Assembly: GCA_050951805.1 (NCBI GenBank)
Contig: JBMNJT010000002.1
Location: forward strand, 1,472,001 to 1,536,000
Source of the DNA: Bacillota bacterium
GTDB lineage: Bacteria > Bacillota > DTU025
DNA: 64,000 bases
Direction: 5' to 3'
Shown: positions 1 through 64,000 of the stretch, piece by piece
Numbering within the stretch: the stretch's first letter is position 1
Layout of the letters: the number at the start of each line of letters is the position of its first letter
Notes under the pieces: generated by a model
The model's input: only the letters and a program-made list of their open reading frames with translations
Database searches by the model: none
Told to the model about the DNA's origin: nothing
Translations under genes and position numbers: made by a program

Positions 1-62
1 GGGACCACCGCAAACGCCCGGCGGCCTCTCCCCGTTTCCCACTGGTCGATTCTCCTCATTGG

Positions 63-1571
63 CTAGATGATCCTGGCCAGAGCCCGCGCAACGAGCCTGG
101 CCGATCTGCAAGCCTCCTCTACAGTGTTATCCGTCCCTCCAATTTCCAAGATGATGGCGCCCGGATGGACGTGCTGGTTGAATCGGGCGTTCTTCACGAT
201 AGCAACTCCCCTGGAAACCCCAGGATACATCTTATCCATCTCGGCAGAAAGCTCCAACGCGAAGTGGTAGTTCTTCCTCCAATTAGGATGTGCAAGTCCT
301 GAGCTGTCGTCAGTCACGACAAACAGAACACGCGCCACCTTTTCACCGCCAACCATCGCCGTTTTCAGTTTTTCCCGGTTAGCGGGCAATGAATCACGAT
401 GGATATCTACGACCGCTCTGAGGCTAGAATACGACTTCACCAAAGACGTCATAGTCTTCAGTGACTTCGAGTAACTCAAAGTCCAGTCCGGCCAGTCGTG
501 TACTGTTGACGCGTGAATTGACGGAACCCCCAGAACCTCCGACAGCTCTTCGGCCATTGCCGCGCCTACTTTCACTACCCCATCCGGTTTTCCCCAACAG
601 TAATCCCTTCCTGACGTCGCCCGATAGGCTTCTGATGTGTGCGTATGAAGTATGGCTATCTTAGGAGATGCCCCGCGCAGCACCATATTGTCGGCAATCT
701 CCCTCGCAGCCAACTGCGGAAACTTGGACGGCTGACTCGGCACCGGTTCCCTCGTCGGAACACTATTCGCACCCTGTGAATCCGCGTCTCGCCCAGGAGA
801 CGATGTATTGCTGGAACTTTCCACAACAGGTTTGGAAACTGCGGGCACAGCTGCATTTGCAGACTCTGATGAAACTATGACTTGAACGGACGTGCCATCT
901 GGGACTTCTGTGCCTGCCTCCGGGTCGGATGAGGACGGCTGATCTCCGAAGACCAAGAGCCCAGAGCTGGTCAACGACTCCAACTCTGCGTCAGACAACT
1001 GGCCCGACACCAGGGTCGAATTGGACACGAGAGAGCCTTCGGCGCGCATCGGCGCAGAAATGTCCGGATCCTCACCGGAACCCCTTCCATATGTTGCGGA
1101 GCGCGACGGGTTGTCCGAGGTCCGCTGTGCGGCAAGGATGGAAGGAAGTTCGGCTCGGATTAGAGTACGTGGGTCCGCAAAGTCCAGCCCTCCCATCGCT
1201 CTAAGTGCTGCATTCACCAACCTCGGGCCGATCGAGCCGAACCTTTCCTCAGCGGATCGATTGGGAAGACTCCGGTCGCTACTTGGCCGAAACAGGCTCA
1301 AGAAGCTCGACACCATCTTCGAAACCTTGCTCCACAAAGAGGGTTCAGAGGTGAGCGTTTCGCCATCCCCGACAACATCCTGCCCCGGCACGCCCGAGAC
1401 AGCTGGCACAGAAACGCCATCTTTGACTGCACGCGTGCCTATTATGAGGCCAACAGCCGCAAAGCAGAGGATCACGTAGAATACGAATAGGCCGCCCAAC
1501 GGCCCAATCTTGAGACCGCCGGCCCTCCTTGATTTCCGTCTCGTTCCGCGCCCTCGCTGCAATGGGATCAC
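63..1571 (-). CDS. spoIIP: Stage II sporulation protein P (autolysin)
   Basis: N-terminal TM segment; C-terminal SpoIIP motifs ILHTHTSEAY, DIHRD, RFNQH, LEIGG; directly downstream of gpr. Confidence 0.93.
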   Translation of the reverse strand: MIPLQRGRGTRRKSRRAGGLKIGPLGGLFVFYVILCFAAVGLIIGTRAVKDGVSVPAVSGVPGQDVVGDGETLTSEPSLWSKVSKMVSSFLSLFRPSSDRSLPNRSAEERFGSIGPRLVNAALRAMGGLDFADPRTLIRAELPSILAAQRTSDNPSRSATYGRGSGEDPDISAPMRAEGSLVSNSTLVSGQLSDAELESLTSSGLLVFGDQPSSSDPEAGTEVPDGTSVQVIVSSESANAAVPAVSKPVVESSSNTSSPGRDADSQGANSVPTREPVPSQPSKFPQLAAREIADNMVLRGASPKIAILHTHTSEAYRATSGRDYCWGKPDGVVKVGAAMAEELSEVLGVPSIHASTVHDWPDWTLSYSKSLKTMTSLVKSYSSLRAVVDIHRDSLPANREKLKTAMVGGEKVARVLFVVTDDSSGLAHPNWRKNYHFALELSAEMDKMYPGVSRGVAIVKNARFNQHVHPGAIILEIGGTDNTVEEACRSARLVARALARII

Positions 1572-1619
1572 CTCTTTATGCAGCTGTATGCGCCTGGCCC
1601 ATCAGGTATTCATACCCCC

Positions 1620-2705
1620 TCATTGCAGGTATAGGTATATCTCGTCCTCATCTATCGCAGGATGGAGCGCGTAGTTAATCCCTCCAGCCACCACGTGAGA
1701 GAGTTCCTTGACGAGCACGTCCACCTCCTTGGGAGTAACTATGAGCGTCCCGAAATATGGTTGGAGCATCTGCGCCACCGCAGGAGGCAGACCCGGCTGC
1801 CCCACCCCCAATTCTGACAGAGGACCTGCCGCAGGCCTCCCGACGCCGGGCTGTTGCGAGCTACCGACGATTTCGAGGGCATCCGAGATTATCGTGAGCG
1901 CGTGCACCACAGTTGGAACCCCCACAGCAATTACAGGAATCCCCATGCTCTCACGGTTAATCCCAAACCTCCTATTTCCTACACCAGACCCCGGCTGGAT
2001 TCCGGCGTCGGAAATCTGAATCGTAGTTCCAAGTCTAGACACGCTGCGCGCGGCCAGGGCATCCACGACAATGATCAGGTGTGGTCTAACCCGTGCCACA
2101 ACGCCCGCGATTATCTCGGCCGTCTCGACTCCGGTCAAGCCCAGAACTCCCGGGGATAACGCAGCCACTGACTTGAGCCCCCCTCGTTTTTCCGGCGGAG
2201 TAAGGGAATATACGTGGCGAGTGACTAAAACCTCGCCTGCCACCATCGGGCCAACAGCATCAGGGGTCGCGTTCCAATTGCCTAACCCGCATACGAGAGT
2301 CGTGAAATCGGGGACCGTCCAAAAATCCACATTGTTAAAATTGGCCCTGATCAAGGAGACCAACTCCCGGGCGAGCGCCTCCGACACGTCCTCCTGCAAT
2401 CCCTTGTCACGCAGGGGGAGCTCAGGGGCGTCAATAGTCACGTAATTCCCCACTGCCTTTCCGAGAGACCGCGCAGCTTGCTCCGTTTGGACTCTCACTC
2501 GCGTTATTGACCCAAAGTCCATCTCCTCAACTTGGGAACTGACTCCGGGCACCTGGGCCCGGCTCGCCCTTTGTACTAGTTCGTTGGCCTCAACAGCCAG
2601 GTCCGTCAAGTAGCCGCCACCGCTCAGCCCCGTGTCGCATTCTGAAAGATGTTGGAGCTTTTTGGACGGACGCCATTTTGCGCCGAAATTTCGGTCAAAC
2701 CCCAA
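1620..2705 (-). CDS. gpr: Germination protease (GPR endopeptidase)
   Basis: TDLAVE, GLGNWNATPDAVGP, DALAAR, GSGVGN and VTPKEVD motifs; RBS GAGGAGGTG before TTG; rpsT-gpr-spoIIP synteny. Confidence 0.95.
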   Translation of the reverse strand: MGFDRNFGAKWRPSKKLQHLSECDTGLSGGGYLTDLAVEANELVQRASRAQVPGVSSQVEEMDFGSITRVRVQTEQAARSLGKAVGNYVTIDAPELPLRDKGLQEDVSEALARELVSLIRANFNNVDFWTVPDFTTLVCGLGNWNATPDAVGPMVAGEVLVTRHVYSLTPPEKRGGLKSVAALSPGVLGLTGVETAEIIAGVVARVRPHLIIVVDALAARSVSRLGTTIQISDAGIQPGSGVGNRRFGINRESMGIPVIAVGVPTVVHALTIISDALEIVGSSQQPGVGRPAAGPLSELGVGQPGLPPAVAQMLQPYFGTLIVTPKEVDVLVKELSHVVAGGINYALHPAIDEDEIYLYLQ

Positions 2706-3227
2706 TCCTAATGCACCTCCTCGGGATGCGCAGTCTGTATCTGCACATGCCTAGTCTTTCCCACTCGGAGGCCCGTTCATCAATGTCTGCTGGCATCTTC
2801 CCCAAGATCCTTCAACGACCGAAACCTCTCCCGACCGGGCTGGAGTGCCATTGCCGGACTCAGCCTATAATCAAGGCCTCCGGAAACGACGTCCGGCTCA
2901 ATTCGTCGATTTCAGTATTGAGGTGCTAACATGGCCACAGGGTACCCTCGCTGTCGAATTGTCAGACGTCGCAAATATCAATTCTTCCCGCCAAGACAAC
3001 ACATTTCGGATGAAAGCTCCATTTGGAACGACGGCTCCTTATCAACGAAGGACTCATCTTAAATCAGCCACCATATACTAACCTCCAGAAACGCTCTGGA
3101 ATTGGTCTTCCACGGGCAGACTCGCTTGAAGCCAGATAACAGCATATTTCACGTCTCCGCAAGAATGCCATTCTCAACAGCCGATTCCGTCACAACTTGC
3201 CCTTATTCCCCTCTCATCTGGATTTAC

Positions 3228-3256
3228 TTGCAATGACAGAACGCCCGTGGTAGAAT
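3228..3256 (+). promoter_or_regulatory. Sigma-A promoter of rpsT
   Basis: TTGCAA-17nt-TAGAAT with extended -10 TG. Confidence 0.65.
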
Positions 3257-3298
3257 CATAGGCGTGCGATCAGATGGCGGAGGGGGAGGTGACTGAGA

Positions 3299-3583
3299 GT
3301 GCCAAACACCAGATCTGCAAAGAAGCGGGTTAGACAGGCTAGGACGAGAACGCTGAGGAATACGTCGGTCAAGTCCTCCGTCAAGACAGCTGTTCGCAAG
3401 TGCCACGAAGCCATGGACGAATTGGGACCTGAGGCCTGTGCCAAGGAGCTTAATCACGCGTACAGCACGATTGACCGCGCCGCCAAGAAGGGCGTAATCC
3501 ACCCTAACAAGGCAGCGCGTCTGAAATCAAGCCTTGCCACAAAGGCAGTCAACATGGGAAAAGCGCCTGAAGCCGGCAGGTAG
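3299..3583 (+). CDS. rpsT: 30S ribosomal protein S20
   Basis: MPNTRSAKKR...IDRAAKKGVIHPNKAARLKS; RBS GGAGGT. Confidence 0.97.
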   Translation: MPNTRSAKKRVRQARTRTLRNTSVKSSVKTAVRKCHEAMDELGPEACAKELNHAYSTIDRAAKKGVIHPNKAARLKSSLATKAVNMGKAPEAGR

Positions 3584-3678
3584 TTTCGCATACAAAACGA
3601 TAGCGCAGAACCTGCGCCACCCGCGTCGTCCGGCTATTCAGTTTGCAGCTCCAGTAACAATCGTTGCTGGAGTTTTTG

Positions 3679-4728
3679 CTATGCGCAGATTTCTGCGATC
3701 AACACTTCCATGAGCAGCCTGTCAGGCATAGTCCCGGTCTTGAAATCGAGATCTGCTCGGGCGATGCGCGATATCATCCTGGCGATGTCTGCCTGTGAGA
3801 GCTTTGCTGCTTGTCCAACGGCCTTGCGCGCTGCCCAATCAGCTTTTCCGGGGCTTCTCGAAATCGCCCGCGCCGCCTCGTCACCGGTCAAACCACGGTC
3901 GAGCTCGCATCTGGCGGACATCACACGCCGAACCTGAGTGGCCAGAGTATTCAATATGCTCAGAGGATGCCTCTCCGTGCTCATCAGATCATCCAGAGCG
4001 CGCATCGCCCCCGAACAGTCTCCGCCGATCACCGCATCACAGAACTCGAAAACCGTCTGCGTAGGACTTCTTCCCACGGCAGTCCTTATGTCATCCACGG
4101 TAATGCGCATTCTTCCCACGCTTTTATCCGGCCCTAGGTATGTGATGAGCTTATCCATCTCCTGCGTGATGGCGCCGTAGTCGGCGCCCACAAACTCAAG
4201 AAGGAGCTCCACAGCTTCAGGCTCGATTTCCACGCCAAGCTCCTTCGCACGAGAATACACATACGATCTGGCATCCTTCAGATAAGCTGGCCTAAACTCC
4301 ACTGCAACAAGATTGCCTCCAGCTGCAGCTACCGCCTTCCGCGGCAAGCTGGTGGAATTCGACGTGAAGATCACACATGTGCCTTCAGGCATTTGAAGGC
4401 TCGCGCGATCCTTGCCAGGAGCGATAAGGGATATTATCCTGCCCTGCTGGGCCGCGGAAATCTCTTCGAATCTGCGGACCACCACTACTCTGGATGACGC
4501 AAACATTGGAACAGTGAGTATGGCTGTGACGATGTCATCCACAGATGACTCCGACATATCGTAGACGTTGAGATCTGCGCCTCCCCGGGCAGCCGCAATA
4601 GCTTGCGCGAGCTCATCTGCATTGACCTGCCGGGAGTATGAGTCTTCACCGTATAATATGTATATGGGCGCAATTCGCCCAGCCCTGATCGCCTGCTCAA
4701 GATCTGCTCTCAATGATATCCCCCTCAT
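3679..4728 (-). CDS. holA: DNA polymerase III delta subunit
   Basis: PIYILYGED, PMFASSRVVVV, EMDKL and DLDFKTG motifs; position next to rpsT. Confidence 0.92.
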   Translation of the reverse strand: MRGISLRADLEQAIRAGRIAPIYILYGEDSYSRQVNADELAQAIAAARGGADLNVYDMSESSVDDIVTAILTVPMFASSRVVVVRRFEEISAAQQGRIISLIAPGKDRASLQMPEGTCVIFTSNSTSLPRKAVAAAGGNLVAVEFRPAYLKDARSYVYSRAKELGVEIEPEAVELLLEFVGADYGAITQEMDKLITYLGPDKSVGRMRITVDDIRTAVGRSPTQTVFEFCDAVIGGDCSGAMRALDDLMSTERHPLSILNTLATQVRRVMSARCELDRGLTGDEAARAISRSPGKADWAARKAVGQAAKLSQADIARMISRIARADLDFKTGTMPDRLLMEVLIAEICA

Positions 4729-4783
4729 ACTCCTTGCAAATCGCCCAGTCGAAACCGGAATCTGATCCGTCCCCGCCGCCTTG

Positions 4784-5617
4784 CTAACCCTTTAAGCCTG
4801 TGCGCGCTATCCCCTCGATCAGCTGGTTCTGGGCTATGAAAAAGATTATCACCAATGGCACTATGGCAATCGTAGAGGCGGCCATGAGCAAGTTGGGAAC
4901 AGTTCCAAACTCCTGGTTGAACTGAGAAAGCCCAACCTGTATCGTTCGATATGTCGAAGAATTGGTGACAATCAGAGGCCACAGAAACGAATTCCACCCG
5001 CCGATAAACGTAAACAGCCCGTTTGTTACAAATACTGGCTTCGACAGGGGAACTATCACCCGCCACAGATACTCGAATCGGCTGCAACCGTCGATTTGGG
5101 CAGCATCCCACAACTCCATAGGGATGGTCTGAAAGAATTGCCTCATCATGAATATCCCAAAAGCGCTCGCAGCGAACGGGACAATAAGGGCTTTGTATGT
5201 GTCGATCCAGCCCGCCTTGGCTATTATCGCGTAGTTCGGAACCAACGTTACCTGGCTCGGGATCATCATTGTGCCGAGTAGAATCATGAACACAGTTTCC
5301 TTGCCTGCAAAATCGATCATTGCAAATGCATAAGCCGCAAGAGCCGACGTGACTAGCTGCAAAGCTGTTGTAATAGTGGCAATGAACGCGGAGTTGAAGA
5401 AATACCGCGGAAAATTGGGATCAGCATTCCATGCTTCAGAGTAATTGCTCCATACAAACCTCTTGGGAAACCAGACAAGCTCAGGCGTATACAACTCCTC
5501 CGGACCCTTCACCGAAGTTATCAGCATGTAGTAGAAGGGGAGAAGCATTATCACCGCTCCCACAGTCAGGAGGATATATACGATCGACATTCCAACAGTT
5601 TTTCTACGTTTCGACAA
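4784..5617 (-). CDS. Carbohydrate ABC transporter permease (MalG/UgpE type)
   Basis: EAA-type loop ELWDAAQIDGCS and WNSFLWP; start placed at the TTG with RBS GGGGAG. Confidence 0.9.
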   Translation of the reverse strand: MSKRRKTVGMSIVYILLTVGAVIMLLPFYYMLITSVKGPEELYTPELVWFPKRFVWSNYSEAWNADPNFPRYFFNSAFIATITTALQLVTSALAAYAFAMIDFAGKETVFMILLGTMMIPSQVTLVPNYAIIAKAGWIDTYKALIVPFAASAFGIFMMRQFFQTIPMELWDAAQIDGCSRFEYLWRVIVPLSKPVFVTNGLFTFIGGWNSFLWPLIVTNSSTYRTIQVGLSQFNQEFGTVPNLLMAASTIAIVPLVIIFFIAQNQLIEGIARTGLKG

Positions 5618-5633
5618 ACTAATCTCCCCCCGA

Positions 5634-6536
5634 CTATTGGTAGTGCACGCGCTTGCCCACAAGATCTTTTTGGACAAGCGTCAACACAAAGATGATAGCG
5701 AAAAGAATGTACCCGATCGCCGATGCATACCCAAACCTAAAAGCCCCCCAACCCTGGTCGTAAAGGTATTTGACGACGACCCGAGTTGTTCCGAGCGGTC
5801 CGCCCGATACAGATGGCCATAACACATAGACTTGGGTAAAGACTTGGAACGATCCGATTATCGACACCATCAATATGAAGTAGGTAGTAGGCGACAGCAA
5901 CGGCCACGTTATGTGGGCAAACATCGACCAGCCACTTGCTCCATCTATTTCCGCCGCTTCGTAGTACTCCGCAGGTATGTTCTGCAAACCGGCCAGGAAA
6001 AGCACGACGTTATAACCCAAGTGCCTCCAGACGCTCATGAGGCATAGAGCGAACATCGACCATTTGGGATCGAGCAACCAGGCCTGGGGTTCTGCCCCAA
6101 AAAGGCACAGCAAGGAGTTGAGCATCCCCGCAGAGTCTTCCTTATATATCCACGTCCACACAATCGAGATCGCCACAATAGGAGTGACATAGGGCAGGAA
6201 GTAAGCGGTCCTGTACGCGGACAATCCGCGTATGGGCTTGTTGAGCAACCATGCAATGAGCAGCGCCAACGCCATACCCACAGGGACGGTTCCAAGCACG
6301 TATTTCCCGGTGTTCACCAGGGATTGCAGAAAATCAGCATCACGGAAAAGCTCCGAATAGTTACCAAGCCCCACCCAATCCCATCTGCCTATGAGATTGG
6401 TGTCGAACAAGCTTATGTAGAGAGCGTAGAACGCAGGGAACAAGTTAAATACGATGATCACTATCAACGCCGGGGCAAGATACATGTATGCTGCGACAGT
6501 ATCTTTGACATATCTCTTCCTCTCCAATGAATTCAT
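5634..6536 (-). CDS. Carbohydrate ABC transporter permease (MalF/UgpA type)
   Basis: YYEAAEIDGA and ITWPLLSPT motifs; ATG overlaps the upstream stop codon (TAATG). Confidence 0.9.
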   Translation of the reverse strand: MNSLERKRYVKDTVAAYMYLAPALIVIIVFNLFPAFYALYISLFDTNLIGRWDWVGLGNYSELFRDADFLQSLVNTGKYVLGTVPVGMALALLIAWLLNKPIRGLSAYRTAYFLPYVTPIVAISIVWTWIYKEDSAGMLNSLLCLFGAEPQAWLLDPKWSMFALCLMSVWRHLGYNVVLFLAGLQNIPAEYYEAAEIDGASGWSMFAHITWPLLSPTTYFILMVSIIGSFQVFTQVYVLWPSVSGGPLGTTRVVVKYLYDQGWGAFRFGYASAIGYILFAIIFVLTLVQKDLVGKRVHYQ

Positions 6537-8677
6537 TACCTGTTCCACTCTCCTCCGGCAAGCCAAGATATTATCGACAACACAAACGCACCATTTCCGC
6601 AACGTTCCCGGGCGAGATCGCGCGACGAATAGACGGGCGCCCCCAGGCAGACCAGACGGCCTGACCCCACAGTTTCGGCAGCCGCGAAAACAGGCGACCC
6701 GGCGTATTGAAACAGCCTTCCCTCGCCGGAGACATCTGCCGACCAAGCGCCCGGCGCATGCGCCAACACCACTACTTGGGGCACCTCACTAAGATCGATC
6801 CAGCCAGGGCCCGCCAGCGAGCACGCTTCATCGGCATATACAGCACGCTCCAGCCCCCATTCCACATCCAAGACAGACAGATCATCCCGCCTCATCTCGT
6901 CCCTGTTGAATCTGATGGCCGATCCCATTTTCTCCAGCAACAGATCAAACTGATCACAACTGCGCAAGCCGGGGAAATCGGACCCGCCTGCCAGAAGCAG
7001 AGACCCGCCCGCCGCAACAAAACTGGAAATTACATCGAGCTCTTCATCATCAAAAGACGTGGGTGTCAGGGAAAACCCGGTTTCCGGCACGTTTATTACG
7101 AGTATGTCTGCACCATCTAGAGTCTGGGCGTCGATGCGTCCTTCATTTATCCGCGGATTATAATCGGCTTCGCCCAGGAGTCTGGCAAATGCATCCATAT
7201 ATCCCGAGCAGCGATTGTTATGCCCTTCATCTATTAACACGCTCTTGATGTCTGAACTCCTCACTCTGGCAGATTTGCCACAGTGAATATCGCGTGCCCC
7301 TTCGCCGCAGGCAACAAGCTCCAGAACGAAACTGACATCCCCCGCCTTGCTCGGCGTCCATTCAAAAGATACAGGCATGCCGCGTCCTGCGGGAAGGTCC
7401 ACTTGGGCAGAGGAGATGAACGTGGGCGCTCCCTCCCGCATCTCATACAAAAGCACAGTGGCGCCGTGTATTGGGACATCGTTTCTGTTCACGATCTCCG
7501 CACACACTCGCGCGGGATTCCCCTCTCTCGGTGCAAGATCAACGCAGCCCAGATCAGACACGGCAATCTGTGAACCGGTTGAAACCCAGATAGGGCTGGT
7601 GACAATCACATCCATGTCCGCCTGGACCGCCCTCACATAATACCAGTTATAGCTTTGAGCCGGCATTATCTCCACATCTGCTCTGAAAACCCCGGTCCCA
7701 CACACTTCGCGCTCCCACACCACGACGCCACCGTTTGTGATTATCTCCACCGATGACAACATGTCATCTTCATCGGGATCATCTATGACGATTTCGAAAT
7801 ACACAGGGCGCCCCGAATCTATGTCGTCCCGCGAGATGATTATATCGCTTCCCATCTGGCAGTCGCCTGAGGTGAAGGATACGCGAACATTCGAGTCCTC
7901 CGTGGCATAAGTTCTCATGCTTCGAAGCGACTCGTATATGGCCTCCCGGGTCAACTCGGAGGCCAAGACCGCTGTACGAGTGGGAGCCGCTGTCCCCCAG
8001 TCCGCCTTGTGATTATCTTGGCACGATATGGCTCCAACATGCCATCCTCGATCAAGAGCTCGACAGTATGCCCGTTCGTTCCGGATGTTGTGTCGGTACG
8101 GGCCTGAACCAACTTCCAGGAGACAGACGAAACGATCGCCTTCACCGAGGTATTCGAAATCGTTCCAGTTCGGTTGGATATCGTAGTTTGGATGATTGAA
8201 AACTCCGATTCCATTGTAATGGGCAAGAAAGTCGATGAAAGCGGCCAGATTCCGCTGCGTATCGCGGGACGCAGCGAGAGGAGTATCCAGCCCGTTCATA
8301 TGCCCATCCGTGAATGTCCATTCGAATCCGATCATGGAAACGAATACGCCGGGCTGATAAACCTCATCCGCTTCCTCCAAGCTTTTGAACCAATGATGGA
8401 TATTCGTGGCTTCCTGCAGATAGTAGCCGTGATCAGTAACTGCTAAGAAATCCATCATCGCAACATCCCTCGCATGCCGAAATGCGTCCGACGGCGTGAG
8501 AACCCCGTCGGAATAGGATGTATGAGAGTGTAGGTTGCCAAAATAGCAGTTAAGCTCGACAACAGGCTCCGCCCCCAAGCAGACGCAACCTGCCATTACC
8601 GAAAAGAGCGTCGCCCAGACCAACACCAGTCTACGCCTACTAATAGGCTGCTTGTGCATGATAGACACCGCTTTCAC
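6536..8677 (-). CDS. Secreted PHP-family (CehA/McbA-like) metallohydrolase with Ig/CARDB-like and C-terminal DUF4350-like domains
   Basis: Signal peptide; GNLHSHTSYSDG, AVTDH, GHMN, NHP and DNH motifs; VLIDEGHNN in the C-terminal domain. Confidence 0.75.
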   Translation of the reverse strand: MKAVSIMHKQPISRRRLVLVWATLFSVMAGCVCLGAEPVVELNCYFGNLHSHTSYSDGVLTPSDAFRHARDVAMMDFLAVTDHGYYLQEATNIHHWFKSLEEADEVYQPGVFVSMIGFEWTFTDGHMNGLDTPLAASRDTQRNLAAFIDFLAHYNGIGVFNHPNYDIQPNWNDFEYLGEGDRFVCLLEVGSGPYRHNIRNERAYCRALDRGWHVGAISCQDNHKADWGTAAPTRTAVLASELTREAIYESLRSMRTYATEDSNVRVSFTSGDCQMGSDIIISRDDIDSGRPVYFEIVIDDPDEDDMLSSVEIITNGGVVVWEREVCGTGVFRADVEIMPAQSYNWYYVRAVQADMDVIVTSPIWVSTGSQIAVSDLGCVDLAPREGNPARVCAEIVNRNDVPIHGATVLLYEMREGAPTFISSAQVDLPAGRGMPVSFEWTPSKAGDVSFVLELVACGEGARDIHCGKSARVRSSDIKSVLIDEGHNNRCSGYMDAFARLLGEADYNPRINEGRIDAQTLDGADILVINVPETGFSLTPTSFDDEELDVISSFVAAGGSLLLAGGSDFPGLRSCDQFDLLLEKMGSAIRFNRDEMRRDDLSVLDVEWGLERAVYADEACSLAGPGWIDLSEVPQVVVLAHAPGAWSADVSGEGRLFQYAGSPVFAAAETVGSGRLVCLGAPVYSSRDLARERCGNGAFVLSIISWLAGGEWNR

Positions 8678-8819
8678 AAGATTTGAAGCCCGGGGCGCAC
8701 AGGCATTGCGCCCGACGCCCCAGGCATCCGTAGACCCTATTGCGAAGGGACAACCTTGTCCGAGTCGCTGACGATCACAGAATACTCAAATCCATTGCGT
8801 CCCGGCTGCAGCGCCCGGG

Positions 8820-10085
8820 CTACCTGATTCTTGAGTTCGCCTTCGCTGCCGCGGCATCAAGAGCTTCCTTGGGTGTAGCCTTTCCCAGGAAAACCTTTTC
8901 AACCGCTTCTGACACATCGCCCCTTATGTTGTTCCATGCAGCCATGTTCGGGTCGTATTTGACGTAACGCAGCTGCTGCAAACTCTGCTCATCCCTTGGA
9001 TGCACCGCAAACCACTTTTTCATCATGTCAAGATGCATTGCAGACTTGCGGACAGGAATATAGCTGGTGCCTATTGCCCATTTTGCGGTCTGTCTGGGCT
9101 CGACAAGCCACTTGATGAATTTCCACGCAGCCTCCTGCTCCTCAGGAGTGGCTCTTGAGAAGATTGCAAGGTCGGTGCCTGCAACAGGCGTGGATCTGAA
9201 CTTAGGGTCCATGTACGGCAAAGGTGCCGCGCTCCATTCAAACTTGCCAGCAACAGAGTTCTCAGTATAGCTGAGCCCTGGTGACGTCGTGAAATACATG
9301 GCTACCTTGCCTGCTCCGAAGTCGGCATCGAGATAGCCAGGGACATAGTATGACACTTTGTACTTATTGAGCATGTCAGCCATGAACTGAAGGGCTGTGA
9401 CGCCGGCGGGCGAATTGAAAGCTACCTTCCCCTGCGGATTGAGCCATGACCCCCCTGCGTTAAAGAAGAAACAGGCGAATATGTCGATGTTTGGCCTGAG
9501 ACCAAAGCCGTACCTGACAATCTTGTCGCCATCCTTCACCGTGAGCGCCTTGGCGGTGTTAACGAGTTCTTGCCAATTTTTCGGCGGACCGGAAATCCCG
9601 GCCTCCTTCAGAGCGGTCTGATTGTAGACGAGCACATACACGCTCTTATTAAAGGGCATCGTATACCAAACCCCGTCAAACATGCAGCCCTCTCTGAGGC
9701 CATCCCATATATCATCCACTTCTAGCTGGGAAAGGCCATTGGGACCTTTGACAAACTTCTGAATCGGAACGAGTTCGTTGCCGCTTATGTACTCAGCTGC
9801 CCAGTTTCCGTATACTTGCGCCATAGTAGGAGGCTTCCGCGCCACCAGGGCACCGACGATCTTCTGGCTGAGCGCGCCGTAGTTTCCTTGATACTCAGCC
9901 TTCACGTAAACATCAGGACTCTGCCTGTTGAACTCCTCGACAAGTCCTTCCAGGGTCTTGCCTAGCTGCGCCCCCATAGCATGCCAGAAAGTAATCGTCG
10001 TCTTCCCGGCCGCCATTGAAGGACCGACAGCCGTAGTAGCAAGGATAATCGCAGCCATCAGCGCAATAGTCGCAAACCTCTTCAA
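8820..10085 (-). CDS. ABC transporter substrate-binding protein (family 1, UgpB-like)
   Basis: Signal peptide; ITFWHAM, MPFNKS and AAWKFIKWL motifs. Confidence 0.9.
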   Translation of the reverse strand: MKRFATIALMAAIILATTAVGPSMAAGKTTITFWHAMGAQLGKTLEGLVEEFNRQSPDVYVKAEYQGNYGALSQKIVGALVARKPPTMAQVYGNWAAEYISGNELVPIQKFVKGPNGLSQLEVDDIWDGLREGCMFDGVWYTMPFNKSVYVLVYNQTALKEAGISGPPKNWQELVNTAKALTVKDGDKIVRYGFGLRPNIDIFACFFFNAGGSWLNPQGKVAFNSPAGVTALQFMADMLNKYKVSYYVPGYLDADFGAGKVAMYFTTSPGLSYTENSVAGKFEWSAAPLPYMDPKFRSTPVAGTDLAIFSRATPEEQEAAWKFIKWLVEPRQTAKWAIGTSYIPVRKSAMHLDMMKKWFAVHPRDEQSLQQLRYVKYDPNMAAWNNIRGDVSEAVEKVFLGKATPKEALDAAAAKANSRIR

Positions 10086-10157
10086 TGCCTACTCCCCGTA
10101 CTGCTTCAGCAATCGGGGAACGACCCCCCTCTCTAGTTTTGACCTTGCACACCTAGT

Positions 10158-10184
10158 TTTCGACGAAGAGGTCTCTACTCCTGC
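10158..10184 (-). promoter_or_regulatory. SigH-type promoter upstream of the ABC operon
   Basis: GCAGGAGTA-11nt-GTCGAAA, compared with the SigH consensus RNAGGAWWW-N11/12-RNNGAAT. Confidence 0.5.
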
Positions 10185-10194
10185 TGATTTAAGT

Positions 10195-12801
10195 CTATTT
10201 ATCCAACGTCTCAAGCTTTCTGAACATTGGCGCAGTTTGCCACAGAGCCCTCATATCGCTCACAGCCAGCCTGTGGGACTTAGGATGCCATTCCACTCTC
10301 ACAGCGCCCACTTCATCAGTCCGGAGAACAGCTGCACCCGACTGCAGAAGCCTTTCCACTGTATCTTGCGACGGATGGCCATAGCTATTTCGCCCTACCG
10401 ATATCACCGCAATACTAGGCTTCACAGCCTCCAAAAATCTTGCAGAAGTCGCACTGGACGATCCGTGGTGCCCCACCTTGAGCACATCGGCCCTTAGCAC
10501 GCCATGTCCCTCTGGCCCCAAACACCGAAACACTTCTTGTTCGAATTTCCGACCCGCATCCGCGCACAAAAGCATGGAGAACTCGCCGCACACAACGCGA
10601 AACACAAGGGAAGCCTCGTTGGGATCAAACGTCAGGTTGCCCGAGAATCCAACGTCTCCTTCCAACGAAGTGCCGCGCAACCCATCGCCCACTGCTTCCG
10701 GACCACCACCGTACACGATGGGATTGATCATCTCGAGCCTCACAGATCCTGCGTTGATCTGATTACCCCTAACCAACTGTGCAAGAGACGGCGCATTGCT
10801 ATACTGGCACTCCGACCCTACCAATATGCCGTCGATCCATGCCTGATCCATGCCTCTGGGAATCATTACCGTATCCGTCTGAACCTTGCCCGCAAGGGCC
10901 GCAAAGCCGCCTGCGTGATCCAAATGCTCATGTGTGATGATAGCCGCATCAATGTGCCTCTTCCCACAGCGCTCAAGATACGGGAGCACATGCCTTTCCC
11001 CGGCACGCTCAGTCCCCGCGTCTATCAGTAACGTATGCCCTTCCGGCGTAAAGAGCACGGCAGCATCCCCCTGCCCCACTGAAAGAAAAACAACCTCGAG
11101 AGGCCTTGGCCACGCGATGACCACGCCCAGAATCAGTGCAGCGATGGTAAGAACAATGCCAAGCTTGTCCCGACCGATACGCGATAGCCGCCTCGCAGCC
11201 CTGAACCTGGCAAAACGGTCCCACGCAAGCCACCAGATGACCGAGACCATCAGATAGTATGCAACGAGTTCGAAGCTTCGCAACTTCCTACAGCATACTG
11301 TTGCGCCAGGAAGTGATGACATCCATCCGACCAAATGTGTAAGCACCCGCAAAACAACACCGACGCCCGTAATGATTGCCGAACCCACCCAGGGAAGAAA
11401 GGGGTAAATTGCGCAACCAACCACGCCCGCCGTCATCACGACTGATGCAAGCGGTAGAGCCGCCAGATTGGTTAACGGGCCCACGAAGCACACCTGGCCT
11501 GTCATGTTGGCAATTATGGGCCAAGTCGCTATCTGTATGCCCACAGATACCGTGAGAACCTGCATAATTAGCGCAGACAGCCCAAGAGGCGCATTCTCCC
11601 GCGGTCTTGTTGCAAGGGGGGCAAAGGCAGCGAGAGCACCCACGGCGAGGTAGGACATTTGAAACCCTGCATTCCAAAGAAGCAAAGGGTTGATCAAGAG
11701 CTGAACGGATGCGCCAATGGCTAAGGGATGGATGAGGCTGCCCTTCCTTCGCCTGGCCTTTGCTAGGACCGCTACTGTCAGCATCAACCATGCCCGCACA
11801 ACAGATGCCCGCAGGCCGGCAGCCACGGCATAGATGCCGCCAAACAAGACCGCCGCAATATCGGCGGCTTCGGGCGACGCGCCTACAATGCCGACAAGAG
11901 CTCCAAAAAGCCCGGCAACGAGGCCAACATGGAGGCCGGAGGCTGCCAGCAGATGGGCAGCCCCAGATTTCCTGAAGCTCTCGAGAATAATGGGATCAAC
12001 CCCTCTGTAGTCGCCAAACATCATCCCTGCGAGGAGATCCCGTTCAGGCGGATCGAGAACCGCACTGGCTGAGGCGACCATCTGCCGCCGCACTGCATCA
12101 GCCACCAGGAGCAACGGGCGCCGACCATTGCGTCCTGCAAAGACCATCGAATCATGCTCTGCCCATGCAACGGCATGTATCCCTTGCTGCAAGAGTATCA
12201 TCCTGTAATCGGGTTCGCCAGGGTTCATGGGACGATCAGCGTATTCAACCTGAACCCTTGCCCACACAATGTCCCCTACGCGCACATCCCAGGTAACCCA
12301 ATCCTCCTCATGCCCCCACCGGGGCCTTATCCGAACAGCCCCAACTGCCGAGCCATTTGAACCCTGGTCCATGACTGTGTCAACATCGAGGATAAGCTCC
12401 GCAGGATCCACGTACGGCCATACGGATCGTATGGTGCCACGCACCATCACATCCCGCCCCGCATAGCGCGCAATCGACCTTGCAGCCATCCCATCTGTAC
12501 GCTCCATGGCAACTGCGCCCAAGCTTATTCCGGCCAAGGCCAAGACCGCCCAGGCCAGCACGGCTCGTCTTTTCTTTGATAATCTGAGCGTTTCAATTCG
12601 GGCGAACGCAATTCCCGCCAAAACAAGCCATGCCCACCGCAAACAGAAGCCGGCTTCACGGAATCCCAAGAGTATGCCCACAATCAGGAACAAGGCAATT
12701 ACTGGCGCCACAGCACACGCTCCCAAGTTTCCGTGGGTGACCGATGTTCCAAAGCCAAAGAGATGCTTCCCGGGATTCTCGTTTCCCGCCGTGAGCGCCA
12801 T
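10195..12801 (-). CDS. comEC: DNA uptake channel ComEC/Rec2
   Basis: HLLAASGLHVG competence domain; metallo-beta-lactamase domain VGQGDA, THEHLDHAGG, KVGHHGS, YGHP. Confidence 0.95.
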   Translation of the reverse strand: MALTAGNENPGKHLFGFGTSVTHGNLGACAVAPVIALFLIVGILLGFREAGFCLRWAWLVLAGIAFARIETLRLSKKRRAVLAWAVLALAGISLGAVAMERTDGMAARSIARYAGRDVMVRGTIRSVWPYVDPAELILDVDTVMDQGSNGSAVGAVRIRPRWGHEEDWVTWDVRVGDIVWARVQVEYADRPMNPGEPDYRMILLQQGIHAVAWAEHDSMVFAGRNGRRPLLLVADAVRRQMVASASAVLDPPERDLLAGMMFGDYRGVDPIILESFRKSGAAHLLAASGLHVGLVAGLFGALVGIVGASPEAADIAAVLFGGIYAVAAGLRASVVRAWLMLTVAVLAKARRRKGSLIHPLAIGASVQLLINPLLLWNAGFQMSYLAVGALAAFAPLATRPRENAPLGLSALIMQVLTVSVGIQIATWPIIANMTGQVCFVGPLTNLAALPLASVVMTAGVVGCAIYPFLPWVGSAIITGVGVVLRVLTHLVGWMSSLPGATVCCRKLRSFELVAYYLMVSVIWWLAWDRFARFRAARRLSRIGRDKLGIVLTIAALILGVVIAWPRPLEVVFLSVGQGDAAVLFTPEGHTLLIDAGTERAGERHVLPYLERCGKRHIDAAIITHEHLDHAGGFAALAGKVQTDTVMIPRGMDQAWIDGILVGSECQYSNAPSLAQLVRGNQINAGSVRLEMINPIVYGGGPEAVGDGLRGTSLEGDVGFSGNLTFDPNEASLVFRVVCGEFSMLLCADAGRKFEQEVFRCLGPEGHGVLRADVLKVGHHGSSSATSARFLEAVKPSIAVISVGRNSYGHPSQDTVERLLQSGAAVLRTDEVGAVRVEWHPKSHRLAVSDMRALWQTAPMFRKLETLDK

Positions 12802-13488
12802 TTACCTCACCGTGGCATGGGGAGCAATCTTGCTCAGTTTCGCCTCGCCGATGCCGGAGACGCCGAGCAAATCGTTGACAGAAGAATACGGTCCATTGAT
12901 CTTCCTATACTCTACAATCTTGGCAGCTGTAACTGGACCAACCCCCGGCAATTGCTCAAGCTCGGCGACTGAAGCTGTGTTGATGTTTATCAATGTTTCC
13001 TTGGGTGACAACGCCGAGATATCTGCTCTATTCGAAGGAATTCTCGCCTCCGAAGATCCGGATGGCATAGGCTCTTTGCGAGGAATACATATCTGCTCTC
13101 CATCATGTACCGGCAGTGCAAGATTGACCATATCGAGATCGGCCTCAGATGTTGCTCCCCCCGCCGCCCTAACCGCGTCGGCAACCCGCGAGCCGTGGGG
13201 AAGAGAGTAGACTTCAGGACGAGCCACCGCGCCCGCGACATGGATTACGATTAAGTCATCGTCCAACTCAGGCGTTACCGAACCAGCTACGGGACCCTCG
13301 ACGTCTGTCTCGCACGACAGGCAATCCCCGCCATGAATGGATCCGTCCTGATAGGAGGAATCAGTCTCCTCATTCTCGATCACCACCAGTGCCGGTCGAC
13401 GCGCCTGTTTCAAGGCAACCGCCGCCAGCCCTAACAAGCCCACTGCGGCTACAATCGCCGCAATCTTCCGTGGACTCAGTTTGTTCAT
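12802..13488 (-). CDS. comEA: Competence DNA receptor ComEA
   Basis: SLBB domain (HVAGAVARPEVY) plus helix-hairpin-helix (ININTAS...LPGVGPVTA...GIGE). Confidence 0.95.
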   Translation of the reverse strand: MNKLSPRKIAAIVAAVGLLGLAAVALKQARRPALVVIENEETDSSYQDGSIHGGDCLSCETDVEGPVAGSVTPELDDDLIVIHVAGAVARPEVYSLPHGSRVADAVRAAGGATSEADLDMVNLALPVHDGEQICIPRKEPMPSGSSEARIPSNRADISALSPKETLININTASVAELEQLPGVGPVTAAKIVEYRKINGPYSSVNDLLGVSGIGEAKLSKIAPHATVR

Positions 13489-14169
13489 TGACAATCCCCC
13501 TTGAAAGCGCCGACCGGTCATGGTGGAAACGCCGAGCTGCTAGACTCATGTTACCATTCGGACACCACCGCCGCCTCGCCCTTTTGGGTGAGCCAACTGG
13601 GTGATTTTTGGCGCCAAAGCGTCGAGAGGCAAGATGCCGACCTCGTGGTCCTTCATCTCGCCACGCCTCCTTTGCCATCAAGCTCACATGGCTACAGTCT
13701 CTTCCCAAAGTCCTCCGGAGCGTCTCTAGCTCAAAGGCAATCTGCCCCGCCGAACTTCGCTTCTCGACTGAGCAGACGCAGCGCCCAGTAGGCTCGTAAC
13801 ACCCGGCTCACCCGTTTCCACCGGCATTTCAGCCCCTGTTATCTCTCTCCCATACTTGCCTACAGCTGCAGCAATCACCGTGAAGATATGGGGCAACGTG
13901 GCTTGGAGCAACATATGTCAAGCCTTTGGTTCCAAAACTCGGTATTTACATGAGGCCCGAATTGGGCAAAAAGAGTCTCCCATGGTCATCAATGGAGCCA
14001 TAGCACTACGCTTAGTCAGTTGAGCTCCCCCTAGTTTTAGCACTTCTGCAGGGGCTGACAGATGAAGAGCCCGAGGCTTTGATCCATGCCTTCGTTGCCG
14101 AGCCTACATCCGAAACGGCAACAGGATGCTCCGTAATCAAGCAAGTCCTGCGAACAGAACCCAAAGCTG

Positions 14170-14640
14170 AAAGACCTTAGTCCCTCCGACCTTTTATAGC
14201 ACATCTGCGGGTTGTCTTCCCGCTGGTTGCGTAACGTAACTCGTCGGCTAGACAAACATTCCGGAGGCTGAGGGTTCATAACTACTACGGACTCATCTGC
14301 CACCCCACACCACATATTCCCATCCTTGCGTCTCCGCTTGTTTGGGCTTACCAGCTATCTGGATGATGCAGGGCTTCCCCGGTTAAGTTTGTCTGCCTGA
14401 CACGAACCCGTCCGTCAAAACCCCCCAGGTTATCCAGCTTTCGGGCTTTCCCATACTTCGCAAGGTTACCCACCTGACAGGCCAACTTCGGTTCGCTTTC
14501 GCTACGTTCCGTGTTCCCCCTTAAAGCTTCCTTCAGACCCCGCCGTTACCAGCGACGCCCTTGCCTTGAGGTTGTCTTCCCGCTGGTTGGGTGACAGGAC
14601 TTCTTTCAGTCCATCGGCTCAACAAACATGCCGGGCGAAC
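14170..14640 (-). mobile_element. Truncated or ORF-less group IIC intron remnant
   Basis: 5' end GTTCGCCCGGCATG immediately after the leuS terminator (IIC target preference); domain I-III-like motifs GTCTGAAGGAAGC, TTAACCGGGGAAGCCC, GCAGATGAGTCCGTAGTAGT; no RT ORF and no intact domain V; the 3' limit is approximate. Confidence 0.7.
14210..14589. repeat. 20-nt direct repeat GGTTGTCTTCCCGCTGGTTG at 14210-14229 and 14570-14589
   Basis: Identical 20-mers, with flanking similarity between 14243-14264 and 14613-14634. Confidence 0.85.
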
Positions 14641-14679
14641 AAAAGGCTAACCTCACAGGCAATGAGGTTAGCCAAAAAA
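14641..14679 (-). terminator. Rho-independent terminator of leuS
   Basis: GGCTAACCTCA-7nt-TGAGGTTAGCC stem, followed on the minus strand by TTTT. Confidence 0.85.
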
Positions 14680-14705
14680 CCAATTTTCTATATCACAAAA
14701 CAAGA

Positions 14706-17222
14706 CTATTTTACAACTATGTTTATGAGCCTCTTCGGAACGAAGATCGTCTTTACCACGGAACCCGAGCCGACCGCAGCCAACACTTTCTCGCTTGCCA
14801 GCGCCATGGCGACAGCTTCATCCTCTGTGGCATCAGCTGCGATAGTCAGTCTCTCTCTAACTTTGCCATTCACCTGTACGGCTATCTCAACCTCGTCCAC
14901 AACAATCGCCCTTGGGTCGTATTTCGGCCATTCGACGCGATGAACACTGCCGCTGTGACCTATTTCATGCCAAAGCTCCTCAGTGATGTGAGGCGCAAAC
15001 GGCGCCAACATGACCACCAGGATATCAATAGCCTCCGCCATGACAGCAGCGTCTCCCTGCTCAGACAGCACCGCATCCTTCAACGCATACAGCGAGTTCA
15101 CACACTCCATGATTGCGGCAATTGCCGTGTTTAAGCTGATACGCTCTTCGATGTCCTCAGTAACCTTCTTGAGCGCGCCATGCACGGCCCTGCGCACCTC
15201 CCGCGCCTCGGGGCTGAGGGAATCGGGATTAGGCACAACAGCCACTCCCACTCCCTCATGCATGTTCTTTCTCTCATCTCCTACCGCCTGAACATACTGG
15301 TGCACAAGCCTCCATACTCTCTGCAGGAACCTCCAGCATCCTTCGACGCCTTCAGCACTCCATTCCAGATCCCGTTCCGGGGGCGCCGCGAACAGCACGA
15401 AAAGCCTGGCTGTATCCGCCCCGTATTCATTGACAATCTCGTCGGGATCCACGGTGTTCCCCTTCGACTTGGACATCTTGGCGCCATCCATCAACACCAT
15501 TCCTTGCGTGAGCAAGTTGGTGAAAGGTTCCTCGAAACCAACCAGACCGATATCGTAAAGGGCCATCGTGAAGAACCTGGCATACATGAGATGCATGATA
15601 GCGTGCTCAACGCCGCCAATATACTGATCCACAGGCATCCAGTAGTCTACGTCCGCCCGCTTCCAAGGCCCGTCATCCGTTTTCGGCGACGTGTATCTTG
15701 AAAAATACCACGACGAACAGATGAAAGTATCCATCGTATCTGTCTCACGCCTCGCAGGTCCTCCGCAGACAGGGCATCGGGTGTTTACAAATTGAGGGCA
15801 ATCCATCAGAGGCGACTTGCCGGTGGGCATGAACTTGACATGCTCCGGTAACATCACCGGAAGTTCCTCCTCTGGAACCGGGACTATCCCACAAGAATCG
15901 CAATAGACAATCGGTATCGGAGCGCCCCAAAATCGCTGCCTGGATACGAGCCAATCGCGGAGACGATAGTGCACCACCCTCCTCCCGCTTTCCTCTTTCT
16001 CCAGGTAATCAGCGATGGCCGATCTCGCCTCAATCGACGGCATGCCGTCAAATTGGCCGGAGTTAACCTGCACACCTTCATCCACGTAGGCGCCTCCCAT
16101 AGTAGACTCATCTAGGCGCTCACCTGTGGGCGTGATTACCACCTTTATGGGCAATCCATACTTCTTGGCGAATTCGAAGTCTCGCTGGTCATGGGCGGGA
16201 ACGCCCATGACCGCCCCTGTTCCGTAATCCATCAGCACATAGTTGCCAACCCATATGGGGACGGACTCCCCGTTAGCCGGGTTAACAGCATAGGCACCAG
16301 TAAACATGCCAACTTTCTCCGTCTCTTCCGACGTGCGCACTATGTCGTCTTGGCCTATCGTATCCTCCACAAATCGGCGTATCTCAGCCTCATTTGGCTT
16401 CCCCTCGATCAGCTTGTCAACCAGAGGGTGCTCAGGCGCCACCACTACGTAGGACACTCCGTAAATAGTGTCTTGGCGTGTGGTGAAAATCGTCAGTTTG
16501 TCGCCTGTCTCCGGCACGTGAAAATCTATGTCCACACCTTCGCTGCGGCCTATCCAGTTGCGCTGCATAACCTTGACCTTGTCAGGCCAGCCAGGCATGT
16601 TGTCAAGGTTGCTCAACAATCTCTCGGCATAGTCAGTGATTCTCAGGAACCACTGCTCCAGCACCCTTTTGGTTACAGGTGTATCGCACCGCTCACATGC
16701 TCCGTTAACAACCTGCTCATTTGCAAGCACAGTCGCGCAAGACGGACACCAGTTGACCTTCTGCGTCTTGCGATACGCCAACCCGTTCTTGTACAGCTGG
16801 AGGAAGAGCCACTGGGTCCACTTGTAGTATGAGGGGTCGCATGTAGTGATCTCTCGATCCCAGTCATAGCTGAATCCGAGCCTCTTTATCTGCTTTCGCA
16901 TTGCCGCGATATTCTCACGCGTCCAGGTCACCGGATCAGCCCCATGCTCTATGGCGGCATTCTCAGCAGGTAGGCCAAACGCATCCCATCCCATGGGGTG
17001 CAACACATTCCATCCCTTCATCGACCTTTGTCTGGCTATTACATCCCCGATAGAGTAATTTCTGACATGACCCATATGGATCCGCCCGGAGGGATACGGA
17101 AGCATCTCCAATAGGTAGTATTTTGGACGGGCAGTCTCCTCCCCGACCTTGTAAAGCTGGTCCTCTTCCCATTTCGCCTGCCATTTGGGCTCTATCTCTT
17201 CGAAGCAATACCTATCCCTCAT
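14706..17222 (-). CDS. leuS: Leucine--tRNA ligase
   Basis: PYPSGRIHMGH (HIGH) and KMSKS motifs, GTGAVMGVPAHDQRD editing domain; ATG at 17222 with RBS GGAGG. Confidence 0.98.
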   Translation of the reverse strand: MRDRYCFEEIEPKWQAKWEEDQLYKVGEETARPKYYLLEMLPYPSGRIHMGHVRNYSIGDVIARQRSMKGWNVLHPMGWDAFGLPAENAAIEHGADPVTWTRENIAAMRKQIKRLGFSYDWDREITTCDPSYYKWTQWLFLQLYKNGLAYRKTQKVNWCPSCATVLANEQVVNGACERCDTPVTKRVLEQWFLRITDYAERLLSNLDNMPGWPDKVKVMQRNWIGRSEGVDIDFHVPETGDKLTIFTTRQDTIYGVSYVVVAPEHPLVDKLIEGKPNEAEIRRFVEDTIGQDDIVRTSEETEKVGMFTGAYAVNPANGESVPIWVGNYVLMDYGTGAVMGVPAHDQRDFEFAKKYGLPIKVVITPTGERLDESTMGGAYVDEGVQVNSGQFDGMPSIEARSAIADYLEKEESGRRVVHYRLRDWLVSRQRFWGAPIPIVYCDSCGIVPVPEEELPVMLPEHVKFMPTGKSPLMDCPQFVNTRCPVCGGPARRETDTMDTFICSSWYFSRYTSPKTDDGPWKRADVDYWMPVDQYIGGVEHAIMHLMYARFFTMALYDIGLVGFEEPFTNLLTQGMVLMDGAKMSKSKGNTVDPDEIVNEYGADTARLFVLFAAPPERDLEWSAEGVEGCWRFLQRVWRLVHQYVQAVGDERKNMHEGVGVAVVPNPDSLSPEAREVRRAVHGALKKVTEDIEERISLNTAIAAIMECVNSLYALKDAVLSEQGDAAVMAEAIDILVVMLAPFAPHITEELWHEIGHSGSVHRVEWPKYDPRAIVVDEVEIAVQVNGKVRERLTIAADATEDEAVAMALASEKVLAAVGSGSVVKTIFVPKRLINIVVK

Positions 17223-17250
17223 TCTTCTTCCTCCTTCGGCTTTAGGGAAC

Positions 17251-17612
<362 letters not shown>

Positions 17613-17638
17613 GCATTTCAAAATATCAAGCAGCTATG

Positions 17639-17667
17639 ATTATACCTGCCCCGTTTCGGTAAGTCAA
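17639..17667 (-). promoter_or_regulatory. Sigma-A promoter of the T-box/tRNA/leuS transcript
   Basis: TTGACT-17nt-TATAAT. Confidence 0.85.
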
Positions 17668-17793
17668 GCCAATTCGCCTCATAACCCGCTGACATTCTTC
17701 CGACAACGACCACTTTGACGATTAGCCGTGCAGCCCATTGCCGCACAGACGCCCATCGGTCCAACATCACGGCGCTCAGCCAGGAATCTGACG

Positions 17794-18180
17794 TTAAGTT
17801 GCATCGTCCGCACTTGAGTCGCCAACTCTCACAGCTGGCGCATCGCCCCAGAGGCCTTCTAGGTCGTAGTATTTCCTTTCTTCTTCCCGGAAGATGTGGA
17901 CTACTATGTCACCCCAATCCAAGAGCACCCAGCCTGATGCATCTGAGCCTTCGCGGCGGCGAAGCGCCAACTTCGACTCTTCCATGCTCTCCTCGATTGC
18001 TTCGCGCACGCCACGCGCATGCGCCTCAGTATACACCGTACACACCAGGAAGTAATCGGCCATGATTGAAACGGAAGTCATATCGATCAAGACCACGTCT
18101 ACTGCCTTTTTCTCCACAGCGGCCGCAGCCGCCTTCTTTGCGTGGCATGTGGATGAGAGTTCAGCCTGCAATTTCTCCAA
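17794..18180 (-). CDS. rsfS: Ribosome silencing factor
   Basis: EKKAVDV, ADYFLVCT and WVLLDWGDIVVHIF...YDLEGLW motifs; start uncertain. Confidence 0.93.
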   Translation of the reverse strand: MEKLQAELSSTCHAKKAAAAAVEKKAVDVVLIDMTSVSIMADYFLVCTVYTEAHARGVREAIEESMEESKLALRRREGSDASGWVLLDWGDIVVHIFREEERKYYDLEGLWGDAPAVRVGDSSADDAT

Positions 18181-18793
18181 ATTCACGAGCAGGTGGATCA
18201 CCAGCCTCACAATTAGTATTCACCGCGCGAACAAGGCGGTTTCGCGCCAAAACAGTCTCTATGGCTATTTCACGCCCAGTTTGCACCAGATGCAAAATGG
18301 TGCAATCCAAGGCAGATAGAAGAGCCAAATCAAGATCGTGTTCGGCAAGGGCGCGGAGCCTATCTACACCCGGAAAATTCCTCCCAGGTTCAATGTAATC
18401 GGCAAGGCACACTACCTTGTCTTCAGCACTCATCTCTATTGATCCCAATGTATGGCATGCTATTGCCCGAAGCACCCGCACATCTTCCACTCCATACTTT
18501 TCTCTGGCCAAAACCGCGCCTGCAAGTCCGTGAAGGAGCATCGGACAGTTCTGCAGGCTCTCTACCAGATCAGAACGGCCACTTCGATGAGCAAGTGTTA
18601 GGAGTGCGTCGTCAGGTAGATCCCGTGCGCAGTCGTGGAGGAGCCCTGCCAAACCACAGACTCGAACATCCGCCCCGTACTTCTCGGCAAGCCGCCTCGA
18701 TTCCTCCTCCACCTGCAGCGAATGGGCAAACCGTTCAGGCTGCAGCGTAGATTCGAGTTCATCCCTGATCGATGTCAAGGCGTCTTCGCACAT
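18161..18793 (-). CDS. yqeK: Ap4A hydrolase YqeK (HD domain)
   Basis: RFAHS, GLLHDCAR, LLHG, HTLG and ADYIEPGR motifs; nadD-yqeK-rsfS synteny. Confidence 0.9.
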   Translation of the reverse strand: MCEDALTSIRDELESTLQPERFAHSLQVEEESRRLAEKYGADVRVCGLAGLLHDCARDLPDDALLTLAHRSGRSDLVESLQNCPMLLHGLAGAVLAREKYGVEDVRVLRAIACHTLGSIEMSAEDKVVCLADYIEPGRNFPGVDRLRALAEHDLDLALLSALDCTILHLVQTGREIAIETVLARNRLVRAVNTNCEAGDPPAREFGEIAG

Positions 18794-18894
18794 CAAGAAG
18801 CTACCCCCCACGGCATTGACAGTTCACTACATCACATAATAGCACATCGCCCCCAGAGGTTCCACGTGGGGGCGATGCACTTCAACATCCTTTC

Positions 18895-19152
18895 TTACAT
18901 GCGGTGTTCCCGGGCTTTCGCCTCGTTCACCGTGATCTCTCTTCCATCGATAGTCGTTCCGTGAAGTGATTTGACGATCGGCTCGATATCATCGGTGTCG
19001 ACCTCCACAAAACCAAAACCGCGGGATCTCCCAGTATCTCTGTCCGTCACAATCCTGCTTGAAATGACCTCCGCATATGGGGAGAACACTTGCTGTAGTT
19101 GATGATCTGTTATCCCCCAAGGGAGGTTTCCCACATACAAAGTTTTACTCAT
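18895..19152 (-). CDS. RNA-binding protein (single RRM domain)
   Basis: RNP2 LYVGNL and RNP1 RGFGFV. Confidence 0.93.
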   Translation of the reverse strand: MSKTLYVGNLPWGITDHQLQQVFSPYAEVISSRIVTDRDTGRSRGFGFVEVDTDDIEPIVKSLHGTTIDGREITVNEAKAREHRM

Positions 19153-19230
19153 GCCTGCACCTCACTCCGTTAGAGCGTAGTTTTCCGCCGTACCCGTGCA
19201 CTTATGTATCACCCAAGATGCAGCGCGCAG

Positions 19231-19833
19231 TCATTCTCTGTATAGCCCGACCAGTTCAATGTAGTTGATGACCATGTCAGGCAGAAGATATCGAACCGGT
19301 CGTCCATCTTTGAGCCGCTCTCGAATATCCGTGGATGATATCGCCAAGGCCGGCACTTCAAGGAAATGAATCTTGTTTGCTCTGTGCCCGAATATTTGCT
19401 CGATTTTATCGCTGTGAAGCGCATACCCCGGCCTCGTCGCAGCAATAAACTCACATAGGTCAAGAAGATCGTCCGAATCTTTCCACTCAAGCATTTCCAG
19501 TATTGCGTCTGCGCCTGTGATGAAATAAAGTCCTGCATCATACCCATATCTATCTCGAAAAGCTCTCACAGTATCGATGGCATACGATGGACCTGACCTG
19601 TCCACTTCTATTGAAGACACCTCAAAATGGGGATTGCTCGTTGTGGCCAGAACAGTCATCATGTATCTGTGTTCACGCGAAGTGATTTGTTTGCCCATTT
19701 TATGGGGAGGCTGCCCTGATGGCACAAACACAACCTTGTCGAGGTCAAACTGGTAGTACGCCTGTTCCGCCGTTACAAGGTGCCCATAATGCACCGGATC
19801 AAAAGTGCCGCCCATCAGGCCTATACGCTTCAT
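19231..19833 (-). CDS. nadD: Nicotinate-nucleotide adenylyltransferase
   Basis: GGTFDPVHYGH, FITGAD and ISSTDIR motifs. Confidence 0.97.
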   Translation of the reverse strand: MKRIGLMGGTFDPVHYGHLVTAEQAYYQFDLDKVVFVPSGQPPHKMGKQITSREHRYMMTVLATTSNPHFEVSSIEVDRSGPSYAIDTVRAFRDRYGYDAGLYFITGADAILEMLEWKDSDDLLDLCEFIAATRPGYALHSDKIEQIFGHRANKIHFLEVPALAISSTDIRERLKDGRPVRYLLPDMVINYIELVGLYRE

Positions 19834-19855
19834 CGTAATACACCTGCCGCACCTG

Positions 19856-21154
19856 CTAGCGCGTCCAGAAATGCGCCTCGCCGTACTCTATCTCCAGATC
19901 TCCTATGCGCACGATATCTCCTTCAACAGCTCCGGCCTTCCTAAGCTCATCTACGATTCCCGCCTTGGCCAACATAGCCCAGAATCGCCCGTAAGCTTCA
20001 ACGTTATCCATGTCAGTCATCTGGCATAGACGTTCTACGCCCTCGCCTGACAGCACATAGACATCGCCATCCCGTTCAACCACGGTATCTCTCAGCCTAG
20101 AACCACGTTGGGTGTACACCCTTGCTTCCTCTTCAGGCTCAACCAGAATGTCATCAGGCGGGATCTTGGCCAATACATCAGCAACTGCGTACAGCAGGCT
20201 CTGGACGCCTTCGCCAGTCAACGCCGATATGGGAAACACCTGGACGTCTTCTTTTTCGAGCACATCCGAAAAAGCCCTAGCCCGATCAGAAGCCCCCGGC
20301 ATGTCCACCTTATTCGCTGCAACAATCTCTGGTTTCACCGGCAAATCAGGATGGTAGAGCTCAAGTTCGCGCCTGATAGTTCGATAATCCTCAAGAGGAT
20401 CGCGCCCTGACTCTTCTGATACATCAACGACGTGAACAAGAACCCGCGTCCTCATAATGTGGCGCAAGAACTCGTGTCCCAAGCCTATACCCTCCGCCGC
20501 ACCCTCGATAAGCCCAGGAATGTCCGCCACAACAAAGCTTTTGTCCGCTAGATCCACAACGCCCAGGATTGGGCTGAGGGTTGTGAATGGATAATCCGCA
20601 ATCTTTGGCCGAGCAGAAGAAATCTTTGACAGCAACGTGGATTTCCCCGCGTTGGGGTATCCAATGAGCCCCACATCTGCCAACAACCGAAGCTCAAGCA
20701 CGAGTCGGCGTTCCTCGCCAAGCTCTCCCTTCTCAGCAAAACGCGGCGTCCTCCGCACCGATGTCGCGAACCGAGCATTTCCACGCCCCCCTGCCCCGCC
20801 TCTGGCCAAGAATGCCCTCTGCCCATGGACAACAAGATCGGCCACCATCTCACCTGTCTCCGCGTCCCTCACAATAGTTCCAACTGGGACTTTAATGATG
20901 AGATCTTCGCCTGCCGCGCCAGTCATCTTGCTGCCGCCACCACGGGCGCCGTTCTTTGCGCGGAGATGCTTCCGGTAACGAAAGTCCGTCAGCGTCGTCA
21001 AAGCCTTGTCCGCCTCCGCGATGACGCTTCCGCCATTGCCACCGTCTCCCCCTGAAGGGCCGCCCCGCGGAACATACTTTTCCCGCCTGAATGCGACCTC
21101 GCCGTGGCCACCATCTCCGCCACGAACGCATATTTCGACTAAATCAACAAACAT
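19856..21154 (-). CDS. obgE: GTPase ObgE/CgtA
   Basis: MFVD start, Gly-rich Obg domain, GYPNAGKS, DIPG and NKVD motifs; C-terminal OCT domain. Confidence 0.97.
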   Translation of the reverse strand: MFVDLVEICVRGGDGGHGEVAFRREKYVPRGGPSGGDGGNGGSVIAEADKALTTLTDFRYRKHLRAKNGARGGGSKMTGAAGEDLIIKVPVGTIVRDAETGEMVADLVVHGQRAFLARGGAGGRGNARFATSVRRTPRFAEKGELGEERRLVLELRLLADVGLIGYPNAGKSTLLSKISSARPKIADYPFTTLSPILGVVDLADKSFVVADIPGLIEGAAEGIGLGHEFLRHIMRTRVLVHVVDVSEESGRDPLEDYRTIRRELELYHPDLPVKPEIVAANKVDMPGASDRARAFSDVLEKEDVQVFPISALTGEGVQSLLYAVADVLAKIPPDDILVEPEEEARVYTQRGSRLRDTVVERDGDVYVLSGEGVERLCQMTDMDNVEAYGRFWAMLAKAGIVDELRKAGAVEGDIVRIGDLEIEYGEAHFWTR

Positions 21155-21566
21155 GTCAACTGCTCTCCTTGCCCGCACGCCCCTACATATTCGGAGGAAC
21201 TGTGAACCGAAAAGCCACAGCCCCTGCAATCAACCTCCAGGCTGGCCTCGCCTGACCAAACACGATCCAGGCCCATACGTTACTTCGCGGGCTCCAATAC
21301 GCGCTCGCCTACGATCAACCGACCATCGAAGAGTTTGAGGAGGTCGGACGACGTCTGCCCGATTACACTGATCGCCTGCAACGCGCGTCTTCTAATTCTA
21401 CATCGCTGCATAGTCTTCCTTCAATGCAGCGCATCTATGGCAGATGCCTGACCCTGGTTTGCCAGTCTGCGCGCACCGCGCAAACATGCGTCCGACTGCC
21501 AATCCACCCCAACCCGCGCGGGGGACACGCATACCAGCAACGTTGTCTCCGCTGTCAGCGACGTTG

Positions 21567-22334
21567 TTAGCCCCAAAAACTATCAGTGTCAACGTTTGCC
21601 GTATCCACATCTACGTTCAAGTCAACGGCCTCAAGCCTTCGCTCCCGGGACAGCCTGCTCATTTCGACCGCAAAAGCTGCGTAATTCAGGGACCAATGCG
21701 CTATCCACGGGTATGCCAAGCCGCCACTTTCCACCGTGATCCACCCTAAGGCAAGGCCCACAGTGATGGGCATGAGGAGTGCGTACGAGGTAATGCTGTT
21801 AGGAGCTTCCACTAAAGCCATTGGAATCCCATGAACCAGTCCGAACAAAACCGCCTGCACAACTAGGCCATTTGAAAGGCTGCTCCGTTTCGATATGGTG
21901 CGGAGCAGAAAGCCCCTGAACACGATCTCTTCAAGAAGAGCGCCCGAGGCTATAAAGGGAACCGCAAGAACGAGAGCAGTCCATTTTGGCATGCCGGAGA
22001 GAGCAAGGTACGCCCCTCCCGGGTTGATGCCAGCACCCTTCATCCATTCGCCGTGCGATTGCCGGAGCCTAGCATGTGCCCACAGATTTGCCAAGCCTGC
22101 CACCACAACAATCAGCCCGGTGTAAACCGCCATTTCCCAACTTGCCATGCCCTCCACTATTCGTAAAGAGTTGGCCGGATCCTCTCTTCGCACGATCCAG
22201 ACCCCTGCGAAGATAGTCAGAAGCAGGATGTCTCCCAGATCGACTCCTGGTTGTCCACGTTCATGAAGTTTTTGCGCATATGCCCTTACAGCTACCGAGA
22301 TGCCTACGATGATGTAACAAATGACTGAGCTCAT
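21567..22334 (-). CDS. CPBP (Abi/CAAX type II) intramembrane metalloprotease
   Basis: EEIVFRG, FGLVH and HWSLN motifs; multiple TM segments; ATGA overlap with the radical SAM gene. Confidence 0.88.
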   Translation of the reverse strand: MSSVICYIIVGISVAVRAYAQKLHERGQPGVDLGDILLLTIFAGVWIVRREDPANSLRIVEGMASWEMAVYTGLIVVVAGLANLWAHARLRQSHGEWMKGAGINPGGAYLALSGMPKWTALVLAVPFIASGALLEEIVFRGFLLRTISKRSSLSNGLVVQAVLFGLVHGIPMALVEAPNSITSYALLMPITVGLALGWITVESGGLAYPWIAHWSLNYAAFAVEMSRLSRERRLEAVDLNVDVDTANVDTDSFWG

Positions 22335-23794
22335 AGCATGGCAACCTCTGACAGAGCTCGCAGCAGATTAGACGACGTCGTACGGGAATCATCCCACGTC
22401 CATAGAATGCTGGATATAAAGATTCTATATGCTTCACACATCGGATCACGCCCGTACAGACTTCCGCTCGCTGCATACGCGGCAGCCCTGCAGCCCCCTC
22501 CGCACAAGTAGCGAACATCGCATTCGACGCAACCTTCTATTCGATCAACCCCAGGAACGTCCCAGAAAAGCTCCTTCAGATCCCCACGGCCGCAAGCGTG
22601 AGCCTCCTCAACTCTTTTCAGTGTAGGCCGCCGAGGCGGCTCAGAAATGTCGTAAAGAGTAGCCGCAAACTCTGGAATCATCAGAAGATGGCATGGGTAT
22701 GCATTGCCTGCCCCCGAGAGTGCAAAAACCTTCGACCCCGCCCCACACCCTTCTCTCGGGACTAGCCCCACTACATCTTCGAACGACGAATCCTCCGGCA
22801 AAGCATTCCTGTGGCACGCCCTCAGAAGATAGCGCAACATCGCCTCCGCAAGATCCTTCGGACACTTCCTGCGTCCTTTTAGCCGTGAACATGCTCCTCG
22901 ACCAACCTCCTGAAAAAGGCTGGCATGGAATGTCGCTCCATGCTTCGATGCAAGCTCAATCATGTCGTCTGGATTGAATGTCGCTGGGTCAACAATGGTT
23001 GACACAAGCTCAACGTGCTCTGTACCGGCACGCACGAGCCTCTCGATGCCCCTAATCGCCGCCTTGAAGCTTCCTTCGCCCCTGATCATATCGTGTGCAG
23101 CCTCATCCCCTGAATCTATGCTCACCTGGACACAGACCCCCAGAGAGGCTATTGCTTCAGCCATTTCCTGCGTTATCAGTGTAGCATTGGTAGCTAAAAT
23201 CACCTTGGGAGCATTGAATGTTGCCTCCTCGAGCAATACAGGAAGATCTGCCCTGAGAGTAGGTTCACCCCCAGTGATCATCAGCTCCGCCGGACGAAAC
23301 ATCCCTGCCTCTCGTATTGTCCAAAGCACTGACTCAGTTGGGGCGTCGTTTTCGAAAGCATGTCTGTAGCATGTCTCACAGTATAGATTGCACCTGTCCG
23401 TAACGGAAACATATATCCTAGCAGGCGCGGCACAAACCTGAGCGGCCCTTTTTTCTGCCGCCGCTACGTCCGATTTTCCGCCTCCATTCCAGGGCCCGTA
23501 GACGAGCAATCCTCGGGCTTCCAAGTCGCGCATCAACCCCAATAAGCCATCTAGCGTCTCCTTTCCGTAAGCCGGCCCTACAGAATCAGTTATTCCTTGA
23601 ATATCGACTCCGAGGAACCTCTCGCACATCACGCCTGCATAACGGCTGACCTTCACCCAAGTTCCGAGCGTCGGATTGAGAATGAGACAAGCTTCATCTG
23701 CATGAATCATCCGTGCATCCGGCGCTAGAGAGTATCCCAACAATTCGGAGTTCATCAGCGAAAAGGCGGTTGCGCCCCGCCAACATCGGGCCAC
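22331..23794 (-). CDS. Radical SAM/SPASM peptide maturase with N-terminal RRE (PqqD-like) domain
   Basis: CNLYCETC, TGGEP; SPASM cysteines CGAG...YPCH...CVECDVRYLCGGGC...C; ~100-aa RRE-like N-terminus; start uncertain. Confidence 0.88.
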   Translation of the reverse strand: MARCWRGATAFSLMNSELLGYSLAPDARMIHADEACLILNPTLGTWVKVSRYAGVMCERFLGVDIQGITDSVGPAYGKETLDGLLGLMRDLEARGLLVYGPWNGGGKSDVAAAEKRAAQVCAAPARIYVSVTDRCNLYCETCYRHAFENDAPTESVLWTIREAGMFRPAELMITGGEPTLRADLPVLLEEATFNAPKVILATNATLITQEMAEAIASLGVCVQVSIDSGDEAAHDMIRGEGSFKAAIRGIERLVRAGTEHVELVSTIVDPATFNPDDMIELASKHGATFHASLFQEVGRGACSRLKGRRKCPKDLAEAMLRYLLRACHRNALPEDSSFEDVVGLVPREGCGAGSKVFALSGAGNAYPCHLLMIPEFAATLYDISEPPRRPTLKRVEEAHACGRGDLKELFWDVPGVDRIEGCVECDVRYLCGGGCRAAAYAASGSLYGRDPMCEAYRIFISSILWTWDDSRTTSSNLLRALSEVAML

Positions 23795-23937
23795 ATCGCC
23801 GCCCTACTCCTCCCTTCAAAGCCACAGCGCGCGCACATAGGCGCGGGAACCAATCTCTTGTGATTGGCCCCCGCTGGCACAGTTGGAGCTACGCCCGCTA
23901 ATGGATGATGGTGACTAGTAGTCTGGGGAAACGAAGA

Positions 23938-24039
23938 TCATCCAATGGTGAGCATCACGCCCCAAAGCGGAAACGAAAAGCAGAAGCTGTTGACAGAGAC
24001 ATTCAACCTATGCTTACGACCTGCCTGAATGCGAAACAT
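23938..24039 (-). CDS. Putative RiPP precursor peptide, 33 aa: MFRIQAGRKHRLNVSVNSFCFSFPLWGVMLTIG
   Basis: Strong RBS GGAGGTG, own promoter, immediately upstream of the rSAM/SPASM gene. Confidence 0.72.
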   Translation of the reverse strand: MFRIQAGRKHRLNVSVNSFCFSFPLWGVMLTIG

Positions 24040-24107
24040 CCATTTCACCTCCCTCGATGCTACAATCGGGTAGATGGCGACCACGCCACGGCGCCGCTTG
24101 CACCCAC

Positions 24108-24152
24108 ATAGTACCATCGCAGGGAGCTTAAGGGTATTGCCCGAAAGGATGA
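24108..24152 (-). promoter_or_regulatory. Activator-dependent promoter of the peptide gene with a putative LuxR/NarL-family box
   Basis: Extended -10 TGGTACTAT, no -35; imperfect palindrome TCATCC-TTTC-GGGCAA (24137-24152) centred near -43. Confidence 0.45.
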
Positions 24153-24154
24153 TT

Positions 24155-24673
24155 TTACGGGCTAGGAGGAGGTGACCAGCTGTCCAACAATCCGGCAGCA
24201 ACCGCCAGCCTGACTGCCGACCCCCGGGTGTGCACTCCCAGTTTTTGATATATCGAACGAATGTGAGTTTTGACGGTATTTATCGAGATGAACATCTCCT
24301 CAGCTATTGCCCTATTGGTCTTGCCCTGAGCAAGAAGGTTCATCACTTCAGTTTCGGTAGGGGTTAACCTCGGAAATTCTCGCTCCTCAATGGACGAAAG
24401 CTCGACATCATACTCTGCTAAAGCAATATCAATTCCTTCGTCGGATGGCTCAGCCCCAAATTCCTCCCCCCTCGCTAGAGGATATACGCACAGCAGGAAC
24501 ATCCCTGCCGCATCTGCAAACGCAGGAAGCCTGCCCCGCATCAATACTGGGCTGCGCAAGGCGGCGGCATGAGTCTCTCTGCAGTGCAATCCCGAATTCT
24601 CAAATGGTCCAGACGGTTCAAACTCCAAAGGCCCAACTTCACCACGAACCGAACGTCCCCCTGAGCTCGACAT
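24155..24673 (-). CDS. LuxR-family HTH transcriptional regulator (no receiver domain)
   Basis: LTPTETEVMNLLAQGKTNRAIAEEMFISINTVKTHIRSIYQKLGV. Confidence 0.88.
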   Translation of the reverse strand: MSSSGGRSVRGEVGPLEFEPSGPFENSGLHCRETHAAALRSPVLMRGRLPAFADAAGMFLLCVYPLARGEEFGAEPSDEGIDIALAEYDVELSSIEEREFPRLTPTETEVMNLLAQGKTNRAIAEEMFISINTVKTHIRSIYQKLGVHTRGSAVRLAVAAGLLDSWSPPPSP

Positions 24674-25390
24674 GGAAAATCCCCCCTCCTTATGAATTTC
24701 CGTCGCCTAGAAAGCAATCCAAGAAGAATCGTGCCCCTTATGACAACAATCACCATAAAGAGTATAGCATCCCATGCGTTACCAGTCAAACATTCCCTAA
24801 TCTAGGCTCTGTTACCTGCTTTCGATGGACTTCGATGTATTCCTCAGTCGAACGTATTATCTTGTGGAAAGCCTCATACTGATTAGGATAGACGTCCAGT
24901 CCAACGATTTCGAGGCCTCCGCTACTCGTCCCCGTCCATTGGCGTGCAGAAGCTCCGCCTTGTAGCTCCGGCTACATCGCCCCGGCGGGTGGACCACCTG
25001 ATTAAGTGCCGACAGGAATAACATGCCGTAGCGCCTGGCCAAGAGATCATAACCGACCTCTGAGCCAGGCACAAGGGAATGCGTAGTAAGTGATCATGTC
25101 TTTTACACGGTTCTCGGCATCTGGTTTCGGCACATGAACCCCAGCGGGTTTCGAAGACCAGACATGTATCGCGCGAAAGTCAACAGAAGTCCATCCGGCC
25201 CCTCAGATGAGTTTCGCCTAAAAGCCGCCATATCCATATCTCCCCCACAGCGTCACAAACCTGCTACTTACACAGGTTACGTGGAAACCCCGCTACTGCG
25301 TAGGGTCGGGGAGCACCCTATAAACAGGCTAGCTTGAAGCCGTCCTCGTCCTTCCTACGTGGAATTACTTCTCATTGGCAGGCCAAAACT

Positions 25391-25720
25391 TCAAAAACCT
25401 GTCAGCGAATACTGTGGCTGCAGAAGATAGAGGTCGCATTCATCCTGGAAGAGCACGTGATTTCCAGCCGCTGGTGAACTCAGGGCCTCCGTGATTGCGT
25501 CCATTTTGGCCATCGCCTGCAGATCATATACTCGTTTTGACGCATGCGGTGGGCGACTATGCCGATATCCAAGAGATTTCAGTAGGTTATACATCATGGC
25601 TAAACTGATTTCGACGCCATGTTTTCATAGACACTGAACATCCGCGCTATCTTGGTAATGCACCAGCCCAGGCTCGAAATCAAAACCATCTGGGCACTCA
25701 GTGATACTTCTTCTGCGCAT
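25391..25720 (-). pseudogene. IS630-family transposase remnant
   Basis: GVEISLAMMYNLLKSLGYRHSRP (winged HTH) ...AKMDAITEAL...VLFQDE (first Asp of DDE); in-frame stop; truncated. Confidence 0.65.
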
Positions 25721-26223
25721 GGCCCAAAACATTGAAACCTCGCACTTGCCAAATTCTCTTGCAAATCGCATTTACACTGTGCTTCCTGTCACCATATAGG
25801 CGCTTTCAGGCATTACAGAGCACAGTCAAAAACCACGCAGGACAGGCGGTGATAGATGTCGGCATACAACGGGTGCTAAAGGCCTTTCAGACTATCCGAT
25901 GAAGTAGCTTGGCCGAGCATCTCTGGTTCTTGTAGCAACACCCTTAACATTGATTAAAAAAGACAGGGAAACATCCCCTGCCTACTCGTATTCCGGCAAG
26001 GACAGTTGGATGGGAAACCCTTGCAAAGTCAGTTCCCATCAACCCCCTGCTTTTCTTCATATCCCTTCGTCTTCCCACAGCATCCTAGACTGACGCGCAC
26101 CACGGCCTGAGATACCCACCCGAGGCAAACCCTTCATGCCTAGTCTAGGCGCGAAGGCCTCACCGGGGTGTAGCTTCGTTCTATCGACACAGACCGCGTT
26201 CTGGCATGATCGTTCAAAGGAGC

Positions 26224-27561
26224 TCAGACCTTCTTCCAAAGCTCCCTCGCAAGCTTCCTCGACTTTGCAGCAATCTCCCTCTCATCAATGGCAACAAGTT
26301 CACGGTGGCGCATCAAGAACCTGCCGTTAACCATTGTACTGTCAACCATACCTCCTGTAACTCCCATTGTTACATGGCTCCGCCAATTGTTATCGTCAAT
26401 AGGCGTAGGTGCCCAGTAGTCCACGATTATCAAATCGGCGTAGGCGCCAGGCTTCAGCGTGCCAAGTGGAACATCCCATTGCTTCGCCAGTATTGCCGAA
26501 TTGTTACGAAAGGCCATGAGTGGCGCCTCGATCCAGCCTACCTGGGGATCGGCTTCCTTGTGCTTTAGCAGAAGATCGGCCGCTTTGAGGCTTTCGAACA
26601 TACCGCAAGAACAACCGTCTGTCCCCAATCCCACTCTGACTCCGCGTGAAATCATCTCCAGAATAGGAGCATCTCCCACAGCATTACCCATATTGGACTC
26701 AGGGCAGTGAACGACGCTCACATCTCGTTCCCTTAGTATTTCGATCTCCTCGGAATTGATATGGACACAATGGACCGCCAATGAGCGGTCATTCCATACG
26801 CCAAGGTCATCCAAGCGCTTCACAACAGGTTTGCCATATCTCCTTATGCTTCGTATCAGGTCTTCAATACCCTCCGCAGTATGTATATGAAAGCCTGCCT
26901 CAACTGCTCCTGGCGCCTCCACACACTTTCTGATGGTCTCATTGGAAAGTGTGAGTGAACCTTGAAACCCAAAATTAGCCCGAATAAGCGGAGATTTCAT
27001 CCTCTTGCACCGCTCTATGAACCTGACATTCTCCCTTATGCCCTCATCCGCCGCATCCGGGCCATCAAAGTCGGATACTTCATACGAAAGCGATGCCCTA
27101 ATTCCGACCCGGGCTACAGCATCAGCTATTGCGTCGAGGGAACCAAAAGCCGCGTTGGGGCTATGGTGGTGATCGAAGACGGTAGTAATTCCATTGCGCA
27201 CACACCAGATAAGAGACATCATTGCGCTTGTCCATATATCCTCTTCCGTCAGCTTTCTATCAAGTCGCCACCAAGACCCCTCCAAAACCTTAGAAAGAAC
27301 CTTTGCAGGGGGCCCATCAGGCTGCATTCCCCGAGCAAACACTCTGCATAGATGCGTGTGCGCACACATCATCCCAGGCATTATCAACCTGCCTCCCACA
27401 TCCTCAAAACCAGCCTCCGGATACTTCCGGCGCAACTCTTCCGTTCGTCCTACATCCGCTATGATCTCGCCGGATATCGCAACACCCCCGCCCTCTATCA
27501 CCCGTGCAGGGTATCCGCAGTCCACCACAACTCCATTTCCTAAGATCAAGTCCGCCCCCAT
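26224..27561 (-). CDS. SsnA-like amidohydrolase
   Basis: CAHTHL, WWRLDR, GITTVFDHH, HIHTAEG, HCPESNMGNAVG and LGTDG motifs. Confidence 0.8.
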   Translation of the reverse strand: MGADLILGNGVVVDCGYPARVIEGGGVAISGEIIADVGRTEELRRKYPEAGFEDVGGRLIMPGMMCAHTHLCRVFARGMQPDGPPAKVLSKVLEGSWWRLDRKLTEEDIWTSAMMSLIWCVRNGITTVFDHHHSPNAAFGSLDAIADAVARVGIRASLSYEVSDFDGPDAADEGIRENVRFIERCKRMKSPLIRANFGFQGSLTLSNETIRKCVEAPGAVEAGFHIHTAEGIEDLIRSIRRYGKPVVKRLDDLGVWNDRSLAVHCVHINSEEIEILRERDVSVVHCPESNMGNAVGDAPILEMISRGVRVGLGTDGCSCGMFESLKAADLLLKHKEADPQVGWIEAPLMAFRNNSAILAKQWDVPLGTLKPGAYADLIIVDYWAPTPIDDNNWRSHVTMGVTGGMVDSTMVNGRFLMRHRELVAIDEREIAAKSRKLARELWKKV

Positions 27562-28423
27562 CGTCCTGACCTCCTACTGCCACTGGTTCTATGGCCTCTA
27601 TTGTCTGTCCACGCCCCATACACCTGCATAGGCCCATGCAATTTCTTGACTTCTTTCGTCCTTTGTGGGATGGGAGTTCCATTCCGACCAGTCCTACATT
27701 GATATTGGCATTACCAGAATGCAAGGCGCATACAGCAACCAAACCGTTTTTTGCCGATATTGCTAAAGTGGGCTAGGAGCGTTGTGGATTGCGCTAGATG
27801 TCCCCTTCTTCGCTGCAACTTCTGTGCCGGCGTCATCCCTCCCAAGGCAAAGCTTGTTAGACGTACAGAAGCCCCTGCAGCACTGTGGATTTCTGGGAAA
27901 CCGTACAAAAACGAAGTTTTCTTCTCCAAGTAACTTCTGATCAATCTCTGAACTGCCCTGCATTCCTGTCCATGCTTGCTATCACTCATTTAGCCTATCA
28001 TTCCAGCGTTGTGCCGATTTTCTGGCCGACCCTTGTCGAAAAACTCGCCATGTCCTCAAAAAGCATGTCCAAAAGCAGCCATGATAGGAACCGCCTCGCT
28101 CATCGACAGACCATGGGCACATGCTTGCATTCACAGGCGAAAGCTGCCGTCTACAGCATGCCCTCTTCCAATTGCAGGCCCCGAATTTCGGTCCTAAGCG
28201 TGGTGGTCAACATATGAACTTTTAGATTGCCAAACAGAAGACTTGTCTGGAAAGCACTCACATACTTCTTCTAAGATACTCAGACCCAAAAACACTGAGA
28301 GCGATGCTACCGCATCGCTTCCCGTTCGCATTTGCATTCCGAAGTCACATATTCGAACATCGGCTCGTCGTTCTTTGATCTCCTCCGTCCCGACCACAAC
28401 AAACGCGAACCCTTAGCAATCCC

Positions 28424-30829
28424 TCATATCGTCAAAACTTCACATGATTTTGGTATCTGCTCTGCGAACTCCAATCCGTCCAATACTAATATTACCTGCC
28501 TTGTTCGTCCAAGTTTCTCCAGAGCGGGCCAAACAAGGGTTAACCCTTGGTATGCCGACTTGTGCCCTACCCGTCCGCCTTTACCCTTAGAAGAATAGTC
28601 AATTATCAAAGGGAGAGCGCCTCTTCCGTATAGAACCTCGCTGGCGCCAAGCCGAACAGCGAGAACAGCCACAGGAATCAACGACTCCGAGTCAGCTGCC
28701 CTCGGGAAAGAGCATCTGACGCAGTCTTCCTCAACCGCACAAGAGATTTCTGCCGTAGGCTCGCCCGTAAAAAATGCCATGATATCCGAGGCAACCTCCG
28801 CTAATCTTGCCCCAGCTTGCGCCCGTTTTTCTTCGATCATCTCCTCAATGGCTGCCTGTGCTAAGCTAGCCGCGAGCCCCTCACGCCTAGCACGTTCCAA
28901 TTCCGAGGCGGCTCGCGCTGCCTCACTCGATACCTCCCAAATGTCTACACCTGCCAACGCATGTTCTGTATCTGCAAGTTCCAAAGACTTTTGCTCCAGT
29001 TCGAGAGCCAACCGCTCCCGCTCGTCTGCCTTTATCGCGTATTCCTCGCTCAGCTCCCAGATCTTTTCCTCGATCCTGCGATCGGCAATGGCTGCGCGCT
29101 GAGCCTCTGCAGAAGCAATCTCTTCAAGCACGATCTCGATGTCACGCTCTATACTTTCCCGAGAGCGCCCGCCCAGTGCAGCCTCTAGCCTGTCGGCAGC
29201 CTCTCTGTAGGATGCTTCAACCCTTCGATAGTCCTCGTATGCCTCAAGATACATCGAAGGAGAAGAAAAACCAGACACCTTCATCAACTCGCCCATGCGC
29301 TCCTTAGCCCGCCATGTCCTGACCCGATTCAAGTCCGCCTCGTTCCTCAATCGAGCAAGTTCACCTGACAGAGTTTTGATCTCCTCCAGCAGACACTCTT
29401 TTTTCTCCTTAAGCCACTCCATCTTCTCCACGGCCAGCGCATAGTCGTTTATGGACATGTCGTGCAGCAACGAATCGAGTCTCCTTCTGTGCCATGCCAC
29501 CTGGCTCGAAAGATTGGCCCGATCGTGCTCCAGTCTCACCTTTGCACCATGTTTGGCATCCAGCTCTATCCCCGTCGAAACCCCATAGACCGTGCACATC
29601 AAGCCAGTGGAAAGCAGCAAAATCAGGACTCCCATCAGCGGCTCAGACAAGCTCATCCACGGAAAGATATTCTCTGGAAGGAGAAGCCCAGTGAGAGACG
29701 TGACGGTCAAGAGTGCCCCTCCCACAGAAAGGCCATCGGCGAGTCTCTTGCGCCCAAGGACCTTGTCAACCTCTGCAATTCGTTGCGACAGACTTGCAAG
29801 ACGAGTCTCCCTGTCTTCGATCTCTTTCAAGGAAGATTGCGCATGCTCCAGCGTCCTGCGGGACAATCCTCTTTGTTCCAGCTCCTCGAGGTCTTTGCTC
29901 GCCAGGGCAAGCTCCATTCTGAGCCCATTTATTGCAGACGTAATACCCGACTGTTCTGATTCGTACGATATCGCTGTCTTCTCCAGCTCAGACATTTCAG
30001 ACATCAGATTCCTTATCTCGCCCGCAACCTCAGGGTCAAAAGCCCCTTCCATACCAGAATACTTGAGCAACCTGTTTCTGGCCTTTTCCGCAGCTTTCTC
30101 CGTCACCAACACGTCGGCGAGATTGATCCGCCATGATTCGAACTCCTGTTTCAAGAACCCCACATACTCCTCGATTTCATCGCATTCCACCTTGGTCCGT
30201 AGAGCCGCATCTATGGAGGATATCCTCGAATCAAGAAAGGATAACCTCTCAACAAGCCAAGCGATTCTGGCTCTCAGTTCCGCCCTTTTTATGCGCAGGT
30301 CCACAACGCGCTCCACCTCGCGCCTGAGTTCAAAATAGGCATTTTCCGCTCCTGAATCGCTGCTTATTCCATCCAGAAGGGAAATAGCCCTCTCGTATCG
30401 CCTGCCATTATCGCCCATGAGCAATCTGACAGGCACCGTCCACGCCCCACACTCAGCCGTCCCATCATCGCTGCAAGCCAGATCGGTTTCGGAAAGGCCC
30501 ATGGCTTCGGCAATGGGGACAGCAATCTCTGTGCCCATGCCTGTATCGAAATCCACAACCCTCACTGACGGTTGCGATAAAGAATCGCGCACAAGCATGA
30601 CACGCCTGTGATTGTCATCGATGACTGTCACAGATATTCTGCCGCCCTTCTCGACACGCTTGGTCCGCGCCTCAATACCAACAACGCCCATAGATTCCAG
30701 AGCACCGAGGAAGATCAGACGAATCTGAGGAGTACTGGCCAAAACTACTGAAAAGCCCTTAGCAAATTCCGCTTCAATCGTCGGGCCGCCTTTTCTCGCC
30801 GCAACCAACAGCTTCTCGATCATCACCAC
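28424..30829 (-). CDS. YhaN/SbcC(Rad50)-like long coiled-coil protein with central TM hairpin and degenerate ABC-ATPase motifs
   Basis: Extensive coiled coil, two central hydrophobic helices, C-terminal LAVRLG...LPLIID...QVIL; overlaps the Mre11-like gene. Confidence 0.7.
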   Translation of the reverse strand: MVMIEKLLVAARKGGPTIEAEFAKGFSVVLASTPQIRLIFLGALESMGVVGIEARTKRVEKGGRISVTVIDDNHRRVMLVRDSLSQPSVRVVDFDTGMGTEIAVPIAEAMGLSETDLACSDDGTAECGAWTVPVRLLMGDNGRRYERAISLLDGISSDSGAENAYFELRREVERVVDLRIKRAELRARIAWLVERLSFLDSRISSIDAALRTKVECDEIEEYVGFLKQEFESWRINLADVLVTEKAAEKARNRLLKYSGMEGAFDPEVAGEIRNLMSEMSELEKTAISYESEQSGITSAINGLRMELALASKDLEELEQRGLSRRTLEHAQSSLKEIEDRETRLASLSQRIAEVDKVLGRKRLADGLSVGGALLTVTSLTGLLLPENIFPWMSLSEPLMGVLILLLSTGLMCTVYGVSTGIELDAKHGAKVRLEHDRANLSSQVAWHRRRLDSLLHDMSINDYALAVEKMEWLKEKKECLLEEIKTLSGELARLRNEADLNRVRTWRAKERMGELMKVSGFSSPSMYLEAYEDYRRVEASYREAADRLEAALGGRSRESIERDIEIVLEEIASAEAQRAAIADRRIEEKIWELSEEYAIKADERERLALELEQKSLELADTEHALAGVDIWEVSSEAARAASELERARREGLAASLAQAAIEEMIEEKRAQAGARLAEVASDIMAFFTGEPTAEISCAVEEDCVRCSFPRAADSESLIPVAVLAVRLGASEVLYGRGALPLIIDYSSKGKGGRVGHKSAYQGLTLVWPALEKLGRTRQVILVLDGLEFAEQIPKSCEVLTI

Positions 30830-32177
30830 GGAATACCTCCCCAAGAGCAGAGAGTCCCAACGCTAGAGCGCAATCCACGACCTCTTTCCAGCGCTCAACT
30901 CGATATGGATTGTCAACATGGCTCCGATCGCCCGAACCCTCACTTTCGGGACGCCGCGCCTTAAAGCTAGACTCGGGCGAGTCCTTTTGCCCCGCAAAAG
31001 ACCCGGGAGCTGCCGCATTAGCCTCCTCGGACTGCGTCAGTAATGCTATCATCTTGGCTGTGAAAGTTTGTTCCGCTTCGAGTAGATCCCTCTCAAGCGC
31101 GTCCATCCCGGTGCAATTGGCATGATAGTTCTTCCCTGCAGGTTGATCTGTCCTGGGCAGACGCACTTCCTTCCGTGTACTGCCACGGCCCGGTCTCCTC
31201 CTATCTTCGCCCCTAGGCCCCCTCACCACCAATTCTGTGCGGTCGGCAACTTCGAGATGGAAAAAGCGATCCTCAAATTCTCTCGCCAGCCCTGCCAAGA
31301 TGGGTCTGAGAGCCGGATCCACGCGTCCCTCCAGTTCAACCCTTAAGCACAGCTCAGCATTGGCCATGTCACTCAGGCGTTCTCGAATTTCCGCTCCCGA
31401 CTTTCCCGCAATGTCGACAGTAATGACTCGATGCTGCCGACTAGGAACCTTCATGGGGTTTACGCGAGTCCCATCTTCACGCAGACTCACGAGAAGTGCG
31501 TGCCGTTCACCTCTCGTATCAAAGTTGAGGTGTACCGGTGACCCCGAATACCAGCACGTCGCCTTTCCCACCGAGCAATTGACCATGTTATGGTAATGGC
31601 CTAAGGCCAAGTAATCGAGGCCAGACTGTGAAAGCGCATCGGGCGAAATAGGGCATATCGAAGAATCAAGCCCAGGAGTCCCAGCGAAAGTACCATGCAT
31701 CAACCCTACATGCATCCCCGAGCCCTCCACAACCAGGTTGGAAAGAACGGGCATAGTGGAATTCCGAGAAGTAGTCCTCAGTCCCCATACAGTGACCCCC
31801 GGAAAAGGCGAAACGGATGACCATTCCTCTGCCATGAAAAGATGAACATTCTCCCCAGAGCAAGCCTCCCGAAGCAGCTCCAAACCTCCGCTTTCTTCTG
31901 CTTCTCCCGGAGTAACCGCGACAAAAATCGAACTCCTGCCAAGCCTTGCAAACCCATTACGGACCTCTTCAACTACCGAGTCGGCCACTGAATCCGCACA
32001 GATCAAATCCCCCGGAATCAGCACCAGTCTCACATTGAGCCGGATTGCTTCACTCACAATGAAATTGAATGTATCCACCAGTTCCCGACGGCGTACAGCG
32101 CGAACATCTCGTCTGTACTCGGTGAGCACGTGGTCGAGGTGAAGGTCGGACGTGTGCAGAATGCTCACAGGTTCCAA
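30774..32177 (-). CDS. YhaO/SbcD(Mre11)-like metallophosphoesterase
   Basis: ILHTSDLHLD, PGDL, HGT, YLALGHYH and YSGSP motifs; GNHD motif replaced by GEAE. Confidence 0.82.
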   Translation of the reverse strand: MEPVSILHTSDLHLDHVLTEYRRDVRAVRRRELVDTFNFIVSEAIRLNVRLVLIPGDLICADSVADSVVEEVRNGFARLGRSSIFVAVTPGEAEESGGLELLREACSGENVHLFMAEEWSSVSPFPGVTVWGLRTTSRNSTMPVLSNLVVEGSGMHVGLMHGTFAGTPGLDSSICPISPDALSQSGLDYLALGHYHNMVNCSVGKATCWYSGSPVHLNFDTRGERHALLVSLREDGTRVNPMKVPSRQHRVITVDIAGKSGAEIRERLSDMANAELCLRVELEGRVDPALRPILAGLAREFEDRFFHLEVADRTELVVRGPRGEDRRRPGRGSTRKEVRLPRTDQPAGKNYHANCTGMDALERDLLEAEQTFTAKMIALLTQSEEANAAAPGSFAGQKDSPESSFKARRPESEGSGDRSHVDNPYRVERWKEVVDCALALGLSALGEVFRGDDREAVGCGEKRRPDD

Positions 32178-32331
32178 AACCCTGCCCTCCCGCAGTTGTA
32201 GAATGTGATGAACCGCAACACAGAAGATCGTAATACGCCGCAATTCACGAAATAGCGACGTTAATGTTGGTTATGCATTGCCATTACCATATGTATAAGC
32301 TTAGCTTTCAAATGCTAACTCGCACTGTCTA

Positions 32332-32358
32332 TTTCTTCGTTACGCCCCCTTTCCCTTC
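32332..32358 (-). promoter_or_regulatory. SigH-type promoter upstream of the Mre11-like gene
   Basis: GAAGGGAAA-11nt-GAAGAAA. Confidence 0.4.
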
Positions 32359-32380
32359 ATAACTCTTCCGGCATAAAGCG

Positions 32381-32404
32381 AGGCGCGCCCCGAAGGGCGC
32401 GCCT
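32381..32404. terminator. GC-rich hairpin downstream of the WYL pair
   Basis: AGGCGCGCCC-CGAA-GGGCGCGCCT perfect inverted repeat. Confidence 0.65.
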
Positions 32405-32530
32405 GTTAATGCTTGCAGTGCCGACAATATTCTTCATTCAGATGCCGAATCACGCTCGGCCCGACCATGGAAAGCGCCAACAGCCCGATTCTCCCCGCCC
32501 GCTCCCAAGATCATGTCTGTCCACGTCTCT

Positions 32531-33649
32531 CTATCCCAACAGCATACCGACTTTTTCATACCTATCCAACACCCTATCCACAGCCTCCGCCATACTCTGC
32601 CTCAACTCCGGAGGCGCGAGAATCTCGGCTGATTCCCCGAACGTGGCCACCCAGGTGCGAAACTCGTTCCAGCCAGGCATCATGTCTCGATAGATCACCG
32701 ACCCATCCGTCTGAACCTCATACACAGCATCCGGCCGATCAGCCGTGTCGGCATACATCCTCTCGATGACATTGAAGTCGTTGAGGAAGCGAACCACAAC
32801 TTCCACCTGTTCGCAGCTGCATTCCACTCCCCAACACGTCTTCACGTGTCTTTCGACTTCCTCATCGGATGGCGCATCTATCTCGACACTTGACGGACCA
32901 TATCCGAGAATTCGCGATACCCTGTAGTGTCGATATCCTCCGTGCCTCTCATTGTATCCGTACAGATACCACGCGCACGTCCTCCAATCGTAGACGAGGG
33001 CGACAGGACAGGTGTCACGCTCACTTCTCTGCCCTGACGCATTCACATACGAGATGTGTATGGGTTCCCTCCTCGCCACGAAGAGGCCCAAGGCATCAAG
33101 CTTCGATTCCTCCTGTCCCTCGCCATACATGGTCCGTCCTGCCTTGACCACCCGCCTGCTCGCAGCAAGAGCGACTTCATCAGATGAACCGGCCTTGATA
33201 AGGCTCGCCTCTAGCTTTGACACTGCCCGCTCAGCGCCACCCATTCCATCGCGTTTCGCATCACCGCCACAAGCGGACGTAGCAGCCCCGCATGAAGGCT
33301 CAGACCCCTTAAGTATGGCCAAGAGAGTTCTTGCTTCCTTCACTGAAAGAGACGTAATTGGAAAAGCGAAATCCTTAGAGGCAAGGCTCCATACCTCCTG
33401 ATCGGGACAGAGAGGATCGTCGTCATCACAGGCATCGCACCCTTGATCCAAGTTGCTCATCAATGGGGCACGCATGTATTCTGACAGGCGTTGGATATCA
33501 TCGCGAATTACCTCGGGCGTAGCCTCGCATGCAGCTGCAAGTTCTGCCACGCTCATGCCCTTGCCCGAAGCCAACAGCAGATTAATCACTCGTATTATGC
33601 GCCAGAACATCTCATCCCTCAGGACTTCCTGTGCGCCTGCCTCCCACAT
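32531..33649 (-). CDS. WYL-domain transcriptional regulator (PafC-like)
   Basis: wHTH (ELAAACEATPEVIRDDIQRL), AWYLYG, YRVSRI and WCX tail (WVATFGESAEILAPPELR); ATG with RBS AAGGAGG. Confidence 0.88.
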   Translation of the reverse strand: MWEAGAQEVLRDEMFWRIIRVINLLLASGKGMSVAELAAACEATPEVIRDDIQRLSEYMRAPLMSNLDQGCDACDDDDPLCPDQEVWSLASKDFAFPITSLSVKEARTLLAILKGSEPSCGAATSACGGDAKRDGMGGAERAVSKLEASLIKAGSSDEVALAASRRVVKAGRTMYGEGQEESKLDALGLFVARREPIHISYVNASGQRSERDTCPVALVYDWRTCAWYLYGYNERHGGYRHYRVSRILGYGPSSVEIDAPSDEEVERHVKTCWGVECSCEQVEVVVRFLNDFNVIERMYADTADRPDAVYEVQTDGSVIYRDMMPGWNEFRTWVATFGESAEILAPPELRQSMAEAVDRVLDRYEKVGMLLG

Positions 33650-34946
33650 GGATAGCGTCCTCCTTCGCCTCCCCAGCCCCTGCCATGACCGAAGGGCCAC
33701 AATAGATCTCCTTCATCCTTTCAGCACTGGCAATAAGCTGATTTCTTAAGTTTTCAGGCTCGATAACCACCGCAGAACTCCCGAATGTTCGCAGCCACGT
33801 TCTGAACTCGGAAAGCCCCATGACCGTGTCAACAAGTTCCCATACCCCATCGTCCACCTGGCATAGTCGAGCGGAAGGCCTTCCCAACACCTCTGCATGA
33901 AGCCTATCCACCACATTCATCTCATCAAAGAACAAAACCTTCACTGAAGTAGGTTCGCCAGCGTAGACTCCCCACATCTCGGAGGTGTAATCCGATAAAT
34001 CAAAATCCTCTGGATACTCGTATCTGTCGGAAGTCAGCATCATCCCGTCAATCCGATCCACCCTGAAGTGCCTTAGCTCATCCGCCCTTCGGCAGCGAGC
34101 AACGAGATACCATGCATCATGAAACCAGTAGTAGACTACCCCCAACGGCTCTACGTCTCTGACCTTGCTCGCCCCATCGCCCGTGCCCCGATACCTGATC
34201 CTCACGACCCGGCCCTCCAGCGACGCCAACTCCAGGGTATCAACCTTCCTAAGTATGGCCGGATCCGACCTTCGAGTCCGGCCCTTGGTAAACCTTCGTC
34301 TAGTTACATAATGAGCAGGCCCCGTCTGCGGCGCCACACTCGCAAGGAGTTTGTCGCGGATGGAAACAACAGTAGCGTGGTCAGCCACCGCCTCCGGCGC
34401 AGACTCCAGCGCAAGCACCACCGCCACCAACTCATCGCAGGTCAGCGAAAATCTTGGCATGAATGCACTGCTCAGCCTGTACGCGCCTGATCTATCGACA
34501 CATTCGCCGCGGCAGGATGGCCCGGTTTTCCCACCGGGCTCGCTCCACTGGCCGGGAGCCTCCACAAGGCCGCGAGACTCCAGGTAATCCACGTCGCGCC
34601 TCACAGTCCGTTCGTCGATGCTAAAGTCGCGTATGGGGTCATTCAGATACGTTACTATGCTTGTTATGGTTGAGGGGCCACCTGTAAGGTATGTGAGGAT
34701 GGCCAGCTGTCGCATGGCAGCTTCTGAGGACCTAGCGTGGTATCCGCCGCCATCGTCTTCGCAGACGACTAGGGCATCACGTATTTCAATCTTTGCCCCA
34801 ACCATCCTCAGTTTCGCCAAATCGCGTTGGAGAGTTCGCATGGATATGTCGAAAGCTTCGAGAATGGTGTCAACCTGGCATGACCCCCCAGACGACTTCA
34901 CCATCTCGAGTATCGATAATAGCCTGGTATCTCTTCCTCCAGCCAT
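33612..34946 (-). CDS. WYL-domain transcriptional regulator (PafB-like) with two N-terminal HTH motifs
   Basis: ISMRTLQRDLAKL and IDERTVRRDVDYL; AWYLVA, FRVDRI; WLRTFGSSAVVIEPENLR. Confidence 0.9.
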   Translation of the reverse strand: MAGGRDTRLLSILEMVKSSGGSCQVDTILEAFDISMRTLQRDLAKLRMVGAKIEIRDALVVCEDDGGGYHARSSEAAMRQLAILTYLTGGPSTITSIVTYLNDPIRDFSIDERTVRRDVDYLESRGLVEAPGQWSEPGGKTGPSCRGECVDRSGAYRLSSAFMPRFSLTCDELVAVVLALESAPEAVADHATVVSIRDKLLASVAPQTGPAHYVTRRRFTKGRTRRSDPAILRKVDTLELASLEGRVVRIRYRGTGDGASKVRDVEPLGVVYYWFHDAWYLVARCRRADELRHFRVDRIDGMMLTSDRYEYPEDFDLSDYTSEMWGVYAGEPTSVKVLFFDEMNVVDRLHAEVLGRPSARLCQVDDGVWELVDTVMGLSEFRTWLRTFGSSAVVIEPENLRNQLIASAERMKEIYCGPSVMAGAGEAKEDAIHVGGRRTGSPEG

Positions 34947-34974
34947 ATGCAATCACCCAGAGGACAATTCGACA

Positions 34975-35613
34975 TCAGGCCGTCACGTCCCTCTCTATCT
35001 CCTGGAACATAAGCTCCCGCAACTTCCTCCTTGCCCGGAATGCTGCATTGTCGACTGTCTTCGTTTCCACACCCATGTTTACGGCAAGTTCTCTGTAGGA
35101 CGCCCCTTCAGCCAGCCCCTTGAAGACTTCAAGCTCCAACGTTGAGAGCGCACTAGACGCCACATTCATGATTCTTGCTGCAGAATCATGCGCAATTGCT
35201 TCTTCGACTGGATCGACAGCATCAGTATCGGCTACAGATTCAATGAGGTTCCGGTCATCTGAATCCCACGATCTAGCAGAACCCCATAGCGGAAGAACCG
35301 GCGCCGGAGGGGTGTTCTTCGAACGCCGGAATGACCTTGCAACGCTGCACAGTCTTCGATTCACACACAACTCCGCAAATGTGAAGAATGATGCAAGCTT
35401 AGGATTGTATGCGCGCACCGCCGCTAGGAATCCAAGCCGGGCTTCCTGTAACAGATCATCCCTGCTTACCACATCCTCGTTGAAGAAAGGCTTAGTCCAT
35501 ACGTAGATTGCCCTGGAATACCTGTCGAGCAACTCGGCAAAAGCCTCGCCACAATTCTCCTCCTGAACGGCTGCAATCAACTGAAGCTCGGGCAACAAAG
35601 CAACGTTCTGCAT
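34975..35613 (-). CDS. Divergent SigH-like RNA polymerase sigma factor
   Basis: DDLLQEARLGF...FFTFAELCVNRR and LSTLELEVF...GASYRELA...KTVDNAAFRARRKL match SigH regions 2 and 4; ATG after RBS GGGAGGT. Confidence 0.82.
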   Translation of the reverse strand: MQNVALLPELQLIAAVQEENCGEAFAELLDRYSRAIYVWTKPFFNEDVVSRDDLLQEARLGFLAAVRAYNPKLASFFTFAELCVNRRLCSVARSFRRSKNTPPAPVLPLWGSARSWDSDDRNLIESVADTDAVDPVEEAIAHDSAARIMNVASSALSTLELEVFKGLAEGASYRELAVNMGVETKTVDNAAFRARRKLRELMFQEIERDVTA

Positions 35614-35726
35614 TGCCATACCTCCCAGAATGTCGAAGTCCTCGGCTAGACACCGAGGACATGGTAACATTCCGGTCCGGCACAAACCTGTCACATCAGC
35701 AAAACCTTGCCTGGCGGCGCCATCAC

Positions 35727-37160
35727 TCAGGCGCAGCGCAACGATTCGAGGCCTGCAAAAGCGAGAGCGCTCTCCAGGCGTTTGCGCGTTATCATACATC
35801 CTATGGCGTATGGCTCCATTAAGGTTCCGTTCATTTGGTGCGCGTTAGCATGGCACCCGCCGGAACACAAATACCGCGCCCAGCAATCGCGGCACGCCTC
35901 CTTAGCATATATATGCGCAGCGCCGAACCTCTCGCCTATCTCAGGCTTTTCAATCCCGTGGAACACATCTCCCATCACGAAGCCCTCCCTGCCCACAAAC
36001 TGATGGCATGGATAGAGCTCCCCGTCTGGGGTCACTGCCACGTATTCCCGCCCGGCCCCGCACCCAAGCAACCGTTTGGCAAGGCACGGACCCTTAGCCA
36101 CGTCAAGGTCGAAATGGAAAAAACGAAATCCCCGTCCCTCCTCACTTCTCGCGTCCATCTCGCGAACGAGTCTATCGTATGACCTATAGATCTCGTCGAG
36201 ATCGGATTCGCGAATCGAATAAGGAGATGATGGCGGCGAAACGACAGGCTCGAAAGATATACTTGCAAAACCCATGTCCGCGAGGAAAAGCACGTCTTCC
36301 ACGAAATCCGTGTTCTTTCTCGTATACGTGCCCCGCGCGTAGTACTCGCCATCAGGGCCCTCAGGGCGAGTCTTAACGAAACTGAGCGCATTTGCAGAAC
36401 AGCGATCAAATGTAGATTCGCCGGAGGCGCCCTTGCGGACTGCATCATGGACCTGGGGCCTTCCATCGAGGCTGAGCACCGCCGCAATCTGATTGTCATT
36501 GAGAAACTTCCCAATTTCAGGCGTGAGGCGAGTTGCGTTCGTCGTGATGGTAAACTTCAATACTTTTCCTGTCTCCGCCTCTAGTTTCCGGCCATGCTCT
36601 ACCGCTCGAACCACCGTATCCATGGCCAGAAGCGGCTCTCCGCCGAAAAAGTCGACATCAAGGTGCTTCACGTGGCCGCTAATGTCGAAGAGAAGATCGA
36701 GCGCAGCGCATGCGATCTCAGGCGGCATCAGGCTTCGCCTTCCTCCGAACCCTCCCGTACCAGCAAAGCAGTATCCGCACCTCATGTCGCAATCATGCGC
36801 CACATGGAGGCACATGGCTTTGACCACCCCGGGGCCAAGTGCCGACGGGACTGGATCCTCATCGTCAGGCCATGCAAGGGTTCCCTCATCAATCAGCACA
36901 GCTAGGTCGTGCAGAATCTCCTCTGTTTGACTGACGTCAACGCCTGCCGCGGCAGCAAGATCTGCCGCAGCGCACTCCCGAGTTCCAGCTTGATCACAGG
37001 AGGATACGAGCGCCTCCAAAACGTCCCATGCCGCATCATCAATGGCATGCAAGCTGCCAGACTGGACGTCAAGAAGGAAACGAGCGTCCGCTGCCTGGAA
37101 CCAGTGCCAATTGCGCCTGATTCCAGCTGCCGACGGACGCCTTCGCTCAATATCCAGTAT
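35727..37160 (-). CDS. scfB: SCIFF (ranthipeptide) radical SAM maturase
   Basis: KAMCLHVAHDCDMRCGYCFA, DFFGGEP, GPCLAKRLLGCGAG, YPCHQFVG and CSGGCHAN; real start lies downstream of the SCIFF gene (approximate). Confidence 0.92.
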   Translation of the reverse strand: MLDIERRRPSAAGIRRNWHWFQAADARFLLDVQSGSLHAIDDAAWDVLEALVSSCDQAGTRECAAADLAAAAGVDVSQTEEILHDLAVLIDEGTLAWPDDEDPVPSALGPGVVKAMCLHVAHDCDMRCGYCFAGTGGFGGRRSLMPPEIACAALDLLFDISGHVKHLDVDFFGGEPLLAMDTVVRAVEHGRKLEAETGKVLKFTITTNATRLTPEIGKFLNDNQIAAVLSLDGRPQVHDAVRKGASGESTFDRCSANALSFVKTRPEGPDGEYYARGTYTRKNTDFVEDVLFLADMGFASISFEPVVSPPSSPYSIRESDLDEIYRSYDRLVREMDARSEEGRGFRFFHFDLDVAKGPCLAKRLLGCGAGREYVAVTPDGELYPCHQFVGREGFVMGDVFHGIEKPEIGERFGAAHIYAKEACRDCWARYLCSGGCHANAHQMNGTLMEPYAIGCMITRKRLESALAFAGLESLRCA

Positions 37161-37165
37161 GTCGG

Positions 37166-37327
37166 CTATCTCCGACAAGCCTGGTTCCCAAGCGTACACG
37201 ATGTCTTGCAAGCAGACTGGCAGGAGGTCTGGCACTCCCTGCAACCGCCTGACGACACCGTAGACTTGAGATCAGATGCTATGATCGTCTTTACATGCTT
37301 CGTATTCTTCTTGCTGTCAGTATTCAC
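37166..37327 (-). CDS. scfA: SCIFF (six-cysteine) ranthipeptide precursor, 53 aa
   Basis: MNTDSKKNTKHVKTIIASDLKSTVSSGGCRECQTSCQSACKTSCTLGNQACRR; GTG start with RBS GGGGGA; below the ORF-track cutoff. Confidence 0.95.
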   Translation of the reverse strand: MNTDSKKNTKHVKTIIASDLKSTVSSGGCRECQTSCQSACKTSCTLGNQACRR

Positions 37328-37357
37328 GCTTATTCCCCCGTTTGACCGATTACACGT

Positions 37358-38386
37358 CTAGAGTATACCACCGCCAGAAGAGGATGCCAACTCTTCCACC
37401 ACACCCACCAGCAGCCGGGTTGCAGCGTCAACGTCCCTCATGTCCACCATCTCGCAGGGAGTGTGAACATATCTGCACGGAATAGAGATCGTCCCCGAAG
37501 GCACGCCTTCACGCGTCAGGTGAATAGCGCCCGCATCCGTCCCTCCGCGTTCCAGGACTTCCATCTGGTATAGAATCCCCTTCTTCTCGGCAACATCTAT
37601 CATGAGGTTTTTGACCTTTGGATGAGCGATTACACTTGAATCCTTCGCCTTGATAGCCACGCCTTTTCCAAGCACGACGTTAAAAGGCGCGCATTCAGGA
37701 GTATCACCCCAGGTTGTAACATCCACCGCTATCCCAACATCGGGATTGATGCCATATGCCGCTGCCTTGGCACCACGCAGACCCAGCTCTTCCTGGACAG
37801 TGAAAACAAAATAGGCCTCGTGACGCTCTGGGCGGACGGATTTCATAGCCTCTATCACCACTGCACAGGAGATCCGGTTGTCCATAGTCTTCGAGGTCAC
37901 TCTGTCCCCCAAATCCGAGAATTCCCGTAGTATGACGGCTGAGTCCCCCACCCGGACTTTCTTCTCGGCTTCATCCTTGCTTGATGCACCGATATCTATG
38001 AACATCTTGTCGAACGCCAAAGACTTCATGTCCTCCAGCTTCTCGGTGCCGAACACGCCCACAGTTCCGTTTTCGAAGATGACCTTCTGCCCTAAGAGTA
38101 CGTATGGGCTGAGCCCGCCGACTGGAGAGAACCGCAGAAATCCCTTGTCATCTATGTATGAAACGAGCACTCCGATCTCATCCATGTGAGCGGCGACCAT
38201 GATCCGTTTGGGATCGCTGCCGTCTGCAGGCGACTTCGGGGCCACGCGGCAGATGAGGTTGCCGAGGGAGTCGACTCGGATTTCGTCGGCGAACTTTTCG
38301 ACCTCAGCCTTGATAATCTCCCTAACCTTGTCTTCAGACCCTGACGGGCCGTATGCTTCAGTTAGTCTTTTTACAAGATCCTTCAT
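37358..38386 (-). CDS. M42 family aminopeptidase
   Basis: AAHMDEIG, DNR, VQEELG, GGTDAG and RYVH motifs. Confidence 0.92.
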   Translation of the reverse strand: MKDLVKRLTEAYGPSGSEDKVREIIKAEVEKFADEIRVDSLGNLICRVAPKSPADGSDPKRIMVAAHMDEIGVLVSYIDDKGFLRFSPVGGLSPYVLLGQKVIFENGTVGVFGTEKLEDMKSLAFDKMFIDIGASSKDEAEKKVRVGDSAVILREFSDLGDRVTSKTMDNRISCAVVIEAMKSVRPERHEAYFVFTVQEELGLRGAKAAAYGINPDVGIAVDVTTWGDTPECAPFNVVLGKGVAIKAKDSSVIAHPKVKNLMIDVAEKKGILYQMEVLERGGTDAGAIHLTREGVPSGTISIPCRYVHTPCEMVDMRDVDAATRLLVGVVEELASSSGGGIL

Positions 38387-39410
38387 CTATCGGCAAACCC
38401 CTTTCGTCAAGGCTGTCAAGGAACAGCCCGGCAAGCTTTACGTAGTTTTCGAAATCAGAGAGGTTTATCACCGAAACCGGCGAGTGGATAAACCGACACG
38501 GCATCGAGACTACTGCAGCAGGAATTCCTTCCCGTGTCAGGCCGATGCGTCCGGCATCGGTGCCTCCCGTCACAGTACGCTTGAACTGATACGGAACACT
38601 TGCTGCCTCAGCTGTCTCGACCAGCCGGTCGATTATGCGCTTGTCGCCCACCCATGAGCGGTCCATGTATACGATGGCCGGACCTTTACCCGGGACCGTG
38701 GAGACACTGTGCTCCGGGGTCTCAGGCACATCATGGGCCGTGGTGCCCTCCAACACGATAGCAAGATCGGGTTCGATCTGGAAGGCGGCAACTCCTGCCC
38801 CTCTGAGGCCTACCTCTTCCTGGACTGTAAAAGCCCCGTAAAGGTCGAAGTCGTGCTGGACTTTGAGAGCTTCTATAATCGCACAGCAACCGACGCGGTC
38901 ATCAAATGCCTTGCCTTTCATGAACCCATCGCCCAATGGCTCACACTTAGTCGCAAAAACCACAGGGTCACCTAATTTCACGAGTTTCTCGGCATCTTCC
39001 TTGTTTTTTGCGCCAATATCCACGAGAAGAGCGTCCATCTTAGTGGCGCGATCCATGTCCTCCCGTTCCAATAGATGGATCGGCTTGGATCCGATAACGC
39101 CGGGCAGTTTGTTGCGCCCGACATACACCATCTTTGAGACGAGAACTCGCGGATCCACGCCTCCCACAGAGTCCACGTGAAGAAGGCCATTGGATTCAAA
39201 ACCCACCACCATCAAGCCGACTTCGTCCATGTGCGCAGCAAGCATTACTCTGGCCTTTCCCGTCCTGCCACGCTTCAAAGCGACAAGGTTGCCAATCGGA
39301 TCAATCTTGATCTCGTCAACATAGGGAGCGATTTCGTTCCGGATAGTGGCGCGAATCTCGCCCTCCTGACCGGAAATGCCCGAAGCCTCTGAAAGCTTGG
39401 CTAGAAGCAA
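38358..39410 (-). CDS. M42 family aminopeptidase
   Basis: AAHMDEVG, KAFDDR, VQEEVG, GGTDAG and RFIHSP motifs. Confidence 0.92.
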   Translation of the reverse strand: MLLAKLSEASGISGQEGEIRATIRNEIAPYVDEIKIDPIGNLVALKRGRTGKARVMLAAHMDEVGLMVVGFESNGLLHVDSVGGVDPRVLVSKMVYVGRNKLPGVIGSKPIHLLEREDMDRATKMDALLVDIGAKNKEDAEKLVKLGDPVVFATKCEPLGDGFMKGKAFDDRVGCCAIIEALKVQHDFDLYGAFTVQEEVGLRGAGVAAFQIEPDLAIVLEGTTAHDVPETPEHSVSTVPGKGPAIVYMDRSWVGDKRIIDRLVETAEAASVPYQFKRTVTGGTDAGRIGLTREGIPAAVVSMPCRFIHSPVSVINLSDFENYVKLAGLFLDSLDERGLPIDEGSCKKTN

Positions 39411-40456
39411 GTCAATCCCTCCCTGAACCGGGAGTCAACTGCGCTCGCGAAGAATGCCAGCAACTGCCCGGATTTTTTCACATCTTCAACCGAGAGAGTT
39501 TCAACAGATGTATGCATGTAGCGAAGAGGCACGGAAATCAGACCGGTGGCCACGCCAGAACGTGTCATCTGCATGGCATAGGCATCGGTCCCCCGCGGAG
39601 AAGTGCCCGCTTCCACCTGATACGCTATTCCGCGCTCCTCTGCAATCTCCTTCAACTTGGAGAAGATGTGGGGATGCACATGCGGGCCATAGCTTATGGC
39701 AGGCCCTCCCCCCAACTTCAGCGTATGATGCTCCGGCAACCCTGGCATGTCTCCATGACCAACATCTATGGCGATACCTATATCGGGCGTTATCCCATAG
39801 GTGCTCGTGATGCTGCCCCCGTAACCAACTTCCTCCTGAACTGTGGCGACGAAGTAAACGTCACAATCGTGCTTGAGCTTTTGCAATTCAACCGCGCATT
39901 CGTACATCACCGCAACACCGGCCCGGTCATCCATGCTCTTACCGGAAATGCGGTCGTTTGCCAATTCCACACCTGTTCGATCGAAGCTGACAACGTCGCC
40001 CACGCGCACAAGCTCGCGCAGCCTCTCTGCGGACATTCCGCAGTCCACAACGAGCTCCTCCCATTTCCACGACTTGTCCTTGTCTTTAGGATCCTGGAGA
40101 TGCGGCGGGATCGCACCTATGACCCCGGAAATATCGCGTCTTCCATGCACAGTCACTTCCATGGAGGGCAAGATGCGTCGGTCTACCCCTCCCATCATTC
40201 TGACTTGCAAAAACCCTTCATCCTCGATCTTCGATACTATCATGCCAATTTCGTCGACATGAGCGGCGACCATGATCTTGGCAGAGGGCTTGGGAGAAGC
40301 TCCTCTCTTGAGCATGATCACGCTTCCGAGCGAGTCCCGCCGAACTTCGTCGACAATGTCAGCGAAGAGGGCAGTCACAACGTCCCCAGCGGGAGACTCG
40401 TACCCAGTCACGCCGCGAGCGTCGGCGAGGCGCAAGATCGCTTGCTTCGTATCCAT
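39401..40456 (-). CDS. M42 family aminopeptidase
   Basis: AAHVDEIG, DDRAG, VQEEVG and RYMHT motifs; start at MDTKQ. Confidence 0.92.
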   Translation of the reverse strand: MDTKQAILRLADARGVTGYESPAGDVVTALFADIVDEVRRDSLGSVIMLKRGASPKPSAKIMVAAHVDEIGMIVSKIEDEGFLQVRMMGGVDRRILPSMEVTVHGRRDISGVIGAIPPHLQDPKDKDKSWKWEELVVDCGMSAERLRELVRVGDVVSFDRTGVELANDRISGKSMDDRAGVAVMYECAVELQKLKHDCDVYFVATVQEEVGYGGSITSTYGITPDIGIAIDVGHGDMPGLPEHHTLKLGGGPAISYGPHVHPHIFSKLKEIAEERGIAYQVEAGTSPRGTDAYAMQMTRSGVATGLISVPLRYMHTSVETLSVEDVKKSGQLLAFFASAVDSRFREGLTCF

Positions 40457-40655
40457 AACCCGTCCCCTTTCCGCACCCATTAAGTGACGACCCTGACCCA
40501 CAGCTCCAGGACCGCACACCTTTTTTGTATTCGCCATTGCATGCGCGCTTCCTGCAATCACATAAAGTGGATCGTGCCAAAAGATGCATTGACAAGATGG
40601 CTCTATGCAGGATTCATGTAAATGAGCCCATCACTTCCTTCCACAATGATTCCAT

Positions 40656-41558
40656 TCATACCAACTGCGCAAGACCCCTTATCCTCCTTCGTCTTATGCC
40701 GCGGCGGATTGCAGGCAACGCTTCAACAGCGGCTCGCCGCCCGGCTTCTATGCATTCGGGTATCCGGGCCACATCTGTCAGAGCAACGTTGTAAAGGCGA
40801 GGCTTCACAACAACATCTGCATAGTGGAACAACACATAATCTGACACCTCCTCACCGAGGATGTCGAGGGACTGTGTTATTATGGACGGGAGGTCTCCAA
40901 CCTTCGAATCGGCCTGGCCTGTATATCCAAGATCCACGGCGATTACGTAATCACATCCTAGTTCCTTGAGAACCCTTGCCGGAACAGGCTCGCGAACCCC
41001 ACCGTCGACCAGATACCTGCCGTCCCATTCCTTCCAAAAAAATACCCCCGGTATGCTGCAGGAGGCCCGAACAGCATCGGCTACGTGCCCATCTACATAT
41101 ACTGTTCCCTTGAAGCACTCGCTTCTTACTGCTTCCGACGTGAACACTATCTTTTCGCCACTGTGCAAATCGACCGATACAACAGCACACGGCATTTTCA
41201 TGTCGGTCATCTTCATGTCGCCGAAATTTGCCTTCAAGAATGATTCGAGACGGGCGCCCCGGAGCATCCCCTTAGGAAGTCTGCTCTTTTGGCCGCAGAA
41301 CAAAAGGGCAAGAGGCACAGCAAGGTAGAATAGCGTGGTCCCAGGGGAATCGATTATGTCTCTTGCCTGGACACCTAAAGCTATCTCCTCCATCTCTGCC
41401 ACGCTCATGCCAGCCCCGCACATGGCAGCGATCAGGCTGCCAGAACTCGTTCCTGCAACCATGTGGGGACATATCCCTGCCCTCTCCAGTTCATCGATGA
41501 CCCCGATGTGCGCCGCGCCCCTCAGTCCGCCCGAACCAAGCGCAAGACCGATTCTCAC
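40656..41558 (-). CDS. Patatin-like phospholipase
   Basis: GSGGLRG, GTSSG and DGG motifs. Confidence 0.92.
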   Translation of the reverse strand: MRIGLALGSGGLRGAAHIGVIDELERAGICPHMVAGTSSGSLIAAMCGAGMSVAEMEEIALGVQARDIIDSPGTTLFYLAVPLALLFCGQKSRLPKGMLRGARLESFLKANFGDMKMTDMKMPCAVVSVDLHSGEKIVFTSEAVRSECFKGTVYVDGHVADAVRASCSIPGVFFWKEWDGRYLVDGGVREPVPARVLKELGCDYVIAVDLGYTGQADSKVGDLPSIITQSLDILGEEVSDYVLFHYADVVVKPRLYNVALTDVARIPECIEAGRRAAVEALPAIRRGIRRRRIRGLAQLV

Positions 41559-41904
41559 TTGTCACCACTCCTTACAGACACGCATTGGCAATTACGGTAG
41601 CTCTACATACTACGATATGCAACACGCCGTCTACGAGGAAATGGACGCCGGTTCCGGATTGAACCTCGGGGGTCGTCATCCCCAAGGCCAAAAGGGAAAG
41701 GCAGCTTGCAGATCCCGCCATGGTGGCTTCTGAAAGAGATGGGGCTTTCGGACCAATGGGTAGTCCCAATTTCCATAGAGCTTGCCGCACAGGCCGTCAA
41801 GTCATCGTTATCATTGATTGGCTGCAAGGCTCTGCACACCCTATGGAAATTGAATGGCTCGTGTGCAAAACATGGAGGCGAAAAGAATGGAGTACATAAA
41901 AAAA

Positions 41905-41989
41905 TGGTGCCCGGGACGAGACTTGAACTCGTACGGTGTGAACCACACGCCCCTCAAACGTGCGCGTCTGCCAGTTCCGCCACCCGGGC
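41905..41989 (-). tRNA. tRNA-Leu(GAG)
   Basis: GCCCGGGTGGCGGAACTGGCAGACGCGCACGTTTGAGGGGCGTG...GTTCAAGTCTCGTCCCGGGCACCA; 85 nt; long variable arm. Confidence 0.95.
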
Positions 41990-42026
41990 ACTCAATCTAT
42001 TCTGCTGTTTTCAATGTCCATCACAG

Positions 42027-42055
42027 ATTATACGATCACAAAGGCCTCATGTCAA
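42027..42055 (-). promoter_or_regulatory. Consensus sigma-A promoter of tRNA-Leu
   Basis: TTGACA-17nt-TATAAT. Confidence 0.88.
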
Positions 42056-42292
42056 TAGCCGAACGCATGTAGCTGCCAGGCCGCAGCCTCCAAGCAAGTC
42101 ATGATCATTCTTACACACCATCTCTGAGCTAAAACCACGTCGGGCCGAGCCCCAGCTGCCCGAGAACACTCGATTGCCTTTCAGAAGCCGATTTAATTGA
42201 CTAACCCTTTAACACTTCTGTAATATCCCACTACTGATCCATCCAGACGAGGTAAAGCTCAGGCTGCAACTGAGCACACGCCCCTTCCCGGA

Positions 42293-43336
42293 CTACATCA
42301 CCTGTACGAGCTTGGGATTGTCGATTGGTCCGGGTATTCTTCCGCGCTTGGCCACGGGTTTGCCTTCGACTTCCTTTATGTCCATGGTCATGTCGATTGG
42401 AGACGCTCCTGAGATGTAGCTTCCTATTCCAAACGAGTCGGCGCCCGCCTCCACCAAAGCCGGAATGCGTTCAGGAGTGACACCGCCTGAGACAAATATC
42501 TTCACGTGTTCGAAACCTGCCTGGTCCAACCTGGCCCTAATCTCGCGGACAAGATCGGGAGTCACACCGCCTCGCTCTCCGGGAGTGTCAAGCCTAACGC
42601 CCTCAAGCTTGTCGTGGAGGGCTTCAGCAACTCTGAGAGATTCCTCAGCCTCGTCCTTGAATGTGTCCACGAGGATTATCCTCGCATCGCCTTCAGGCAT
42701 CTCCGCGTCATAAACCTTAGCCACTTCCACAGTATCGCCGGCAATGAGAAAGACAGCATGAGGTACTGTGCCTTTAGGCTCCTGTCCTGCAAGCTTTGCC
42801 CCTAGAATGCAAGAGGCGCCATCCGCTCCCCCGACAATGGCCGCCCGTTCCATAACTGGCGCCACTGCAGGGTGGACATGGCGAGCCCCAAAACAGATGA
42901 AAGGCTTGGCACCGACGGCAAGACGCAGTTCATGGGCTGCCGTAGCCCACGCGCAAGAGCTTGCCAAGATTCCCAGCAAGCAGGTCTCATAAACTCCGAA
43001 TTCCGCGTATTTCCCGTGTATCCTCATGATTGTATCCTTGGGTTCGAAGCTTTCTCCCTCAGGGATCGCCCATACCTCGACATCTGCATTTTCCAGCAGT
43101 CCGAGGCATTCCGGCAGACCTGCCAGTATACCCCGCTTTCGCGGAAAGATTTCTGCAGTGACTCGCTTTTCCGAAAGGCCCATTGAATCCAATATCTGTC
43201 TGGTCTTTACAAAATAAAGATCCGTTGTGTATCCCTGAACGATCTCGTCATGAGTCGCTGAGAATAGGCGCCTGCCTGGATCTACAGCAAACTCCTTAAT
43301 CTGCGCCAGATTTGACACCTTGCCTGCAGTGTGCAT
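42293..43336 (-). CDS. pncB: Nicotinate phosphoribosyltransferase (archaeal-like short type)
   Basis: TDLYF, FGARHVHP, GTVPHA, LVDTF, VRLDT, VSGG and AKRG motifs. Confidence 0.85.
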   Translation of the reverse strand: MHTAGKVSNLAQIKEFAVDPGRRLFSATHDEIVQGYTTDLYFVKTRQILDSMGLSEKRVTAEIFPRKRGILAGLPECLGLLENADVEVWAIPEGESFEPKDTIMRIHGKYAEFGVYETCLLGILASSCAWATAAHELRLAVGAKPFICFGARHVHPAVAPVMERAAIVGGADGASCILGAKLAGQEPKGTVPHAVFLIAGDTVEVAKVYDAEMPEGDARIILVDTFKDEAEESLRVAEALHDKLEGVRLDTPGERGGVTPDLVREIRARLDQAGFEHVKIFVSGGVTPERIPALVEAGADSFGIGSYISGASPIDMTMDIKEVEGKPVAKRGRIPGPIDNPKLVQVM

Positions 43337-43407
43337 TGACGTAAGTACCCCCCGGATAACATCCATATTGCACTAATTATAGCATACCTTGAGCCTCAAA
43401 CACATTT

Positions 43408-44013
43408 CTAGTCAGCATTTATCTGTCCTACCTTCCCAGGCCATTGAGAGCGATAGGCTCTATGGTAGATTCTGTGCATGTTGAGCACACGCCGAACGTA
43501 GCGAGCCGTCTCAGGATAGGGAATATCCCCCAAGTCCTCGATCCGTCCCGACCAAGTTCCCTCAGAGAGCCAGCGCTCGACGTTTGAAGGACCTCCGTTG
43601 TAGGCTGCGAGGGCAAGCACCGTCTCATCACGGAAACATTTCAATAGATGCCTGTAGTACCAGGCGCCTATCATGATGTTCGTTTCCGGGTCAAAAAGGA
43701 GATCCTGCGAGTAATCGGCAAGCCCTAACTGCCTTGCAGCCCACTCCGCTGTTTCAGGCATAATCTGCATAAGGCCGCAGGCGCCCTTAGATGACCTCGC
43801 ATCCCGCCGGTAACCGCTCTCCACCCTTATTATCGACGCAACAAGAAACGGATCAATCCCGTTTGCCGTAGCATAGACAGTTATGTATTCGACATAGTCC
43901 AACGGGTTGATCAGCTGCAACACGCGGGGAGACTGCGCGGCAAAGGAGATCAACATGCCAATGAGCGCCAAGACAACTAGTGCCCGCCCCAGTCTTCTTA
44001 GGCCATCTATCAT
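43408..44013 (-). CDS. Lytic transglycosylase (SLT domain)
   Basis: IRVES, GACGLMQIMPET, AAYNGG and ETARYV motifs. Confidence 0.92.
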   Translation of the reverse strand: MIDGLRRLGRALVVLALIGMLISFAAQSPRVLQLINPLDYVEYITVYATANGIDPFLVASIIRVESGYRRDARSSKGACGLMQIMPETAEWAARQLGLADYSQDLLFDPETNIMIGAWYYRHLLKCFRDETVLALAAYNGGPSNVERWLSEGTWSGRIEDLGDIPYPETARYVRRVLNMHRIYHRAYRSQWPGKVGQINAD

Positions 44014-44043
44014 AGAACCAACTCCGGTCTTAACCCATATGCC

Positions 44044-44667
44044 CTAACTGCTTCGAGCATTCCCAGCATCGCCCACCAGGATGTTCCACAACTCGTCCAC
44101 CTGCCGGACCGTATCATCCAGCGGGCAATCGGTCCTTATCACACAATCCGCCCGTGCAACCATCTGCTCTACAGGTTGTTGGGCATTGACTCGGCAAAGC
44201 GCATCTTCATAGGAGATCCCATCGCGGGCAGCGATCCTCTCAGCCTGCAGCTCGGGATTGGCCACTGTGACTACAATTGCGTCTACGAGCGAATCAAGGC
44301 CCGATTCGATCAGCACTGCCGCATCAATCACCGCAACAGGCGGCGGAGAATGACTCTCTTCCAGTTGCTGCAGCCATTCCTGGGCTTTCAGGACCAGTTC
44401 AGGATGGGTGATGCTGTTCAATAGCTTCAAGGCGCCGGGATCGGCAAATACTACGCGTCCCAGCTTTCGCCTGTTAAGCGTCCCGTCCGGCAGCAAAAAC
44501 TCGTCGCCGAAGGCGTCCCTTATTCCGATCAGCGCCGTGCTGCCGGGTGCCACAATCTCGCGGGCCACAAGATCCATGTCGAGGCAGGCCGCGCCTCGCT
44601 CCGCCAGCATGGCGGCTATGGTAGTCTTCCCGGTCCCACTTTGCCCTGTAAGCCCAAGAACTATCAT
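44044..44667 (-). CDS. coaE: Dephospho-CoA kinase
   Basis: GLTGQSGTGKTT, LNRRKLG...F and LNSITHP motifs. Confidence 0.93.
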   Translation of the reverse strand: MIVLGLTGQSGTGKTTIAAMLAERGAACLDMDLVAREIVAPGSTALIGIRDAFGDEFLLPDGTLNRRKLGRVVFADPGALKLLNSITHPELVLKAQEWLQQLEESHSPPPVAVIDAAVLIESGLDSLVDAIVVTVANPELQAERIAARDGISYEDALCRVNAQQPVEQMVARADCVIRTDCPLDDTVRQVDELWNILVGDAGNARSS

Positions 44668-44737
44668 ATCTCCAATCCTCCAACCTCGCCAGCCTTCGAA
44701 GATCTATTCATCGAACATCGTCCAGTTCCTCCACACA

Positions 44738-45379
44738 TCAAAAGACATTTCGTAGCGCGGCAATTCCCATCAGAAAAAGGACTGCCCCTGGCGCAATTCG
44801 AATCCACAGTCCTCCCCATCTTTCCGGCGTCTTACCGCCAACAGCGGTTCCCAGGCGAAAGCACAGACACGTGAGAACGCCCACGGCAAGCCCAACAAAG
44901 AACCAGTCGGCCCCGGCCAATCCCGCTCCAAGACCTGTCCCAAGGCTGTCGAGGGCCAGCGCAGCACCGAGCAAATATGCTTCTGCCGTCGAAATTGTGC
45001 CCGACCGATCGATATCCGCAGCTTCAGGATCACGCATTATCTGAACTACAAGCCCCAACGGTTTCAGTCTAACCGAAACCGACCCCTCACAGAGAAGCGG
45101 CCTCTCGCGGACCCACCCGCCAATGCCTTCCAGGCCCAACCACACACCCACAGCCACCAGTATAGCACCGCCCACAATCGCCGCCACGCTCGCGTCAAAT
45201 AGGGCCCCAACCACCCCTCCAAGCCACGTGGAAACCGCCACTGCAGTGGCGGACATCGCTCCCACCACGTATATGACACGCCACGGAGCGTGTATTCTCC
45301 GAAAGCCGTAGACGAGTCCCGCTCCAAAAGCATCAACGCTTATCGCGGCCGAAATCAACATTGCCTCGGCAAACTTCAT
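44738..45379 (-). CDS. ytaF: Sporulation membrane protein YtaF (MntP family)
   Basis: AISVDAFGAG and DPEAADIDRSGTIS...EA...LALD motifs; polA...ytaF-coaE synteny. Confidence 0.8.
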   Translation of the reverse strand: MKFAEAMLISAAISVDAFGAGLVYGFRRIHAPWRVIYVVGAMSATAVAVSTWLGGVVGALFDASVAAIVGGAILVAVGVWLGLEGIGGWVRERPLLCEGSVSVRLKPLGLVVQIMRDPEAADIDRSGTISTAEAYLLGAALALDSLGTGLGAGLAGADWFFVGLAVGVLTCLCFRLGTAVGGKTPERWGGLWIRIAPGAVLFLMGIAALRNVF

Positions 45380-45459
45380 CTCAAAAACCCACCGTCCTTA
45401 GGTCAAACACTGCCCGCCCCGTTTCTATGGGGCCAGAGTCAGTATACGGTGAGGAGATG

Positions 45460-45490
45460 AAAAAGGACCCCCGGGGATTCCGGAGGTCCC
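45460..45490 (-). terminator. Rho-independent terminator
   Basis: GGACCTCCGG...CCGGGGGTCC followed by a T run on the minus strand. Confidence 0.7.
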
Positions 45491-45505
45491 AGAGTTGCCG
45501 CTATA

Positions 45506-48310
45506 CTAGAATGGCACCCGAACGTTCATCGTGATCAGCTGCCAGTCCATGTAGTTCGCCGGGTAGTTTCTCAGATAGGCCCAGGGTTTTCCGGCATGGA
45601 ACCCGGTTGTGTCAGCCTCTCTTCGGCCGTCCATTCCGTAGCTGAACGTTACCGTGCTCTGCCCAAGGGTCCCTGAGGCAGAAGCTTTGAACCAGTTCCT
45701 TCCTTCATCATCAAAAGGCCTCCACATGTTCGGATCTGCAGGAGGCATCAGTCCCTTGTCGCGGAAGGTGTAAGCGAGAGAAGTGCGTATCTTCTCAGAG
45801 ACCTTCCAATTGAGATCGAGGCCCAGGGCGAGTCCGCCCTTCTCGTCTCTGGTGAGCAATCCGAACTTGGCGTAGACCGCATCGGTAATGTCGATCATTG
45901 AACCGGCAAACCCATACATCTCAGATGAAGGGTCACCATCGGATTCCTTCGCGTATGAAGACACCCCTGCCAGTTCAGACCTGGCGCTGTTCACGAAGGC
46001 CGGAGCAATCTCTGTACAATAGAGCCCGTACCCGAGCAACTCCGTCTTCGGCTCCTCCACAGTGAACTTTGCTTCAGTTTCCAAGAAGAGTCCATCGACG
46101 GGAGTCCCCTTGACGTTCAAGCCGACGATAGTATCAACCCTCTTGCCTTCATGCACAGCGTTATCCGCATAGTATCCCGTCTTGTAGTCAACGAAAGGCT
46201 TGAAGTCGACACCAAAGTTGCCGTAAACCACATCGGCATGGGCATTGTATCCAGTGTAATCGACGTCACCATCACATAGGTCGGATCTGTAAGCACCCGA
46301 AACAGTCAATTTCAGGTCCTCGATAGGATCCACGATAACCTTGGCAGTGGTTTCGTTCCACACCGGGTCATGGTCAGCCTGGTTCATCCAGAGAGTGTTT
46401 CCCATGACCAGATCTGTTTGCACAACCGCGGGAAGTTCTATCTCGGCTCGCACTTCCGCAGCTGCAGAGTCTTTGTAGGCGTTGAGAAGAGCTGTATCGT
46501 TGCTGCTGGCATATGCCGATTTGAAGCCCTCGCCAACCTCAGTATACTTGGCGGAAAAGCTTGCGGGTCCGGCCTTCATGTTGCCGAGTTCCACAAGGTA
46601 TGCCCAGTTGTTCTCCTCTCCTTCGAACCACTTTGCCCCATCCTTTTCCCAATAGCCGGCACCGGCAAGCGTCAGGTCAGCCCCAAGCCCCGGAACCTTT
46701 CCGGCGAGGTCGACACCGAAAGTCAGGTCGGCCGGAACTTCCTCGCCCCGTCCATCGGTATAGGCTCCGACGATACCAAACTCGAAATTTTGAGGCAGAC
46801 CATATGTGACTCTGCCTAAAAATGCGTTGCCGCCTGAAAGCCCTGCAGCGTACAGGTTCGCCTTCGCGCCGGCCACCTCTCCCCTAGCATTCAAGACAAT
46901 CCCGCTTCCGAGGGATTCGGCAATGCCAAGGGGGTCACCCAAGGACGCAAACCTTTTCACGTTATTCCGGTCATTGTTACTCACCCAAAAAGCAAACGGA
47001 CTTGCAGGATACGCAAAATACCAGTTGCCGATGCCAACCTTCGGGGAATTCTCATTCATGGTGATCATCAGAGGCAAGTAGGCAACTGTGGAGGATCCCT
47101 GATTGAAAGTGACGTTCAATGTCAAACGCGCGTAGTTTTCCTGCGCCGGACGGCTCTCGAACGGGGGGATTATGTAGAATTTCTCCTTGAGCGGAATCTT
47201 CACATGCGATTCGTTTTCGTGAAACCAAGAAAAATAGAGAATGTACTCTCCATCAGGATCAAGTTTGCTCATCTGCTCACTCAGCACATAACTTATGCGG
47301 TTCCAGCCGGGCACAACCTCGGCGGCCGTGAACGTTCCGTCCACCCACTCCCAACCATCGGTGACGTCCGCCATGCCGAGGAAGAATCCGTTCGGTACCA
47401 GCTCGTTTCCTTCCGGCATATAGAGGTCTATAACGAGCTTGTCCTTCCCGATCCACTCCGCAAGTGCATCTCCCGCAAGACCCAGGGCAAGCTTGGTCTC
47501 AGGCGCACTTCCGCTGGGAATGATCGCCACAGCACATTTGCCGTCAAGGGTCACATCAGGCGCCAATTCGAAAACGGCCCCTGTACCGTCATTTTCATAC
47601 CCCACAAGCTCACGCTCGTACTCAACTGTCCACGCGGCCGCAAACTCGCCGTCAACGGCCACAGGGGGCAATGACAGCGATTCGAAGGTGCCAAGCCCGA
47701 CTGCATCCACGTAGAACGTCTCTGCCAGTGGAACCTTCTGCTTGTCCATATCTGTCCTGAAGAACGAGAAATACAGCTTATACTTTCCGTTCTCCTTGAC
47801 GTTCTTCATACCATCAGAGAGCACGTAGATTATCTCGTTCCATCCTGGCGAAACATCTGCCTCAGCAAAAACTCCATCGACCCACTCCCACCCCTTAGAA
47901 AGGTCTGCCATGCCTAGGAAAAAGGAGTTTGGAACGACTTTCATCGTAGCCGGTATGTAAACTTGAACGCTGACTACATCATGCTTGTTCCAGTCGACTA
48001 GATCTTTCCCAGAAAGCTCGACCCCGATCTTCGTCTCAGGAGCACTTCCGCTAGGGGTTATCGCCAGAGCTCCCTTTCCATCGCTTGCAACCTCGTGCGT
48101 CAGCGCCAGCTTCGCACCGGTGTTATCGTTGTCGAACTTCGCGACCTCTTCGGCAGTCTCCATGCTAAACAGAGAAACTCGCCCATTGTCAGCTCCCAAA
48201 GCTATGGCGTTCAACGAAAACACAACCACAACTGCGAAGGTCAACACGCAAAAGGATAAGTCTTTCCCAGTTTTCCTTACCTTCTCCATTTCGGACGCCT
48301 CCCTTTTCAT
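45506..48310 (-). CDS. Exported protein: two tandem ~180-aa beta-sandwich-like repeats fused to a porin-like C-terminal region
   Basis: Signal peptide; internal repeat (ITPSGSAPETK / IIPSGSAPETK; FFLGMAD...WEWVDG...PGWN); C-terminal part paralogous to 48545-50314; ends in Phe. Confidence 0.6.
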   Translation of the reverse strand: MKREASEMEKVRKTGKDLSFCVLTFAVVVVFSLNAIALGADNGRVSLFSMETAEEVAKFDNDNTGAKLALTHEVASDGKGALAITPSGSAPETKIGVELSGKDLVDWNKHDVVSVQVYIPATMKVVPNSFFLGMADLSKGWEWVDGVFAEADVSPGWNEIIYVLSDGMKNVKENGKYKLYFSFFRTDMDKQKVPLAETFYVDAVGLGTFESLSLPPVAVDGEFAAAWTVEYERELVGYENDGTGAVFELAPDVTLDGKCAVAIIPSGSAPETKLALGLAGDALAEWIGKDKLVIDLYMPEGNELVPNGFFLGMADVTDGWEWVDGTFTAAEVVPGWNRISYVLSEQMSKLDPDGEYILYFSWFHENESHVKIPLKEKFYIIPPFESRPAQENYARLTLNVTFNQGSSTVAYLPLMITMNENSPKVGIGNWYFAYPASPFAFWVSNNDRNNVKRFASLGDPLGIAESLGSGIVLNARGEVAGAKANLYAAGLSGGNAFLGRVTYGLPQNFEFGIVGAYTDGRGEEVPADLTFGVDLAGKVPGLGADLTLAGAGYWEKDGAKWFEGEENNWAYLVELGNMKAGPASFSAKYTEVGEGFKSAYASSNDTALLNAYKDSAAAEVRAEIELPAVVQTDLVMGNTLWMNQADHDPVWNETTAKVIVDPIEDLKLTVSGAYRSDLCDGDVDYTGYNAHADVVYGNFGVDFKPFVDYKTGYYADNAVHEGKRVDTIVGLNVKGTPVDGLFLETEAKFTVEEPKTELLGYGLYCTEIAPAFVNSARSELAGVSSYAKESDGDPSSEMYGFAGSMIDITDAVYAKFGLLTRDEKGGLALGLDLNWKVSEKIRTSLAYTFRDKGLMPPADPNMWRPFDDEGRNWFKASASGTLGQSTVTFSYGMDGRREADTTGFHAGKPWAYLRNYPANYMDWQLITMNVRVPF

Positions 48311-48351
48311 ATGACGGTTTTACACTGCCACATATGCCCTGCAGACGCGGC

Positions 48352-48460
48352 CTTAATCGGTTAAGCTGGAGGCGGAAAATGAGGCAGGCCTGAGAGCCCA
48401 CCGCCATGACGCAACTTAACCGATTAAGTATAACTTAGCACGTATTCCACGGAATGTCAA
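48352..48460 (-). promoter_or_regulatory. Sigma-A promoter with two LacI-type operators
   Basis: TTGACA-17nt-TAAGTT with extended TG (48432-48460); CTTAATCGGTTAAG (48352-48365) and its reverse complement CTTAACCGATTAAG (48415-48428). Confidence 0.65.
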
Positions 48461-48494
48461 TAGCCACCCTCGCAAGCCGCATTGCCGGGCATAC

Positions 48495-48526
48495 AAAAAG
48501 GACCCCCGGATGATTCCAGGGGCCCT
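48495..48526 (-). terminator. Rho-independent terminator (paralogous to the one at 45460-45490)
   Basis: GGGCCCCTGG...CCGGGGGTCC followed by a T run. Confidence 0.7.
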
Positions 48527-48544
48527 TGTGGTAGCTAGTTAGCC

Positions 48545-50314
48545 TTAGAACGGCACGTTCACCGAGAGGGTGAGTAGCTGCCAGTTCATGGCCGCGCCAG
48601 GATGGTTCCTCAGGTATGCCCAAGGCTTACCCGCGTGGAACCCGCTGGTATCAGCCCTCTTCAGGCCGTCAACGCCGTAGGCGATGCTGATCGTGCTCTC
48701 GCCCACTGTACCGGTGACGCTGGCCTTCAGATAGTTCCTGCCACCATCATCAAACGGCGCCCAGGCACCCTCGCCGCGAGCGACGCCTTCCTGACGGAAG
48801 GTATAGGTCAAGCCAGTGCTTATGCTATCGCTGGCGTTGTATGTCAGTGCTGCGCTAGCAACCGCTTTGCCCTTGGTATCCTTGCTCAGCACGCCGAGCG
48901 TGGCATCAAAGGCATCGGTGATCTTGAGAGTGGTTCCGGCATAGCCGTAGAAATCGGTCGTCGCCTCTTGCACGGCTTCCTTCTTATACTCTGCCACAGC
49001 TGCAACCTGCGAGTTCGCTGTCTTGACGAAGCCAGGGTTGAGGTCAGTGGTGTAGATGCCGTATCCGAACAGGTCGGTTACAGGCTTCTCAATCATGTAG
49101 CTTGCATTCGCCCCAACCTTGAGTCCCTCAACGGGCTTGCCATCGATATCAATGCCCACCACGGTAACCTTGTCGACTTCGTAATCGCTTGCCATTCCAT
49201 ACGAGTTCGCCAGGTAATCGACGTAAGGGTTGAGTTTGACATTCATCACGTCATAGGAGACATCGGCATGGACTTTGTATCCGTCGTAGGCGGTGTCCAC
49301 GTCGTCGTCGAGGTCGGCCTTGTATGCACCGGAAACGGTAGCAGCCATGTCCGCGAGCGGCTCCACAACCACTTTGGCAGTGGTTTCGTTCCACTTCGGA
49401 TCTGCGCTGTAACTCATCCATAGCGTGTCGCCGAGGGTGAGCTTCACAGGGATACCCACCGGAATGCCGACGGTAACTCCGGCTTCAGCGGCAGCGGCGC
49501 CCTTGTAGTCGTTCAGGAGCTTTCCGGCCTTCATATCGGCGTAGCGCGATGTGAAGCCTCCGCCAACCGCGGTGTACTGCATCCAAGCATCCTCGAGCTG
49601 GCCAATGGCTATGTCGCTGAGCTTGATCTGGTATGCATAGTTGTCCTCAGGACCCTCGAACTCCCAAGCGCCTTCCTTGGCCCAGTAACCAGCGCCAGCA
49701 ATGCTAAGAGTGGCGTCGATTCCTGGGATCTTTCCGGCTACGTCAGCGCCAAAGGTCAGATCGTTCTTGTCCTCATCGACAACGGTATACGCGCCAACCA
49801 GGCCGAGCTTGAACTCTGCCGGGAGGCCATAGGTGACTCTGCCCATATAGGCCTCATTCCCGTCCGTAAGGCCAGCGGCGTACAGATTGACATCTGCGCC
49901 GAGCGCCTTGCCCTTGGCATTAAGAACAACACCGCCGCCAAGCTTCGCGCCGATTCCCAGCGGATCGCCGAGAGCTGCGAACTTCTTATCATTGTTCGAG
50001 TTGTTGTTGCTTACCCAGAACGAGAACGGAGTGGCACCATATGAGAAATACCAATTGCCCAAAGCCACTTCCGGGCTTCCCACAAACGGCTCTATGGTCA
50101 GCGGAAGGTATGCTACTATCGACTCGCCCTCTGTGAAGGTGAGCTTGAGATCGAGGCTGCTGGCATCGCCCAAATTCGTGGGATCCCATATTCCGGCATC
50201 GTAGGTCCAGCCAGCGTTATATTCTCCGCCCAGCGTCAGCTTTGATGCGGAGGCCGGGATCGCCATTGCCGCCACTAAAAGTGCGGCAACGATGATTGTA
50301 AGATTCTTCTTCAA
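48545..50314 (-). CDS. Putative outer-membrane beta-barrel (porin-like) protein
   Basis: Sec signal (A-S-A), alternating amphipathic strands, Tyr/Gly/Asp-rich, C-terminal LTLSVNVPF. Confidence 0.6.
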   Translation of the reverse strand: MKKNLTIIVAALLVAAMAIPASASKLTLGGEYNAGWTYDAGIWDPTNLGDASSLDLKLTFTEGESIVAYLPLTIEPFVGSPEVALGNWYFSYGATPFSFWVSNNNSNNDKKFAALGDPLGIGAKLGGGVVLNAKGKALGADVNLYAAGLTDGNEAYMGRVTYGLPAEFKLGLVGAYTVVDEDKNDLTFGADVAGKIPGIDATLSIAGAGYWAKEGAWEFEGPEDNYAYQIKLSDIAIGQLEDAWMQYTAVGGGFTSRYADMKAGKLLNDYKGAAAAEAGVTVGIPVGIPVKLTLGDTLWMSYSADPKWNETTAKVVVEPLADMAATVSGAYKADLDDDVDTAYDGYKVHADVSYDVMNVKLNPYVDYLANSYGMASDYEVDKVTVVGIDIDGKPVEGLKVGANASYMIEKPVTDLFGYGIYTTDLNPGFVKTANSQVAAVAEYKKEAVQEATTDFYGYAGTTLKITDAFDATLGVLSKDTKGKAVASAALTYNASDSISTGLTYTFRQEGVARGEGAWAPFDDGGRNYLKASVTGTVGESTISIAYGVDGLKRADTSGFHAGKPWAYLRNHPGAAMNWQLLTLSVNVPF

Positions 50315-50613
50315 TTAAGCGTCCCCCTTACGGTTTTTTGTTCCACGCCTCGTCGCGGGCTTCGTGGGGGGGATCTTGGGAGTATCCATGTTTCCTCTCA
50401 ATTCCCTTCCATCCAGCATTGCTTCTCGGCGTGTTGCGGCTCTGTCGCGCTTTGCGCGGTCTGGCCGCTATAGACTCGATCCTTCAAGCAACCGGGGGTG
50501 CACCTCCTTTCCGGCTTTAAGGACCGAAAACTGTTATCCAAACCGCCACGGTTCAGAAAATAGAACCAATGGGACTCCGAGCCTAACTTGGCGTTTGGCT
50601 CGTCGACTGCTTA

Positions 50614-50640
50614 ATTCTACACTCATTCCATAAATCCTTC
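50614..50640 (-). promoter_or_regulatory. SigH-type promoter of the porin-like gene
   Basis: GAAGGATTT-11nt-GTAGAAT, a near-perfect SigH consensus. Confidence 0.65.
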
Positions 50641-50796
50641 AAGCATCGGAAGCACAGGCCGCCAATTATTCTTCGTTTAATTTCGCATCATTTCACTACA
50701 TGCTCCCATTCAAGGAGGGATAAAGCGCTTGCCAGGGGAGGAGCTATTTCAGAGCCGAGAAGCTGGCTTGTCCAGAGGAACGGGCCTAAAAAAGCG

Positions 50797-53562
50797 CTAC
50801 TTCGCTTCCATCCACGATTTTCCCCAGGCGATGTCGACTTTGAGCGGAACTGAGAGCGCCATGGCGCCGCTCATCTCCTCATTTACAATTTCCACGACTT
50901 CCTCGAGTTCATCTTGAGGTGCTTCGAGAACGAGTTCGTCATGGACTTGAAGAAGCAGGTTCGCCGAGTAGCAGCCATCTCGCAGCCTCTTTTGCACCCC
51001 TACCATTGCGCGCTTTATTATGTCGGCCGCAGAGCCTTGAATCGGCGTGTTCATGGCAACCCTCTCCGCGAACTTGCGAACCTGGAACGACGGACTCGAC
51101 AGCTCAGGCAGATATCGTCTTCGATTCATGAGCGTTGTTACGTACCCGTCCATCTTGGCCTGGGCTACAATGGAGTCCATGTAGTTTCTCACTCCACTAT
51201 ATTTCTCAAAGTACTTGTTTATGAATTCCTTAGCTTCCCTTGGGCTGACTCCTATGTTCTTTGCAAGTCCGTAGTCGCTTATTCCATACACAATCCCAAA
51301 GTTCACGGCCTTCGCACGGGAGCGCATCTCGGGCGTAACCTCGTCAAAATCCACGCCAAATACGGCCGCCGCAGTTCTACGATGGATATCTTCATCCGCG
51401 AGGAATGACTCGACAAGCGCGGCATCCTGTGATATGTGGGCCAACACACGCAATTCGATCTGGGAGTAGTCCGCGCTGATTATGGACCAGTCCTCATAGC
51501 CAGGGATGAACACATCCCTTATTCTCCTTCCCTCTTCAGTCCTAATAGGTATGTTCTGCAGATTGGGATCAGCACTCGAAAGACGGCCCGTGGCTGTTAC
51601 AGTCTGATTGAAGCTCGTATGTATCCTGCCTGTTTTTGAATTCACAAGCTCCGGGAGCGCGTCCACATATGTAGACTTGAGCTTAGAAATCTCCCTGTAA
51701 TCTACGACTTTCTGTATTATCGGATGACTGTTGGCGAGGCTTTCGAGGACTTCGGCATCTGTGGAATACCCGGTCTTGGTCTTCTTCTGCGGCGGCAAGC
51801 CGAGCCTGTCAAAGAGGACATGCCCCAATTGCTTCGTGGAATTCACATTGAACTCCTCGCCCGCTAAAGAATAGATATCGGCCACCAACTGGTCGAGCCT
51901 CCCATCCATTTCCCTTGAAAGCTCACCAAGGCGCTTCGAGTCGACCTTGATTCCGGTCATCTCCATCTCCGCCAAAGTCGCGGCGAGAGGCATCTCTACA
52001 TCGCGGTACAGCTTGTCCATACCACTGGAGGATATCGAAGCAAGCAGCGTAGCCTCGAGTTCGGGTAGCGTCCTCAGACACTCGCCGCACATTACTGCCA
52101 TCTCCGAAACTTCAGGACAGTAACTCGCATTCCTCGCCTTCTTCGCCCCAGACTCGATGGCCTCCCTCACATCAGGAATCTCCACACCGAGCCATCTCTC
52201 TGCCACATCGCACAATTGCGCATTGGGCGACCCTGGATCCACAAGATACGAGGCGATCATGCTGTCGAACGTGACTCCAGAAAGCTCACACCCGATCGAC
52301 CTGAGAAGGATGGTCTTTTCTTTTGAGTCATGGCACAGCTTTTCAATATCCGTGTCGGCCAATACATCGCCGAAGATATCGGCTACCGCCTCGACGGAAA
52401 GCCTTCCTTCTCCATTTCCTACAGGAACGTATGCGCTGAGGCCCTCAGCCTGAAAGGCAATGCCCTCAACCCTTGCTGTCATCGCTCGTGGCCCTACCCC
52501 GATCACATCAAGACCGAATCTGCCACAATTTTTCAGGCGATTCGCAAGCTCTCGCCCACTCTCCTCAGCACTGACGATCTCCGTCTTTGGGCCTTGCCCA
52601 ATCCCGGCTTGTGAGCCGCTGTTAACATTTACAGCCGGGACCGCAAAAAGCCCGCCGGAGTTCTCTCCGGACGCGCCTGTCCCTGAAAGCCCCAACCTCT
52701 TAATGAGTGCGCGGAAATCCTGTTTTTGCAAAAACCCCGCAAGCCTCTGCGGATCTTGCCTGAGCATGCAGCATTCCTCTATATCAATACCCACGGGAGC
52801 GTTGCAGTCGATGGTGGCAAGACGCTTGCTCTTCAAAGCAACATCGCCATATTCCAGCAAGTTGTTGCGCAGACGTTCGCCCTTTAAGGAATGGACATTC
52901 TCCAGCACATTCTCGACGGTTCCCAACTCAGATACGAGTCGCATAGCCGTCTTCTCGCCCACACCCGGCACGCCCGGCAGATTGTCGGACGGGTCCCCCA
53001 TCAACCCTTTGAAATCAGGAACAAACTCGGGGCCAAACCCGTACTTCTCCCTCACCTCATCGGGGCCATACTCCTCAAATTTGGATATTCCTTTGCGCGT
53101 AAGAACTACCCTCACATTGTCAGACACCAGCTGAAGCGCGTCCTTGTCCCCTGTAACAATGACCGCCTCGTCCCCGGCCTCCTCTGCCATGCGGGCAATG
53201 GTTCCAATGACGTCATCCGCCTCCCAGCCATCCAGTTCAGCAAGGGTGAATCCAAACGCCTCCGCCGCTTCGCGGATTATGGGCATCTGCACCCTGAGCG
53301 AGTCGTCCATAGGTTTCCTGGTCGCCTTGTAATCCTCGAACTGCTCATGCCTGAAGGTAGGCGATGGCCTATCGAAAGCACATACTCCGCCATCGAAATC
53401 CCCCTCTTCAAGCATTTTTGCTACCATGTTGCAAAAACCAAGCACCGCATTGGTGGGCATTCCGTCTGCCCGCGTGAGCGTCGCCGGAAGAGCGTAGTAG
53501 GCCCTATGCGCCAAGCTGTGACCGTCTATTATCAGGATCTTACGTCCCTTGTGTTCTTCCAA
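50797..53562 (-). CDS. polA: DNA polymerase I
   Basis: 5'-3' exonuclease domain (IDGHSLAHRAYY, EADD, GDKD); DYSQIELR, KAVNFGIVYG and QVHDEL motifs. Confidence 0.98.
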   Translation of the reverse strand: MEEHKGRKILIIDGHSLAHRAYYALPATLTRADGMPTNAVLGFCNMVAKMLEEGDFDGGVCAFDRPSPTFRHEQFEDYKATRKPMDDSLRVQMPIIREAAEAFGFTLAELDGWEADDVIGTIARMAEEAGDEAVIVTGDKDALQLVSDNVRVVLTRKGISKFEEYGPDEVREKYGFGPEFVPDFKGLMGDPSDNLPGVPGVGEKTAMRLVSELGTVENVLENVHSLKGERLRNNLLEYGDVALKSKRLATIDCNAPVGIDIEECCMLRQDPQRLAGFLQKQDFRALIKRLGLSGTGASGENSGGLFAVPAVNVNSGSQAGIGQGPKTEIVSAEESGRELANRLKNCGRFGLDVIGVGPRAMTARVEGIAFQAEGLSAYVPVGNGEGRLSVEAVADIFGDVLADTDIEKLCHDSKEKTILLRSIGCELSGVTFDSMIASYLVDPGSPNAQLCDVAERWLGVEIPDVREAIESGAKKARNASYCPEVSEMAVMCGECLRTLPELEATLLASISSSGMDKLYRDVEMPLAATLAEMEMTGIKVDSKRLGELSREMDGRLDQLVADIYSLAGEEFNVNSTKQLGHVLFDRLGLPPQKKTKTGYSTDAEVLESLANSHPIIQKVVDYREISKLKSTYVDALPELVNSKTGRIHTSFNQTVTATGRLSSADPNLQNIPIRTEEGRRIRDVFIPGYEDWSIISADYSQIELRVLAHISQDAALVESFLADEDIHRRTAAAVFGVDFDEVTPEMRSRAKAVNFGIVYGISDYGLAKNIGVSPREAKEFINKYFEKYSGVRNYMDSIVAQAKMDGYVTTLMNRRRYLPELSSPSFQVRKFAERVAMNTPIQGSAADIIKRAMVGVQKRLRDGCYSANLLLQVHDELVLEAPQDELEEVVEIVNEEMSGAMALSVPLKVDIAWGKSWMEAK

Positions 53563-53716
53563 AACGATTATTCCTCCCCGCTAAATCTTCGGATATTCTT
53601 CCACAGGTATGGCGCAAATACCTTCTGAGGCCTCATGTGCCTCAAACTGCTTGAAGGATATGGCAGTAGTATGGTGAACACAACCATACGGACCTTAATC
53701 CTCGACGAAAGGAGCA

Positions 53717-54961
53717 GTGAACATGGCTTCGAAGAAGCTGATTATAGGGGCTGCGCTGGCATTCGCCATTATCCTGAGCGTGGCATCGATTCCAACTTCG
53801 GGCTTTGCGGCTGGAGCCGCGGCCCCAAAGGCACTCTCCGTCCCGAAAGCAGAGCTTTCCGACATAGACGGGCACTGGGCGGAGGGAGCCATAAACACCC
53901 TTGTAAAAATGGGAGTAATTGCCGGGTATCCTGACGGCACATTCAGGCCTGAGGAACCTGTGACAAGGGCCGAACTTTCGAAAATAGTGGCCCGGACGTT
54001 TGGATACGCCCCCACTGTTGACACGAAGTTTTCGGACATGGAAGGTCACTGGGCAGAACCCTTTGTATCCGCCCTTGACACTGCGGAAGTCGTAACAGGT
54101 TACCCCGACGGGACGTTCAGGCCCGCTCAGAACGTTTCCAGGGCTGAGCTCGCGGCCATTCTAGCGCGCGTGGCCCAACTCGGAAAAGTGGGAGTTGCAG
54201 ACGCCTCCTCCTGGACACCTACGTACAGGGACGTCGACTCGACACACTGGGCCTTCAGACACGTTGAGGTAGCCAGAAGGCTGGACATTATTCCAATCCA
54301 CTTTGGTTTAGTATTCGAGCCCGACCGGCCCGCGACCCGTGCAGAAACCGCGCACATGGTCAAGTCTTTGGCAGAGTCCGAGTTTGCAAGGGGCACCGTC
54401 GCCCAGGTAAACAAGAGCGCTGAAACACTCAGCCTTAGAAATGCGGCCGGCAACACGCAGACGATTCAAATTGACCCCGAGACAATCGTCTATAGGAATG
54501 GAGTCGCGTCAGACCTGGAGTCTATCCGCGAAAACGACTCCGTATACGCCGTTGGGACGGGCTACGGTGCAACCAGATTCGTCATGGCAGAAGGTGCAGT
54601 CACACGCGAGGACATCACGCGAAAAGTGAGCGCCCTCACTGACGGCATCATCACGCCAGAACAGGTGGATGCCATATCCCGTGGGAAATGGGATGAGGCC
54701 CGGAACGGAATGAGCCCAGCACTGGCCCAGAGGCTCGTAGAAATGGGCTTGACCGAAGAGGAAGCCCAGGCTCTCCTCGCCGAAGAGTGGGACGCCCTGC
54801 CTGAACTGGCTCAGAGACGTCTGGCAATGGCTCTGTCCGAAGAGATTGGAGTATCACCTGAGCTCATAGAGTCCATCATGAATCGAGATTGGAAATCCGC
54901 GCGCAGCTATGCTGAGCTCGAGGTAGCAGAGCTTCTGCTCTCAAGATTCTTGAACATGTAA
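53717..54961 (+). CDS. S-layer homology (SLH x3) domain protein
   Basis: Signal peptide; SDIDGHWA...GYPDGTFRP...TRAE repeated three times. Confidence 0.9.
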   Translation: MNMASKKLIIGAALAFAIILSVASIPTSGFAAGAAAPKALSVPKAELSDIDGHWAEGAINTLVKMGVIAGYPDGTFRPEEPVTRAELSKIVARTFGYAPTVDTKFSDMEGHWAEPFVSALDTAEVVTGYPDGTFRPAQNVSRAELAAILARVAQLGKVGVADASSWTPTYRDVDSTHWAFRHVEVARRLDIIPIHFGLVFEPDRPATRAETAHMVKSLAESEFARGTVAQVNKSAETLSLRNAAGNTQTIQIDPETIVYRNGVASDLESIRENDSVYAVGTGYGATRFVMAEGAVTREDITRKVSALTDGIITPEQVDAISRGKWDEARNGMSPALAQRLVEMGLTEEEAQALLAEEWDALPELAQRRLAMALSEEIGVSPELIESIMNRDWKSARSYAELEVAELLLSRFLNM

Positions 54962-55189
54962 AGGTGCGCCACCCGAACCTGGCTGCCAACAGACTTGTTC
55001 TCGTCGCTAGGCAGCAGGCAACATGTTTCGCCGCCGCGTTGGAACAAACAGCGCGGCGGCGGCGTCTCTTCAGAGTGAAAGCAGGTTGTGTATGAATACG
55101 CTGGTTTCAGGATATGGCCTTCTCATCTTGAAGGAATCAAAAGTAAGAGACAAGAAGATTGACATCCGAAACTGAGGCAATAACTAGTA

Positions 55190-56638
55190 TTGGAGGGTGC
55201 TGTAATGCTTCGCCTACGACACAACGTCATCTGGATACTGGCATCGGCAGTCCTGTTAATCGGAATTGCGTCGACTTTTCTACGGCCCACGGCGATTGGC
55301 GCTCAGAAGGGAGCCGATAACTCCATGGAACTAACCATATACAATTCAGACCTCGCGCTCGTAAAAGAGACGAGGTGCCTCGAGATCCCAGAGGGCCTTT
55401 CCACGGTGTTGTTTCCTAATATATCGGCCCGGATAAACCCGGCCACTGTAAGTTTCGTCTCTCTCACATCTCCAGAGGAAGTCAGAGTGCGCGAGCAGAA
55501 CTACGAATATGATCTTGTTGAAGACACAAAACTCATGCAGAGATTCGTCGGTGAGAAGATTCAAGTTACCACGAAAGGCGGGCGCGCCTACACAGGATAT
55601 TTGCTGAGCGGGGCAAAAGGATCCGCCCCTTCCAACATCATCATGTCGGAAGGTCCAAACGGCACAGGCCAAGTCTACACCGTGCAACTAAGCGATGTTC
55701 AGTCAGTAGAGTATCCCAGCCTTCCGGAAGGCCTGATTACTCGTCCCACCCTGGCGTGGCTGGTGTCTAACAACTCCATAACCCGAAACCATGACTGCTT
55801 GGTAACGTACCTCACTGGTGGACTTTCTTGGGCAGCAGACTACGTGGCTATCATCGGACCAAACGACGATAATCTGGACCTTCGCGGTTGGGTCACTGTG
55901 ACTAACGAATCCGGAGCCACATTTAAGGATGCAAAGCTCAAACTCGTGGCCGGAGACGTGCACCAGGTGCAAGAGGAGATGTACGACGTAGTAAGGGCAA
56001 CAGCAAAAGTCCTTGACGCTGGAACGGGGCCTACATTTGAGGAGAAGCCGTTCTTCGAGTATCACCTTTACACTCTTCAGTTTCCAACAACACTAAAGGA
56101 AAACCAGATCAAACAGATAGAGCTTCTGGCAGCAAGCTCGATTCCGGCTAGAAAATTGCTGGTATACGACGGTGCAAGGCAAGGAACAAAGGTCACCACG
56201 ATGCTGGAATTTTGGAACAAAACAGAAAACAACCTCGGGATGCCCCTTCCAAAGGGCGTGATAAGGGTCAGCAAGATGGATACCGACGGTAGCCTGGAAT
56301 TCATCGGCGAAGACAGGATCGACCACACTCCAAAGGACGAGAAAGTCAGAATCGAACTGGGATCAGCCTTCGACGTCGTGGGAGAGCGCTCTGTAATGGG
56401 CACAAAGAGGCTTTCTGACAGAGTCAACGAGCAGACATTCAAAATCGAAGTGCGCAACCACAAGGAGGAGCCAGTGGAAGTCACTGTTCTCGAACACATG
56501 ATGGGCTGGGCCCAGTGGGAGATTGTCAGCTCCAGCACCAAGTGGAACAAAGTAGACGCCAACACGATCGAGTTCCCCACAAAGGCGCCGGCTGGCGGAT
56601 CAACCACGATAACATACACGGTAAGGTATACCTACTAG
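55190..56638 (+). CDS. DUF4139-domain exported protein
   Basis: LTIYNSDLALVKE, EQNYEYDL, YLTGGLSW, EYHLY, LGMPLPKG and GEDRIDHTP motifs. Confidence 0.8.
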   Translation: MEGAVMLRLRHNVIWILASAVLLIGIASTFLRPTAIGAQKGADNSMELTIYNSDLALVKETRCLEIPEGLSTVLFPNISARINPATVSFVSLTSPEEVRVREQNYEYDLVEDTKLMQRFVGEKIQVTTKGGRAYTGYLLSGAKGSAPSNIIMSEGPNGTGQVYTVQLSDVQSVEYPSLPEGLITRPTLAWLVSNNSITRNHDCLVTYLTGGLSWAADYVAIIGPNDDNLDLRGWVTVTNESGATFKDAKLKLVAGDVHQVQEEMYDVVRATAKVLDAGTGPTFEEKPFFEYHLYTLQFPTTLKENQIKQIELLAASSIPARKLLVYDGARQGTKVTTMLEFWNKTENNLGMPLPKGVIRVSKMDTDGSLEFIGEDRIDHTPKDEKVRIELGSAFDVVGERSVMGTKRLSDRVNEQTFKIEVRNHKEEPVEVTVLEHMMGWAQWEIVSSSTKWNKVDANTIEFPTKAPAGGSTTITYTVRYTY

Positions 56639-56919
56639 TCCAGGATCAGACCGGTTCGTAAGCTGAATTCGAGGGTCGCTTTCGGGCGATCCTCCTTGTT
56701 TTCTCTGTCGAAGCCGGCGAAAGCGAAAATCCAGTCAACTTCAATCCGCTTCCTTTGTTCACTCTCTTTTTTCTTGTGTCCTTGGCACACTTTACGTTCG
56801 CTTTATGGGTTATCATATTGATGCATGCTGATGACTCTACTGGCTAACACACCCCGATTCTTCCATATCCCGGAGAGCTGGGGCATGGAAATTTCGATAT
56901 TCTATATCACATTTCGCAT

Positions 56920-56946
56920 GCAGGAATCAGGTTGGCGGTGTTGAAA
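56920..56946 (+). promoter_or_regulatory. SigH-type promoter upstream of nrdJ
   Basis: GCAGGAATC-11nt-GTTGAAA. Confidence 0.5.
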
Positions 56947-57010
56947 ACTGAGTCAATCCTAGAGAGGAGTTCTAGGATCGTAAAGACCCTCTCGAACAGG
57001 AGGAAGATAG

Positions 57011-59770
57011 ATGAGGCCCATCCCGGACTCTGTCCTTGAATGCAAAATGTCTCTTACCCCCGAAGCGCTGACCATCATGGAAAGCCGATATCTGTTAAGA
57101 GACAAGGAAGGGAACATAATCGAAACCCCTGAGGAAATGTGCCTCAGAGTAGCAAGAGAAGCGGCAAGGGCTGGTGCTCAATATGAGGGCACGCGTGAAT
57201 CTGAACCAGAACGAGTGAAGCTCTTTTACTGGCTTCTGGTCAATCATTTGTTTTCGCCAAATTCTCCTACCTGGATGAATGCCGGCACTGAAAGCTCGCA
57301 AAATGCCGCATGCTTCGTCCTACCCGTAGAAGATTCTCTGCCCCAGATATTTGATGCAGTCCGCGGTGCCGCGCTGATACATCAATCCGGAGGCGGAACA
57401 GGATTTGACTTTTCTAATTTACGCCCTCATGGCGATGTCGTAAGATCGACCGGAGGAGTTGCCTCAGGTCCGGTCTCTTTCATGGCTGTGTTCAATGCCG
57501 CCACTGAAACCATCAAGCAAGGCGGAAAACGCCGAGGCGCAAACATAGGGATACTCCGAGTGGATCATCCCGATATCGAATCCTTCATAACGTGCAAAGT
57601 GGAGAATACCGCTCTCTCCAATTTCAATATTTCTGTAGGGATCACAGACGCCTTCATGGCCGCCGTGGAAGCCGACACCGATTACGAACTCATCAATCCC
57701 AGGACGAAGTCGGCAGTGGGAACGAAGAGGGCTCGCGACGTCCTCAACTTAATTGTGGACCACGCATGGAAGAATGGAGAGCCAGGCGTGATATTCCTAG
57801 ATCGAATTGAAGAAGGCAACCCCACCCCTTCGCTAGGCCGCATCACCGCCACGAATCCCTGTGGGGAACAGCCTTTGCTGCCTTACGAGGCATGCAACCT
57901 TGGCAGCGTGAACTTGCAGAAAATGTACCGCGAGGCGCCACTGACCGATGAGGAGCTTGCTGCTGCCCTTGGCACAGGAATTCATCAACCATTGCTCACA
58001 GGCGAGTTCGGAGAGGGCTGCCGCGAGTTAATCACAGATGAGATGCGCCATGTTGACTGGAGTCTCCTTGGCACTGTGGTTCGCGCTTCAGCGGATTTTC
58101 TGGATTCTATAATAGACGTAAGCGAGTATCCCCTCCCAGAGATCGACAAGATGGTAAGGACAACCAGAAAAATCGGTCTTGGTTTCATGGGCCTCGCAGA
58201 TCTTATGATCATGCTCAAAGTACCGTATGCATCGGAAAAAGCAGAACTTCTTGCCGAGCTCATTGCCAAGTTCATCACGGGTGAAGCACGGGCGATGTCG
58301 AGGCGGATGGCTGCAGAACGAGGGCCATTCCCAGCGTTTGCCGAAAGCGTATTCGCCGAAACCGGAGAGCCCCCGCTTCGTAATGCCACTGTCACTACGA
58401 TTGCGCCAACGGGCACCATAAGCATGGTAGCAAACGCTTCTTCAGGGTGCGAGCCCTTGTTCGGCGTGGCATTCACCAAGAGAAACATACTAGGCGGCAA
58501 GTCTCTCACTCAAGTCAACTCGCTGTTTCTTGCCGACGCCAAACAGCGCGGCATATACTCGGACGAGCTGATGGAACGCATTGCTAACAACGGCGGTTCG
58601 CTGGCAGGGATCGATGGCATCCCCTCCGATATGGCAAAGCTATACCAAACAGCATTGGAGATCCCATGGGAGTGGCATGTGCGAATTCAGGCTGCAACAC
58701 AACGAGGCATAGACAATGCGGTATCGAAGACTATTAACTTGCCCAACAACGCCACCCGCGAGGATGTTGGCGCAGCTTACCGGCTCGCCTACTCCCTCGG
58801 CTGCAAAGGCATAACAGTATATCGGACCGGGAGTCGCGAGGTAGAGGTAATCTCGTCCAAAAAGGCTGCAGTTGCTTCGAACGCTCAGCCGGAGCCCTTG
58901 ACGCCTAGAGGACGCAAGCCTTTCACTGTCGATTCCACCCTCTGGGGGAAGCTTCAACCCATCGACAGGCCCGAAACACTGTGCGGCATAACGAAGAGAA
59001 TCGCTACACCATCCGGAACACTCTGGGCCACGCTAAACATGTACGACGGCAAGCCATTTGAGATATTCTGCCAGATAGGCAGGGCCGGCACCGACATATA
59101 TGCGTTCACTGAGAGTATCGCCAGGCTAATCTCGTTAGCTCTCCGTGCAGGGATAGACCCATCTGAAATAGTGCGCCAGCTCAGAGGCATAGGCGGTTCA
59201 GGTCAGGTGGGATTCGGTCCCAACAAAGTGCTCTCGGTACCGGACGCCATAGGTCGAATGTTGGAGCAGTGCATTCAGTCGCGGTACGCCGGCATTGAAT
59301 GGGCCACGCCCCCAAGCCGCGGCGTTGCAGGGCAAACAGCTCCCGAAGACAGTTGGGAAGCAGCGGGAATCGATATCTCGCCCGATGAAGCCACGGTCCA
59401 AGGGCGGCTCCTCTTCATAGACGAGGAAGAGGATACCGCAGTTGACCATGGGGATGCTGCGGAAGACGGAGCAGCCATGGATTTTGAAATCGGAGACCTC
59501 TCTCCAAAACCAGCGCGGCAAGCGGATAACTTTGAAGAAGAGGATCCCTCAGCCGGCAACAATGGTGTAGAATCATCCGAGACCAACAGCCATGCAGATG
59601 GAATGCTTGCCATGTCTGACGATTTCGGAGGACACATGGGCGACCCAGACTACACTTCATCCGGGCATCGCGTGACAAGGCATGATCTATGTCCCCAATG
59701 TGGAAACTACTCGCTGGTATATGCGTCCGGCTGCTCGGAATGTAGGCTGTGCGGATATAGTGCCTGTTAA
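57011..59770 (+). CDS. nrdJ: Adenosylcobalamin-dependent (class II) ribonucleotide reductase with TSCPD domain
   Basis: PNSPTWMNAG, ACFV, QGGKRRGAN, TNPCGEQ, CNLGS, TIAPTGT and C-terminal CPQC...CRLCGYSAC. Confidence 0.93.
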   Translation: MRPIPDSVLECKMSLTPEALTIMESRYLLRDKEGNIIETPEEMCLRVAREAARAGAQYEGTRESEPERVKLFYWLLVNHLFSPNSPTWMNAGTESSQNAACFVLPVEDSLPQIFDAVRGAALIHQSGGGTGFDFSNLRPHGDVVRSTGGVASGPVSFMAVFNAATETIKQGGKRRGANIGILRVDHPDIESFITCKVENTALSNFNISVGITDAFMAAVEADTDYELINPRTKSAVGTKRARDVLNLIVDHAWKNGEPGVIFLDRIEEGNPTPSLGRITATNPCGEQPLLPYEACNLGSVNLQKMYREAPLTDEELAAALGTGIHQPLLTGEFGEGCRELITDEMRHVDWSLLGTVVRASADFLDSIIDVSEYPLPEIDKMVRTTRKIGLGFMGLADLMIMLKVPYASEKAELLAELIAKFITGEARAMSRRMAAERGPFPAFAESVFAETGEPPLRNATVTTIAPTGTISMVANASSGCEPLFGVAFTKRNILGGKSLTQVNSLFLADAKQRGIYSDELMERIANNGGSLAGIDGIPSDMAKLYQTALEIPWEWHVRIQAATQRGIDNAVSKTINLPNNATREDVGAAYRLAYSLGCKGITVYRTGSREVEVISSKKAAVASNAQPEPLTPRGRKPFTVDSTLWGKLQPIDRPETLCGITKRIATPSGTLWATLNMYDGKPFEIFCQIGRAGTDIYAFTESIARLISLALRAGIDPSEIVRQLRGIGGSGQVGFGPNKVLSVPDAIGRMLEQCIQSRYAGIEWATPPSRGVAGQTAPEDSWEAAGIDISPDEATVQGRLLFIDEEEDTAVDHGDAAEDGAAMDFEIGDLSPKPARQADNFEEEDPSAGNNGVESSETNSHADGMLAMSDDFGGHMGDPDYTSSGHRVTRHDLCPQCGNYSLVYASGCSECRLCGYSAC

Positions 59771-60207
59771 CAGATGTAGGGCTCTTCATTCTATATTAGA
59801 TCCTACTAGCTGACATGGATGTCCACGAGCGGGCGGTGGCTGCCTCGGAGACCGGATCTCCTTTGCGCAGCGTCGTCCGCTTGCCAAACCTGTCTGGCCC
59901 TTCCCATAAACCCGTTTTCGTTCCACAAAGCTTAGCGATCCAGGCTGCCGCGGACTTTACTGATCATGCCAGGCTAAAGCTCGATTTCCTTGGCGACTTG
60001 CTTGCGCCAAGGAAATCGTGTTGGCTCGGTCACCCGGCCACGCCCTGAGCAGACCTTGCATCCATCCACGCCCGCAATATTTCTAGACAAAAAACCAACT
60101 GAAAGAGCCTTCCCGACCATGCCTTTGGTCCATCATTGCCTGAAGCACAATGCCGAACTTGGCCCTTCTGCATACTTTGTAGCAGACCAACACGGGAGTG
60201 ATGGCAT

Positions 60208-60936
60208 ATGTCAATGTTCTATGACGAACTCTACGCCATGCAGTATCCTCCATGCCCTGGCGGAACCATTTACATTATCAGAGCAGGCGATACTCTATAC
60301 GCAATCGCACAACGCTTCGGAACCACCGTGAACGCGCTGATTGCCGCGAACCCGGGAATAAACCCCTTGAACCTCATCATTGGCCAACCAATATGCATAC
60401 CGGTCCCGGGTCCAACGCCTGTACCATGTCCAGGGTTTTACTACACAATCCAGCCCGGAGACACCTACTACTTGATCGCACTAAGATACGGCACTACTGT
60501 TGACGCCCTCATTAGAGCTAACCCCGGCGTCGATCCTAACAGGCTTGTGATAGGGCAGAGGATATGCGTGCCTGTTGCAGCGCCTCCGCCAGTGGCGCCC
60601 CGCACCTGCACGGTGGCACTCTCCCCTCGCAGCGGACTAGCGCCGAACGCCGGAGGAGTGCTATGGCTCAGGACGGACCAATTCGGGACGGCACAAGTCC
60701 TTGTCGCAGGAACAAATCTGCCGAATCCGTCGACGATAGGCGCCGAAACTACCTATCGCGCCGTATTCAGCTGGCCAGGCGGCACTGTAAGCGTCCCGCT
60801 CACCCCAGCAACAGGTCAGCTCGGCGTGTGGGTAGGAACTGCCGTACAGAGCTTGCCCTCGGTGGCGTTCACAAGCGGAGCTGTAGATGTCTTCCCTGGT
60901 CCAGTTCTCGGGGCATTCTTGAGGGACTGCAAGTAA
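60208..60936 (+). CDS. LysM (x2) domain protein, SafA-like spore coat or peptidoglycan-binding
   Basis: Two LysM repeats Y.I..GDT...IA.R.GTTV.ALI.ANPG; Pro-rich linkers. Confidence 0.85.
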   Translation: MSMFYDELYAMQYPPCPGGTIYIIRAGDTLYAIAQRFGTTVNALIAANPGINPLNLIIGQPICIPVPGPTPVPCPGFYYTIQPGDTYYLIALRYGTTVDALIRANPGVDPNRLVIGQRICVPVAAPPPVAPRTCTVALSPRSGLAPNAGGVLWLRTDQFGTAQVLVAGTNLPNPSTIGAETTYRAVFSWPGGTVSVPLTPATGQLGVWVGTAVQSLPSVAFTSGAVDVFPGPVLGAFLRDCK

Positions 60937-61039
60937 GGAAGAAACACGAAATCGTATGGCATGTGGCAATGGGGGCCGGCAACCGACCCCCTTGCCGCAC
61001 GCCATTTCGCAGCTCAAAAGATTCGGATAGGTCGACAGG

Positions 61040-61180
61040 GGAACGAAGACGCGTCGAAAGCCTGGAATCGTTCAAGTTGAACTTGAAGAACAACCTCTAC
61101 AATGTCTGGAACAGAATGTCGTTTGCCAGAACTATCTCCATCGCCCGTGAAGACAGCAAAGATACCCATGAAAACCGGCC
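61040..61180 (+). pseudogene. Group II intron reverse transcriptase remnant
   Basis: ESLESFKLNLKNNLYNVWNRMS resembles the RT0/RT1 segment (S.E.FE..LK.NLY..WNRMS); the rest is deleted. Confidence 0.6.
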
Positions 61181-61334
61181 GGGGAAATTGGCCGACGACA
61201 ACACCCATCCTCTCCTGCGAAGAAAGCGATCCGGTAGACCATTCACGACTAAATAACTCCCCATAAGCTTTTGCGCTATCGGTTAGCCTGTCTATGCATT
61301 CAAAGGAATATGTCTATTATTTAGTCGCTTTTCG

Positions 61335-61406
61335 GGCGCGGGTGTCTAGGTTTTAGACTGGTCTGCAAAACCTGCTCGCCCCCGCGGCAAACCTTGGCCG
61401 GCTCCA
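61335..61406 (+). pseudogene. Possible degenerate tRNA-Cys(GCA)
   Basis: GGCGCGG start, GTCT/AGAC D-stem, GGTCTGCAAAACCT anticodon arm and ...CTCCA end; T-arm and acceptor pairing broken. Confidence 0.4.
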
Positions 61407-61664
61407 CGCCGCACGGCGCTTCCCTAGGCTTCTACCGAAGGCTAAATTTACAAGCAAAAGACCTTAGCAGTTCCCCGGCTAGGTCCCAGACAGCGGCAGT
61501 ACAACTCGAGGATCGCGAAGAGATTTGTTGCGGTCTACTTAGCTCTGGCAGCTAGGGATTTTGCCATGGGCTGGCGGAGAAAAATCAGGGTCTGCAACTG
61601 GCTGAGGATAACAAGCATCTGGGAACTCCCCCTGCAGCAGCAAACCACATGCTCCCGGCGCACC

Positions 61665-62501
61665 CTACCCCATCGCCGCTTGCCTTCCAGTGCGCTGGTC
61701 AAATATGGTCAACTTAGTGTATCCGGCCTCTCGGGCCCACGACACAAGTTCATCATAACGCGATGCGACCTCTTCAGGTTCATGCGCATCCGAAGCTAAG
61801 GTAATCCCCACGCCCCGCTCGCAAGCCATCTTGAGCAACGTCATTGCAGGATACGCTTCCTCTACCGGACGCCGGAGTCCGGCGCTTGAGACTTCAAGGC
61901 ATGTTCCTGACGATGCGGCCGCCGCTGTCAAAGCATCGTAGTATCCTCTCAAGGGTCCTTCCTCGCCTGGGCCCTCCAAACCCGTTGCCAACCTAGCGCC
62001 GAACACCTTAATCACATCGGGATGGCCTATCACGTCGAAAACGCCGCTCCTTGCCGCACGACATACACGTTCGAAATATGCGGAATACGCCCATTCCACA
62101 TCCACATCGTTCCAGCTAGTCGGGTCAATATCGAATCCCCACTCTCCGATCCAGTGAACCGATCCGATAACCAGATCCCAGGGATGTCCCTCTTCCAGAA
62201 AGTCGGCTACATCTTCGATGGTCTCATCGATGTAATCGAACTCGATCCCGAGCTTCACCGACAAGCCCTCAGCCTTCATATCCTCAATGAGCGAAATATA
62301 GTCGTCGAGCCTGAAACCATGGCCATGCTCTTTTACATAGTTCGGACGCTCAAGCATGGGGGCACATTCCACAAAATTGTAAGCATGCTCTGTAAAGGCT
62401 ATCTCCCAAACGCCATTGGCCAACGCCCGGTCCACGAACCGCATTGCGTTGGCGCGCGACAATCCTGCCCTTTCCAGATGCACGTGATAATCAACAAGCA
62501 T
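61665..62501 (-). CDS. PHP-family (HisJ-like) phosphatase
   Basis: DYHVH, FTEH, GIEFD, IGSVH, GHPD and ASDAH motifs. Confidence 0.88.
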   Translation of the reverse strand: MLVDYHVHLERAGLSRANAMRFVDRALANGVWEIAFTEHAYNFVECAPMLERPNYVKEHGHGFRLDDYISLIEDMKAEGLSVKLGIEFDYIDETIEDVADFLEEGHPWDLVIGSVHWIGEWGFDIDPTSWNDVDVEWAYSAYFERVCRAARSGVFDVIGHPDVIKVFGARLATGLEGPGEEGPLRGYYDALTAAAASSGTCLEVSSAGLRRPVEEAYPAMTLLKMACERGVGITLASDAHEPEEVASRYDELVSWAREAGYTKLTIFDQRTGRQAAMG

Positions 62502-62524
62502 CCCGCACACCCCTATCGAATTGC

Positions 62525-64000
62525 CTACATCACTTGATGTTCCGTCCTGGAAATTATCTCATCCTGCAATGCGCGGGAAAGGTCGCAGAAATAATCGCTA
62601 TACCCTGCCACACGAACTATTAAGTCGCGATGGGCTTCTGGATCCGCTTGCGCCTCCCGCAACGTTTCTGCCTTTACCACATTGAACTGGACATGGTGTC
62701 CTCCAAGCTTGAAGTAGGTACGCACCAGGCTCGCGAGGTTGTTTATGCCTGCTTCATCTTCGAGCAGCTTCGGAGAGAATTTCATGTTGAGAAGAGTGCC
62801 GCCGGTCAGCGCATGATCCATCTTGGAGGCGGATTTGAAGACCGCAGTAGGCCCGCGCCTATCGCTGCCCTGAACGGGAGAGATCCCTTCCGACAGGGGC
62901 TGCCACGCCCTTCGGCCATCAGGGGTAGCCCCTGTAACCGAACCGAAATACACATGGCACGTGGTGGGAAGCATGTTGATGCAATACCGCCCACCCTTGA
63001 CATTCGGCCGCCCGTCAACTGCATCAAAGAACGTTTTGAAGACGTCAGTCATTATCGTGTCAGCCCTGTCATCATCATTTCCATACCTAGGAGTATCGTC
63101 CCAGAGCAGCCGACGCAGATCCTCCATGTCCTCGTAATCGCGTTCTAAGGCCTGGAGCAATTGATCCATTGTGACTCGGGGCTCATCAAACACGTGATGC
63201 CTGATGGCAGAAAGGGAATCCGTTATAGTGCCAATTCCTACTCCCTGAATGTAGGATGTATTGTATCTGGCTCCTCCGTCGTTGTAATCTCGACCTATGG
63301 CGATGCAGTCATCAATCAGCAGTGACATGAAGGGCGCCGGCATGTACTTTGCATAAAGCCTCTCAATCACGTTGTTTCCTTTAATCTTTACATCTATGAA
63401 GTAGTTGAGCTGTTCTGTATATGCCTCCCATAGCTCCTCATACGTTTCGAACAGCGCAGCAGGCCCTGTCTTGGGCCCAAGCTGCCTTCCGGTGCGCATG
63501 TCCACCCCATCATACAGTGTCAATTCCAGAATCTTGGGAAGGTTGAAATAGCCAGTGAGGATGTAGGCCTCCTTTCCGAAAGCGCCAGTCTCCACACACC
63601 CCGACGTCCCGCCGCATCTGGCGTCCTCCAAGCTCTTTCCCACCCTGAGCATCTCCTGTACTACCATGTCGGCGTTGAATATCGAAGGCTGTCCCCACCC
63701 CTTCCTCACTATTCTAAGGGCGCGCTTAAGAAAGCGGTCCGGGTTCTTCGCCGACAGCTGTATGTTGGAGCTCGGCTGAAGGAGCCTCATTTCGTCTATC
63801 ACGTCTAGTATGAGGTATGTCAAGCCATTGACCCCATCTCGCCCGTCAGGAGTCAGTCCTCCACAGTTGATGTTCGCGAAATCCGTATACGTACCGCTCT
63901 CGGCGGCAGTCACACCAACCTTAGGAGGAGCGGGCTGATTGCTGAATTTGATCCAAAAGCACTGCAAGAGCTCGCGGGCAGAATCTTCGGTTAACGTGCC
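62525..64000 (-). CDS. hypD: Glycyl radical enzyme, likely trans-4-hydroxy-L-proline dehydratase (5' part outside the window)
   Basis: QPAPPKVGVTAAESGTYTDF, Cys loop GGTSGCVE and Gly loop IVRVAGYSDYF. Confidence 0.8.
   Translation of the reverse strand, partial: GTLTEDSARELLQCFWIKFSNQPAPPKVGVTAAESGTYTDFANINCGGLTPDGRDGVNGLTYLILDVIDEMRLLQPSSNIQLSAKNPDRFLKRALRIVRKGWGQPSIFNADMVVQEMLRVGKSLEDARCGGTSGCVETGAFGKEAYILTGYFNLPKILELTLYDGVDMRTGRQLGPKTGPAALFETYEELWEAYTEQLNYFIDVKIKGNNVIERLYAKYMPAPFMSLLIDDCIAIGRDYNDGGARYNTSYIQGVGIGTITDSLSAIRHHVFDEPRVTMDQLLQALERDYEDMEDLRRLLWDDTPRYGNDDDRADTIMTDVFKTFFDAVDGRPNVKGGRYCINMLPTTCHVYFGSVTGATPDGRRAWQPLSEGISPVQGSDRRGPTAVFKSASKMDHALTGGTLLNMKFSPKLLEDEAGINNLASLVRTYFKLGGHHVQFNVVKAETLREAQADPEAHRDLIVRVAGYSDYFCDLSRALQDEIISRTEHQVM

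Follow-up and report, generated by a model that had tools for sequence, protein, structure and literature searches.

A conserved four-gene cassette of uncultured Bacillota that probably makes a radical-SAM-modified peptide of an undescribed family

Introduction

In the SKF system of Bacillus subtilis (skfA, skfB, skfC, skfE/F), the enzyme SkfB carries a [2Fe-2S] N-terminal domain rather than an RRE and a SPASM domain, and SkfC is a member of the CAAX/CPBP family. The precursor SkfA contains several Cys residues, and the system includes a disulfide and head-to-tail closure. SkfB is a twitch enzyme according to the accessible text of PMC10114670, and the accessible parts of PMC8172795 describe for SKF a short precursor, one radical SAM enzyme, a single Cys thioether made by SkfB, a putative membrane protease and an ABC export/resistance pair. 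The cassette reported here likewise has a short precursor, one radical SAM enzyme and a putative membrane protease; a single Cys thioether is our leading guess for its product, and an ABC pair occurs in the fuller versions of relatives. However, SkfA is longer than the peptide found here, and counterparts of skfG/H are absent.

The SCIFF ranthipeptide enzymes CteB (precursor CteA, thermocellin) and Tte1186 combine an RRE, a radical SAM domain and a SPASM domain, as does the enzyme of this study, and we know of no SCIFF locus described with a CPBP gene and a GerE regulator. SCIFF precursors have six Cys, whereas the peptide here has one. Streptosactin (GggA/GggB, StsB family) is regulated in streptococci by Rgg/SHP quorum sensing; both its regulation and its precursor, which has two Cys donors, differ from those described below. 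As far as the accessible text of PMC8172795 goes, streptosactin has small unnested sactionine rings with Cys-X2-acceptor links, known thioether acceptors include Phe, Thr and Gly, CteB forms one Cys-Thr thioether in vitro, and an open site on one of the auxiliary clusters of CteB binds the substrate Cys.

The epipeptide operon of B. subtilis (yydFGHIJ, or epeX-epeE-epeP-epeAB) encodes a peptide, a radical SAM enzyme, an intramembrane protease and an ABC transporter. The likeness to our cassette is one of layout, since the protease there is an M50 metalloprotease rather than a CPBP protein and the enzyme epimerises. EpeP is thought to cleave the peptide and help export it (accessible portion of PMC10885120). 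The mycofactocin system (MftA/MftB/MftC) also uses a short peptide substrate whose C-terminus matters, but there the RRE is the separate protein MftB, and here it is fused to the enzyme. Finally, myxosortase-type CPBP proteases act on a short segment with an invariant Cys and hydrophobic and basic stretches. However, these tags form the C-termini of large surface proteins and run in reverse order (Cys, helix, basic tail), and radical SAM has 0 occurrences in the accessible text of the two papers on them (PMC11980579; bioRxiv 10.1101/2023.06.07.544157).

Results

The window (the whole stretch of DNA analysed, 64,000 nucleotides) carries on its minus strand, from 24673 to 21567, genes for a GerE-type regulator, a 33-codon ORF, an RRE-radical SAM/SPASM enzyme and a CPBP protein. 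The features, in the order of transcription, are as follows.

24761..24789, minus: promoter-like TTGACT-17-TATACT, TG-extended, upstream of the regulator gene (consensus scan, 10/12 matches)
24155..24673, minus: LuxR/GerE-family HTH regulator, 172 aa (Pfam GerE 71.4 bits, residues 103-157)
24046..24052, minus: Shine-Dalgarno GGAGGTG, 6 nt before the peptide ATG (read from the sequence)
23938..24039, minus: putative precursor peptide gene, 33 codons and stop (27-sequence alignment, substitution pattern, predicted complex)
23843..23874, minus: intercistronic stem-loop, 13-bp stem, 3' arm TGGTTCC (comparison of loci of families f1 and f2)
23765..23781, minus: second stem GGCGG..CCGCC plus TTTT, ending 9 nt upstream of ATG 23755 (terminator-like scan)
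22331..23794, minus: RRE-radical SAM-SPASM enzyme, longest ORF 487 aa (Pfam, cysteine pattern, model, homologues)
23489-23743, minus: RRE of the enzyme, residues ~18-102 in 487-aa numbering (model, profile and structure matches)
21567..22334, minus: CPBP (Rce1-like) glutamic-type intramembrane protease, 255 aa (PF02517)

We consider that these four genes make a ribosomally synthesised, radical-SAM-modified peptide of an undescribed family, with a probability of roughly 0.68; the product is very likely a cross-linked peptide. A literature search found no published description of the cassette, and among the papers listed none mentions CPBP. Judged by its sequences, the system is of a known kind, RRE-dependent radical SAM/SPASM maturation, and the peptide family itself is new and uncharacterised.

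An earlier note on this DNA had drawn attention to the small ORF, its GGAGGTG ribosome-binding site upstream of the radical SAM gene, an ATGA coupling of that gene to a CPBP gene with intact motifs, and hairpins between the peptide and enzyme genes. All of these are present: the Shine-Dalgarno sequence lies on the minus strand, the overlap is at 22334-22331, and the hairpins are the 13-bp stem (23874-23843) and the terminator-like stem with its T-run (23781-23765).

The ORF (ATG 24039-24037, stop 23940-23938) encodes MFRIQAGRKHRLNVSVNSFCFSFPLWGVMLTIG, with a basic N-terminus and hydrophobic C-terminal 20 residues. GGAGGTG or a near variant (GGGGGTG, GAGGAGG) occurs within 30 nt before the peptide start in 19/19 loci, and such sites likewise occur in the printed loci of a second set, with L039 giving no match. 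All 27 aligned peptides have 33 residues. M1, G7, C20, F23, W26, T31 and G33 do not vary among them, and Cys20 always stands equally far from the C-terminus. An aliphatic or other hydrophobic residue occupies positions 21, 25, 30 and 32 in every case, and position 29 is Arg in part of the family only. The putative leader comprises about residues 1-18, and the putative core residues 19-33 (FCFSFPLWGVMLTIG). Compared in pairs, the peptide genes differ by 0.396, 0.272 and 0.571 per site at the first, second and third codon positions, respectively, the third position varying most, and the invariant residues are written with 2 to 4 synonymous codons each, Trp having one codon only. Such conservation, with synonymous changes at the invariant codons, is more than chance, and the ORF is a real gene. 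The peptide is under purifying selection and fixed in length.

Neither an NCBIfam nor a Pfam model matches the peptide; among 17 peptides searched at E ≤ 10, none matched an NCBIfam peptide model apart from two chance matches. When 1.84 billion protein representatives were searched with a profile of the peptide, ten peptide clusters emerged; those with a name are called "hypothetical protein". With its one Cys and no match to a SCIFF or other TIGR model, the peptide is indeed unlike SCIFF, as had been proposed.

The enzyme scores 79.8 bits with Pfam Radical_SAM (cut-off 29.5). Its CX3CX2C motif (C135/C139/C142, 487-aa numbering) is invariant in 13/13 sequences, as are seven SPASM cysteines (C350, C368, C422, C425, C431, C435 and C453; residues 350-453, at 22436-22747), which line up with the seven of CteB and are the same in Tte1186. 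The start is, on sequence comparison, most likely ATG 23755 (474 aa) rather than GTG 23794, because the GTG is not kept in the same-genus relative and the N-termini of the family align to MNSELL. In the AlphaFold2 model (pLDDT 79.6), four strands (18-50) and three helices (51-93) form an RRE-type N-terminus. Foldseek gave full-length matches to the RRE-bearing CteB and SuiB; CteB was the best PDB match (E 1.4e-15, identity about 15-16%), SuiB was equally good structurally, and SkfB was among the top structural and profile matches. By profile, CteB matched with E 1.3e-30 over positions 26-433, from chain residue 16 and with the N-terminal domain included, whereas SuiB (E 1.1e-9) and SkfB (115-357) matched over the radical-SAM core only. 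Membership in SKF was rejected on this ground, the enzyme not being of the SkfB type (twitch, no RRE). The model, the CteB and SuiB matches and PF05402 on homologues (listed in precomputed matches for 3/11 close homologues) bear out a PqqD-like N-terminus, although the window enzyme itself reached neither Pfam PqqD nor Pfam SPASM at E ≤ 0.1; Pfam SPASM is reached by the homologues L059 and L093. By cysteine pattern, model and homologues, the enzyme has a three-cluster cysteine set and an RRE-type N-terminal domain.

No curated NCBIfam equivalog fits the enzyme, which falls outside the curated sactipeptide and ranthipeptide synthase families. The best match was MftC (TIGR03962; 102 bits against a cut-off of 265, full-length alignment), then StsB (100.5 against 625) and WgkB, which forms a Trp-Lys link (97.8 against 650); PapB gave 75.9 against 340. 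Far below the MftC and StsB cut-offs, with a peptide that matches no model and no paper found, the system cannot be assigned to any characterised family, as the earlier note had supposed. A mycofactocin system was also considered and rejected: TIGR03969 did not match the peptide, and mftB, mftD, mftE and mftF were absent among the neighbours checked (GerE regulator, CPBP, obg, amidohydrolase).

The CPBP protein scores 56.5 bits with Pfam Rce1-like PF02517 (cut-off 22.4), and its motifs EExxFR (E135, E136, F139, R140), FxxxH (F164, H168) and HxxxN (H213, N217) are invariant in 13/13 homologues. It matches the MrtJ, MrtS and MrtA models weakly, all Mrt scores lying under the cut-offs. The gene lies 3' of the enzyme gene in 18/18 loci reaching downstream and in 5/5 extended distant loci. 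An adjacent ABC exporter had been said to be lacking, which is true of this lineage, but in distant relatives genes for an ABC ATPase and a putative permease follow the CPBP gene.

The regulator was called LuxR at the outset. It has the GerE HTH but lacks an autoinducer-binding domain, and a LuxR-type quorum-sensing receptor was accordingly rejected. Its N-terminal ~100 residues matched no known domain; distant orthologues carry a receiver domain.

Among 61 genomes searched, the enzyme was found in 11/11 other genomes of its own family, 1/1 of f2 and 6/7 of f4. Matches at E ≤ 1e-20 came from 23/61 genomes, three of them weak and likely other SPASM proteins. The peptide and the regulator lie upstream of the enzyme in 18/18 relatives' loci reaching that far; L010, which begins within the enzyme gene, is outside this count. 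A peptide HMM run on 401 genomes of the phylum gave 24 strong single-copy matches and one further weak match (E 0.006) that adjoins neither enzyme nor regulator, and in 12/12 newly found loci the peptide gene is flanked by the regulator gene upstream and the enzyme gene downstream. Of 47 database loci selected through their enzyme, 15 contain the peptide; these are precisely the loci whose enzymes are closest, and the enzymes next in closeness have no such peptide beside them. Across the three locus sets, the small ORF expected beside homologous radical SAM enzymes was found for every close enzyme with upstream reach. Six or more taxonomic families of uncultured Bacillota share the order regulator, 33-aa peptide, RRE-radical SAM/SPASM enzyme, CPBP.

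The surroundings are kept as well: an amidohydrolase gene and obg-nadD-yqeK-rsfS-leuS in f1 and f4 (in f2 by eye only, with short flanks), and UPF0182-OGG in f5 and f56. The 6 families require 5 label changes on the enzyme tree, the minimum, against a mean of 11.1 when labels were shuffled (0/200 shuffles as low). Tree and gene neighbourhood fit vertical inheritance. The hosts of the cassette are uncultured bacteria from anaerobic digesters.

The predicted peptide-enzyme complex had an ipSAE of 0.77 (runs 0.77, 0.79 and 0.67) against 0.00 for the best control; the mark is reached by 116/157 solved complexes and 2/215 mismatched pairs. The runs, which used alignments built in this analysis, share at least 69% of contacts, with a partner pLDDT of at least 47. 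In the prediction, peptide residues 1-11 lie on an RRE strand and residues 19-33 in the catalytic cleft beside the SPASM cysteines. It may be that the score mirrors resemblance to two solved complexes, CteB-CteA and SuiB-SuiA, and not this pair.

Discussion

The data are consistent with a pathway in which the basic peptide N-terminus (residues ~2-11, with the invariant G7) would pair as a strand with RRE strand 46-50, and the hydrophobic core would have the radical-SAM barrel on one side and the SPASM clusters on the other. There the enzyme may tie invariant residues of the core together by one radical cross-link. Acting at the membrane, CPBP would then remove the leader, probably with a cut near G/S18, and in those relatives that have them the ABC ATPase and putative permease may export the product or confer immunity.

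Our leading, still tentative guess for the link, one to which we give somewhat less than an even chance, is a thioether that joins Cys20 to F23 (i+3), W26, T31 or G33 as downstream acceptor. The guess rests on the single invariant Cys, with these four residues as invariant candidate acceptors; on the presence of only seven SPASM Cys, as in CteB; and on the open site of CteB, the known acceptors and the streptosactin spacing given in the accessible text of PMC8172795. Here Cys20-X2-Phe23 repeats that spacing, and the invariant Cys and Thr recall the link made by CteB. However, the enzyme is far under the cut-off of every sactipeptide or ranthipeptide maturase model, and therefore family membership does not imply thioether chemistry.

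The invariant Trp and Phe would suit an aromatic cross-link equally well. Streptide, darobactin and the three-residue cyclophanes are models for such links. The same cassette might thus form a C-C, C-N or C-O bond on Trp26 or Phe23, with Cys20 serving for positioning or cluster binding only. W26 and F23 are invariant in 27/27 peptides, SuiB, a Lys-Trp cyclase, matches structurally as well as CteB, and WgkB is the third best NCBIfam match. In contrast, the core has no invariant Lys, Arg or Asn partner (the Arg at position 29 being confined to part of the family), the WgkB cut-off is far from reached, and the sequence profile favours CteB over SuiB. We regard an aromatic link as unlikely, though it is the strongest competitor of the thioether.

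A reaction without any cross-link, either epimerisation of aliphatic residues as in the YydF/EpeX epipeptides or other mass-neutral or unusual chemistry, has a slim chance. The distant relatives, with peptide, radical SAM enzyme, membrane protease, ABC ATPase and putative permease, parallel epeX-epeE-epeP-epeAB, and the hydrophobic core positions 21, 25, 30 and 32 would offer substrates. However, it is Cys, Phe, Trp, Thr and Gly that are invariant, not the aliphatic positions, a sign that specific residues react; the proteases belong to different classes (CPBP against M50), and the best 25 of 75 NCBIfam matches include no epimerase family.

It is very improbable that the peptide is the precursor of an excised redox cofactor or small molecule of the mycofactocin or PQQ kind. 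MftC heads the NCBIfam matches over its full length, an Ile/Val-Asp/Asn-Gly-x-Cys stretch before the invariant core presumably resembles the conserved end of MftA, and order-wide vertical inheritance is what one would sooner expect of a cofactor than of an antibiotic. However, the MftC score is far below its cut-off, and the MftA model matches neither the peptide nor the genome, where, the controls also being silent, the result weighs little. No MftB/D/E/F-like genes or partner dehydrogenases adjoin, and a membrane protease, an ABC transporter and a regulator suit a secreted peptide. That the 33-aa product is instead a small membrane or regulatory protein travelling with the operon would agree with its basic N-terminus and hydrophobic C-terminal stretch, but this is just as hard to credit, given the peptide-recognition (RRE) domain of the enzyme, the strict tie of the peptide to this enzyme clade, a complex prediction that passes against controls, and a hydrophobic stretch short for a membrane helix.

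For the chemistry, the earlier note had guessed at one Cys thioether or an aromatic link, and for the role at a signal or a bacteriocin. An endogenous signal or physiological role would fit the order-wide, single-copy, syntenic inheritance at least as well as an antibiotic. A bolder form of this reading, which we hold to be improbable, is a head-to-tail closed single-thioether peptide of about 15 residues (19 joined to Gly33), with CPBP as both leader peptidase and cyclase, acting as a lineage-wide endogenous signal sensed via the adjacent GerE/response-regulator protein and not as an antibiotic. We raise it because the distance from Cys20 to the C-terminus is fixed, with T31 and G33 invariant at the very end, because inheritance is order-wide, single-copy and vertical, and because the exporter is lost in this lineage. 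If true, this would be the first biosynthetic role assigned to the CPBP family in modified peptides.

As for expression, the GerE-type regulator may drive transcription from the promoter-like site upstream of its own gene, and the stem-loop after the peptide gene may set the ratio of peptide to enzyme message. This stem-loop occurs in 12/12 loci of families f1 and f2, with a consensus stem of 10 bp and compensatory changes at 3 pairs. Its mean strength of about -31 kcal/mol is a moderate excess over the -20.6 kcal/mol (sd 4.6, n 32) of a small control set drawn from the first eight loci only, all of f1. The relative L002, of the same genus, also has the second stem. Three RNA libraries, from three studies, contain contigs that cover the peptide gene, and one contig of 1381 nt takes in the regulator and peptide genes together with the 5' part of the gene for the enzyme; these contigs are not proof of transcription because such libraries can contain DNA. 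One RNA-library contig stops at 24731, with adapter sequence beyond, which is a weak hint in support of the promoter-like site.

Results

Organization of the cassette and its flanks

The earlier note had described a small ORF preceded by GGAGGTG, a radical SAM gene and a CPBP protease gene coupled to it through ATGA, and we found this layout on the minus strand as claimed, the enzyme stop and the membrane-protein ATG overlapping as ATGA. The features are as follows, the flanking genes being ordinary ones.

24673-24155, minus strand: regulator of 172 aa (Pfam GerE, 71.4 bits)
24039-23938, minus strand: 33-codon ORF, GGAGGTG six bases 5' of its ATG, no Pfam match
23794-22331, minus strand: radical SAM enzyme, longest ORF (Pfam Radical_SAM, 79.8 bits)
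22334-21567, minus strand: membrane protein of 255 aa (Pfam Rce1-like/CPBP, 56.5 bits)
Flank downstream of the cassette: obg, nadD-like, RRM protein, HD (yqeK-like) protein, rsfS, leuS
Flank upstream of the cassette: amidohydrolase

An ORF-poor gap of 1.5 kb (24700-26200) separates the regulator from the amidohydrolase gene; it is single-copy in the genome and has short ORFs only. Six ORF fragments from it gave no Pfam match, and one (25391-25597) may be a decayed transposase. The corresponding gap is only ~250 bases long in L048, a locus from another genome. Further away, the minus strand encodes an 806-aa protein (28424-30844), rich in coiled-coil-like sequence and without Pfam match; akin to it are ~770-790-aa proteins, also without Pfam match, upstream of the cassette in two loci from other genomes (L052 and L053), and in L053 a calcineurin-like phosphoesterase adjoins this protein.

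The 33-codon ORF is a real gene

The 33-codon small ORF is a real gene. The enzyme was sought in 61 genomes (the window's own and 60 relatives) and was present in all 11 other genomes of the window's own family (f1), in the single f2 genome, in six of seven f4 genomes and in a few more, and absent from the single f3 genome; f2, f3, f4, f5, f56 and f132 denote related families of uncultured Bacillota. At E<=1e-20 it matched in 23/61 genomes, three of the 23 weakly. The earlier reading depended on a small ORF being conserved beside homologous radical SAM genes, and the ORF is kept in three sets of loci. By tblastn and direct translation, the same peptide lies directly upstream of the enzyme in 18/18 relatives' loci reaching there (L010, which begins within the enzyme gene, was left out of this count). 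A peptide HMM gave 24 strong matches, one per genome, among 401 genomes of the phylum, all within f1, f2, f4, f5, f56 and f132, and in 12/12 newly found loci the peptide is flanked by the regulator on its 5' side and by the enzyme on its 3' side; one further weak match, within a 775-aa frame, has neither. Among 47 database loci chosen via the enzyme, the peptide occurs in 15, exactly those with the closest enzymes, and in 0 of the remaining 32. The rest of the cassette is equally constant, with the GerE regulator upstream of the peptide in 18/18 relatives' loci reaching there and CPBP 3' of the enzyme in 18/18 reaching downstream.

All 27 aligned peptides have 33 residues, and seven of these are invariant (M1, G7, C20, F23, W26, T31 and G33), with several synonymous codons in use for them, save that Trp has only one. 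Differences per site at codon positions 1, 2 and 3 are 0.396, 0.272 and 0.571, respectively. Furthermore, an A>G change at 24016, seen in three RNA-library runs of three studies, falls in the third position of the Arg8 codon and is synonymous; thus, the DNA of the strains differs and the peptide is unchanged.

By word matching, 5.8 billion proteins yielded 11 enzyme clusters beyond the window's own at E<=2e-126, after which the next match drops to 4e-24; the only name on these clusters is 'radical SAM protein'. The peptide profile gave 12 matches among 1.84 billion representatives, ten of them true peptides: eight ending in the 33-residue form, one of 34 residues, and a 36-aa protein whose alignment starts only at profile position 12. 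Two long proteins (689 and 1089 aa) match the profile in 8 short stretches each. Where the matches carry a name it is 'hypothetical protein', and they are usually annotated too long. P0062, a 398-aa protein in a peptide cluster, was considered as a family peptide and proved to be an unrelated regulator. No NCBIfam model matched any of 17 peptides. The database records with the cassette are metagenome-assembled Bacillota/Clostridia, and runs from many studies of anaerobic digesters, bioreactors, sludge, sediment and landfill contain near-identical DNA; hosts of the cassette are common in digesters, bioreactors, sludge and landfill.

RNA features between peptide and enzyme genes

The hairpins that the earlier note had placed between the peptide and maturase genes are borne out in the relatives. 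A strong stem-loop stands 3' of the peptide gene in 25/25 loci (best ΔG -21.9 to -39.8 kcal/mol, against -20.6 ± 4.6 kcal/mol for 32 random segments of the first eight loci), and a further stem, this one with a T-run, stops nine bases 5' of ATG 23755. In f1 and f2 the same stem element recurs in 12/12 loci; its consensus is 10 bp long and includes three compensatory pairs. The energy of the whole intergenic fold is unremarkable (z-score only -0.76); the case for the hairpin rests on conservation, not energy. The stem-loops may act on the balance of the two messages, by limiting or stabilising that of the peptide relative to that of the enzyme.

The likely start of the enzyme is ATG 23755, since the N-termini of the family align there and GTG 23794, which opens the longest ORF, is absent in L002, a same-genus relative, despite 84% identical surrounding DNA. 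No Shine-Dalgarno sequence stands directly 5' of ATG 23755. Within 23755-23830, a conserved GGGAGGAG lies ~55 bases 5' of it with a conserved stem between, and folding of this stem would bring GGGAGGAG and the likely ATG close together. In this genome a 13-codon upstream frame ends in TGATG on the enzyme start codon; it is not kept in L002. One RNA-library contig of 1381 nt runs from the regulator through the peptide gene into the 5' portion of the enzyme gene, and the peptide gene is also covered by short contigs of two further studies, such contigs being no proof of transcription; uncovered parts (e.g., 22336-22452) are uninformative either way.

The enzyme belongs to no curated family

Assignment to an already characterised family, which the earlier note had set against novelty, was not reached: the enzyme fits no curated NCBIfam family, its best matches being MftC (102 bits, cut-off 265), StsB (100.5, cut-off 625) and WgkB (97.8, cut-off 650). 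Numbered from GTG 23794 (487 aa), the CX3CX2C motif (C135, C139 and C142) is common to 13/13 aligned family members. These share seven more cysteines in a SPASM pattern (C350, C368, C422-x2-C425-x5-C431-x3-C435 and C453), and an eighth conserved cysteine is absent among the 13.

In the AlphaFold2 model (mean pLDDT 79.6), residues 18-93 make up an N-terminal domain whose four strands and three helices give a predicted fold of the recognition-element type. This agrees with the PqqD-like N-terminus proposed earlier. The best Foldseek matches are CteB (a thioether synthase), SuiB (a Lys-Trp cyclase), SkfB, TigE and anSME, of which CteB and SuiB align over their whole length. A sequence profile likewise places CteB first (1.3e-30, N-terminal domain included), ahead of PqqE, SkfB and anSME. 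An alignment of the invariant His290 with an anSME auxiliary-cluster ligand was considered and dropped, since the anSME Cys at that place is presumably not a ligand.

CteB is the nearest known system in enzyme architecture and skfABCEF the nearest in gene logic, and the cassette belongs to neither of them. Membership of mycofactocin was rejected, as the curated MftC and MftA models fail and mft neighbours are absent; the Asp-Gly-x-Cys stretch of the peptide resembles what we take to be the mycofactocin motif. What the cassette adds to the well-known peptides modified by RRE-radical SAM/SPASM enzymes is a new family of precursors, along with an enzyme clade that is unassigned. New peptide chemistry has repeatedly been shown to come from such enzymes when they carry a recognition domain, and their new precursor families have so far tended to bring new cross-links.

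Discussion

The peptide as a likely substrate and the possible chemistry

We consider that the peptide is the substrate of the enzyme, leader-guided and cross-linked by radical SAM chemistry, with a probability of about 0.7. The predicted complex scored 0.77 (runs 0.77, 0.79 and 0.67) versus 0.00 for the highest-scoring of the three controls, at a mark reached by 116/157 solved complexes and 2/215 mismatched pairs. The runs have at least 69% of contacts in common, with peptide pLDDT of at least 47. Peptide residues 4-8 are predicted to pack on strand 46-50 and on helix residues 83-95 of the enzyme, and peptide residues 19-33 to contact 288-293, 336-352, 368 and 431-435, i.e., the region of the SPASM cysteines. 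Since the solved CteB and SuiB complexes look like this one, the score perhaps partly reflects likeness to them; what the prediction shows is the resemblance of peptide and enzyme to a leader-RRE pair, not binding.

As to the chemistry, a single thioether from Cys20 ranks first, as a tentative choice. In CteB, one SPASM cluster has an open site that is filled by the substrate cysteine, as a review states (PMC8172795). Seven cysteines for two clusters in our enzyme are compatible with such an open site but no proof of it. By analogy, F23, T31, G33 or W26 are possible acceptors: the same review gives Cys-X2-acceptor rings in streptosactin, a parallel for F23, and a Cys-Thr link in CteB and Tte1186, a parallel for T31. 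Cross-linking through an aromatic residue, W26 or F23, is a rather unlikely alternative; both residues are invariant and SuiB, a Lys-Trp cyclase, is among the structural matches, and the sequence profile puts a thioether synthase first. Epimerisation or some other chemistry is improbable, and excision of a cofactor-type product from the peptide still more so. The family is small and clean, its peptide having 33 residues of which seven are invariant, and should lend itself readily to co-expression and mass spectrometry.

Protease, regulator and transport

The three catalytic motifs of CPBP are invariant in 13/13 homologues, in line with the intact motifs noted earlier, and CPBP is the only peptidase that the cassette conserves. 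Removal of the leader from the modified peptide would most plausibly fall to it. Our literature searches on CPBP with radical SAM and precursor peptide, and on CAAX protease with radical SAM and RiPP, found no paper; 'CPBP' is absent from the best-listed papers of two broader searches (25 of 59 and 15 of 261), and no published description of such a cassette was found in the literature searched. A 2023 leader-peptidase review (PMC10885120) has 0 mentions of CAAX, SagE or Abi, and the absence of this protease class there makes the pairing with the enzyme of interest. A link of CPBP sorting systems to radical SAM was dropped, as the three myxosortase papers found never mention 'radical SAM'.

The regulator had been called a LuxR, and the GerE HTH supports that name as far as the conserved DNA-binding part goes. 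The N-terminus varies with lineage: a receiver domain in f5 (partial Pfam match), receiver-like by alignment and without Pfam match in f132, a vestige in f56 and ~100 unrecognisable residues in f1. Therefore, it is not an autoinducer-binding LuxR. Similarly, the statement that no ABC exporter is adjacent holds at the window copy and not in f5 and f132, where CPBP is followed by an ABC ATPase and by a protein of ~260 aa without Pfam match, a putative permease. In f56, the place of these ABC genes is occupied by a conserved ORF of ~100-108 aa without Pfam match (L094 10589-10915; L096 10923-11225).

Descent and role

Across an entire order of uncultured bacteria the cassette is kept as a single copy at a fixed place on the chromosome, apparently by vertical inheritance. 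It lies between amidohydrolase (or other genes) and obg-nadD-yqeK-rsfS-leuS in f1 and f4, in the same neighbourhood in f2 (by eye only, on short flanks), and before UPF0182 and OGG in f5 and f56. A maximum-likelihood tree of 23 enzymes groups by taxonomic family, with 5 label changes for 6 groups, the minimum (shuffled mean 11.1; 0/200 shuffles as low); f1 needs 2 changes because f2 nests within it. This is consistent with vertical descent, and as labels are shared among relatives the tree shows clustering, not proof of descent. The cassette is unusual in this inheritance pattern and in its company of CPBP and GerE regulator.

A protease of the 'bacteriocin processing/immunity' family, with an ABC pair in relatives, fits a secreted toxin. 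Order-wide, single-copy vertical retention with loss of the exporter fits a signal or physiological peptide, and such retention in a fixed place speaks for a function in physiology or signalling rather than for an accessory weapon. The same question of role is posed by the widespread SCIFF peptides.

Other radical SAM proteins near or akin to the cassette

In f4, the regulator of the cassette is immediately preceded by a second radical SAM protein (L056 4414-5955; also L015, L016 and L020). It has 513 aa with Fer4_12 and Radical_SAM domains and, by eye, a C-terminus like that of anSME/SCIFF maturases. The next-closest enzymes, in L061 (32% identity) and L062 (27%), stand without the family peptide, and L061 has no CPBP within the stretch read; as guides to chemistry both were uninformative. 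L062, from a low-GC Bacillota MAG, holds a different and larger cluster (3192-10505) comprising an 838-aa radical SAM protein with an N-terminus cobalamin-binding-like by eye, a 386-aa protein methyltransferase-like by eye, and tandem RRE-radical SAM/SPASM enzymes (449 and 439 aa) with CPBP, which is another radical SAM/CPBP pairing.
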